NCBI GenBank assembly: GCA_002633005.1 | Contig: NMRA01000608.1 | Location: 91,067-155,066 of the forward strand | Source: Phoronis australis | Taxonomy: Eukaryota > Animalia > Phoronida | DNA: 64,000 nt | Direction: 5' to 3' | Shown here: in pieces, positions 1 through 64,000 of the stretch | Numbering within the stretch: the first letter of the stretch is position 1 | How the letters are laid out: the number at the start of each line of letters is the position of its first letter | Program-made: the position numbers and the translations under genes | Notes under the pieces: model-generated | Database searches by the model: none | What the model was told of the DNA's origin: nothing | The model's input: only the letters and a program-made list of their open reading frames with translations

Positions 1-72
1 GTTCTAATGAAAAAAATTACGAAAACGCACGTGCGAGCTGTGACAGAGAAAGTTCGATAGGTCTGGGCCAGG

Positions 73-400
73 GGTCTAATATCTTTATTTGCAATCGAAC
101 TCGAAATAATGTTTTTTACATGTTCCATTTTATTTTTTGTGCTAACTTAAAAACGTGTCTATTATTCTGTGCTCGAGTATCATACATTATGATTTATTCA
201 CACGGAGTAAAATCTCGAAATTTCGACTTCAGACTCGAACTTTTAGCCAGAGTACTAGGGTCATCAAGTGCAAACTAGAGTGAGACTGAAGACAAAGTCG
301 ACCATAAAATAACAGACACTTGAGTTCACAAAAAGTAGAACAGAACATGTCAAAAACAATTCCGACATGAGATCGATTTCGAGGAAAAGATTAGATCCCG
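73..400. repeat. Degenerate palindromic interspersed repeat, with a related copy near 38960-39350
   Basis: Imperfect inverted arms (GGGTCTAAT...GTGTCTATTATT / AAATAACAGACAC...ATTAGATCCC). Shares blocks such as TCAGACTYGAAC and AGTGCAAACT with 38960-39240. Confidence 0.5.
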
Positions 401-440
401 GCTCCAGAGTTCCCACTGTTCATGTTTGCAGTATACATCA

Positions 441-699
441 CATGCGTTCACCCAGGGGTAGGTGGGGGGCTGGAACGACCCCCCCCCCATTTGGCGAAGT
501 AGGCAAAAAGGTCCGCCTCAAAGAAACAAAAAGTCCGTAAAATTAGAAAACGAAACAAAAGTCCACTAAAAAGGCAGGAATTATCCAAACTTGGCAAATG
601 CACAATCCATAGCTCTGAGCGTACCCTGTGCATCTTAGTAAAAGGTCCATATTCTCAAAAATTCGAGCCCCTCAATTTTTTAGGCTGGGTGCGCGCATG
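441..699. mobile_element. MITE with 5-bp TSD
   Basis: TIRs CATGCGTTCACCCAG / CTGGGTGCGCGCATG, flanked by CATCA on both sides. Confidence 0.8.
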
Positions 700-859
700 C
701 ATCAGAAGTAATTAGACCCCGGACCCAGATTCCGATTGTTCGTGTTTGCAGTATACATCAAAAGTACAGACTGCATCGCCAATGAACTCAAGAAGCCGAA
801 AATGATAAAATGCTTGGAAACTTTTAATGATCAGAACACACTGTTGCGAACATCGTCGG

Positions 860-1260
860 GTTCAAGTAAGCTGAAACGACTGTGCAGGTAACCCGGCATG
901 AAGTGATTGGTGTTTGTTAAATTCATAGAGAAAATAGAGGACTTCAGCTTAGAAATAGATGCTAGTCGTCATGGACGTGGCCAACTGGATTGACAGATTC
1001 ATGGCGGATCATTCTCGTGTAATGTGAAACACCATTTTCCATGATTTGACATAGAAACACATTCTCAGCAGATTTAAAGTTGTTGAAGAACTGTCTTTTT
1101 TACTATTTTAGTTGGCTTTGAATTGTTTGGAATAGAAAGGGGACACGATTTTGCGAGTTTGCACAGTAATATTTATATTTTTTTTGACAAACACGTTAAG
1201 GTCATTGGCATTTGATTGCTAACGTTTGAGACTTTCTGAGGATACTTATTTTAAGTTTCT
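860..1260 (-). mobile_element. Possible highly decayed LINE 3' remnant
   Basis: The minus-strand peptide LASISKLKSSIFSMNLTNTNHFMPGYLHSRF loosely resembles the post-RT C-terminus of CR1/L2-group elements. There are many stops, so support is weak. Confidence 0.25.
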
Positions 1261-3255
1261 GCAATTAAACTGTTGGCGATCACAAGGACAAGCGGCTTTG
1301 GAATATGTACTTTTTGTACCGGTACTTGGGCAGTCCTAAAGACCAGGATTCGAATGGATGCCATATGCCATGCAACGTGCTCGCTCTCAACTGAACTTCA
1401 ATTTTCTTATTCGCCTAACCAAGCTCCAGCCACTTCTCATCTTGTCTTTTGCTATTATTGGCGCTGTGTCGGAAATACTTGATTAACAGTGGTTCTTGGT
1501 GTGTGGTCTTTTCAAATATCCACACTATTGTTACGACAATAAAACATTTTATTTCAGGAACATCAACACTTTCGTCGGTTGTCATGTTGACGTTATCAAA
1601 CGAAGGTGCAGCAAGGAAGCCGGAAATCTTGTTGTTCAAATGGCCAAGAAAACTTTTTCTACTGTCTTCCGCCAGACGAACTCCAACTGTCCAATCAACG
1701 AAGCTGTGGGAGTAGCAGTTAGTCTGACGTCACTGCTGATTGTGTCTGTGGTGTGGCGGGTTGTGTGCTTGGGAGAAAATATATAGGAGCTACTGTAAAC
1801 GTTACGTTTGATCACGAAGAAAAGGACACGATTGCATAAAAGTTACACGCTGCATAACAATAATGACGTCATACTGATACGCTTGACGTTGTCAAACAAT
1901 GTCCGTCGGTGACGTCAACAATCAAAGTAAGTGGGCAACTTCTGTATGCAAGCTAGCACAGTGCAGTTTTGCAACTCCGGGCTAATAGATCACTTCTTAG
2001 CGACTGTTTTTGTCTCAACGTGCTAAGGAATTTTCGCTTAATTTTGTAGGACCAGATATCTATTGTAAATGAAAACAAATCCAGGTTTGACACAAAGTAT
2101 GTGACGGCATTGTACAGACACTAATTTCGTCTACTGCAGCACATCCTAGTGACCATTTTGTCCGGTCATCATGTCGCCAATTCTCTGTTCGATATCTCAT
2201 AAACCTCTGGTGAAATAGAATTATCTGATAACATTGCGCTGGCCGTTGATTTTATGGCAATTTTGATTATTTCTGCTCTCCTAGTGGCTATTCTGTTCAG
2301 TTTTCCTATCGTTGTCTTGCTCTGTGTCTCAAAAATCGTGCAACACCCTCTAGTGGCTATTTTGGTCTCGACAAGATGGTTTTCACTCTTTTGAGGGCCG
2401 ACGACCGTCACCAGATGTCTTGAGAACAAATCTGTGGATTTCATTGGAATTTTACGAAGGTGTATGCGACGTCAACGTACCGGGACCCGTTAATTTTCGA
2501 GCAGATTCGAGCCCTGCAGCACACCCTAGCTAGTTGCCACATTGTCCGGCTGTCCTGATGTCCAATTCAAAAACCAGGTCGTATTTTGGTTAAATTTGAC
2601 AAAAAAGGATGCAGGGCATCATCGAGACGGTGGGATGTTACTTTTCATTTTCCACCTGCAATGGAGCTTTTCAATGTCTTTTGGAATGTTTTGTTTCTTT
2701 AATGCAAATGTTGCAATCAGTTATTATCTAAAATTCCTGATTTGGTCTTAAAGGTGAGAAACAGACACTTTTCCCAATAGGCTATCATTGCTACCCCTTA
2801 CGACCAAGTTGTAGTCTCCTTGTACCTCGATCACATTAAGCAAATAAATCATAAACCTGGGAACATAGAGTTTGTTGTCCACTTTGAGCGCATGCCCAAG
2901 TCTTCATTGCTTTGGTCAATTGTAGTGTTCGCTTACTTGTTTAGTTGTACTCGTATATATACCTTTCTGTCGTGTCCTGCTAAATCAACATTTTAAATCT
3001 TAGTTGCTACCAGATAAAATTCTGTAAATAATGTAAGCAATGACAATAATAAACGTATTTGCCCTAATAAGCGCCCCCCGCGATTTCAGACTTCAAAATA
3101 AACGCCCAGTCCATAAACGTATACATGCGAAAAATGCCTTACCTAAAATTCTACAATAACGTCTTCAATTTATCAATAAGATCCGACAGTCCTGAAAAAA
3201 TCTTGTGCGCGGAATTATTAGACCACGAGCCTCGCCGCTATGTCGGCATTTAGCC

Positions 3256-3848
3256 CTCGCTGGTTCCCTGCGTGCCGCCAGGTGGTAGCCAGCACGCAGG
3301 TATCACTTTAATTTTCCACGGGAAATTTTTACACCGGTGTTTCTGATTGGCTGGTCGAATTCTCAGCAGGCAGCGTTTTACGTAAACAAACTGGCATGAC
3401 TGATGGGGGTTAGTGTAAATGTGGTCCGTTGTACAGACAAATCGGTGCTTAAAACTAATGTTCAAGAAATATGAATCTCAGAAATTTGTTTTTGCTCCTT
3501 TTCGGAGTGCATCTTTCTACTGTCGCCGACTTTTATTTACGATGCTGTCCTGTATACATACAATATGAATAAGACATTAGTTAAATCGGCCAGACGTCGT
3601 GTTTATTGTACATGTATATGCTTCAAGCACGCGGCTATTAAACGTTAGGCCTATTGCAGAAACAAATTAGTGGCTACTATGCCATTTGCATGACAAGGCT
3701 AAAAATCGTTCATAGTAAGCCATTTTCTCACTTTGTTGTAAAGCTAACCAATGACTGCCGAGGTAACTTCAACCAATGATAAAGCGCGTGGTACTGCCTG
3801 CTTCCTACGTACTGGCTACCAACTAGCGGCACGCAGGGAACCAGCGAG
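3256..3848. mobile_element. Non-autonomous DNA transposon, about 45-bp TIRs, 9-bp TSD (Mutator-like)
   Basis: CTCGCTGGTTCCCTGCGTGCCGC...TAGCCAGCACGCAGG has its inverted copy ending at 3848. Flanks are CATTTAGCC / CATTTAGCA. Confidence 0.75.
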
Positions 3849-4740
3849 CATTTAGCATGCAGTAATGCACCTCAAACTTCTGCCGTGCTTCTAAAAGTAC
3901 GCAAGTTTTGCTGACCTTGCGAGGAACGTGTCCTACTATGGTCAGGCCTTGCTTTCAGAACAGACGCAGCCTACTTGTTAACGGGATTCTACTGATCTTC
4001 TCCATCAACAGTAATCCAATTTCTTCGAATACGTGAAAACCGCGAATCAAAGACTAGTAAAAGCACGTGGCCAGGAAGCGCGCGCTACATACATGCACCA
4101 GTCATCGAAGATATTTAGTCTTCGGGAACTATCCATTCATGAAACAGGTAGCATAGCACCGGCAAGAAATAAATATTGGTACTAATTTTCGAAAGTTTCT
4201 AATACCGTAAAAAAACTGTTGCGTTATTTTTAAGAGGAATTATTTAATTAATCATAATTGGTGTTTTAATGTCAAAATGACGCACTGATAGTGAACACCT
4301 CCGCACCCTTACATATCGAATCTCCCGGAAAATAACTGTCGAGACAATTCTCGAACATTTTTTAGCAGACGAGACCAGCAAGTGCTATATAAAACACGTT
4401 CTGCTAAACTGCTTGTGTTGATTTCTTTAGTTACACTGCACACCTAGATCGTTACATAGCATTTACTCTGGCAAATGAACTCGCTCACTCACACCAACGC
4501 AAACGAACTTCAAAACAAGCGTCACAAGACAACAACAGAGATTTTTCTCGTGTCGCAGTGTACGTTCTAGCGCAGATTGGGACTTAACCCCAGGTGCGAA
4601 TCCAGAATTTTGAGTNGGGGGAGGCCGGGAGGGGGGGCAAACCCTCTAAAAATCAAGCATTTTCCTTGATTCCTAACGTAATATCCAAGAAAAAAGGCAA
4701 AGAAAAAAACGAAGAAAGTATCAAACAGGAAAAACTGCAA

Positions 4741-4802
4741 TTACCAGAGAGTCGAACTCACGAACTGGCTGACAGATCGCGCATGCTTTACCACTGCACC
4801 AC
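4741..4802 (-). repeat. tRNA-derived remnant (SINE head or pseudo-tRNA)
   Basis: GTGGTGCAGTGGTAAAGCATGC (A box/D arm) and GAGTTCGACTCTC (B box/T arm). The anticodon and acceptor stems do not pair. Confidence 0.55.
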
Positions 4803-7800
4803 AATTTCATTAGAAATGTGATACTAAGAGACTTACTTGTTTATGGTCCATAGTGTTTGCGCGTGAAACCTACTCCTTTTTGTAATGCTTATTACATTTT
4901 TTTTATATTTTGTGCAATCAGTTCGTAACAATTTGTTGTATTTAGAATAGTCTTCTATTGCCCAAAAGACCAAATCCGATTTTGTGTTGGCATTAATGAC
5001 GCGATTACCTTGCAAATCGTCTAAAGTTAAGGTTTGACAAGAGAGAATTACGAGTTACTGAGTGATTCACCAAGGCTTCGATTAAAATTCACATATTACC
5101 AGCAGCTCCTGTTTTTTGATCGTCACTCAGATTCCGTTTTCTTTAAAAAAATGAAGTAATTTTCTTAATTGCACAGTGGAGCAGACGACGGAAACGGAGT
5201 CTTAGTTTGCAGCGCCACTCCCGGTCGCCTGGGATATCGCGATAAAGCCTAAACTTAGCCATGATTCAGTTACGATTGCGCAGTGTTCCGAATTTGACAC
5301 TTAAAATTGTATCTAGGGACTCTCCCCGAGGAGTTTTAAGAATTTAGATGCGTCAACAAATCACCTGTTCCATCCCAGTTACGCAGATTGAGTTTGCATT
5401 GAAAAAAGCGGTCTTCGTTTACGACACTCCACAAATATGGAGGACCATGAAATCCGGCAGGTTGGAAATCTGCCTCTGTAAATCCGCGTCACTTTCTCGT
5501 CTTTTTGTTTTCAAATAGTAATGGGCAACTTCTAGATGACGCGAACCGGGGTCAACTTGCATTTTGGCTCTTGTATTGAAACGTTTGCGGAAATAGCCCA
5601 TCGACGGATTAAGAATATCATGAAAGGGGACCCGACCACAACGTCCCACAGACAAGCCTCTGTGATAGACGGCCATGATCGGACGAGGACGGCATTTGTA
5701 AAGAAACAAAATAAAACAAGTATCAATAATTAAGATTTATTTGTTTCTGGACGGCAGCATTCACTCGCATTACAGAACTGTAAAAGCCGCGTTTATCTCT
5801 CTTCAGTATTCAGAGCTATTCATTCATAGTCATCTCTCTCCTATTATCAGTTCCATCCATAACGCGGTCAAATTTTTTTGATTTTCATTTACTGGTCAAG
5901 ACGAACAAGTCAGCACAGTATCCCCGTTAGGGCTCCACAGCTACCGCTAAAACTCGAATACATGCCACCACAATGTGCTGAACAGGCTAGATAGTTAATA
6001 TGGCGGGNCCCGCCACTGTATGCTACTACGTATTAACAAGCAACATGCCAGGAGCGGTAGAACCTACGGCACCAACAGGACAGTCCCTGATTGTTGGTGG
6101 CACAGGCCAAGAACTGTTGTATTGATCCAATCTCGAACAAGGCGACGTATATTGCAAGGTATTCAATTATCAACAAATTAAATTGTTAAAAAATAAATGT
6201 CAGTAGAAAAAAGAATTTAAATATCAAAACAACAGTAAAATTATACAAATGTTAAATGGCAAGAGTGTGAATCTTAAAAAGTGGGTATGTATAACTGAGA
6301 AGTGAAATGATTAGTGGAAACTAAAAGCTGGTCACTCAAACACAAATTCACCATTGAACATGTAATACCCATGGTAAGACCCAGGCAGCAAGCTGAAGAC
6401 TATATGTTAGTAAAACGCATCAGTTAAGACTACAAATACGGTTTATTCGGAATAAGTAACATACATAAATGCCACGTTAAATCTCAAAGCCAACCCTAAA
6501 TGATAGCTCTGGTTAATAATAGTTGAGTATTGAACAGAATTAGTTAAGTAGTCATGAATGAGATTCGAAATCCTGTTACTCTGATGGACACCAACCAGAT
6601 TTACAAAATCTTAAAACCAGTCATAGAAATCTATTTTCTAATAAATCTTTCCTTCACCCAACTGAATTGGTATTTTATCAGGAAATGTAGACAATTTTTC
6701 TTGGTTGTTTTTGTGCTGAACAACCCTTTAATGGACTATGTAGTTAGATTGTGAAGACACAAACTGTAATGAGAGACAGTTGCGGGCAACTCAACCAGAG
6801 TAACAGGACGTTGCTAAGTGAGCTCTTCTTTTACTTAAAGATTAAAAGTCAACACCTTAGCAAACTAAACTTTCTTCAGAAATTCAGATCTTTTCAAGGG
6901 AGCAGTAGATCCATGACACTGTTTCTGGTCATGGCAAAATGCACTAACCGCAAAACTCCATAAAATTCGAGCCCACTTACAACAAAGGATAGAATGTGTA
7001 TGAAAGCGGACGGCCTCGATTTCAACTACAACTGAGCCCCTCTCACGGCCCGACCACATGCAAGGTTAGTAAAAAAAATACACGGAGCAGGAGAAGGGTT
7101 ACACGGAATCTCTATAAACATGCGGGGGTTGTCCGCATAAGACAACATTACAAACCTCACTTAACCATGTCAGGAAATCAACAAATGTGGCCTGAAATGC
7201 TGTGGTCTGTGAATGGGACAGCCAGGCTGACTTTGGCATGACACACAGACAACAGGCCCAGTGAAGGCTTAATGAGCAGTGCCACCTGGTGACTGGACAC
7301 TTCAGTCCATTCCACTGGCATTTACCTTACAAAGGGGGTCCACGAGTATTATTATAGCATGACTACTGCGACTAGGCCAAGTCTGTGCGGTAAACCAGCA
7401 GTAACAGAGACACTGTACGACTGGGATCCATGTTCAGTGACTGAGTATATACTCCCAACTAGATGTGGTCACAGGCTTGGCCAGCCAACAGTAAACATCA
7501 TACAATACAGACAAGTATAGTGTGCGACATAGCTAGACGGGTAGAGTACACCAGGGGGTCACACCAACCATGCAGGCACTACAGCAGATCTAAGACAAAG
7601 CCAGAGAACTCATATTATGCAAAGGTTACAAATAAAAAACGTAAATACATCCGAAAACATACGCAATACTGATTCAAGCAGCAGCCCATGTTAAGCCACT
7701 GGCATGCAGTTAGATCGACCAGGCTGATGACAAAACTAACTAAATACAACAAGCCTGACCACCCATATATCAACATTGGTAGATTACTCACTAAGCAAAT

Positions 7801-8366
7801 AATACACATTGAGTCATTACATTACTGACAATAATTCGGATAACGCTAATCAGCTTGCAACAACAGAGGAGTCAATTAATTTGTACAATGCAAAGTTTCT
7901 GGAAGACACTTTTGGCAGGACATGATTTTCGTTGCATAACAGAAAATTGATCAAATCGCTCGCTACACACAAGACAAAAAGTACAAAAATAACAAAACAA
8001 GTTCTATTTATCCACACTAGTACTAACCACATGGGTAGTCCCGGAAGCCGGCATCCCTCGCAACACTGTCAAAAGGTTATTTGACCCAAGTCAAGAGTTC
8101 ACAAGTAACAAGCAGCAATGCGTTAACCAAACCAGTTGAAACATTCCGTACAAGAGTTACACAGGGATTAGAAAGACATGTTTCGTACTTGTGATATCAG
8201 CAAACGGATTATCATCGAACAACAGCAGAGAGGGATGACGGCTAACGGCCGGCTTTTGATTGGTGAGAAATCACAGTAAACAAGTGTGTTCGCGAGTTAC
8301 AAGTCAGTGGTGAAACCTGAACACCCGACCAACACAATTAATCTGTAGCATTCGTATTAAGTAGAT

Positions 8367-8589
8367 CAGGGCTTGGAATGACCAATGACAAAAAAGAAGA
8401 AAAATTTCCAGGCGATTATCATTCCACAAATAAATAGGCTTGTGTGATAGAAATATTGTTTATGTGTCGTGAAATAAATGTTTTTGCGCGAATAAAGTCA
8501 AAATAACAGTAAAAGAGAGGAAAAAAGAGGAAGCTGGAAATCAAATGAGAGGAAATCGAAACCAAAAAAGAGGAAAATTCCAAGCCCTG
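8367..8589 (+). mobile_element. hAT-like MITE, 6-bp TSD family, copy 1
   Basis: TIR CAGGGCTTGGAAT / ATTCCAAGCCCTG; flanks GTAGAT/GCAGAT. Confidence 0.85.
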
Positions 8590-9220
8590 GCAGATTAACA
8601 AAGCAACCAGCATGGTCTCACCAGTCTAGGTTATTGACTGAATACAACAAGTACCCAAAGCTCGTGGGTGTGCACTCAACAATTGATCGTTAACACAAAG
8701 TCAAGAGTTAAACAACACATGTGCAGTCACACCCACTGGGTTCCATTTAAAACAATTAATTAAATTATGTACAACTCAAAAAAGTATTGGTGGATACAAA
8801 GATCAGAATTGTTACACAATAAACAATGTACAACCTGCAGTGATGTCTTGGCTGACGTATTTTGGCGTCTTTTGTGGTCTTGTTTACAGCAACTAAGAGA
8901 GGTGTCGAGGGAAAATTTGTTTTTTCACACTTAAATTGAAGAGAAAATAGGAATGTAGCATGTACTGAGGACTAGAGGTTTGTAAGTACATCAATGATAG
9001 CATTGCTCATACAGTATCTAGCGCCATCTATTGGCAGTTAACTATGCACATTGCTGACACCTAGTGTCCAACAGCAAAGGTATGGGTGGTAACCAAGAGC
9101 ACAGAAGACACCATACGTTAGTACTAACAATTAGTTTGTGGTAGACAGGCACTTAACTTGTACTCTGTACGGCTCATTTTGGACATGTTCATACACTTGG
9201 TTAAGAACGTCGAGGCTTGG

Positions 9221-9300
9221 TTAGTGATTGGGAAGCATCCGTCCTCCAAAAGGAACACCCATCCCGACAAGGTGGTTTTCATTGGAACGGTTAGTGTCGG
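9221..9300 (-). CDS. QKI: Candidate distal terminal coding exon of Quaking
   Basis: GACTAAC branch point, long U/C tract and CCCAG acceptor. Phase-1 entry gives [26 protein letters not shown]. Confidence 0.6.
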
Positions 9301-12300
9301 CTGGGTTTTAGTGAAAAATAAAGAAAAAAGAGAGTTAGTCTATTGATCATGGCATAAATAACATCAAATTGACAACACAGACAGCGGTACTAATACGTCG
9401 ACATTAAGTGTGTCACATGCTAGGCGTATTACTGGGCATGCTGTAAACGCTTCTAAACATATTCTTCCACGCAAAAAAACACGGAATATCGATCTTATTC
9501 CTTTGGCAGAAAAAATGGTCGTTTTGACCGAGAAATTACACACTAGCCGAATGGAACATAAAGCCAACTTTTAGACTGAACAATGATTTCTGACAGATTG
9601 GATGGTGACGCCAGAGAAGAGACTCATGAAGAATACGTTACGGAGACAGACATTGTAGAAGCATACAGATGTGATGAAAGGCCTCCCATAGCAATTAAAA
9701 GAAATAAAACCAGTGCACGACTTAAATGTCAAAACATTAGTAATGCTGCGTTAGTTTAAGAAAATGCATTGATCATTAAATGTCAATAACATAATAACAT
9801 CCGCGTTAGTCATCTAAATTTTAACTAAAGACCTCTAGCACCCCACTATTTCGTTTTTAAAAAATCAACTTCATTTTTCAACAAATGGAAATTTATTTTC
9901 ACCAGTGCAAATATTTCTACAAATTCATAATATTGGTAATAAATCAACTAACAATAAAAAAACAAAAACCGATATCCTGATATCAGGTACCAACAAATAT
10001 ATACAAATATTGTCTTCTAGAAACATGATATGGGTAACATAGTTCATCAATGTCATCATTTAGTCCAAAACATACAAAATGTCAAAAACCCAAATCTCTT
10101 GAAAACAAGAGTCGTAGTTTGCGAACTGTCGGAGATCTCTAAGCTTCCGTCGTAATATCCAAACCCACAATTTTGACATTCATAAAAAAATTCTAAAATG
10201 GATTATCACAGGTCATAAAACAAGTAAACTACTTACAAATTCTTTGGGAGAACAGAGCAGGACAAATAAGATAACATTTCAACAATTGGATGACTTAATG
10301 AATGGATTTGCATATATGAAAATTAGATATGCTCTAAAAAAAATTCACTGAATGATGCAACTATAAATTACACTTTCTGATTGTCCCCACACAATAGCAG
10401 AATTAGCAACAAAGTCCAATTCCCACTTCCCGGATTCAACTCCGCTATTTTCAAAGTAGAAAAAAGCACTGTATGATTGACCTGGTTTTCAAAATGCAAG
10501 GCCGCTAATGCACTTGTCCACCCTGTTGGACAAATGGAGGACAAAATTGTGCCCTACTCAACTTTTGGAATTGTTTGGTGCAACAAAGCACCTTACTGTA
10601 CAACAGAAAAGCCCTACTGGCACTGAAGGGAGAAACTAATCTGAGGGGGTGGGGGTTCAGCACAGTTTGTCAAACAGATGTAAAGCAACATTGACTGACT
10701 TATAAAACAAGAAATTCCTCAAGATTATTCACATCGACTGATCTTACTTCACAACCCCAGCAACACACAACTGCTATCAGGTGAAATGTGATGGGATTAT
10801 TGTCATCTTGGAATCAGCTTGCTTAGGAGATCTTACCTTACGTCGTTGGAGGTAAAAACTAAGTTTTTTCCTTATTTCAGAGCAAACAAGAAAACATCAA
10901 AATAAAATCTCTAAGAAAAAAAATAATGGAGTAACTTTTTGAGTAAAAGGCAAACGCTAAAATTTGAGGCACCTAAAAGCCGGTCAAAACATTCGCTAGT
11001 GCATATGTTAAGAAAATCAGTAACTGAGAAATTTAACTAAAGCCCTTAGAACATAAAACTGATGTAGTTAAGCTAGTTTCCTCAGATTCCAAAATGCTTT
11101 CAATAATCAATTCATTCAACTCATGTTAAGTTCACGTTTCTGGCTAAGGAGCTCGTGTTTAGGCATCTATGTCAGAATAACTTAACTCTACGACCCCCAC
11201 TTGGTTTGCAGATTTGTAGTAGCCGAAATTAATCTTCAAAATATCAAACTTTTAAAAGACCCAATGATAATTTACAACTGTGTCGAACCCCCTAATAGTG
11301 TTTACCAAGGCAGCAGTGTACAACTGTGCCCCACGGACATATAGCATTGTAGGTAAATTGTGCAGTATCAGGGAATGTGCCGTAGTATTCCGGGAAGTGG
11401 TTATTTTTAAATACCACTGGTAAAAGACCGAAATGAGTCTTAGTCGAATCTGTCCACTTAAATACAGCTACAACAACAACTGAATACACAAATATGCGAT
11501 AAAATATATCAACTAACCCAACTTCCCAGTAACAGGTATACACAAATAACAAGAAACTCCCCCAACAAAGGAACATTCACCCATCCCACTACTCTACGAA
11601 GCTCGTATAATAAGACTAGCAAACAATGACGTACAAAATATTGCAATGCTCTCTGATAACTACTTAATTGACTGCTACATAGTGCATTCGATGTAAATGG
11701 CAAAAGTTTAGCGCAAAAAAGATTGAGCGAAACTTTTGAATAGAAGGACTGAATTTAAGAATTTGAACTGAACTTTCAAAACCATCATATAAACAACTGT
11801 TCAGGCTAAAGCAAATTAACTTGTTTCCAATTTTGATGAAATCAAAGAACACGCTGATATTTTAAAGTTGCTAATCAAATGTGATCGCTAACGTTTTTCG
11901 TCAATAGGTGGATATAACGGGCCCATATTTTGAGAACCAACTTGATTCCCGTTATTCAGGGGAGACAACTAGATCTTAAAATTCGGACATGTTAAAGCAG
12001 AGTATTACCAACATTTTCAGTGCAGATTTCATCAAAATTGGCAACTGATCAAACATCAAGAAATAATTAAGACTAACCTTTTTAAGCAAGCGGGACCCTG
12101 CTATAAGGGTGCTGCCTGACATTGACAGCAGCTTGCCTGATGTTTTTTACAGCACCTAAAAGAGTTCAACTTTTAGTAACAGACATCCACCAACTGTGTC
12201 AGCACTGCAGCCATCACCTACTGACACCTAGTGGACATCAACATAGTAACAATGTGGGAGAACCTGGATAGTTCACTTAAAACGATTAAAATATATTGTA

Positions 12301-15300
12301 ACGCTTCTAAAAGTAACATAGTTTCCCTTAAAAAGCAGTCTCTAATGGAAGCCACAGATCACCTTCACGGAAATGTAACATTAGCCAAATCTGTGATGCA
12401 TTTGTGACCCTTTAGTAGATGATTGGCAAAGGTGATTTTTACTGTTTGAAGTCATAATTTTGACCTGTCGCTAATAAAAACCATCCCCAATAGAGATCAG
12501 AACATGTCTGGAATTAATTGTCGACCAGGGTTTTTAATTATTGTCAGAAGCTTTACAGCATAAAATTAATGAACGTAACACAGAGTGATGTTAGCCTGAC
12601 AACTGTCAGATTTGACTTCACAAACTTTTTGGTGAGAATGTCTGTTTTGGTTCAAGGATAGAAATCTACTGAAAACCTTTATGGACCCGTATGACATTTG
12701 AACGAATACTGCTTAATCTCAACTTTAACAGGCTAAGACAGTGAAATCTTCCTTCAATGCCGATCTGGTGCACAGCGCCACCTATCTGACATACAACATA
12801 CCAGCTGCACTAGCTTCGACAGCTCCTGGTGGATACTCGACCAGCGTAGGAGCAAAGCCATAAGGTGAGGGGTACTCATACGGAGCGGTCGTGTACATGA
12901 GACCAGCATGGGACTCTGTGGGTGAGACCAGCGGGGGCGGGAACGACGACGCTGTGGCAGAGGTAGGCACGGTCATCCGCGGGGCCAAGATGAGGGGTGT
13001 CCCGGCAGAGGTGGGCGAGCGCAGGGCGGCTTGTTGAACGGCGGCAAGTGGAGGACCCAACACGCGTTCTGAAACGAGAGTACAAACACAAGATGAGGAC
13101 AAAGATAGGAGAGCGCAGGCTGTGCTAGAACTTCTATAAGAAGCGAGTTGACTGTATGACGACATATAGAGGTCTGATATATATATAGACAGCAAGCGAC
13201 TTCAGAAGTGTGCAATAAAATTGGTGCAAGGAACACAAATGGTGATCAATCACACGCACTGGATTAAATGGCACGACAGAAAATAAAACATCAACGTTGA
13301 CTGAATACATGGAGACAGTAGTAGTACATAAGCTGTGGTGTTACTCACGCAAAGACGGCTCACTGATCATGCTCCCCATATGACTCATGTAGTGAGGCTG
13401 TGAGTGTGAACCATCCATCATAACTAATAGAAAACAGGAGAGTTAGCAAAACAAGCATCAACTATAATGGCTCCCCACACACACAAACAGAAACTCCACC
13501 TCGTATCTAAGCGGACGGGCTGACAAAATTCACGTGAACTAGCAATTGGTAGTCTTTTCATTTTGATATGTGGAGAGCACAGAATTTAGTTAAACCAAGC
13601 AACATGACTAGTTCTACAACAAATGTATAGCAAGCACCTGTTCATCCAACACGCAGGTTTCAACAACAACCAAAAGAAGACTGCTCATGTACAAAACACA
13701 TTTTCTGTTTGAACATTTTAGGCACAGAGAAGTGAATGAAAAAGCGACTCTCATTAGGACAGATAGATCATTCCTAGCCAACACCCAGAAGAACATGCCC
13801 TGATGAAAACGATTCAGGTGAGATGAAAGCAACAGAATCACATCAAAGTTGCCTGCGTGTACCGTGGCGCAGCCTATCGCTAGTCTCAAAAAGGTTTTTA
13901 TACTACCACCACAGGCAGCAAAACGAATTCTGGTCATTATATAGGTGCCAAGCACAGCTTAGCAACTGTGACCAGGGTAACTGCTATAAGATAGTGAAGG
14001 ACTTGAAGGGCGTAACCTAAGATGTGATCTATCTACGTTGGTTTGGAAAAACAAGCAACAGAGCAGAGAGAGGAAACTTTTACAGACAACGGCAGCAGTC
14101 GTGCATTACAGCTTGGTAAGAAATCCAAAGGTAGCAAAGCAACTTAGGCCAACATTCCAAAACAGATTCATGTACAACTGCTGTAGAGCACAGATGTCTT
14201 GTAAAAGTTAACCCAATGCAAGAGTTAGCATATCCAGGTGGCTGCTTCAATGAAGGTCTTTCCACTGATGGACCATCACTGGCCGCAGTCACCGCTGAAG
14301 GTCCATCCAACACAATGTGAACTTGAAGCAAAACAACGGAACAGAAACTGAGGGTCTTTATAGGGTGGTTTAAGGGTGTGGGTTTACAACAACAACTCAA
14401 CTCCAGAACCAGGCAGTCAAAGACATGCTCACGCCATGCCAACTTACGGGTCACCGATCCAACGGCAGCAGGGATTTGCTGAGTGGTTTTAGTGGTTTCG
14501 CGGTACGTGCCATTCATAATAGCAAGCTCCATAAGCTGGCGTTTCTTAAGATCATCCTCCCCTTCCGGCTGAAATAGTTATGTCGGTTAGCACGTTATTT
14601 ACAAGACACTGCCTGTGTACCTATGCTGTTGGCTGGTATTAGTACGGTTATGTGCCACCAGAGGCCCTTGCTGGTACTTAGCCAACTCCAGTGCTCTCAC
14701 ATCATGACAGTTGAACAGCTTGGCCCCAAATTAATCAACACAAGCTTTTGTTACATTCAAGCAGAGGGTGCTTGACAGTAACTGTTGACAGAATGGATCA
14801 ACGAATCAGTACAAGTGACCAGTAGCCATTCAAATGTGCTTGAAGTGAGGGCACTCAAGGAATGCAGCGTGCCTACAAAAGAGAAGTGAGTCAGTCAGTG
14901 GCCGACTTACGTGCTGCAGCCTGCTGGAGCTGAGCTTGGAGCGCACACTGCATGTTTTGGTCACGGTATGTCCCGTTGATCATGGCAAGTTCAATCAGTT
15001 GCACCTTCTTGATAACGTCCTCACCCTCAGCCTACAATAGCAGGGGTCAGAGGTCAACACACGTACACAGGCAGGGGATGGGATGGGGGAGAGGTAGGGT
15101 TCAAGGAGCAGAGGTTATCACACACATAGAGGCTGGTGATTGGACAGAAACTAAGACGATGATATAAGGTAAAGAGAAACTGTGGAAGATTGGGAACGCA
15201 AGAGCTTACTTTTCAACAACACATGAATTATCAAAATAGTGACCATAGACAACTTGTGGTTTTATTGCTGAAAAAGCTTGAAATCTGCCAATAAGTTTTA

Positions 15301-18300
15301 AGTGACAAAAACAATAAGAACAAAATGGTACGAAACAAACAAAAAAAGGGAAAAGATAGTCATTTAACACAAAGCCCAAAATATTCAGCAGGTACCTAAA
15401 CAACTGAGCCCAAAACGGTCGGGGCAGGGAGGGGGGGTGAGGACGACAACGACGCTGTGGCAGAGGTTGAGTTCTGGGAGCTCATTGGCCTGTCCAGGAT
15501 AACAAATATGTTTAGGAAATGGTGTAAGATACAAAAACAAACTAGGGCAGAACCACGTCCCTACAGCAACGGACCACACAACAGCAGCAATTTGGCTTGG
15601 GGTCGTAGGCCATGGATGCCCATAGAAATTGATAAACCCATTTTGGACAGCCAATTTTGAAATCCTGAATGAACCCCCTGCCTGGACTAAAGTAAATCAA
15701 CATTGGCTTGTAAGTTGCTACAGAATGTTCATTGTCTTCACTGAACCACCAAGGGGCCACAAGATGTCCCAGTAGGTACTCCAGGGCCATCAATACCTCG
15801 ATTTTGGGGCCTTATATTGAACCCATTTACCTATGAAAAATATTTCATCATGCAAAATTTCCCATGTCAAGCACAAAACTTAACCTTCAAGGTTACAGTC
15901 ACTAGTAAGTCGCACATTATTTGAAACTGCACAAAACATAACTTTCTGTTACTTGAGGCAGAGCCGATGAGGGGTGGAGATGAGGCTGGATTCATATAAA
16001 TTCTTACACTCACTGTTAAATCAAACATGCGCACTCAGAAACTCATTGCCTCAATCATGTTAGCGTCTTTGCATCAACAAAAACTAGGAATGTGATAACA
16101 ATAGCCCAGACTCCCACAACACAAGTTTCACACTTATAAGAAAACTTTTGATTTGATGATAACTCAACACAAACAAAAGCTGGGCAGCGAGGCCACTTCA
16201 GTACCTACGCCAGCACAAGATTCCACAGAAACAGCTTGAAAGGACTGTGTTTGGTGGAGACACATTCAGTTCTCCCCTAAATAAACAGAGCCCTTTCAGT
16301 AGTTCTAATTTCCACATGGGCAAGCCCTGTGTGATTGAGATGACATATTTTCACTGTCGCTCTCTAGTTATGATTACAGACAGGTAACAATGGACGAAGG
16401 ACTATTTACCTAACCTAAAATACTCAATACAATGGATAGGGCAATTTACTGAAACAACACAAGTGGGCCAAATTCATGGGAACTTTTGATGGCAAATCAA
16501 AAACGGATCAGAGTAATTTGCTACACAGTTGCAAATTGCTCGATGGAACAAGCACCAACATTGAACACTCCTAAACAGAGTCACGCCATTAGGAGCAACT
16601 GGTCAAAGTCCAAAGCAATTGTTGCGATGTAATTAATCTTTGAAAAACTGAAACTGAAAATTTTTAGCAGTCCTTGTAGAAAGCTATATATCGAAGAAAA
16701 AGCATATAAATACGACTGACCTCTATTGGTTAGGACCTAAACGGGTGTTGTGACTTATGCAATAACACCACTTAGCAACAGCATTGGCCCAGTGTAATTA
16801 AGATAAAGTTTCATTGTAAACACTAACGAACATGCATTATTCAAGAAGGCTAATTATCAAATTGACAGTTGTCAGCAGGACAGGAGAAGTCTTACAATAC
16901 ACACTGATCAGGTAATCACTGGCACAATATGGCCGACAAGGGCAATTTGTCAAAGTTGACTACCTAAACTCAATTTGAGGTGGGGTAATATTATCATTTC
17001 TGAAATTTATTTGTTGAGTATATCAGAAACTCGTGAGCTCCTTCAAAGAACGCCATAACACCTGAACATGTTGGGAGATATGACCGATCGAAATGTTGCG
17101 CCAATCAAAATAGGCTGGAGGTTGAAGGAAATAAACTAGGCAATAGATTTTACAAATGCTTGTCAAAGTTCAGCCGAAACGAAGTTCAGACATCTATGCT
17201 GAATTTTTAGCATAGTGGGTCCTGTAGGGTAGTCTGATAACAAGCTGACTAATATGCCAAGCACTCGGCCTTTGAAAAATCATAATTTTGAAAATTATTT
17301 TAGTATGAATTGTACTTGAATTTTTCGAAGAATTCACAAACTCACACATCATACGCAAAAATTTTAAATGTTTCACCGAGGAGTTTATACGAGTCGTAAA
17401 TTGGTGGCAACTTAGACACATGTAGTTGATAGTCAGGGGTTAAATTTTCAATCCATCTCCTGAGATTTGTGTTGTTGAGCTTCTAGACCCACAGTTGAGT
17501 GCTGGTGAATGACAACAACAAAAGAGTGAATAGCCCTATTCAACAGGCTTTAAAAGAATTTCCTTGCTCAACCAGACCAACACCAGCTCAGAGCTCTTCC
17601 TCACAAACACCTGTCTACAATCAAGAACAGTAGATGATAAATAACGCAAATTTGTCAAATATTTTTGCGCCATTTCAACATATTTGCTACAAAAACACAG
17701 GGTATTTTCTCAGAACCTGGTGCAGGATCACATTTCAGCAGAACTTTGACTCACAAGTGTGCAGACTATGTCACTGATAGAGAGAGTGGTATTAAGCACA
17801 GCCTGCAGGTATGTTGCCCATCTAATCAATCAAGGCCTCAGGTGAACCAGGCTCCACAGAGCTGGAGCCACAAGACACACTCTGCCCACTGACCAGTCAT
17901 CCTGCATTTCAAAGGATGGACTGTGATTTTCTATGAAAAGGCCACAGGGTAGATCTCAGCCCAGCTGGGTCACACAATAGACCTGGTGAAAGATGAGGGT
18001 TTCCAGCAGGGATTGGCAGGGTTGCAGTAAATAGGGTGGGGGTATAGTAAGTGGATGTGTTATGGCATATTGCACAATAAGGACAAGAAAGTACACTCAA
18101 AGGTCAACCTCAAATGACTGTCCAGTGTACTGACACTTTGGTCAATACACATACACACCCATAATTCTTGGAGCTGGTGTTGAATAAGGAGAGTGTAATA
18201 CCACTACCAAGCCAAGTGTCCTTTTGAAATGAACTGCGGCAAAGTTTTACTTTGCTAAATACAGGTAAAAGTTTGCAATTTTCTGGATAAAGAGATTGAT

Positions 18301-21300
18301 TATTACGCGATATTTGATCGCAGCGCATAGAGAAATACTAGCATTCCAGAGACACAACAGGGCAGCTGTCGCTGTGGATCATACAAATAAATCTGGGTTA
18401 GGAAATCAGTGACCAGAACCAAGCAAATGGCAAGAAACATGACTGCAGTTGAAGGTTTTACATGGCATGCCTGTCACGGTACGCCTGTCACGGAAACAAC
18501 TGGTCAACAGTAGGTTTACATACAACACTGCGTTAGTATGCCCAAGGAGAAATGAAAGACCACAAAAATGGAAAATCTAAAATGAAAGTCATATTAATTA
18601 AATCAATGTAAAGCCCACCCTGAACTGCACCTCATGTGAAATTAGTTCCCACAATGATTTCTGTGCACCATTCTGAGGGGTCACACCAAAGACGTGAATT
18701 GTCGAAAGGAATGAAGTCTCATTGACTCGCTCTGATCTACTTGACCATAAGAAACATTACATGCAGTTACATTCAGACCCCCCCCCCCTATTTTCAGCCT
18801 CTCACAGTGACACAATACAGAGCAGAAGACACATATTTGACGGATGTACCCACGTTTGACTGATTAAATCATGTTTTTTATGTTCAGGCCTTGGAATGAC
18901 CAATGACAAAAAAGAGAGGAAAATTTCCAAGTGATGCAACATTCCACAAACAAATAGGCGCGTGTGACAGAAATATTTCTTGCGTTGTAAAATTTAACTG
19001 AAATGAACGTATTTGCATGAATAAAGTCAAAACAATGATGAAAGAGACGGAAAAAAGGATACCGAAAATCAAATAAGAGGATATTGAACGAAAAAAAGAG
19101 AGGAAATACTCTTAAAAGAGGAAAATTTCAAGCCCCGTATGTTGCTATTGTATTTCTGGCACTACCTAGATAGCCCCATACATCTAAAAAACAAAACTCT
19201 GTTCAAGGAAGGCTTTAACAAGCATTGAGGAACAATCCAAAACTCGCACACTTTCCCTCAGACACACAAACTCCCAGCCAATAGTCATCTCCATGTTAAG
19301 TCCACCTCAGTGAACACAGTTTGCATATTGAATATTTCTTTTGAAAATAAATTCACTGTCAACTCAACCCTGGCTGGTTATTGATTCAGTAGTGTCTGTA
19401 ATTGTCACCACTGTTAACTTAGGGTAGTCTATTGGCTATTTCCCTTTGAATTTGCAGATGTCATTCACCAGCTATGGATTTGTTGAAGTCTTTTAAAATG
19501 CACATAAAACAGGTGCGAATCAATGGGACTCAATTAGAGCTCAGTACGTCTTTATTCTTTAATAAAAGCGAAAAATGAAGGCCAAACTACGGTTTAATGA
19601 ACCACGAGAAAATGGAGTGCCACAAACAGTTAATTGGAGTGGACAAAGGCACAGGATGTCAAATATTGGCAGTGGTGGTCTTAAACTATAGTGAAGTACT
19701 GGCCATGACGGTCTTGATCATCTCAAAGCAGGTGGGGAAACAACAGACAATCGTCACCAAAAACAATAGACAGGTTAAAGCACCGATAGACCATCACACA
19801 ATTGTACATCATCAGCTTCACATATCTGAATATACAGGTCACATTATGACTATTTCACATTATGACTATTTAATCAATCAGAAAACACCGTTAACAAACA
19901 TTGAACATATGCCAGCTAAATGACTATCTGCCACTTCGTGCGTACTATTTGCATAATACTTACAACAGGTACAAGTAACTTGTGGACTTCTTCCTTTGCT
20001 TTGGACATTTTAGCCTCCGCCCTCGACTTCGTGTCCTCGACTGCGATGAGAACGTGTAGGGGCTCGTCTAGGTGTTCCCAGCCCTGTTTACCGCGCAGAC
20101 TGTCCTCCTGTATAACAATAATACGCTGTCTACATTATAATCTCTTAACGCAGCAGAAAAGTTGACAAATGACATTCCTACCTAGTTTAAACTATTTTTG
20201 AAAAGGCTTTTTTGATACACTCCTTAATCACTCAAAAAAACAAGGCACGAGTACTGTTAATTTTGTTTATCAATTTTAGGCTGAACACAGATATTTCAAA
20301 TAAAACCTAACAAGTTTACAAAACTGACTCAGACAGGCTACATATCGGGATTACAAACACGCAAAATTTTGAGTTGTGGAATAGGCACATCAAAATTGTA
20401 AGTAAGCCTACAGCCACCCATCTCACTCCAACAACAATTGTAAGTAAGCCTACATCCACCCATCTCAGTCCCAACAACAATTGTAAGTAAGCCTACAGCC
20501 ACCCATCTTAGTCCAACAACAATTGTAAGTAAGCCTACAGCCACCCATCTCAGTACAACAACAATTCCTAGTCCTACCTTTTCCTTCTTTCTCATTGAAT
20601 TCCGCCCTCGGATCATTATTTTGCATCCCGTTCTCTTTTCCAGCGTCTGCGCTGTCGTGCCCCTTGGTCCAAGAATTTTTCCTATAAAGTTGAACTGGAA
20701 AAAAATGTTTGATGAAATGGCAAGATTGTACAACATAAGCTGGTCAGCTGTACACACTATTAGTGTTTCACATCGAAACATGATAGATTTAAAAGTTTTT
20801 TAGACAAGTGTCTGTCCTTTCAGATAGTTTCACCGTTTTAAATTTGAAACAAATACAGTAATCGACTGCAGAAATTGACTCAAGCAGCCTTTTGCAAACA
20901 TTTCTTCCATCAGTACCCAACAGCAGATCAGAAACAAAACCATTAGACAGAAGGGAGTTCAGGATATACCTCAATGGGCAAGGGGGGGGGTAACTGGTTA
21001 AGACCATCCATATCAAAGGTGATTGAAATCTATCAAAAGGAAAAGTGAAGTGTAAACACGGCCCCCGCTTTGTAAATACCCTCCCTACACCTGCTTCTTC
21101 AATGTGTATAGTTTACAATGTGTACAGTCCGATCAGATTAATTGTTTCAAGCAAGCTCACTTCTGTCCAGTCAGTCAACTTTGAGCAAAACCAGTACATC
21201 TGTCATCATTAGCAGAGAAGCCTTGCCTATAATGTGTACCTCTATAGCCATTTAGTGATTAATACTGGCCACAAAGTGAAGTCAGGCGATTTATTTAGCA

Positions 21301-24300
21301 CCATCTCCATCTAAAGGGAGACCAGCCTCTGTCCAAAGGGAGACCAGAAACCGGCCTCAGTCCAAACAGAGATTGGCCTCTGCCCAAACACAGACCGGCT
21401 TCTGTCCGGAGATCAGCCTCTGTCCAAAGAGAGACCAGCCTCTGTCCAAAGAGAGACCAGCCTCTGTCCAAAGAGAGACCAGCCTCTGTCCTAAGCGAGA
21501 CTGGCCTCAGCCCAAACGGAGACCGGCTTCTGTCCAATGGGGGACATGAGTTAAAGGCAATGAAAGTGAAACAAACATTGGCATTGAAAATTTGAAGAGT
21601 CATTATCTAGAGTGTACACAAAGACTGTGTCCACTGGAATAGGTTGTGAAATTCGACAATTACGAAAGTCAATCTCAGCTTCAGATGAGACTTTTGGCAA
21701 ATAAAGACATAAACACATCTTGAAACCTGCAAGCCACTCTTGTAAGAATGGTTTTCAGGTAAAAGTACTCAGGACACCAGGACCAGACAAGCAGCTTGAA
21801 GGACTGGGCTCTGATGTTGATATGAAGTCAAGTCACCATGACACTAAACTGTTTAGGAACTGGACAACATTTTGCACTAGTAAAGTAGGGCTCAGGTGGA
21901 GGGGTGATGGCTTGTACTGTACTCAAGACAATGAGCAGACAATTGGACCCCAGTTAATAGCAGCAAGCAACTGTCAACAGTAGACAGGATTTCTCCAATC
22001 TGCAACTCTTTCCTCACGTCCTCTACCCTCGACGTGACAGCCTGTCAACTAGTAAGACTTCAAATCTATGCAAACTGGTTTCACACAACCTAAGTTTGCA
22101 GAGGGCTTTTGAGATCAATCCAAACGGCTGATTCAATTTACAGCCATAAAAGACTTGAACAGACTTTTACCAATGCAATACGGCACACCAAGATGGATGG
22201 GACGTTCTTCACTAGTGCATTGCAAATTTAATAAACACCCACGTCTCTGCAACACATGGAATACATTTTCACAGTATCCCTTATGAAAAACTAACAATTA
22301 GAGACAGGCTCCAAATAAAAAAAATACCTTTGGAAAAGTCTCCACTGGCACATGTATTTTTTCTGTGAGTTTCACTTTTTCACCAACAGGGTCTGGCAAG
22401 GATAGCGTCTCGGGACCGTCTATGTTGAATATTGACACACGAACCTTGTTTATTTCTGGAAGAAAATGGGGAGAGTCAAAAGTAGGCACAAAATGGCCAA
22501 ACTGACCATACAGTGAAAAAATCCCAAGACTTGTTAAGACAATGTCAGTTTTGGTCATAGCATAAATAACAGGGCTTGGAATGACCAATGACAAAAAACG
22601 CGGAAACTTTTACGGCCCAATACATGCGCGCTACCCATCCTTGAAATAGCCGATGTGAACCTTTCGCCGACAAAAATCGGTAGGACTAAAAAATAAAAAA
22701 TAAAAAAAGAACGTTACCACCATCAATAGCATGCGTCTGTGACTTCTTATCTCGTCCACCCACTCCTCCACTCCCACCCCCAACAATTTTTGGCTGCAGA
22801 CCCGTAGTATTTGTCACCGCGGTTAACAATCACACGAGATGCCATTGAAAATCCCACGTCATCCCAGATGCCCCGGCAATGTTGACAATTTACGTTCCTC
22901 CGAAACATAAAGAGCAACTTCCGCTTTTTGAGGTGAACGTCGTCAGCAACGCCGCGGTAAGAAAGGAATCTGCCGCGGAAATTTTATATCAAATCCGATT
23001 TTTTACGCGGAAACATAATAAAATGCGCGGACAGAACATTTGAAAAAAGCGGAAATCCGCATTTCCCCGGAAAATTCCAAGCCCTGAAATAAAAAAGATA
23101 GAAAAACAAAAAGCACAAATTGAGATTTTTGGTCACGTGATAGACGCATAATACTTGATGAGCAATTTAAATGCAACAAGTACCGTATGAATTTATTTTG
23201 TGGTATAAAGGCAAAAAACTAATAGGGATTCAACTGTCCATAATAAACTTACAAAATTTTACTAACAAGCTACAGGCTACTAGTGAACAATTGTAAGTGG
23301 CCTCAACCAGACACTAGCAAGCGTGGACATAAGGTCATTCAGTGTTTCCTCAAGTTAAGGAAAGGATATTGGTTCACCATTTGTAACTGTGCACTAATCG
23401 GCCAATCTTCTGGCCATGCATTGTCTTTCAATCAGAAGACAAAACAGTAACCAGACCCACTAGGCACAACCTTTAACTCACAAAGGTGAAACGCGGCCAA
23501 GTCAACACAGGTGATATTTTCATCTAGACTCTCTTCACAACCAATCCTAGTTAGAGAGGACAAAATCAACAAAGACTGGATCATTATGGAGGGCGAGATT
23601 ACGAGGTAAACGGGAACAAGATGTGAATGCCACTAACAACCTTGGGAACATGAGTTTGTGCTTACAAGCAAAGCATAGCAACAAACCAAAAGCATATCAG
23701 CCTAACACCTTCCAGAGTTCATGATTTCTTGAACAAACAGCACAACACATGGCAGGCATTACATCTTGACTGATCATCAAACCGTGCCTGCTTGTTAACT
23801 CACAGTTGGGCCAAGAGGCCTTGAAAGCAACACAATATTTTTTCAGTCTCAGACTTTATATTAAATCAACGGTCTGCGGCTTGGGGGCTTAACCACAGTC
23901 AACCAATAGTGAAGATATTGCTTAGCCTCCATTGGAGTCCCTGCCATATCAACTTCACACAAAGGCTACGGTATGGTACACACATAAAGTTGTGACATCC
24001 ATCTCAACAATTTCAGAAAATTCATGGTTGTCTTGTTCTTGGTAATGTTTAATTTCAAAGGACAATACACTATGAAATCGGTAATAATTCAAAACAGTCA
24101 CCATCCATGCTCACTTTCGGTAAAAAAATCTAAATTTAGGTAAAATGGAGAATTGAAAATTCATTTCGTGAAATTTCACAACTGTTAATAAACAACAAAA
24201 CATTGGATGCCATTGCTGTTAAACAAGGTTTGTACGGTGGAGCTCAGAAGCTGTCAACAAACTTTTGGCCAAATTTTGAAGACTTGTAGCAATGTAGTCC

Positions 24301-27300
24301 CAAATATGAATTTTTTTACCAGAATGACACGATGCTCACTTCACGCAGAAGGTGAATATTTAGGCTGATCAAAAATTTGCCTCTGGGATAAAATTTAAAC
24401 AATACGACGGTACATTCAAGCAAACTTGTAAAAAACGTAAATTCATACGAACAGATAGAGTTTAGGGCTTGGAATGACAAAAAAGAGAAAAATTTTCCAC
24501 ATGATGCCTCGTCCCAAAAACAATTAGGCTAGTGTGATAGAAATAATAATAAGAGACAGAAAAGAGGAAACTGGAAATCAAATAAGAGGAAATCAAAACC
24601 AAAAAGAGGAAAATTCTAAGCCCAGAGAGTTGCCCTAAAAGCAAAGCCAAAACGCATGGCAAGTTGGGACTTGATGTGCAGTGGAAGTTTTTTGACCTGT
24701 CAAGGAAGAGTAAACACAAGGAGTTTACAACAAATTTAAACAACCACTGGCTGCTGCAGCATGCAACCAAGCACAAGGAAATCTAAATATTAGGAACCGT
24801 ATAAACAGACAGACTAATGTTGAAAACTTAAAATGACTTTCATCATAACACTTTCCAGGATCTTTTTGGTAATGTATTTGAAGTTATGGCTATAAATCTT
24901 TTAATTGCCTAATTAAAGATACTACACCTCAGTTTTGTCTGCGCTAAACATCATATCACTTTCCATATGTGGAAAGCTGATAGAGCTCAAGCCAGCACCT
25001 GTATAACACCACAGCACAAATTGCAGTCATCTCGCAATTACCTAGCATTCAAACATTGTTATGCGTTGAGCTGGTCATCCGTAAAAAAATTAACTTCAGT
25101 CTTGGATGGAAGTTAATCACCACTTTGCAGTATAGTAGAGAGGCAAAAAGATGAAACTGCAGTGTAGTGTGAAAGGTTAACCGCTGTGGCACCAGAGTAC
25201 AGTAACAACGCGTGCAGAGCATTTTGTATCACTTTTTATCCAAACATATTAGAGCCCTCGCTCACCTGAGCGGAAAAGTAATGCGGCTTGTGGAAGGCTA
25301 ACTTTTTGAGTGTGGGAAAATCGCTCTGCCCTTCGGTCACCACCAATTAGAGGGATTGTGTGAATTGAAAGTAATACTAACCTTGAGATGGTTTTGTAAT
25401 CCCTGAAGTGGGCAGTAATTTTTGGGCCTGATGAGTGGATTTCGCTAGATTTTAAAATAATTTTTCTAAAGTTAATGGAGTCAATATTCGGCTATGAAAT
25501 CAGCGCATCCAGGGCTCTAGATATTCATGATTTTTTTTATAATAATTACGTGTACATAATGCCTTTGTACTGCCATCTGGTTTTAACTTTTGACAACCCA
25601 AAGCACTAAAAAGCGTTAACTACCAATGCCAGTCATAAAGGGTTCAACTACCTTCACAGTTTACATAGAGGCTACCGTTTGTACTGAAGAACTAATATGG
25701 TCTCCAAAGGCTTACAGACTAGAGCTAGCCAGACACATGGAACAGTCAGTCAGAGATACCCAACAATATTACGATTTAATCCCAAGGTTTCCTCTCCGAC
25801 TTCACCGAGTCAGACTTGAGAGCTTGCTGTGTTAAATATTTGCTGTACACTAACACCATTGGCAACTTCCTGGAGAAGACTAAGACTGTACCAAATGGTT
25901 ATCCCAGTGCCAAGAAAACTCCTGGCAAGTCGTCATCAACACCACAGTTCAGCCATGGCTGTTACTCAATCTACAAACTAACACATTAACACAGCTTCAT
26001 GGAAGAGATAACTTAGGATACAGCTCCAATTTAAAGGGCACTGCCAGTTAAGAAGATTTACAGAACCGAAAGAGCAAAGCCTACGAAGCCCTTCATCAGA
26101 ACCACCAAGAAGTGAGAACATTCAAATGTTTTCTGGTACTTCTATCACCTATTTCCTGTGAACCAGGAGTTTAAACTTGACGCAGCAAATACCATTATTG
26201 ACTGTTTGAAGGTGAAATGATGGGTTGGCTGACTAGTAAAGATCTATTTCCTGAAATAACAGAACATTAAAATGTATTCTGCGACTTCTATCCCAAATTT
26301 TCAGTGAAACCAAGAGTTTAAACTCGATACAGCCACAAGCATTACTGACCGTTTGCAGAGGAAACACTGGTTTGGTTGATTAGTAAAGTTCTATTTGCTT
26401 AAATAATGGAACATTAAAATGTATTCTGCTACTTCTATCCCCAGTTTCCAGTGAATCACAAGTTTTAAACATGATGCAGCAAGGAGCATTACCGACTGTT
26501 TGAAGGTGAAACACTGGTTTAGTTGACTAGTAAAGCCCTATTTGCTTAATAACAGGTCAGTTGAATAGCCCTTTAAAACATGATAAGCTTAGTATTACAG
26601 ACATTCAATTTAATCGAAGGAAAGGTTACAACAGCCCAAGATAACTCGGACAACTTCCCCAGTTAGTCAACTTATTGAGCGAACCTGGAAACAGAATGTT
26701 GCTTTGCGATGTTTTAATAGAAAACAAGTTCCACGCGTGTCCCTGGTAATGAAGTGACAAGCAGGAGACGGAACTATTCTAAGAGCAAATCCCAGATTTA
26801 AATACGGTAAAGAAAAGTGAATGACTGTTTAATGAGGACATCTTGGACTAGTTTTTCCTGGACTCAAATTACAAATGTGTTGACAGCTACCTGCAAATAT
26901 GGAATTACTTAAAAATGGCACGGTAACAAACGGAGAGAAGTTCACCATTTTCTAGCAAGTTTCAGGCTTCAACATACACTGTTTTGAATTGACATTTTTA
27001 CAGAGAACACAAGTCTACAATTCGTGACCTTACAACTGAGATAAAATCAACAATAGCTGATGACAAATTAAACTAAAGGAATTTAGCAAACATTTTTACA
27101 TTAAAGCGTGCAATAGAAACGCAAAGATTGAAACCAAACTCTCTTTGTTCCACAGAATCTATTTTAGCTTTACCTGCTGAAGTTCATTCTGGACATAACG
27201 ATAATGCTACAAACATTATACTCTCCTTGTGTGGCTCAGACAGGAAGTTTATCAACAGCCAAAGGTACATTATCACAAAATGTCATTTCCAGACTCATGG

Positions 27301-30300
27301 GGAATTTTGACATAGAGCCTGGAAATACTCCCACGCAATAGGCTTGAAAACACAGCAGAACCATTTACAGTTCACACACTTAAAATTATATATGAAGTCG
27401 AAATCGAGCCACTTATAAACTGTTTTGACCTGTGAGTATGAACCAATACACTGCACAGAGGTATGATCATAATTCAAAGTTGACAAGCAGGTTGGTATAG
27501 CACACAGGTAACTTAACCTGTGAGAATGCAGGCTGACCAGACATTGCCTTTTAAATGCTGTTTGCTAAATATCTGTTTACAGGGGTCGCCATACTACTTG
27601 ATTGATCAATATGAAAGCATGCACAATCTTAAATTGCACGTTTACAACAAACAAAGTTCACCTGAACCACCTCGTGTCAAGATTGACATGTATGAACGAG
27701 ACTAAACCGAGGTATATTGAAGAAATTTCAAAACTTGATAAGTTATTGCATTAGAAAAATATTGACGAGATGCCAAAAACCTACAAGTTCCCACATTTGG
27801 ACGATGTCTAGCATTCCCCAGAACTTGTTCAAACACTCTCTTCAAAAAAACATGCTGTGAAAAACGACAGCTGTCATACCTTGTCAAAAACAAATCAATC
27901 TCGAGGCCCAGTGGCCAGCAAGGAGGAGCAGGGTATATATGTTTCACTGACACAAGTGGTCAGTGTGAACTGTGAAGCACAAAGAGCCCCCCTACTGCTG
28001 CAGCAAGTCCCTCCATATGGTAAAGATATTAAACACAAACACATGGCCATGTTGGGCTGTCTTCTGGTTATTGGCGTTAAAGCATACTCAGGAGACATAA
28101 ATCTTAATTTACAAACAATCAAGGAGACATGGTTGAAGCCCCCCTTGTCCAATAGTGCGCCCAAGTTGTTGTACAAAGACTAGCCTTTACCAATGGGTTT
28201 TACAGTTACACACCTTCCTTCAGTGGCTTTCTGAACAAAAAAAAATTTCCAGCAGCACTCACCTGATGTGAACGGGTGAACTCACCCATACACAAAGGTG
28301 AATTAATAAAAAGCCCAACTCAGTATGACATACCTTAAACCTGAACACACATTTTTGTGGCATATTAATTTAAATAGCGTTGAACAAAAGGGTCACAATT
28401 ATAACAAACCCAAGTGTACTCGGCCACAGTATACCAACTTTGAGTGTGATATGTCAGCTATACACTGCTGTTCACCTTTCACAAGGAAATACACTTTGAC
28501 ATAATCTCACTCCCACTAATAGGCAGGGGCACTTCTATTTGCCAAGTGGACCTGGTTGCAATATATGTAAATACTACAAATCCCCAAAGTCAAACAGGAT
28601 TTCTGGGCCACACAAAGAGAAGCACTCTTGGTCATGAAATAGGCACAAGCTAATGTACCAAGCTGACCCAGCTGACCACAGTTATGTCATACAGCTTCTT
28701 GCTCAAGAACTCAGGGGGAGAATTTTGAAGTGATTTATTTTTCCAGTGGACCAAAACACATCATTCACTGTTGGACAATGTTACACCTTCCTTGCACCTT
28801 TTTTGAAGCATTTTCAAGGTCACTAATTTCTGGCAGCCATGTCTTCGCAACAACACCTGAGGCAAAATGGTTCAAAGAAATTGGTCAGTTCAATTGTACT
28901 AGTGAAACATTTCTTTTCTGGCAATATCTATCAAAGATCCCCTTTCTTATATAATCTATCCACAATAATTTATATTGGCATCTTTTCTTTGATAATTTGT
29001 ACTACTGACTCTTGGTTATTATGAGAAAAACAAGGACAAGATTGTCAGAGAGTACCCAAAGCCCCAGGATGACATGGACTGCCTACTGTGACCATGGCTT
29101 TCATGAGAACCAAACTGCACCCAAAAGCGAACTGATTTTACCACTGATAATGAAATCAGTTGTTTGGCATGAGAACCTGCTCACAAAAGGCATTCAGAGA
29201 TTTTACACAGATGGCTTGCTCACATGAAAAGGTAACACATGAATACCTGAACACAATAGATTTCCTCTGAATACAGCCTACACTGAACTTGGCCCAGCTA
29301 TTCAGATGTTTATGAATAGCATTTAATGGAGGTCTTGGGCAAGAAAATGCAGTCCTTCCACAAATACAACATGTTGATGGGAATAGAAGATTGGTGACAT
29401 AAAATCAACAGTGGAATTCGAATTAAATAGAGGCTGTTGTTATGCAATTTCTGACAATGTATAACCCTTTGGGCCAGCCTACTACAGTAGCCAGGTGGGC
29501 ATTACTTGTTGATAACAAGATATCAAACAGGAAAATTAGTCCTTGAAGAGTTTAGCAAACACAACTCTCTGATAAGGCGGTGTAAAGTATATTTACATTG
29601 CAATGTGATTATACAAATTGTTTTGAACCCGCAATGAAATCATCCAATCGTTTTAATAGCCACATACAATTATGTGGAAAATATGATATTCCGAGGTTGG
29701 ACATAATTACACATCCCATTACTGGGTTACAGGCTTATTGAGTTGAAACCATGTAAATTAGATTATGGCTAATTATGCTACCACTGTTTTGGCTATTGTT
29801 TTCACATGTGACTATTGACTCGTATTAAATGCTTTTAATTGACTTTCTCTCTCAATTACACTGCCATAGCTGTGATATCTATTGATTTTCCTATTCATTA
29901 TCAAGCCAGTCATTGATTGATGGCTAACTAAAGTTTTGTAGTCTAATGACTTCAGAACTTTTATGGTCTCTTATCTCAAAACAAAATGTAGCGAATGAAA
30001 CACTAAAATCAATAGAAATTATTTCCATATGATTCTGTGTTGAACACACCAGGCAATCCAATATTTTACGACAAGTAGTAACGTCGGATATACATTTCAC
30101 CGTGCAGTTATAGACAATTAATTCACATTACTAATAACCAAGTCCCTGACTGCATATGAACAACGACAAAGGGTTAATTTATTAGAGATTCACCGTTACG
30201 TAACAAACATTTTCTTTACATAAGTTAGTGATATCTTTGGAAGTGTGCGTACAAATATGCCTTAAAAACATTTCGCCCATTATTAGACATTAACGTGATT

Positions 30301-30880
30301 AAACATCACAAGGCACTGGCCATTGGGGCAACAGGATTTCAATATGGCTGCTCGTCGTCGGAGGAAAACAAATCTCGGCATCTGTCAATCTTCCGTAGTT
30401 TTTATAAGTTAAAACAACTCACAAGAACTGTTTTGAGAGAATTTCGATTGTCTAATTATGTGAACGAAGGAGACACATGCTACTATCTGCTCTCAGACGT
30501 GAGACTTGATACTTTAAAAAGAGGAAAAATCTTCGGTCAAGTCTGGATAGAAATCGGGTCGCTTCTATTTTTGGAACCAGTTGCTCCAATTCATTCCACG
30601 AGAACTATCACCCAACAGCTGATATTGAGACTTTTGGACAGAACAAGTGAGTAACCACTAAGTAAATTTACATAGCTGAAATTGTATTTCAGGAAACAGT
30701 CCGGTTTTATTACTTATCAACTTTCTCACCTTCGTCGAGCAATCTTTCCACATGAATGAATCCTCCACCAGTCAAATTTAATTGTGGGGCTAATGTTTGT
30801 AGCTTTGTCTTGTCTTTCAGAAGTTGTGCTAAATATTCTGGTGTGTTACGTTCATCGACACTGTTAGTTTCTGTCCCCAT
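9221..30880 (-). CDS. QKI: Quaking/How-family STAR (QUA1-KH-QUA2) RNA-binding protein, multi-exon and alternatively spliced (about 315-360 aa depending on isoform)
   Basis: Minus-strand exons, all GT-AG with consistent phases: 30880-30730 ([28 protein letters not shown]...[13 protein letters not shown]1); 22455-22328 ([10 protein letters not shown]...[24 protein letters not shown]); 20694-20578 ([12 protein letters not shown]...[20 protein letters not shown]); 20107-19964 ([26 protein letters not shown]...KLLVPV); QUA2 exon 15031-14911 or 14568-14448; optional 13423-13349; 13068-12802 (Pro/Tyr-rich tail); then read-through to a stop at 12782 or distal exon 9300-9221. The motifs match QKI/How/GLD-1. 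Confidence 0.93.
13349..13423 (-). CDS. QKI: Candidate 75-nt in-frame cassette exon of Quaking
   Basis: TGCTAAC-TCTCCTGTTTTCTATTAG acceptor and GTGAGT donor, phase 1 to 1. Open frame [25 protein letters not shown]. Confidence 0.65.
14448..14568 (-). CDS. QKI: Quaking QUA2 exon, variant B (121 nt, phase 0 to 1)
   Basis: TGCTAAC branch point, TTTCAG acceptor and GTAAGT donor. Encodes [40 protein letters not shown], close to the canonical How/QKI QUA2 helix. Confidence 0.92.
14911..15031 (-). CDS. QKI: Quaking QUA2 exon, variant A (121 nt, phase 0 to 1)
   Basis: TTGTAG acceptor and GTAAGT donor. Encodes [40 protein letters not shown] with no stops. Confidence 0.88.
18885..19137 (+). mobile_element. 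hAT-like MITE, 6-bp TSD family, copy 2
   Basis: CAGGCCTTGGAAT...TTTCAAGCCCCG; TSD TATGTT; internal GAGGAAA repeats as in copy 1. Confidence 0.85.
20394..20577. repeat. 42-bp minisatellite, about 4 copies, abutting the Quaking KH exon donor
   Basis: Unit AATTGTAAGTAAGCCTACAGCCACCCATCTCAGTCCAACAAC at 20394, 20436, 20479 and 20521. Confidence 0.9.
21315..21538. repeat. 22-bp minisatellite, about 10 degenerate copies
   Basis: Unit TGTCCAAAGAGAGACCAGCCTC. Confidence 0.9.
22570..23086 (+). mobile_element. hAT-like MITE, 6-bp TSD family, long variant
   Basis: Same TIRs, TSD AAATAA, and a different CpG-rich interior with GCGGAAA subterminal repeats. Confidence 0.85.
24463..24625 (+). mobile_element. 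hAT-like MITE, 6-bp TSD family, internally deleted copy
   Basis: TAGGGCTTGGAAT...ATTCTAAGCCCAG; TSD AGAGTT. Confidence 0.85.
25250..25519. mobile_element. MITE with TAGAGCCCT termini
   Basis: TAGAGCCCTCG / CCAGGGCTCTA inverted ends; imperfect flanking duplication CATAT/GATAT. Confidence 0.55.
26116..26553. repeat. Three diverged tandem copies of an approximately 146-bp unit
   Basis: GAACATTMAAATGT...ACTTCTATC...TAGTAAAG..CTATTT recurs at 26116, 26262 and 26409. Confidence 0.85.
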
Positions 30881-30989
30881 CGTTGAGAATCTCTATCTGT
30901 CCCAACGAACTACCACAAAGGAACGTTAGTCAGCTACTAAAACAACCTCCGTCTTGCCGTCTAGTTTCTTTCCCCCCAAATTTGTTTAT

Positions 30990-31055
30990 GAACACGTGAG
31001 TCACTCTGCGCATGTCCGTCAAGTATCAAAGGGTGAAAGTTGGGCGGGGCCAAAG
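30990..31055 (-). promoter_or_regulatory. Quaking proximal promoter motif cluster
   Basis: 110-170 bp upstream of the ATG: E-box CACGTG (30993-30998) overlapping AP-1 TGAGTCA (30997-31003), NRF1-like TGCGCATG (31007-31014), and GC box GGGCGGGGCC (31042-31051). Confidence 0.55.
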
Positions 31056-33939
31056 TAATTGTAGGGGTGCGATTTCACAGGCATGTGATTTTAATATCGC
31101 GATTTCGAAGAGTGGAGACGTCCGCGGCATCAATATCGATTCAAAATTTTCCTCGAGCATGAAGACATTTTAATGATGCACGGAGTATACAAAAAGTAAC
31201 GAAATTAAATGGATTTGACATCGATTGGCTCTCGTCGTGGAATCAACACTATTTAAAATTCAGCTGGCTGAAACGTAGATTGTACACTGAACACGAAACG
31301 AACAAAACGAATTCATCGTATCATGCAATATTAACAAAGGTTTAGCTGAAACTAGCCTCTCTTCAAAATTGGTTTTTCTTCTGACATCAAAGCCCGAGCT
31401 GCAAAGTGGATCAGGCGTGCACTGAACGTCCAGCTTGGCTGTCAAATTAAGGCCCAGTTGAAGTCAAGTGGGTATTAATTCCGGCAGCCAGTGAAATCCA
31501 AGGAGTCGAAGGGACTGTTTTCGTCCACGTATAATTTTCATTAATAAATGCCGCATTAGTCGACAAGCTTTTAATAGCCGAGCGAGTCTCATTACCAGTG
31601 TATATTAGTGAACGATGGGAGTCGAACCAGAATATGATTTGAGAGCACTTTGTATAACGCGCCGCGTGATCATTTGGGAAACAAGGCAACCCTTTTTATG
31701 TCATTTTTAGTAAAAATACGGTTCGTTGATTATCCAAGACATAGGCTCCAGTTAATTAATTACGGCTCCCCGTAGTTTTATTAATTAGTCGTGCACTACT
31801 CCGGAAGTGACGATTAGGGGTTTAAGAATTTCCCACCATTTCGAAGTTCTAGCGCGTTCGAGTTACTCGACGGTGAGGATCTGTTCTGCTGTTGACTTAG
31901 TGCTGGTTTCCTAAAATTGTCGTCACCACTTCCTAACGACGAGTATTCTACGGCAATGTAGGTTGTTAGAGAACTCAATGGCTTGGGATGAATCTTTTAG
32001 CTTGTAGCAGCATGCAGTGGGTGGATATCGTGTTTGAGCCACTGGTTCCCACCTGAGCACCCAAACCGCTTACGTCCAGCCGTGTGACTCCCTCGTCACA
32101 CACTTGGCACCTTCTAAATAGATCCAATACTTTAGTCATGTCCACAATAAATAACAAAAAATGGCCACAGCGTGACACAGAATTAATTCGTTCGAAAGTG
32201 GGAAAGCGTCGTCGTTACCTGTTAAAATTCGCCAAATTTCATGAAAATCCGAACCAAACGTAAAAAAAAAATTGCCATCAGTGGGCACAGCAGTGGTCGC
32301 CGGCCACTTGACTTTCAGGCACTGTTAGTGCAGTACGACCGTTGACTGGCTTTCGTTAATTCATTAATGATAAATTTTGGTGTTTGCATTATGATTGCCT
32401 CAACTTGAGGTTTTTGACATTTGCACGGGAGTCAGCTAGGTTTACGTTTGAAACATAACTTCCCTTATCCAGTCCTTGATTTCTAACTTCCATTATCCAG
32501 TCCTTGATTTTGGTCCGACGCCGGAGGCAAAAGGATATTTGTCAATTCCTTTTCAATAGACGGCATACAAATAGGATTATCGTTGGATTTTTCTTTACCT
32601 TCTACTCTCTTCTGTTGCTTTTAGCGAATAATATCCTAACGTTGGGTTGTTATCTAAAATGGACTTAGCTGGCGTGGGAGCTTCAATAAAAAAAATTATT
32701 TTCCCCTTAGTATTCAAAGTGGCCAGATGAACATTCCGGATCATGTGCTTTCACATCAAATTTTTTCGCAGAAGGCAAAATGTTGCCACTTTCCTTGCCG
32801 CATAAAATATGATTATCACCGGGCGCTGACAATATTGTCAGGCGGAGAACTTTTTTAAAACACGTCCAAAAAAACCCGACGAATTTCATCAACCGACGTC
32901 AGCATACACCGAGAAGTAAATTACTTCAGGCTGATAACAAATATACCTCAAACTGAATGTGGAACGATGTTTATTTTTGCGTTTCAACCCGCATCAAAAG
33001 TATGCATACTTGCATAACGTCGATTTTCATATACGCAAATTCTTGTAAACCAGAAAGCAATATACATTTGACATATCGAGAAATCTCATTATACGGTAAC
33101 CCATCACGAAAAACACATTAGTGGGGTTATTTTTGAATGGGATGGATTTGTTGAAGTCTATCTGTTATCAGATTTGTTGAAGTCTATCTGTTTCAGAGCT
33201 CCAAAAATCCGTTATTTTTGCGATTTTGTTACAAATCCCCAATGCTGGTTATACGGCCTCTTATTTGCTGAAATCGAGGCTGGTAACTTTATCAGCAAAA
33301 GGTACATTTCGCCCTGTTTAATTGTTTGAAAACGAAAATCGAATTACTAGGAATTTTACTCTAATAAATAGGGTCTCATGATGTTCCTTGCCACGTGGAA
33401 TTCAGTTTCCATTAACAACTCAAGTCACACGCAATGCGTACACGCGCCAGTTTCGGATTCATTTAACAATTTTAGGTCTGGCCAACCCTTGTTAACTATG
33501 AAGCCGAGTACTAAAGATTTCGATATTCTTCTTGGGTGGGAAATCCTATGTCGGTAAAAAATATTAGGAGACCGATTTTGTCAGAGCACAGGTCTAATTC
33601 GATTTTCGTTTTTGTTGAGGTTAACAGGGCTAAATGCAGCTACAAACACCATTAAATATTTTGCTATTTATCTTGTCTGGTGAAATTCAGTGCCACTAGT
33701 AAAGAGTGGGACTGCGACTGCTGAAGTCCGTCTTGAGACTGATCTAAAAAACACCTTTTCTCGCCTACCATAACAAAAAGGAATGTGTATTTTTCATAAA
33801 GGAACTTCTATTTTTATTCCCAAGGCATGCACCCGAGCGCCAGCATCCCGGAAAAGAATACGGAAGTGGTAACATCTGCGTGTTTGGAGGACCTACTAAG
33901 AGATTTCCAGAATTTAGACGAATTCTGGTGTATTCCAGT

Positions 33940-36273
33940 CAGTAGCGGATCTACAGGGGGGGGTTCAGGGGGTTTAAACCCCCCTCCTGGGGCCAGGACC
34001 CAAAAATAAAAAAAACAAAAGCGTCTCCAGCAAAACAAAAACGGCACCGCCAGCGTGTGTAAACCCCAAGTAAACCAACTTGGAAAATTTTGAGAGGGGG
34101 GGGGTTCACTCTGAAAATATATTTTTTGCACTGCGAATTGCTGAGTCTTTGTGGCTCATCAGCAAAACACGCGGAGATCAATGGTGCACGCGTTTCCGTC
34201 GACACTTCTGAAAGAGCAGTTCTATAGCTTTAGGTAACTATATAGCTTCTTTACTCTAAGATATGTTTTGATTTGATTATGGGAAATACTGTGGTGCCGC
34301 AACCCTGATATTCAGACGAATTGACGTGCAACGTTCTTACCTCATCTGTCATGGCGTGTCATTCTATTACACTCCACACTGTTGTTAACTCGAATTTGAC
34401 TGATGTAAGTCTATAGTAAAATTGTCTTGCGCAATATCATACAGTGTAATATTTTTGAAAAAAAATCTTTTTCCGAAGCATTGCTATTGTGGCGGGCGCC
34501 GTGCTCTGGTCGCGAGTCCGTTCGAAGATACACTCTAACAAGTTATGTCTATACAAGGAATGACCAAGGGGGGACTCATATTGACAAAGTGACCGCATTC
34601 GCAAACAGTGTACAGTGCCAGAAATTGCGGGGAGGCTGTTCTTTCACAACGAAGTCTTGCGGGACTCGTGCGATGTTCAGTAGGCCTTCTAAGGAGGCCT
34701 AGTTCCGACCTCAACACCTACCGCCTTTCCACCTGCAATAAGCACACTGCCGTCTTCTATACTGGGAATTTCCGCAGGAAGGCCCACCCGATGAAACGCT
34801 CATGCCCATGGGCATTTATTTGATGTTAGTACTTCGAGTTTCAAGCGTTCAGACATTGGGACGTTTATTTCGAAAATTACAAGTGATGCAAATAGGTCCT
34901 GGGATACATCGTCAAGGTTTGAAGTAGTCCATGATGAACGGATCAAATTTAGTTGTGCATGCAAGTCTTTTAAATGGACTTGGCAACCTCAAGTGTCTTA
35001 ATGCCAACTGAGCTGAGAAACGAGATGCTGACATTGTAGAGGCTTACAAGCTCATTGACACAGCAGTTGACGAAGTGTAAGCGTTAGGAACAAACATCAA
35101 AGATATCTGGGTAGAATGGTTCCAAGACGAGCAAACCGTTGGATCCGATATACAGATTCCTCGGCAGTCTAGACAACAGAAGGATAGGACTAACGTATGA
35201 GTAACCACTGGGGATTAAAAAGTATCTATACTATAGAGAAGTTTTCAATTCAAATTTTTTTGCTTAGTACACTTTAGGTCTCGCGACGGACCAGGCCAGC
35301 TTGATTTGCGTACTAAGAAATTGAGTTTCAGTGTACTTCTGGTCCCTCGGCGAACTAGTCTTGTGATTTTTTTACCAAAGTGTGCTTTGTAAAACTATTT
35401 ATCTCAGCCAGTGCTGTTTGGTCCCGCGACAGATCAACTATTTTTATAGGGATAATAAGCACAGGTGTACTCTTGGTCTCGTGACGGACCAGGTCAGCCT
35501 TTTTGTGTACTCTCAGTGTACATCTAGTCCCTCTGCTAACTGGTCCAGTATATCTTTTCACCACTGTGCACAGGATGTTTTGGTTTCGTGAAACTGTTTT
35601 CAGATGATTTGTTTCGTAATACATTTGACGTTTTTCAATTGTTGTCAGCTTAATAAAGGGATACTTAACTATTTATGGTCGCTTTTAATAATAGACTTTG
35701 AGCTGAGAGCACCATCGTTCGCCAGTTTTTCTCGTAACGAGACTCATGTTTATTTCCGGACTAACAGTACAGGTCTTCGTTCTTAAACAACTTGAGGCTG
35801 CTGTTACGCGATCATCTGATATTCAAGTTTTTACACCCCGTCGGTGCTCCTTATGCTCTTGAATATTTGGAAGTTGTCTAAACCCCTGTATACAGACCAC
35901 ACTTTTTCGTATACGACTCTTCGTATGCTAAAAAAGGTGTGTGTAAGCAGATGTTCCAACAAAAATTTTTTCTGGTGGCGTGACTCATACCCAGATGTGC
36001 ACAATATGGTTTTACGAAACTTACGAGCCAAGTTCATGTGACGAAATCGAGAAGGTTTTAAATATCTTAAGAAAAACTCAGAGACATGTTAAGTGCCAGA
36101 AACTTTCCAGGATGCATGGAAATTTCAATATTTGGCTACAAAAACAAAAAAATGTCTTACACGGGAGGGGGTTTCCCCCTCCCGACATCATTCCCCGCGC
36201 GGCGCCACTCGCCTAGGATTCGACCTTTGCGGTAATCCTAACCCCCCTTACTGAAAACGTAGATCCGCCATTG
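33940..36273 (+). mobile_element. Decayed hAT-type DNA transposon (about 2.3 kb) with transposase remnant
   Basis: TIRs CAGTAGCGGATCTAC / GTAGATCCGCCATTG. 35018-35197 translates KRDADIVEAYKLIDTAVDEV*ALGTNIKDIWVEWFQDEQTVGSDIQIPRQSRQQKDRTNV, resembling THAP12/ZMYM1-like hAT transposases. No clean TSD. Confidence 0.7.
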
Positions 36274-39200
36274 CATTGGTTTTAGAGCAAAAGTTGGAGA
36301 AAGCTTCGTTTACAACGTACTACCTCGTTCCAGGAATGTTAAATTCGCAAAACTTTGCACGAATAATACTGTCTACTAGTATTAAGTACTTTACTGACAA
36401 GCATTCATGTGATCTTCAAGTTTTCCATATTCGCCCTTCCGATTCCAGTAAATGCTAATGATTTTAACCCGCTCGCATTCTTCGGGTTGTTTGAATACCA
36501 CCTGTTGATACTGTCCCATCTTGCATGAAAGTTTCGTTATTTTTCAAGACGGCTGGAAAGTCAGCCTAACCCCGTTGAATTGCTGTTTACCCGTCCCTTG
36601 TAAAATTCGTGTGGCCTTGCCTGTGATTCGTTCAGAAACCACTCCGCTCAGTGGTGTCTTGTAGTTGGACAATGCTTCTCTTCCTTAACCGGGAAAACCG
36701 GTGTCGCCGTAGGCCTCGTGATATCTCAAAGTTGACCTAAGCTCCTATTGCGTTGTACACGGCAATTATCGCGTAAGCATTTTTTCACCGCAACAAAATA
36801 CTGGCTGAAATAAATTGAAGAGGATAGAAACTGGTATTAGTGACGTGTTTTGCTTCCGAAATCAAATTCCTTGTGAAAATTAGTGTAGATTTCTTCTTTT
36901 TCGGAAGAAATACGGTAAAAATTGGCCAAAACGCAACGACGGGTTTTTACTAGATGACAACAGTTTCGAGTCGATGCGTGTTTAAATTTCGACATTTGTC
37001 ATTTGCATCGCAACATCGGACGAAGACAGAGTTTGGCGATTGAAAAAAAGGTTGAAATCAGATCCCTAAACGGGAGTCAGTTGTAACTAGTACAAGCAGT
37101 GGCAGCGGCTCAATGCTAAACCGTTACTGGATGTGATGAAGAAATAGATAATCGTGAACTGGCTCCGCATCAAAATCGACAGGACATTGAAGAAACCGAC
37201 CCGTTAAAATTAGATCAATTTAAAAGGTGTAGGTTTCCGCCAAAAATACGAGAATCCAGTACTGAGCAAGATCACAGATTCGTGTATTAGCTCTGATCTA
37301 AATTAGAGCCGAGAAGTTAAAAGTTCGGTTCAAAAGTGAATAATTCGAAAACACACTGGCATAACAACTGGTTTTACTTAACTGCATTAGCTCAAGGCAT
37401 CTTGTTAAAACTCTACGTAAGTAGATTAATAAGGGAGTTCCCTTTCAGTCGTCACAGGCAGGTGGGAACTGTCACTGATGGGTAACAGGCCTGTGATTTT
37501 AAAATAGAACGACTTTTTAAGCGAATACCTACTCTACCAAATTATCATCCACAGAGACCCTACTGTTAGAGGGAGTGTCTAAACACCCAAGGTCTAGTAG
37601 TATGGAGCCAAGCCTACTAAACAAAAAAAAAAAAACACTACTCATATTTCATTTGTGAATATCTACAGGACCCCCCGGGAGGTGAAACTTCTGGAACAGA
37701 AACACCTATAATACTTTTCATAATCATTTTTAGAGTGGTTTGGCCGACAGAGAGGCCATTGCAAAAAAAAAGTGAAAACGACCACTAGGAGGCATAGAAT
37801 ACTTCGAATCCATCCTATCTGCCAAAATTTCATGAAAATACGTCAAGGAACTGCGAAGATACGAAGACAAATGCAAAACAACTTTAAAATTACCACTAGG
37901 GGGCACACAGGGTCCATCCAAAAATTCGCCCATTCCGTCCCATCCATGGCACGAACAGTGTAGACCTTCTAAACTTCACAACAACGATCGACAAGTTTTA
38001 GAGATACAGTAGCGGACGACGGCCCACCGGGGCTGTATGGCAACATAATGCACAATGCAACCACCCACAAGGCACACACCCGCCTGCCCACCCACCCACA
38101 TACACACGGTATAAATTTGGGAGCACGAAAATATCCAGGCTGGATAAATGGTACTTTCAGTCTACAATGGTAAAATCTCCATACCAAAAACTGAAATTGA
38201 GCAATTCCATAAACAAATACAACTGTTTCATGTGCAGCATGCAGCATCTAAATGAACAAGTTCACAGGAAAACTAGACCAATTATGAAGTGGGTTTACGA
38301 ATAGTCGTGCTAAACTAGTAAACATACGCAGCACTTCCACCATCAAGTCGGAATAAATGTCTGGATTGATAGCCAACAATTTCACGGAAATTATTTACTG
38401 ACACGATTCATGCCCTCACACCTAGCACCAAAACAATCCTTGCGTCCACGTCGAGTCATCAGACACCGGAGTTCAATCTTCGTACTCGAAATTATTTTTG
38501 GGTATTTTGTGTACTACGTTTGTGGGAGCTCAAGATATGTGGCTATCAGTTTGTGCTCGAGTATGGTAAATGCATACAACTTTCCAGCTAACGTTTGCAC
38601 TTGTTGAACTCTGTATTTGTACTGCAAACTCGGTAAAAACTTGAAATTTCCAGTTCGGTCTCGACCTTTTAGCCTAAACGGTGAGGCCATAAAGCGCAAG
38701 TTAGGATTAGAAAGTTATCCACGCAATCCATTATGTACTTGAGCATGTTATAACAGACACTCATCTAAGGTTCTCACAAAACTAGAATAGAAAACGCCAA
38801 ATAATTTCGAGTAAGGATCAGATCACGGGCCCCAATGTAACGTGATCAATCTCAATACAGAACAGCTGGAGTCCTCAAACCTGTCATAGTTTTATGTTAT
38901 CATTTTATGAAGGAATTTATGGTTTGCACATAGACATTAACCAAAGCTCTGTTGAGGGACCCGGGTCTAATCTATCTACTCTAAATGATTTGTGGCATTT
39001 TCCACTCTACTTTCGTGTAAACTCAAAATAAGCGTGTCTATTAGTCTCTGCCCAACTACCTTATGCTTTATGTTTACCAGTTTTAACTCCACGTCTCCAC
39101 ATGGCGACCCCTAGATTCCAACTAAAAACTACAGTGAAAGTTCGATTCTTCATGAAAAAAAATTAAAAGTTTAGAGTTCAGACTTGAACGTTTGGCACTA

Positions 39201-39528
39201 ATGCTGGTGTCACTAGTGCAAACTGAAACTAGACAGTTTGCCACCCAAACCATTACGTATTGCTTGGAATAAAGCGCTGACCTCAGCACAAATTAGAATT
39301 AATAATTTCAAGTTGGATTTCCAGTAAACAAGTTGGACCCAGAGCCCCAAAAGTTTCAGTTTGGATAAGCTGTGACGGTCAACTTTTGAAAGCTAGTTAC
39401 AGCTAATTAGCTACTTAAAAATGTCGTTTGAGAATCATCTACATTGAATGAAATCACAATTATCAAATCTATGATTTCAACCTTTAACTGGATTGATAAA
39501 AAACTTTGAGACTTAATGGAAATCTCAT

Positions 39529-39534
39529 TTTATT
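39529..39534 (-). terminator. Putative polyadenylation signal of DDX18
   Basis: AATAAA on the minus strand about 480 nt after the stop codon. Confidence 0.5.
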
Positions 39535-40016
39535 GGACAATACATTGTGTATGTGTACATAGGCAGAGCATAGTTGTCAATGATCCCTCCCGGGATGTCC
39601 CTAAAACGATTACTGTAATTTAAGTTGGCGTCATAAGATAAATTCCAACACAGGCTTGGAAATATAACATTCAAATGAGGAACTGGAAAAACCAGGTTCC
39701 TTGTGATTTGGTTGGACTGCAAAACATGCAAAGACAGGTTAAGCATGATAAAAAGATTTCATATTCAATTTCAGGTACTGTGTACAATACAATATACTCA
39801 GTTGATATCTTGAAGCTCATCAAATGATGGGCATAAAACATCTGTACAATTGCCTTGGGAGTATCTTCCACACACTGACCCCCGTCCAGACACACTGACC
39901 ACAGTCCAGGCACAATAACTGCTTCTCTATACAGTCATAACATGACAAATTTTCGGCAGCAGAAATTATTTACTAAAAATAAATAGAACACTTTTAAGTC
40001 AAGCACAGCTGCCCGG

Positions 40017-43000
40017 TCATCTGGTGAAGCTGCCTTTCTTCTTGTCACCCTTGAAGATCTTTGATTTGTGCTTCCCCTTAGGCCTGTGAACACCATAGCC
40101 CCCGCCCCCTCCCCTACGCTGGATCTTCTTGCCTTTACTGCTGTGCACATCTGATTGGTAGTCAAGGGCAACCACATATAGAGGAAAGTAGATCAACACA
40201 GTCATTGGATAACTCACTTCCACAATCAACATCAGATGGGAACAAGTATGGACAAATGAGACACCTACTGTAAGCAATATTGATACTCCTAACATTTGCA
40301 TGTCCACCATTTTTAAAAACTAGAATGAAAAATTAAACAGAGACTGTGCAGCCAGAAATCAAGGTCAATAATATGTACAAATTTCCTTTACCAGCAATTT
40401 TCACTTTCTTTACCAACAAAATTACATAGATCTAAATATGGCATTAATCTAGTTAAATTTGGGGAAGTTTGGTCAAGCTTATACGTATGTCACTTCATTT
40501 GATATTCTGTCAATCTTAAATTTCCTTGTTCCCTTACTAATCCTTGGCGGCTTAGCTTGAAAGACACCCCGTGAGTAAAGTGAATCGGTATCTTTTTTCA
40601 ACATTGAATTTCGAGCTTGAAAAAACTTGCTTCTTAGTAACCACTGATGGGCAAGCTTGAATGACATTGTTGATCAGAGGCATAATGCAAGCTTACTATC
40701 TAGCAAATTCTGTTGCACAGCAAAACTATTTTTTATAACCAGTTCTCAAAATAAACACATCTCATGGCCTGCTTGTGCATGACAATGTAGCTCGTGTGGT
40801 ATAACCCAAGAGCACTAAACTAAGAACATCTAATATTGGCCAACGTTGAACAATATTGATCAAGCTTGAACAATATTATTCAAACTTGACCAATATTGTT
40901 CAAGCTTGACAAATATTGTTCAAGGTTGAACAATGTTGTGTAGTTTTAGCCAGGTTAATCTTGCTAAGCTCCACAAATTTAAACGAGACAACATCAAGCA
41001 CATTAAAAAGGATACCCAAGTCCACAAATGGAGGAACTTTGAAGCCGAACGACAATGCCACCTTTTGGAGATCAAGCTTGTTGACGTCAAAGATGGACTT
41101 GAGGCTGTGCGATGCGTAGGCTCGTACAAACGATTTATATCCTTCTTGGGCAGACTTGTGTAAGAAGTAGTTCTTTTCTATCAGTTTTTCCAACTATCAA
41201 CAGAAACGTGCAAACGTTTAACACAATGATCATTGTGTGAAATACTGAAACACAAGGACGGCCTTCAACAATTCCACTCAAGCCGTGTCAGTTGACCACG
41301 TGGGACCTAGCTGTACAGAAGTTATTTTGTCTTTGCAGCGGGTGGCATAGGGGAACAGTTTGACTTTGTGAAAAGACCCTTTTACAATGTTTATGATTAG
41401 AAGTGATTTGCTTTAAACAGAAGTTATAAAGTGCCCCCGCATCCGCTTGTCATCCGGTCCCACGTAATGAGATGGCACGTTGGTGTTTGAAAGTGTTTCA
41501 TCGTGCTGGTGGCAGACTCACGGCATTGCTTTAGAGCCACAAGTTTTTGGAACTCGGATTTATAGCGAACAAAAGATGCCACGTTATTATTTCTGGGCCA
41601 ATTTGGATACTTCAAAACGAACTTTGAATAACTTTTTACAACCAAGACAGATACGCTAACACAAACGGAATAGGCAGAAACAGTGCTTCAGTAAAGTCAG
41701 GCAAGGTTGGTTTTCATCATGAGTTAACCTAACTTGGAGAGAAAGTCCACTCTCAGTGTAATGATGTCTCTGCTCTCACAACAGAAAAATAAATGGGTAA
41801 AGTAAGATGTGCACCAAAACAAAGAAACCAGTGCGACTTCGTACCTCAGGTTGGTTTTAAATTCCGCGTATTTGACTGTCAAATAAATCACTTTTTTCCA
41901 AAAATAACCAGCCTTACAAAAAAAAAACAAAGAAAAACACTAGACCTTGCAGTACTCAAATATAAAAGATTTCTGAAACAATTAACCGTCCACCACTTAA
42001 AGATAGACATACACACTCAAAAAAGTCAAAAAGTCCTGCTCCTCAACTTCCAAACTTGTTCCATGAATAAACAACACAGTAACAGCAAAACCCATGTCTG
42101 CTACGTGACAATCCAAAGCACTCCAGTAGATCTATATGTAACAATCAATAGAATTTTTCAAGTTTTCATGTCACAGACAAAACAAGGAGAATGTGTGAAG
42201 ATGACTGAATCTCAAACGACAACACAACTTAACTTACATCACTAAATGAATCTACAGTAAGGCGCATACCTGAGGCTGAATATTGGACACTTTACTCCAC
42301 GAGAATTCAAATTCACTAAGGGGCACCCTAGCTTGCTTTAGGTATCTTAGGAAGCCCAGCTCATCAGGTCGTAGTATCAACAAAGCGTGCCCGACCCCAC
42401 CCTCTCCACGAGCTGTACGGCCAACACGATGAATGTACTCCTACAAACACATGAATGAAAGACACACATTAATTTCCCAAATATGAGCAATATGAAGTGT
42501 TGATATGCACCCACCGTTTGCATTGCATATAGCGCAAATACAAGAGATAATCATTATTTAAACATACCCACTTAACGGAGCAATGATAGAAAACTCAATG
42601 ATGGCCTCCAGGGGGAGCGAAGCAAGTCAGAAACGCTCTCCTAATGGGAAAACCATTTGCCACCTTTCACCATCACCATTTTCAAGAAGTTTACAGGACA
42701 GGGAGGCAGATGACAAAGGACAAAAACCAATAGAAAAGCCACTAGGGGGTGCAGCAAAGGTCAAATCCATCTGAAATGTGGTCGGTGCTATTGTGTGCAG
42801 TTGGACATGTTAAAAAATCAGTGTCAGTCAAACATTTCTCACTAGGAACACAAACACCAATTTTCATGATGATCCTTAGTGTGATCTGACAGTCTCAAAA
42901 ATAACAAAAATTGCCAATAGGTGGCAAACAATACATCCAATAAATACCAGAATGGAAATGTGTTATCGTCTACAAAAGACCTATTTGCAAAGTTTCATGA

Positions 43001-46000
43001 AAATTCCTCAAGAACCTCCACAGATATGGATGAAAACTAGGGGGCACAACGGTAACTGGATTAGTACAAATTAAAGCTGTCGTCACTTGTCACGGTCCTA
43101 GAAAAACGATTAAACCTAAAAATAATAAAAATGGTCACTAAGTGACGTGCAATATGTCAAACTTATCTTAAAGTGGAGGGGGTATCATCACCTCCTTAAT
43201 AGAAACCTATTCGCAAATTTAATGAAAACCCACCAGAGGAAAATGTTAAAAAAATAAGATTGCCTCTAAGAGGCACAGTTGTAGTTGGATACGTCTGAAA
43301 GTTGTCCCTATCAGTCGTCAGTTACAATTGCTAAATTTAACAAAGTTCTGGCAAGAGGTTCTGATGAGATACAGCTGCGGACGTAAAAAATAAACTGTTA
43401 CTAGCAGGCACCACATTAGTCAGAGACATCCATAAATCATTGGTAATTGTCTTCTTCTCAGTGGGAACACATACACCAATTTTCATTACCATCTTTTGAG
43501 AGGCTTGGCTACAAGAGAGGCAAATGCTAAAAATAGAAAACATAAAAAATGTGAGGACACAAGGACAAACAAAAATGGCTATAAGCACTCGAGTACCTAG
43601 TACCTAGAACTCACCCGTGGCTCATCTGGAGGGTCATACTGTACAATCCAGTCAACAAAGGGAATGTCCAGCCCACGCGCCGCCACGTCCGTGCACAACA
43701 AGATGGCCTCCTTGGCGTTACAAAACTGGAAGAACGTCTGCGTCCGCTTGGTTTGCTTCTGTTTCCCCTGTAACACAAACGCTTCACTAGAGACACCTGG
43801 TGTTTGGTTGAGGGTCAAAGAAACTATCAATATAGACGGGAAGATGTAGCAGGAGTGAAGTAAATATCATAGCATTTATAAAATAGTTGACCTTGACCTT
43901 TAGTGATAGCTTTATTTCTCATAAGAGTCAAAAATAATAATCATTTGCAACTTCTTATTCAGTTGTTCAAAATTTATTATTGAGGAAGTCTTCTAGAACA
44001 CTAATTTATTGTAGATTTTAAAAGACATGGTAAAAACCATGGAGTTGAAATGCCGACTCCAATATCATTGACGAAATAGGGATGGATAAAAAAATGAAAT
44101 TATTGCTTGCTTCCTTGTTTAGTTAATTTTAAAACGTACATTTGAAAATTACAGAAACAGCTTGTTCACAACACACAAAGTGCGATGACCAAGCACTAAC
44201 ACGACAGACTTACATGAATGCACATGACTGGCAGATCAATATAATTAAGCAGTTCGTGGTGAAACTTGACTGCCAGACAGGAGTTCATGAAGACCATCAC
44301 CTTCTTGTGGCGATTTTTCTTGAGGAACGTAAACAGTAACAGGAAACGCTTGTCTGATGGACACACGACATAGCCCTGAAACGATGAGACATGTCAACGA
44401 TGGCTACATGACATGGTCCAGAAATGAAGATACGCCTCAACGATGGGTGCACAACATATGCAAACTTCTTGTCTGAAAACTATTTTATGTACTTCTGTAT
44501 AAGATGCAACTAATTGCAAGTTCTCAGCAACTTTTTAACATTTTTACACTCAAGTTAAAACTAAATGGTATTGAGCAAAACACAGGTTACATGAAGCTGC
44601 GCCTATGTTAGCAACAGGCACATGGGCCCATATGCAAAACACTTGACTACAACAAAAGCAAATTGCAAAATTGCACGTGAATGAAGGTTAACTTAACTGT
44701 TTCAAACAGTAGACATGCATTCAAATAGAGCATAAACTCTTCAAATGTAAAGTACAGCAGTTAGACAATAACGCACACTTTAACGTAGGCACAAGCCAGG
44801 ACTAGCCATCAGCACCTTAAGATGAAACTTGTATGCAAAGGCTTGAATATGCGCACACACTGTACAACAATTCAATCACAATTCCAGAGATCAATAGTAC
44901 AAAGGTTGTATCACATTTTCTTTTTGCTACCAAACTCACCAACAAACCTTTTTCGTACAGGCACGAATCGGGGAACACCACATGACTGCTGATAGAATTG
45001 CTGACTATCGTTCAACACTTAGTCAATATACAGGGGCCCCCTTACTAAAGGAGTCTATCAACAGAGCCTTACTACAGACAATCAAAGCACGGCCACAGAT
45101 TCAGACATCAGTGAAAAAACACTAAGCGGTCATTAGTCAACCTACAGGCGTACCCTTACTAAAGGAAGGTCTCACTAATGCCTCAGCACAGACTGACAAA
45201 AATGACGACAAAAAGCTTGACTTACTTGTTCCAAGCCTTCAACTGTTGCCATGTCTCTCTTGTCATCCACACCGATATACAGTGGTTCCTTTTTTAATGA
45301 TAACTTGGCCAAGTCCTCAATCTTTCTTGTCTGTGTTGCAGAAAATAACATGGTCTGCCTCCTTTCTGAAATTATGGTAAAGGTAATACAGATCAAAAGT
45401 TATGGTAAAAGGTAACAAAGGTCAAAGGCTATGAAAAAAGTAATACAGGTCAAAGGTTAAGAAATTTGATGATTGTCTTTATCGGAGTCCTCTGGGAGTC
45501 ATCATATTATGCAAACTACAGCAAAACCTTTTCACTTTGGGTACGAAGTAATCGCTAAAATTGTCCCTTTCTACTGTTCAAAGGCTTCCCAAGTTGCTGC
45601 GAGACTAAAAATCAATCAAATGTCGCACCACGATAGTTGTATTGTACAAACCATGCAATGAACAAACTATGTAAAAATCTTCTAATTTTACAGAGATAAG
45701 AAGTAGTGCGAACTCGAAGCCCTGATATAAATTTGACTAAGGAACACTTTGAGAGCAATTTTACAATGGTCAGTGGTCTAAACCAAAAGATGTTGTTTTT
45801 TACTGTGAAAGGCATGCTTCTAACCGCTTTAACTAACAAATTTTCACCGGAAGCTACACAAAATTATCTTGAAAACTTGGTATAATTTGTACAGCAAAGC
45901 ATACACTACTGCGGTTACGACATTCATTTCCTGTCTGTAACCTATGCTCGTCACCCTACATTGTACTTACTAGGCAATAGCTTAACTATCTGTTTCATTT

Positions 46001-49000
46001 CTTCCTCAAACCCAATGTCCAGGATACGGTCTGCCTCATCTATAATCAGGCACTGAAGGTTTTTACACATGAACTCTTGTGTATTCTGAAAAAAGTGGAG
46101 GATTATGAAGAACACTTGAGGACAGTGAAGCTGGCTCAAACAACGCAGTGCAGAGACTGCAACATCTCCAAAAAAAATTCTTAAGGAGCAGGGAATGTTA
46201 CTAACAGATGTTTTTATAAATTAGGGCAAAAAATGTCACTTGTTATTCAAGCTTTTAATATGGTGGTAAAAACATGCAATAAGACTGGGTGAAAGACACA
46301 CTACCAATGAAGACACACTGTTTTGTATTACCAAGAAATACACAAGGTTGCGTCACTTCACCAGTCTGTGCCATTGAATAAAGCCGCCTTAGCTTGCCTC
46401 ACAACCACGGGCAGCCCCGCCTGGCCACAATATGTAGATGCCTCTGGATAGTTTCTTGTCCTCCTTACCTGTAGTTGACCCAACATACAACCAGGTGTGA
46501 CCACAATTATGCTGAAGTCCTTGGACGATTTCTCGTCTCCTTGCCTGTAAGTGATCCAGTAGTCAAAAAGGCCTGGCCACAATTAATGTGTCCCCTATCT
46601 GTAAGTGATCTACCAACTGACCAGGAGTGGCCACCAATATGTTGATACCCCGGGACAGTTTCTTATCCACCTACCTGCAAGTGATCCAACAGCCGACCAG
46701 GCGTTGCCACCAATATGTTGATGCCCTTGGACAATTTCTTAGCTTCCTCCTGCCTGTTGGTACCGCCCATAATTAGGCCATAGGTGTGGCAGTGATATTT
46801 CAACAGTTCTTTGAGAACACCAAATGTCTGCATAGACAACTCCCTAGTAGGTGAGATGACTATAACACCTGTTCCATTCCGAGGCATGAATTTCAGTTTA
46901 TACATTAATTCCACAGCAGGGATCAAAAATGCCAACGTCTTTCCACTACCTGTGCGTGCAGCTGCAAGTATGTCCCTGGGAGAAAACAAGAAGCCTCATT
47001 TTAAATAAAGAGATGCACACACGTTGTTAAAATTACCAGGAGGAGCAATTGATTACTAAGACTTGATTCTCCTGCTAGTTCATCTGTTGTTAACAAACAT
47101 TGTAATATGTTTTAAAAACTTCCCTTAAGGTTATTATGTAGTTGGCTAAAAAGATTTCAAAACAACTTCAGTAACTTTGAGATGTGTGTCCAGAGTAATG
47201 CACCAGATGGCGCTACTTTGACAACACATAGCTGTAACAAGGCTCTAAGTCCTGTTCACTTCAAATCATGCTTTCTGAAAAATACTACAAGACGTAGTTC
47301 CACTGCCATTGCACCTCTTACCGTCCTTCCAACAAATGTGGTATAGTCTTGGATTGAATTTCTGTCATGTGTGTAAAGCCCATATCAGCAACACCCTTTA
47401 AAGAATGATCACACACTTTCTCCTTTAGACTGTTGAACGATGTATCCGACAGGATTCCCATACCAAGACTTGTTCCTGGCACTAAAAAAACATGCACAGT
47501 ATTAGAGAGCTTCTCCATAATTGTAGTTGCATCAAACAGTCAAAACACAATTATAATTACTGTAAATAAAAACGAGTACGCATATATAACTAGACCTTAA
47601 TTAGTCACATGCTCTGGCAATGAGGTATACACGGTGTCATAGATCCAACGAAGCTCATTGTATCAATGTGAACATTTCCTGCCATTAACTTGACTTATTT
47701 CAGTTAAAAGTATGCTATTTTGACTTGCCTTGAGACCTACTAAGCACTACATGGAAGATGGTGTTTTATATTATGAACCACAGACAACACATTGTTCCAC
47801 AGATAGTGTGTAAAGTCACACATACTATGAACTGTGGGAAGTCAACACTGCTTTGAACTGGAAAGAAAATGCCTCATACATGCCATATAGCTAACTACAC
47901 AAAAGGTGTGAAGGTTCAGGCAAGATTGGCAGTTAGCAAGGAATCAAAAAAAATTACCTTCCCATACATGTCTACATTTCTATACACCTCTACCTACCCA
48001 TACATGTCTACCTACCCACACATCTCTACCTACCCACACATCTCTACCTACCCATGCACCTCTACCTACCTACCCACACATCTCTACCTACCCATGCACC
48101 TCTACCTACCTACCCACACATCTCTACCTACCCACGCACCTCTACCTACCAATACACTTCTACTTTAGAGACATCAGTCAAAAGAAAAGTTGGAACAAAT
48201 ACGAGATGTCAGTGATGCGCAATTTGTACACCAAACTACTCACACTGTTCAGAATCACCCTGACCACCCTGATGTGATGCAGTGTCGTCACCATCACTGG
48301 TGTCATTGTCCCCGTCTTGCGGTGTACACTCAGGCCCATCATTGTTGCCACTCCCGTTTAAGTCATTTTCTTCCTTCACAGCATAATTCACACCAACCTT
48401 CAGCTTCTTTGATTTCACTAAAAAGTTAACAAAACAGGTGTGTTTTCAATAAAACATAGACACCTGCATAGAACACAAAGAACAGCAATTGATTCATATT
48501 TCACTTGATCTAGCTAACAAGGTCATATATAATGGCAAACTGATTCAACAGGACTAGAACAATGTAGATTACGGAAGGGTGAAGGCAGGTTGCAGTGTAA
48601 CATTAGATACTACTCTACTCGTTTGTCACTTAAATCAAGAAACATGGTGAGTGTAAAACTGAGTGTTCAACAGAACATAGTGGCTTAAAATCAGTACAGT
48701 GGGAGCTTAGCCAAACGTTTGTATGAACTTAAAGCTAGATCACAGCAGCATACCACATATAGACATACCTAGGCAACAAGTGATAATATTTTTACTAGCA
48801 AAATGTTTGTTTGAATAAAACGCAATAATTCAGATACAGAGACCTAAGCCTAAATAAGCGTACACACGGTAAGTTTCACACGCAAGGAATGAAGAGGCAT
48901 GACATTAAAGAGAAAATGTACTTTGTAAACTAAGGAATAAACAATTTGTTAACATCTCTCCTAGTCTACAAAACATACAAGAATTTACCCAGGACTGATG

Positions 49001-50913
49001 CACTATCCAGCACTAGGAAAACTTACCCTCGACTGATGCACTATCCAGTGGTCTCTTCTTTTTCTTATTTTTCTTTTTCTTATCTTCCCCACTTGCACTG
49101 ACATTGCCTACAACCTCAGACTGCTCAGTTGTCGGAACCTGGCTAGTATTTTGCTGCTTCTTCTTCTTCTTACGTCGCTTAACAGTGTCCATGGTCCCTG
49201 ATAACGATGTGTTCTCACTGTCTGCAATAAGAGAATTCTCACCAGTTTTAATAAACAATGCTTATTATGACGTAGACACACAAAACATATCAGTCTCTAG
49301 ATCACTATACAGCAACATCTCTGAAAACAAGGTGTCGTCATCTCTTTTATAAATAGAAAAGTGTTAGTCTAATGCAATCAAAATTCGTCAAGGATGTATG
49401 TGGGTGCAATGCTCCCTTTTGGCGACCTCAGATTTTGTTTGGCGACCACGGAAAAATCACAAGTTGCCACTGCGAGTATCAAAAACAGACGATTCTCCCG
49501 AAATCCATTTCAAAGTTTGTGTTGTCTTCCCAACTTTAATTCCTAATAGTTTTCCTAGATTTAATACCATTTATTTTGTGAAATAAGTGCATTTGTCACC
49601 ATAGCAGTCAGCTCACATCAAACATGCATTTAAATTACAACAGGAAATAAAGAAATGCAAGTTGAAATTATTTAGCAAAACTTGCCAGGCAAGATTGGAG
49701 GTGAAACTCGCCCTTCCACCGTTTGCGATCGTCTGAGTTTTATCTTTGATGGTGGGAGGAATTGAGTTAGAGAATGACTGGTACACATCTTTTATGGGGA
49801 GAAATTGCAGAGGTATGGTTAAGTTTCTGTGAACGAAGTGCACCACGTTTTTTAGTGGACGATTTTGAAGTCAGATTTCGTTTGGCAACCCGGGATTTCC
49901 GCCAAGTCAGCAAATGGCCATTTTTAACACTGCGCGCACTATTTACTCTGCCCTCCAGTAGTGCGTACAGTTTTAAAAACAGCCAGTTCCCGAGTTGGGC
50001 AACTGACTGCCCGAAGAAAAAGTTTGATTACATTAATATTTGTTCAAATTGGAAGGAACTGAAGAAATCAATGGCCTCCTAAGCCCGGGTGTCCCTCTAT
50101 GCGCAAAAGGAACTTATAACAACGTGACTTTGATGTTGTTGTAATAGCCGGGAATCAAACCATTGACCCCGGTTTAACTAGTGAGTGTGCTAACCATTCA
50201 GCTAATAGGCAATTGCCGATTAGCGAGTTGTTACCAGAGGCTTATATATGATTCACTGGAAGCACGTTTCACAACATTCCCCCCTTTCCTATGAACAAGC
50301 GCCACCTAGCAGGTGAACACAAGATTCTACTCCTGCCTCCTGGACTTTTACCTCACCAGGATAGCTGCCCGATTGAATGGCAATTGCCATCTGTAACTCA
50401 TCGGATAATTCTGTATTGTGCTTGACCTTCAATTTACAAAGGAGTTTCTCCAGACGGGCTTTCTGGGAAGATTTTTCATGCTTTGATCCCGAATTTCTTG
50501 CGAACTGGGTGAAGCAGGACACCATGAATGGTGTTTAGAGAAAGAACAATTCCTCATGGTTTGTCGAACCTGCTTTGTGTAAATTTATTGAGTTTTGTGT
50601 TTGCTCTGGACGGCTGAAGTGAAGCACCCGTGGAATTTCTAGTCGGGAGTGTTATACCTTGTAGTATTGTATTTTGGAAGAAGAAGAAGATTGTGGACGA
50701 TCAGAAGCTGAGCCTGAGGACGCCTGTGACTGTGAGTCCAGTACAGTTTGACTCACTTGTCATGTGTCGTGGAAAACTGGAAGGTCTGTTATTTGTATCC
50801 CGAAATCATTACAACAATTACTGTCATGCGCGTGTATATTTCAGTCCCATTTGTGTCCCTTAGCAGCTTAATCAAGATAATATGTCAGCGTCCTTACCTC
50901 CTAGTCCTGCCAT
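40017..50913 (-). CDS. DDX18: ATP-dependent RNA helicase DDX18 (Has1/Pitchoune), 12 coding exons, about 632 aa
   Basis: Minus-strand exons: 50913-50898, 49221-49027, 48417-48244, 47481-47322, 46975-46675, 46085-45971, 45365-45226, 44375-44214, 43767-43615, 42440-42270, 41193-41016, 40150-40017. Total 1899 nt with consistent phases. Motifs: GFTHMTEIQ (Q), [44 protein letters not shown], plus the DDX18-type C-terminus RAYASHSLK...RRGGGGGYG...KSKIFK. The 16-nt first exon is the least certain. Confidence 0.96.
40151..41015 (-). other. U12-type (minor spliceosome) GT-AG intron, last intron of DDX18
   Basis: 5' splice site GTATCCTTT. Branch-like CCCTTGAC with its A about 12 nt from the terminal CAG and no intervening pyrimidine tract. 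Confidence 0.85.
40846..40937. repeat. 20-bp near-palindromic minisatellite inside the U12 intron
   Basis: Unit TTGAACAATATTGTTCAAGC, about 4.5 copies. Confidence 0.85.
46415..46670 (-). repeat. Degenerate tandem copies of the 3' end of DDX18 exon 5 plus its donor site
   Basis: Minus-strand translations [57 protein letters not shown] and [10 protein letters not shown] follow the true [22 protein letters not shown]. Confidence 0.9.
47985..48150. repeat. CA/CT-rich minisatellite, 18-22-bp units
   Basis: CACATCTCTACCTACCC(A) and variants, about 8 copies. Confidence 0.9.
50146..50204 (-). repeat. tRNA-derived SINE head remnant
   Basis: TAGCTGAATGGTTAGCAC (A box) ... TGGTTTGATTCCCGGCT (degenerate B box). 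Confidence 0.5.
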
Positions 50914-51140
50914 GCTTTCTTGTTATACCCGGAAACCACTCTAGAGCATGCGCATATCGTTTCTACTCTGAAGAATATGCCTTTTTAAGATTAGTAGATG
51001 AGTATTTGACAAAATCGATTCACCAGATTTCTATATTTCACCACATTTTTGAACTATTTGAATTCATGAACCTATGAGTTGTTGTTTTTTTGAAAAATTA
51101 CTGAGAACGTTATCTCCCGGGTAAATACAAGTGTTTCAAA
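50914..51140. promoter_or_regulatory. Bidirectional promoter between DDX18 and the STI1-domain gene
   Basis: The divergent ATGs (50913 minus, 51141 plus) are separated by only 227 bp. Contains ETS-like CCGGAAA (about 50929), NRF1-like GCATGCGCA (about 50946), and YY1-type AAAATGGCGG overlapping the plus-strand start codon. Confidence 0.7.
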
Positions 51141-54100
51141 ATGGCGGACGATGGTGAGTTCAGCTGAAACAAGCTCAACTTTTGATTAGTGTTGTTGTGG
51201 GCAAAACCGTTGAATGGCCTACGATATTGTTGATTCTGTTAGTCAGACAGAGGGAGTGGAGAGTTTTTCAAGACTCGATATATGTTATTTTAGCATTCTT
51301 GAAGCATTAAAATTTGCAAGTGGAATTAATTCAAGAACAATTTAAATTTTTAAAAATCAAAAGACAGTCTGACAGTTGACTTTCTGAAAAGAGCACTGGT
51401 TGGATGTCTGGTGGAAGCTATGATATTGAACTTAAATTTTATAACATCTATTCGGTGCAGTAATTAATCTTGTGTGAAAAAACTAAAGTTCCCTTGTTAC
51501 TAGTAGTCATGATGTGTCCTAAAAAATTGAGAGTGAGACCCAATTACTTAGAATTACTAGGTGTCAGCCATGTTTTCCAGATGTTCCTCCATTGGAGGAC
51601 ATGTCAGATCTGCTCCACCAGGTGGAGCGGCTACGAGAGTACAAGAAGACGTCAGAGAAGCCATCGGCCAGTATTCCTGCCAAGCTTAAAACGAAGGAAA
51701 ACTCAGCCTCTCATGAGAAACAAGCAAGTGGCAGCATAAAGGACAGCACTGTAGGTTTCAACTTGTGTAGGATACACCACTGCCATGTGTAGAGCGCGGC
51801 GCAGTATTGGCTAATTCTCTATATTTGCAAAACAGACCTGCATATTAGCAATAAGGTTTATAGTGAAATTAGCAGGCCCCCCTCTGAACATTACACCACC
51901 AGGGGCCCTGCTTTACACCTGTAGAACACCAGGGGCACTGCTTACGCAAAATGATGGGCTGCTCTGACGGGGTACCCTGTGGTTTCTAAGGCTTTTGCAT
52001 ATTAGCATCGATTGAAGGCTTTCAATCACTCATTAACAGCTAATCAGCTATTCTTCAGCTACGTAGTCAAACCGTGAGATGGCTAGGGGCGTGACTTGCA
52101 TTCCCACAAGTTGGCGCCCATCAGATAGTCGTGGGCTGCTAATCTGCGATTTTATCAGCGCTATTGTTGCTAATCTTACTGTTGCAGAGTAGCATGCTAT
52201 TCTGCAATTGCATGCTATTCTGCAATAGCATGCTATTCTGCAATAGCATGCTATTCTGCAATGGTAAGGTTGCTANATCTAGCGATTTAGCCTATCCTCC
52301 AGGTTTATGGGTGTGTATAAACTATGCAAATTAAAGCTTTTTTAAGTGGTATGCGGAATGTGTCAATGAGCAAACAACCATGATAACAGTATGTTATCAT
52401 AAAGTCATTTTCACAGCTAGTTGCTGCTTTCAGTGTCAGAGTTACCAATTGACTGCCAAGTGCACTGATCCATGAGTTGGGTAATTACCCATTCTTCACC
52501 TGGTTAACACAAAATTTCATTGGAGATGACTACAGTATTAAAGGACGCCATCAGGTGAAAGGATTACACTTTCACCAAATCCCAAACAAAAAGCTATTTT
52601 TATATTTTTCCCTGTTTAAGAAATTTCTGTCGTTCGCTTATCTATTGAATTGGGATTGATGTAAAGCCTTGTAAATTGCTAGTCATCAAAGTGTAATTCA
52701 CTCAAATTCAAAATGATTCTGATTCGGGATCTGAGTTCGAAATGTCAGATGTAAGGGCTGGCGATGTATTATGTATTTCAATCAAAACTCTTCATTGACC
52801 ATTGATCATGTTTTTTCACCTGAGTCATTGTATGATGTCATAATTTTAAAGTATCACTAAACGATGTGTGGGCATCTAACCCTGAAAGTTTCATAATAGT
52901 GCACCAACCAATAAAAATTTTAAAGTGTTTTATTGATTGTGCACTACAGGTATGTTCGATGCATTCTTGGCACTGGGAAATGCAGTTCTAAAAAAACTTA
53001 GCGGTGAAATATTTAATTTCATTTGACGATAGGAATTTGAACTTTATATTTTGTTTTTGAAACAGTGGTATCATCAAGACAATGAATAATTTACAAAGAA
53101 CACCTCAGTTTGAAAAAAAATTGTCTGTAGCTTGAAAAGTTGCTCCAAGACATAGCTTGTTATTAGAAATTCAGCACATTGTATGTGGTTTGAAAGATGA
53201 CACTCAATTGTCAGTGCACTCACATTCAGTTTTTAGTTAATTTTTTTTTCAGTTGTATGGTAAAAAGGAAGCCATCAGGCTTGTGCCTAGCAATCCAATC
53301 TGTAGTCCAGCCTTGTTGCGTATCACTGGAATATTGCTCTGATATTGATGGTTGATTGAAGAATTTCTAAGTCAGAATTTCCTTTTAACTTAGTGATGTC
53401 TAATTATAATTATAATCTTGCTATATAAATTCAGGTGAAACAGACGTGTGTTGAGCCAACGAAAGAGAAGGACCCTGGCTTTGGAGGTTTCAAAAAAGGC
53501 TTTCTTCTTGGTGGATCTGGTTCAGCTAAAAAGAAACCCATTTCTGCTAAACCTAAAGTAACAGAAGATATTCCCATTATCAAGCCTAAAAATCCAGAAT
53601 CTCAGGATAACCGGTTTACTATGCCAGAGGTCCAGCAAGCTATGAAGGCCAAACAGAATCTACTTGAGAGCACAGGTGTGTTTACAATCAGTCTTTGCCT
53701 TCCATAGCAAAGACAAAGTTTTGTCATTTTATTATCTGCTTTTTTACTGTAATAGAGTAGTCTTGAATTACGTAGACTCTGTTGTATGAGTTGGGATGGA
53801 ATGAAATTGTTAAGGATAAAAATGTTGTCATGTTCAATTTCTAAGGTATTGTTTGAGGCCCCTTGGGATTTACTTTCAATAGTTTTCAACGAGTAATAAT
53901 AGTCGGTGTTTGCCCTGATCGTTCTCGTATCATCTCCAGTTATGAGAGTCAGTGTTAAACCTTACTATTCACTGACATCACACTGTTCAAGTGTATTACT
54001 TGTATTACAGATTGGGTCACAGAGGATTTGCTGACAAAAATAGCTCAGAACAAAACTCTAATGAGGAGACTTCAGGACCCTGTGTTTATGCAGGCCATCG

Positions 54101-57100
54101 CAGAATTTCAAACAGACTCAACCAAAGCACTGGCTAAATACCAGAATAACCCAACCGTCATGGAGTTCTTCAAAGAAACCTGTGGAATACTAGGTATGGG
54201 GAAGGTGGTACCTCCAGGAAGCCGGGAAGTGTCTGACACACAACTCTGTAGTATTAGGGTTTGAGGGTACGAAAGTGTTGACTGGGACGAAATGCAATTT
54301 CTTTTATGCATGGAAACTTTGGGACATTGGAATTTTTAGTTGAGTTGTTTTTGAATATCCCAACGCAGAACTGTCACAATGTGATGGCATCAAGGTCACA
54401 AAAATATAAAAGGTACTGGTTAATTCCATTGAATTAGTCCATGTACATCAGTGCCATCTAGTGATGAGCCTTATTTCATCATTGCGCTGCTATCGAATAT
54501 TGGATAATGATCATGGGAGCTGTCACAAAGAAATTAGTCATATAGTAGCCAATAACATGAAATTAGTTGTATTTAGACAACAGGATACCAAATTGTTAAT
54601 GCAGCAAAGATTACCCATTGTAGATCTTACTCTTGCAGATTTCTTGTCTGTTAACTTTGCTTGTCAGATTGTGCAGCCTGGTGTAAGAGTTTTCAAATTG
54701 AGATGTGTCAAAATGGCCAACCTTAAGCGTTTAACTTGTTTAAGCAAGCTTTTAGCTATCCTGTCTGTGAAATGAGTTGCTGAGAGACAGCATAGGAATG
54801 CACCTGAATGCAGGTGAGAGAATGGATTCCCTGTGACATGGTGATATTCTGCAGGGCTTGAAATTTTCCTCTTTTAGAAGGATTTCCTCTTATTTGTTTT
54901 CCAGTTTCCTCTTTTTTGTCTCTACTTCATATTTATTTTGGCTTTATTAATGCAAAAACATTTATTTCTGTTAAATGTTAAATTTTACAACTCAAACATA
55001 TATTTCTATCACAGAAGCCTATTTATTTGTGGAACGATACATCACCTGGAAGTTTTTCCTCTTTTTTGTTATTTCTCTTTCCAAGCCCTGATTCTGTGAC
55101 AAAACTTGCTTTCCTGAAATTCAGTGAAATTTTGAGAATTTTGTAACAAGATGTGAGAAATTTGCTGAGCCAAGTTGGCTACTTGTGATTTGTTGGGTTT
55201 ACAGTCATTTTATGTTACATCAAGTGATGATTCCTTTTTTCAGACATTGTAAAATTATGAAATTCGTCATTACCACCGACAAATATTGTGTCTTACGTAT
55301 ATGACAAAAACGAAGTTGATGTCAATTACGCATGCAAAACACCAAAAAAACTGACAATTGAAACTTCCCTGTGACATTTTGAAAATTTTGAGATGTTAAC
55401 AAATTGTGACTTGCCATTAAACATGAATCCATTCTCTGCATTTGTAGTAGACTTGTTGTGTTTCTTACAGGAGACCATTTCACTACGTTGTCTGACCTGG
55501 AGGACAAGGACTCGTCTCCCAAGACTGAGGTTAAAGTTCAAGAGACAGAAGGTGCTGATATTAAGGTTCACGGTGCCAACTCCAGGCAGCCGACACCGGA
55601 GGATGAACAAAAGATGGCCAACATTCTCAGTAAGCCGGATGTGAGAAGTGCCTTGCAAGACCCCAAAATACAAGAACTCATCGCATCACTGAGAACTAAC
55701 CCTGCTAAAGCACAGAGGTAGGTTAAGAGATGGTGTCATGGATGATATACACTCAGGGTAGTGTAAGAGATGGTGTAATGAATGATATGCATTCAGGGTA
55801 GTGTAAGAGATGGAATGAATGATATGCACTCAGGGTTCTCCACTTTTTAAAATTGAAAGAGGGCAGAACTATGCTAGATTGCATAGGACGTGTGCTAACG
55901 ACCAAAGGCTTTGTCTCCTTACATTGTGGGGTTTAGGTAGATATCCCAAATATATTTTTAATTCAGAGCTTGTTATTTGTATTTTAAAAAATCTATTTGT
56001 TGAAATAAGAGATTGCAAGAACGAGTAAACTATGCGTATATTTCAATCCAAATTTTTACCAATGATTTTGGCCCTGTAAAGAGAATATTTCTTTAATTCC
56101 CACAGTCAAACCCACAATCTATTTTTAATGAGCAGCAGTTTTTGTTTCTTTTTATCATGAAATCTTTCTGAGGTTGATTCACTCTTTCCCTTTCTACACA
56201 AGTGTTCTGATTAATTCTTAACCTTTGACCTCTTCTACCAGACAAAATAGATACATGTGACACAAGGACTAGTGCATTATTAGAAAAGGGGTTTTCAAGT
56301 TATTACACCTCTGGAAAGGAGTTACTATATTTTTTTTCAACAGCAATAGTCGATTGCAAATGAAAAAAATCACTCAGTATTCAGAACCACTCAATGAAGT
56401 TAACTAAATTTTTAGGGTTTGATTTGTTAATCAATGATTTCCTGTGCTGACCTTCCAGTTTAGAGGANNGTGTAAGAGATGATGTAATGAATGATATACA
56501 CTCAGTGTAGTGTAAGAGATGATGTAATGAATGATATACACTCAGGGTTGTGTAAGAGATGATGTAATGAATGATATACACTCAGGGTAGTGTAAGAGAT
56601 GATATAATGAATGATAGACACTCAGGGTTGTGTAAGAGATGATGTAATGAATGATATACACTCAGGGTAGTGTAAGAGATGATGTAATGAATGATATACA
56701 CTCAGGGTAGTGTAAGAGATGATGGAATGAATGATATGCACTCAGGGTTCTCCACTTTTTAAAATTGAAAGAGGGCATAACTATGCTAGATTGCATAGGA
56801 CGTGTGCTAACGACCAAAGGCTTTGTCTCCTTACATTGTGGGGTTTAGGTAGATATCCCAAATATATTTTTAATTCAGAGCTTGTTATTTGTATTTTAAA
56901 AAGTCTTTTTGTTGAAATAAGAGATTGCAAGAACGATTAAACTATGCGTATTAAAAATAGATTTGATTTCAATCCAAATTTTTACCAATGATTTTGGCAC
57001 TGTAAAGAGAATGTTTCTTTAATTCCCACAGTCAAACCCACAATCTATTTTTAATGAGCAGCAGTTTTTGTTTCTTTTTATCAGGAAGTCTTTCTGAGGT

Positions 57101-58605
57101 TGATTCACTCTTTCCCTTTCTGCACAAGTGTTCTGATTAATTCTTAACCTTTGACCTCTTCTACCAGACAAAATAGATACATGTGACACAGGGACTAGTG
57201 CATTATTAGAAAAGGGGTTTTCAAGTTACTACACCTCTGGAAAGGAGTTACTATATTTTTTTCAACAGCAATAGTCGATTGTAAATGAAAAAAATCACTC
57301 AGTATTCAGAACCACTCAATGACGTTAACTAAATTTTTAGGGTTTGATTTGTTAATCAATGATTTCCTGTGCTGACCTTCCTGTTTACAGGATAATGGAT
57401 GTTTAGTTCAGCAATGATTCCTCCACAAGTGTTTAATTGACAACTTTTGTTAATGTTATATGGTGTCAATTCATGTGCTACATACTGAGTATTCATCCCT
57501 CCTCTAAAAACGAACTGAGGCCGGTTCCAAGAAACTGACTTATTAATTAAAAGTTCAGATTTGTCTCCACTTACAAAATTTGAAACTTCCACATTCGGTA
57601 TGTTAATCAAAATTAAGGCAAAACATAAGTAGAAAATTTATGAAGTCACACTTAAGATCTCTTTGATTCTTGAAACGGACTTGAGACAAATTTAAGTTTT
57701 GTTTTAAATTTGACTGAAAATTATGATTTGGTTTTCTTAAAATGGACCCCTGTGCCCGGTTTCATGGAACAGTCCCAAATAGGGACTCAGCTAAGTTCCC
57801 TAAATCCACTGCTTATGTGTGGGTTTGTGAAAACACTGACTCCCCTTTCTTATGCTGCTTGAGTATCATTACTTGGCAAAATTTTGAGAGTGAACTCTAT
57901 GTTGAATTCTCAATACATATACTCCTGGATCAAGAAATATTGAATGAAAAAGTGCAGGTAAACACTTCCTGGTCATTCAGTTTAAAAGAGAACAGGAATA
58001 TTCAGTGAGGGCACATAGCCAAGAACTGAAAGAGGTGCGGTGCCCTCATTGTGCTTTTCCTGGAGTGCGGTTCTCTAAAAATGTCCCAAATGCTTAGAAT
58101 GTGACAACTGTTCACCAATTTTCTTACTAAATAGGTGTTGATATTGGGTCTGCGACATTTTGGAACTACACCTCTGCCCAGTTCTGTTCTGCCTTTCATT
58201 TTAATCTGTAAACACAAATTTTATGATGCAGATTGAAGAACCATTTCGACCATTTTTGCATACGTTTTGCTTTATGCCATCGAGTTAAAGATATGTCTTA
58301 AAGTGATGTAAGGATCTCGTATTGTTTGATGAGCAAAGGTTTCTCAAAGTTTAAAACCTGAAAAGGCTTACTTTTGTGGAAATTGTCGTATAAATTGTTT
58401 TTATATGTATGTGACCCAGTGCATGGTTTTTAGGGCGCGTGACTTCTACACTTGGATTGCTCATGTGTATTGTTGATGTACACCAGTCTTACTTGGAGTC
58501 AAACCAGTTCTCTTTACTTTCAGCATGATTCAGAACGCCTGTCCAGCATTTTACAAGAACATAAAAACTCTAGTTGACAATGGACTTTTGGCAGTGCAAA
58601 GGTGA
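51141..58605 (+). CDS. Uncharacterised STI1/DP-domain protein (two STI1-like repeats, no TPR), 6 coding exons, about 311 aa
   Basis: Plus-strand exons: 51141-51153, 51581-51750, 53435-53675, 54011-54193, 55471-55717, 58524-58605. Total 936 nt with consistent phases. Key segments are MADDDVPPLEDMS, FGGFKKGFL, LMRRLQDPVFMQAIAEFQTD, PDVRSALQDPKIQELIASLRTNPAKAQ and IKTLVDNGLLAVQR*. The last resembles the HOP/Sti1 DP2 C-terminus. Confidence 0.85.
52183..52261. repeat. 18-bp tandem repeat (4 copies) at the centre of a palindrome
   Basis: TAGCATGCTATTCTGCAA x4, preceded by TTGCAGAG. Confidence 0.85.
54852..55090 (-). mobile_element. hAT-like MITE, 6-bp TSD family, inverted copy
   Basis: CAGGGCTTGAAAT...TTCCAAGCCCTG; TSD ATTCTG. 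Confidence 0.85.
55718..57392. repeat. 40-bp minisatellite plus an approximately 650-bp block, duplicated on both sides of an NN gap
   Basis: 55718-56467 and 56470-57392 are near-identical. The unit GTGTAAGAGATGATGTAATGAATGATATACACTCAGGGTA occurs about 3 and 7 times respectively. Confidence 0.9.
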
Positions 58606-58825
58606 CACGGCGTGTAATCACCTTTCTTGCACCTGTGTGGGGGTCATAGCTGTGACTGTTGCCGTAGTTAACGTCAAGACGGGGACGATGGAATCTCCTC
58701 GAAATAATGCATTCAACACTGTGGAAGGATGTGTATGGACATTCACCAGGGACCAATGTGATTGCAGACCTTATGAAGCTGGACATTAGTTGCAACACGT
58801 ATCGTTTTAAGAGCCGTAACAGGCA

Positions 58826-58831
58826 AATAAA
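58826..58831 (+). terminator. Putative polyadenylation signal of the STI1-domain gene
   Basis: AATAAA about 220 nt after the TGA. Confidence 0.5.
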
Positions 58832-58989
58832 ACATTCAGTTAAAAGTTAAATATGGCACTAGAAGCTTTTGCAGATATTTTTAATGCATTGAGTTTAGTA
58901 TCCTAGGTTTACCACAATTACTGAAACACCTGTGTGTGGGCATAGACATATGGTAACAACATTGGCTAATTAGCTTTTATGGTGGTTTC

Positions 58990-59148
58990 CAGGGGTGGAT
59001 CCAGGATTTTAAGTTAGGGGGTCAATGGTAGAGTATTAGCCTTGATTTTGCCCGTGAGATATTCGCACCCTCGTACTGCCAAATGGAATCTGGGAGAATT
59101 TTAGGGGGGCCATGGCCCCTGTGCCCCCCCCCCTTAAATCCACCAGTG
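58990..59148. mobile_element. Short MITE with 5-bp TSD
   Basis: CAGGGGTGGATCCA / TAAATCCACCAGTG ends; TSD GTTTC. Confidence 0.7.
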
Positions 59149-60684
59149 GTTTCTCCACTGAAAATGTGGTTTAGTTTAGCTTGAAGTTGGGGGGTAATTT
59201 ATTGAACTCCTTTGTCATGTTTTGTACCAACTGATACTTCTCCAGGTGAATAGTGTGGGCAATTCTTCCAGTGTTTTGTGCAAGGGCGTTACACAAGGCT
59301 AATAGTAAATGGTCCAGATTTAATGGCGTCTTTCAGTCTATGGGAATTTGGCATCTCTGTGATGTAGTAGAAGTGGATGACTGTAACAACAGGTTTTCTG
59401 ATAGTACCCTGCTGTAAATTTTGTATCCAACATACTTTACAGATGTACTTCTAAACTCTTCAACTCATCCGCTGTTATTCCCCTCCGTCTAAATATGATC
59501 CCAATGTTTTTTGTTTTTTTTTAACTGAGCCTGGGTTTTGTTCTCTGGCTAAAACAGTCTCATCCTCGATTGAACTCACCTCTTTAGTGGTGGTAGAAAA
59601 GTACAGTGCATGACCGACTTATTTTTCAAAATGCCGAGCACTCTCGAGTCTATAAACAAACGATGCACTGATATTTCCCATTATGCCAATTTCGTGGTGT
59701 TGGCATTGCTACACAAAATGCAGTAATGCAAGTTTCCCTGCATTGCTTCATAATGATGTGAGATGGTGCCTAATACATTTGCGTGTGAAAAAGCAGAACA
59801 AATGCTTGGCGCATGTGTTGCATTGTGGGTAAATACTTGAGAATGAAGAGTGATGTTGTGTTATTTCTGGACGGGCCCCGTTTTCCTGCAGATGATGGGA
59901 CCTAGCTTAGTGAATAACTTCGCTTAAATGATCCTGTAGTTTGCTGAATGAATTTCATGAATGCAATGAATAGGAACACCTGAGGATGCACTTTTAAGAC
60001 ATATAACAACCGGATTTGATGTGCTTTATAATGAAACACATTATTTATTACAAAATGAACATACCTAGTTAGTGCGAGATATCCTGCTCCAATATCTTCA
60101 CTGATAACACTGCCACAAGGTGTCTCCCTTGTCTGATTGTATAATACAGAGCACAACATGAGGTTCCTGTGAAACTATTCTTTGATTGTATACTAAATGC
60201 TTGCTGCTGTCCCTGCTATCAACATTGTATTACTGGTGCCACTCAGGCACTTGGTCCGCTCAACATTAATTATAAGAAGAACATAACACATTGTCATTCT
60301 TTTCCCTATTTAGCTCACAATATAGCAGAAAAGTGGACTCATATTTTATTAAATTTCTCGACAAAAATAAGCATTCTGCTTCATTGTAGGTAGGGGTTTA
60401 CAGTCACTGTGAAGCAGTTTGTAAACTGTCGATTATTTGTAAAAAAGCCTGAAAAATAGCCAATGGTCAATTCTTGTGGACATGACTGATGAAGTATTGC
60501 AAGTTGAAGTAAATAATAACTTGCTAAATCGCATTTTTAAGTCTGAGATCTGCACGTCACAGGTTGGCCACATTACAAAAGGTTACTTAATTAACTTGAG
60601 TCTAAATAATTTCTGTCCTGACCGTTACTCACAAGTTCATGGGAAGGATGCACACTGCTAAATCTGACAGGATTTCTGTGATCA

Positions 60685-60860
60685 ACCATCTCCACGGTAA
60701 TAGCAGAAGGTCCTGGGTTCGAGTCCTGGTCAGGGCAGAAATCTTTTTAGACTTACCGTCACGTGATGTGGCCAACAGGTGGCATGCAGACCAGACTTAA
60801 AAATGTTTGCGATCTACATTTCCACACCAGCTCAAGGCTTACGTATTCATATAACTTGCA
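60685..60860 (+). mobile_element. tRNA-derived SINE, 5'-truncated copy
   Basis: B box GGTTCGAGTCC, then core CACGTGATGTGGCCAACAGGTGGCATGCAGACCAGACTTAAAAA shared with the 63586 and 63800 copies. Confidence 0.8.
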
Positions 60861-62463
60861 GAACGTGGAAGACCCAACACTGGCTATGAAGGTTTAGTAA
60901 CAGTTATGCCTTTGATTCTTTGTATAAACCCAAGATTGACAGTCACTGTGACCTTTTTTGACTTTTCTGAGCATTTACAAGTGGATAAAAGCAACTAATT
61001 AACCTTGTATTCCATTCAGACTATGGAAGGGCTAGTATTACATGACTGATGACATCACAAACTGTTTTGTGGTACCCCTTTTTACTAATACCAATGTGTG
61101 CAATGTCACTTGACCTGCACCCAGATGAAGCTTATCTTGAGGATAGTGAGAACAAAAAAATATTGTCCAGCGTTACATTCAAAATGTAAAAATTAATATA
61201 GAAGTTTTTGGTTTCATTATATATTTATTAAGTGCTGCTTCAGTAATTTGACTATTACCTTGAGACACCCTGGTTCACACAGTTACAAGTTTCAATTGTT
61301 TTGCTTTAACTTTCCGATGTGTCACATGAAATAGGCAAGTTAGCACTGCTTGTTCTCTATGGTTGCACTGTGGTTGGAGTGTAACTCCCGGGTGTTATTT
61401 TGGCTTAATAACCACTTCATTCTTATTTCCTGTTTCTATGAAGTTGGCCATTTTTCTTGGGCTGAAGCAGCACTCAATATTTATCAACATGAAACGTTTC
61501 ATTAGCATGCAACACAGCGAGTGAAACAGTCACTACTAAAGATTGATCACTCTGGCATGTGTAACAATTTCTTGCTACTGTCCACACTGAATAAGGACAA
61601 TTTCAGCTAAGACTAAAGTTCAGATGACAAGAACACATCCAGTTGAACAGCACTGTTAAAACGTTTTGCTATACCAGTGATGTTGGGGTCGAACTTGCGT
61701 CTAACCACACTGCCACCGTGGGTTAATGTACGTTTAGCAGAGCACGATCACAAATTTAAAGCTACCTCTGTTTTCAGTTTCAAAACCAGAAGAAGAGCCG
61801 AGTTCACAATAAAAACGAAACTATTTTCTTTAATCTATGGAGACATTTTGCAACCTTCGCTTTTTAGCGAAAACCATCCCACCAAACAGCATTGGTAATT
61901 GATGACGTGATGATCACAAACTAAAACTTTAAAAAAGGCTTTGATAACCCAGACCTTCAAATCACAGGTCCCACGTGTAGGCAGCACTAAACATTGTTCT
62001 CTAAATACCCTATGGCCATTTAGCGAATATTTCAATACATCGTCACTATATTGGACAATTGCTGTAGATACGTACTCTGACAATGGCCAACAGCAGCTTC
62101 ATTACGCTGAGTCATCGGGAAGTTCCTTGGTTTATCTTTTCTCTTTAACTAGTCACATCACCAATACTTCAAAGTATAGTCCCAACAGAAATCACTCAAA
62201 GCTTAAAACGCGTGTTACAGAATTAATGTTAATGGGCATAAAATATATAAAGTTCTGATGTTCGAAAATGACTGAGGAACGACTAACCGATGAAAAACAA
62301 AATATGTTAGAGGCTGGTAAGAGCAGGCTGCCATTTACCAACTCTATGAGGAACATGAACAAGATATGCTGTTGCTTCTAACTAACAACAGTTCCATGAA
62401 GACTGACATCTATACACAACGAGCTTATTTCTGTGTAAAAACCAAGTAAAGCTTAGACTCAGG

Positions 62464-63472
62464 TTATCGCTTCTCCATTTTTGGCTTGGGAGGCTTAAAC
62501 CCTTTGGACTTTTTCTTGCTGCCTGTTTTGAAGCTTCTCCAACTATCTACTCGACCGGCCCTGCTCTCCTGTAATGAAGAGCAAAAAGATGTGAGAACTG
62601 CAACTGGTAGGCACAAAATTATGAAATAAACACAAAATCTGAGATACACAAGCTTGATATGCACTGCCCCACAGACAACTTACTTTTGAGGTTACAATGA
62701 ACCTTTTGAAGTCCACTTGTGTTGCATTGAATGTCTTTAACTGTGAAATGTTGACCCAACAAAAGTACACAAATGTATATGAATTCCGAATGCTTGCTGA
62801 ACGAAAATCCAATTATATCTCACAAAGAAGAACATTAACCATTATTGATGTTACTTTAAACAAAATCACAAATCCCTGACTGTTCCCTTACTTGTTTACT
62901 ATTCACGTAACTATAGAAACTTATGTAAACAGCCCAGCAAAATGCCCACATCTAGGCTCTGCATACATTGTCATTATTGAAATGACCAAACACCTTGTCC
63001 AACTCCCTGTCTAACACAGTCTCAGTCATTCCAGCTTGTTGATTATGCGGAGTGGACGGGCACTGTTCAACAGATACAAAACACTAGACGGGGAATAGTA
63101 ACTAAGATGGAAAAATATGGCTCCAAGATAACCAGGGATCAGCCTTTTTAGATAAGGAAACATCAAAAATATCTACTTTCCTATAAAATCAAAAAAGGAA
63201 TGTTATTTGCAATCATGTGACCAACGTTTTTTGACTTGAGCAATGGTGAATTTCTACAAAAATCCAGTTTATTGATTCATCCATTTATAATTTTAAAATT
63301 TTAACACCGACAAAAAATTTCACATACAAAATAATATCAGTTTGCACACAACTTTCCAGGAGCTGCAAATTCCAACATTACTTGTGAAGTACAAACCTCA
63401 AAATTCTTGTTCCACTCCTTCTGAACTTTCTGCCTTTCTTCTTCCTCTGCATCTTCCTGGGCTTTACGTTTA
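62464..63472 (-). CDS. DNAJC8: DnaJ subfamily C member 8 (Spf31), last two coding exons; the 5' part lies beyond the window
   Basis: Exons 63472-63397 (KRKAQEDAEEEERQKVQKEWNKNFE) and 62568-62464 (ESRAGRVDSWRSFKTGSKKKSKGFKPPKPKMEKR*). These match the DNAJC8 signature EWxKNFEESRxGRVDSWRxF...PPKxKMExR. Confidence 0.9.
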
Positions 63473-63585
63473 CTGAAATACAATAATCCTTGATAATACA
63501 ATAATCCTTGATACGACAAACATTCATACAACAAACAATTATTCATACCATAATTATTCCGACCACAATCAATTATTTAAACCAA

Positions 63586-63716
63586 AAGCATTTTTAAGTC
63601 TGGTCTGCACGCCACCTGTTGACCGCATCACGCGACCTAATGAACTTAAGTCTGAAAAGACATCTGCAACGACCGGGACTTGAACCCGGGACCTTTTGCT
63701 AACCATGCAGATGCTC
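63586..63716 (-). mobile_element. tRNA-derived SINE, inverted copy
   Basis: Reverse complement contains GGGTTCAAGTCCCGG and the same core. Confidence 0.8.
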
Positions 63717-63799
63717 CAGTCCACAGAGACATCGCGTCCACTGGTCTAACACAGAAATCCAATCAGACATAGCATCCCGCCCAGTTCGACCAGTGATCT

Positions 63800-63995
63800 T
63801 GATGGCTCAGTGGAGTAGAGCTTCCACACAGTTAGCAGAATATCCCAGGTTCAAGTCCCGGTGGGGCAGAAATCTTTTCAGACTTATATTCATTAGGCCA
63901 CGTGATGTGGCCAATAGGTGGGGTGCAAACCAGACTTAAAAACGTTTGTGATCTATATTTCTATGCCGTCAAGATTTACATATTCCTAATTATAC
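63800..63995 (+). mobile_element. tRNA-derived SINE, near full length
   Basis: A box TGGCTCAGTGG, B box GGTTCAAGTCC (63848-63858), and the shared core. Confidence 0.85.
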
Positions 63996-64000
63996 AAATA

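Follow-up and report, generated by a model that had tools for sequence, protein, structure and literature searches.

The minus strand of the window, by which we mean the whole 64,000-nucleotide stretch of Phoronis australis DNA analysed here, carries a complete gene of the Quaking/How type that runs from exon 1 at 30880 to a stop codon at 12082. Quaking is a master splicing regulator with roles in muscle, glial and germ-line RNA programmes, and the known isoforms of its family differ either at the C-terminus (QKI-5/6/7) or in the first exon (asd-2); for Quaking, the variation is described as lying outside the RNA-binding domain. The exons of the gene, in order of transcription, are as follows.

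30730..30880, minus strand: exon 1, start codon and QUA1 dimerisation region; ATG, GT donor and open frame, no read-supported junction
22328..22455, minus strand: exon 2, end of QUA1, linker and start of KH; inferred from AG/GT ends and the continuous frame
20578..20694, minus strand: exon 3, KH with the GPRG loop; Pfam KH-I_KHDC4-BBP, E 1.7e-11
19964..20107, minus strand: exon 4, end of KH; donor common to exons A and B, 76 junction reads
14911..15031, minus strand: QUA2 exon A, the upstream copy and the major form in reads
14569..14910, minus strand: intron between A and B, 342 nt
14448..14568, minus strand: QUA2 exon B, the downstream copy and the minor form in reads
13349..13423, minus strand: exon C, a 75-nt frame-neutral cassette with junction reads for both inclusion and skipping
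12802..13068, minus strand: exon D, Pro/Tyr-rich region; 48 reads join C to D
12082..12155, minus strand: coding part of exon E, the last exon, with a QKI-5-like HPY tail; stop at offset 71

Exons 1 to 3 were placed from splice signals and frame only, and the sequence of exon E is matched by loose read ends in each of three RNA runs (18, 19 and 23 reads). The QUA1 region matches Pfam STAR_dimer (PF16544, E 3.9e-9) and is followed by a single type I KH domain (PF22675, E 1.7e-11; PF00013, E 8.3e-6). With either QUA2 exon the best match in the PDB is QKI (4JVH; E 8.4e-8 for exon B, 2.3e-7 for exon A), and GLD-1 is also among the top matches. The protein thus resembles the Quaking/How/GLD-1/ASD-2 subfamily of STAR proteins in its QUA1-KH-QUA2 order, GPRG loop, full set of published QUA2 RNA contacts and HPY-type tail, and differs from them in that the QUA2 exon itself is swapped. 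In a QUA1-KH tree of 30 rows the window protein was left unplaced (branch 1.0, best identity 65%); the long branch suggests that this region evolves faster than in most of the Quaking proteins sampled. Its assignment to a spiralian is based instead on the exon pair and on the resemblance of the tail. All seven exonic variants tested are synonymous, one of them in exon A (15026) and five in exon D.

Several other observations were made along the gene and around it. Reading through the exon D donor (12801-12782, minus strand; depth 0.7-5.9) would yield a short YVR end followed by a stop, and YVR is also terminal in four homologues (P0016, P0065, P0069 and P0161), which suggests conservation of a short isoform that lacks the HPY tail. 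A 22-nt piece of exon D (12943-12964) recurs as a direct repeat with 21 of 22 positions matching at 15446-15467, in the intron above A (self-search E 0.08); no junction reads use the repeat there. A dispersed repeat of about 250 nt is found at 18880-19135, 8365-8600, 24470-24625 and 54842-55092 and draws many reads from elsewhere in the transcriptome. The neighbouring genes are a DEAD-box helicase (PF00270; 40000-50100, minus strand), which we take to be DDX18-like, and one encoding an STI1/HOP DP domain (51500-55700, plus strand).

Exons A and B are each 121 nt long, run from phase 0 to phase 1, are free of stops and are bounded by AG before and GTAAGT after. In an ungapped alignment 60 of their 121 nucleotides are identical; the cores have 16 of 24 residues in common, 12 of them specified by different synonymous codons. 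No further copy was found below E 0.4 when each peptide was searched against the window by tblastn. The lengths, phases, ends and peptides given for the pair in the original prediction were all confirmed when checked against the sequence. So was its claim that including both exons or neither would break the frame: co-inclusion places a stop codon in B, 14 nt from its start and 446 nt ahead of the last junction, and omission of both likewise leads to early stops. Just past exon A (14910-14873, minus strand), branch-point-like words, a pyrimidine run and a TAG lie no more than 38 nt from the donor and form a possible decoy acceptor; no joints use it.

Use of the exons was examined in three stranded raw-read runs of one study carrying the same species label, of which about 18-19% each was covered, together with one contig set. 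A joint was listed if at least 3 reads from 2 starts supported it in one run; 12 weaker joints fell beneath this threshold. Exon 4 is joined to A (19964>15031) by 19, 14 and 23 reads in the three runs, 56 in total, and to B (19964>14568) by 7, 1 and 12 reads, 20 in total. Downstream, A is joined to C (14911>13423; 8, 19 and 13 reads) and to D (14911>13068; 0, 0 and 11 reads), and B to C (14448>13423; 2, 2 and 5 reads, with five further short loose ends in run X4). These five junctions, all anticipated from the sequence, are present in reads. A joint from B to D (14448>13068) is absent among those listed at the same threshold, and a first mapping that showed no joint from B to C had raised the possibility that B is a terminal exon, which was dropped once such reads were found. 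Exon C is included in 40 reads from A and 9 from B; it is skipped in 11 reads, all from A and all from run X4, and in the X1 contig. The share of B was 7/26, 1/15 and 12/35 (27%, 7% and 34%), and the runs do not differ significantly (p 0.13). In run X4, depth past the exon B donor (14317-14447) is about 10 as compared to 3-4 further on, which may reflect either unspliced intermediates or partial read-through.

Each exon is thus joined to common flanks. No joint between A and B is among those listed (at least 3 reads from 2 starts per run), and double skipping was not seen, as the loose ends behind C and D consist of B-end and C-end sequence only. Mutually exclusive use, as proposed earlier, holds at this limit of detection. 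Since the stop in a joined A+B message lies 446 nt above the last junction, decay could hide co-inclusion if it acts here; steady-state RNA cannot tell exclusion at the level of splicing from decay of A+B.

The exon pair extends well beyond this species and is older and more widespread than the original prediction supposed. When the B peptide was used as query, gene models carrying two QUA2 helices were recovered from oysters, a pearl oyster, a mussel and snails, and among mollusc isoform records both types are present in 28 of the 41 species tabulated, which span four classes (bivalves, gastropods, cephalopods and a chiton). Of the remaining species, 12 show one type in one to six records and one, Bradybaena, has two A-like versions and was excluded from the count of species with both; Bulinus, Candidula, Mytilus galloprovincialis and Octopus vulgaris, with a single record each, were left out of the table. 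A gene model of the trematode Paragonimus also carries both types. In this model (P0105, from Paragonimus kellicotti), position 9 of the upstream copy is Gln and the TYR end is missing; should the model be real, the RNA contacts of flatworms may truly be altered. Among 80 metagenome loci, 15 have two copies, and 9 of these are distinct. All two-copy metagenome loci have exons of phase 0 to 1 and length 3n+1, with the copies 79-841 nt apart, and co-inclusion leads to a stop inside B in 10 of 10 loci, comprising the window and all nine distinct metagenome loci. In three of the nine, the A core is identical to that of a record from the bryozoan Watersipora. Two transcript contigs (L029 and L047) that are near-identical in the KH end and the downstream exon differ in whether A or B lies in between.

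The order A then B and the phase are unchanged in every two-copy locus in which the DNA shows the order. Profiles built from mollusc sequences were applied to 10 held-out pairs that include the window and the trematode, and typed the upstream member as A and the downstream member as B in all 10, with small margins of 1.9-14.4 bits. Between copies, 7-14 of 16-21 codons differ synonymously, and such heavy divergence implies that the copies are not being homogenised. The suggestion that both copies are old is supported by the common order, phase and diagnostic residues across spiralian lineages, and the suggestion that both are under selection by the retention of core residues alongside diverged synonymous codons. 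The simplest reading would be a single duplication near the base of Spiralia, presumably more than about 550 million years ago.

The searches also returned single-copy genes and a few less certain cases. Records from Branchiostoma (21) and arthropods (8) have one QUA2 core each, which does not thereby exclude a second copy. At four loci (L011, L016, L019 and L025) the KH-end exon leads to one B-type exon without an intervening A, and at L079 there is a lone A-like exon. Single-copy loci may possibly reflect loss of one copy or the partitioning of A and B forms between paralogues. A profile search of cluster representatives gave three tandem open reading frames among the 150 matches listed, and a homologue search that used exon A only was negative, with 19 candidates examined. 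A two-QUA2 model from Acipenser was set aside because its copies are identical, making an assembly or model artefact likely.

What the swap would change in the protein can be considered against published contacts. GLD-1 contacts RNA through QUA2 residues G308, T309, D310, K313, R314, L317, L320, A321 and R328, as described in PMC4081071, and QKI through K190, Q193, L194, L197, A198, T203 and Y204, as described in PMC6847458. All 12 published contact positions are identical in A and B of the window. Across 20 A/B pairs, 10 of the 12 are invariant and the other two vary as K/R or Y/F in three pairs each; position 10 differs in 17 pairs and position 18 in 16. The helix changes between A and B of the window, at positions 6, 7, 10, 13, 17 and 18, fall at 140-280 degrees and the contact residues at 300-100 degrees, on faces defined from a 100-degree wheel rather than from coordinates. 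The Asp-to-Val change noted in the original prediction is at position 6, adjoining the essential D310 position without occupying it, and the Arg-to-Val and Met-to-Ile changes lie on the far face of the helix. Because QUA2 contacts both QUA1 and KH according to PMC4735526, the face bearing the A/B changes may be a packing surface.

The two types are nonetheless distinguishable. Arg10 is present in 20 of 20 B exons as compared to 3 of 20 A exons, these three being pulmonate or ampullariid snails with Arg10 in both copies; Thr25 is present in every one of the 20 B without being fixed in A, and Ile18 in 19 of them. In the eight-residue tail the mean number of Ser/Thr is 4.0 in B versus 0.95 in A. 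B exceeds A in 19 of 20 pairs, and in 10 of 10 where DNA gives the order; for the ten named pairs, this contrast is partly circular since the typing was by sequence. Met10 and Leu18 are found in both the common mollusc A core and the human QKI chain of 4JVH, Arg10 and Ile18 in both B and crustacean How. The earlier description of B as canonical and A as aberrant can be kept for this species but not in general, as the usual mollusc A core matches human QKI at the diagnostic positions.

The proposal that the swap alters the RNA-recognition surface, such that A and B read different motifs or the 5' bases with clearly different strength, is unlikely on these residues. It would be in keeping with the account in PMC4081071 of QUA2 as the main modulator of STAR specificity, in which changes at the KH-QUA2 interface alter binding, with the maintenance of two distinct copies across phyla, with six helix changes in A of this species and with the altered upstream copy of the trematode model. 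Against it stands the identity of all listed contacts in the window. Moreover, position 10 varies among single-copy proteins, being Met in QKI, Lys in GLD-1 and Arg in crustacean How, yet these proteins are reported to read the same heptamer, and the R314K substitution costs GLD-1 only 1.2-fold (both PMC4081071). With the motif reported to be common to single-copy QKI, How and GLD-1, a change of motif between A and B is unlikely. An effect on affinity through packing is possible, and the better guess is that A and B tune affinity, dimer geometry or modification.

Turning to the choice between the exons, the intron that separates them contains elements that may be relevant, and a predicted stem pairs this intron with the one above A.

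15055..15074, minus strand: predicted 5' arm of the stem, at -43 to -24 of the exon A acceptor
14638..14650, minus strand: predicted bipartite Quaking-type site, a UAAC half-site with an ACUAAU core, at -82 to -70 of the B acceptor
14609..14628, minus strand: predicted 3' arm of the stem, at -60 to -41 of the exon B acceptor
14586..14590, minus strand: CUAAC at -22 of the B acceptor, likely branch point of B and a possible Quaking site

The A-B introns of the ten loci contain 28 CTAAY in 2,621 nt (10.7 per kb), an enrichment of about ninefold in a word that is also the branch-point consensus. The density is about 1 per kb in the 2,964 nt lying upstream of A (3 copies), in the 2,811 nt lying downstream of B (2 copies) and in 39,824 nt of other sequence (46 copies), and the antisense strand has 1; shuffling gave 7.3 expected, with a maximum of 16 among 1000. 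With one locus taken per lineage (six in all) and the last 45 nt removed, 13 were counted against 2.3 expected (0 of 1000 shuffles). Among all 1,024 pentamers CTAAC ranks highest, and 9 of 10 A-B introns contain it. At 17 single-copy loci CTAAY occurs 9 times upstream (4,858 nt) and 4 times downstream (4,895 nt). The window taken alone is not enriched (2 versus 0.81 expected, p 0.19), the A-B intron of L009 has none and that of L013 is at background level. In the window, the bipartite site is the only one of the gene's eight intronic ACUAAY with a half-site nearby. As described in PMC13004596, QKI activates exons from downstream and represses them from upstream or from ACUAAC branch points, so that sites between A and B would favour A twice over. 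ASD-2 is described as repressing an acceptor through CUAAC repeats (PMC3875643), and mouse Qk as autoregulating its isoforms (PMC5695090). The enrichment suggests autoregulation.

A second alternative treats the CUAAY words as branch points placed near the A donor, which would make exclusion a constitutive, steric effect and not one governed by Quaking. Distant branch points are reported to enforce exclusion in OGDH (PMC7969005), and in A-B introns of 105-113 nt the distance from the A donor to CTAAY is 23-71 nt, and in L038 the words lie between +31 and +60. In the window, however, both sites lie farther from that donor, at 269 and 321 nt. The long introns (292-342 nt) also have several AG between the sites and the acceptor, and up to seven sites per intron exceed the need of one branch point. 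We consider this account improbable.

The predicted stem (15074-15055 with 14628-14609) has 19 of 20 positions paired, giving 19 bp and about -32.1 to -33 kcal/mol. It was matched by 0 of 300 and 0 of 200 shuffles and by 0 of 200 real intron pairs; it appears in the minimum-energy and centroid folds, with a pair probability of at least 0.96 at 16 of 20 positions, and no competing partner lies within 8 kcal/mol (the next-best are -24.5 and -22.7 kcal/mol). A looser home-made energy model had it matched by 5 of 60 shuffles, and none of nine other, distant loci has a counterpart. Since the stem was also chosen post hoc from 100 inverted pairs, it is at most lineage-specific. If formed, it is predicted to hide the A branch region and loop out A.

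That the copies are functionally redundant remnants which persist only because each has to remain open, or that they had several independent origins, is very improbable: cores that are nearly identical in some snails, the existence of single-copy relatives and the small profile margins would fit, but Arg10 and Thr25 mark every B without being kept in A, order and phase are identical in every two-copy locus, and the synonymous divergence speaks against homogenisation.

Taken together, we think it fairly probable that the gene carries an old tandem QUA2 pair used one or the other, with the same ACUAAY motif predicted for both forms, a likely difference in packing and in the Ser/Thr-rich tail, and a choice that Quaking itself likely biases through CUAAY. 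In such a scheme Quaking would favour A by binding downstream of that exon and at or close to the B branch point; high Quaking activity would thus give A, and low activity would admit B. In this species the 19-bp stem could help B, and messages with both A and B would be removed by nonsense-mediated decay. Arg10 and the B tail may then tune affinity, dimer geometry or phosphorylation, not the motif.

Parts of this scheme have parallels. Like exons 3 and Ab of U2AF1 (PMC5224494) and the E12/E47 exons of TCF3 (PMC6795145), A and B are homologous exons of which an mRNA takes one, they lie in a domain for nucleic-acid binding or interaction, and intronic stems and branch-point features are implicated; the present case is another gene in another clade, and its A-B intron is enriched in the motif of the host protein itself. 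As in the docking-site and selector clusters described in PMC6071210, the predicted pairing of intronic sequences would place one exon in a loop and leave the other accessible, but here there is a single pairing with no close competitor that is absent from nine other loci. Tandem CUAAY adjoining an acceptor, found in the window and at L001, L005 and L027, is a likeness to the control of RAI14 exon 11 by QKI (PMC13004596) and of unc-60 intron 1A by ASD-2 (PMC3875643), with the difference that the putative target here is Quaking's own RNA-binding exon.

Tandem mutually exclusive exons are of a well-known kind, and no published description of a QUA2 swap in Quaking was found in the literature searched. 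QKI has no mentions in the main text of a human catalogue (PMC9741552), and PMC4316625 makes no mention of a QUA2 duplication. Searches aimed at a duplicated QUA2 exon or at invertebrate Quaking isoforms, in literature outside subscription journals and supplements, likewise listed no description. The original prediction knew of no QUA2-swapping isoforms, but A and B isoforms are already in RefSeq as automatic predictions. The exon pair also explains mis-built two-QUA2 gene models in oyster, mussel, snail and trematode annotations.

A broader and speculative extension, which we hold to be rather doubtful, is that a Quaking feedback switch has operated since the spiralian ancestor. Quaking would bind between its QUA2 exons, with abundant protein yielding a vertebrate-like A form and scarce protein an arthropod-like, phosphorylation-prone B form, each with a distinct affinity or set of targets; vertebrates and arthropods may then each keep one state. 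In a two-exon, motif-rich minigene, autoregulation and the competition of QKI and SF1 for branch points would be testable in an ancient setting. By keeping a QUA2 swap, molluscs, bryozoan-like animals and flatworms offer a natural experiment that may show which surfaces of QUA2 are important besides the base contacts.
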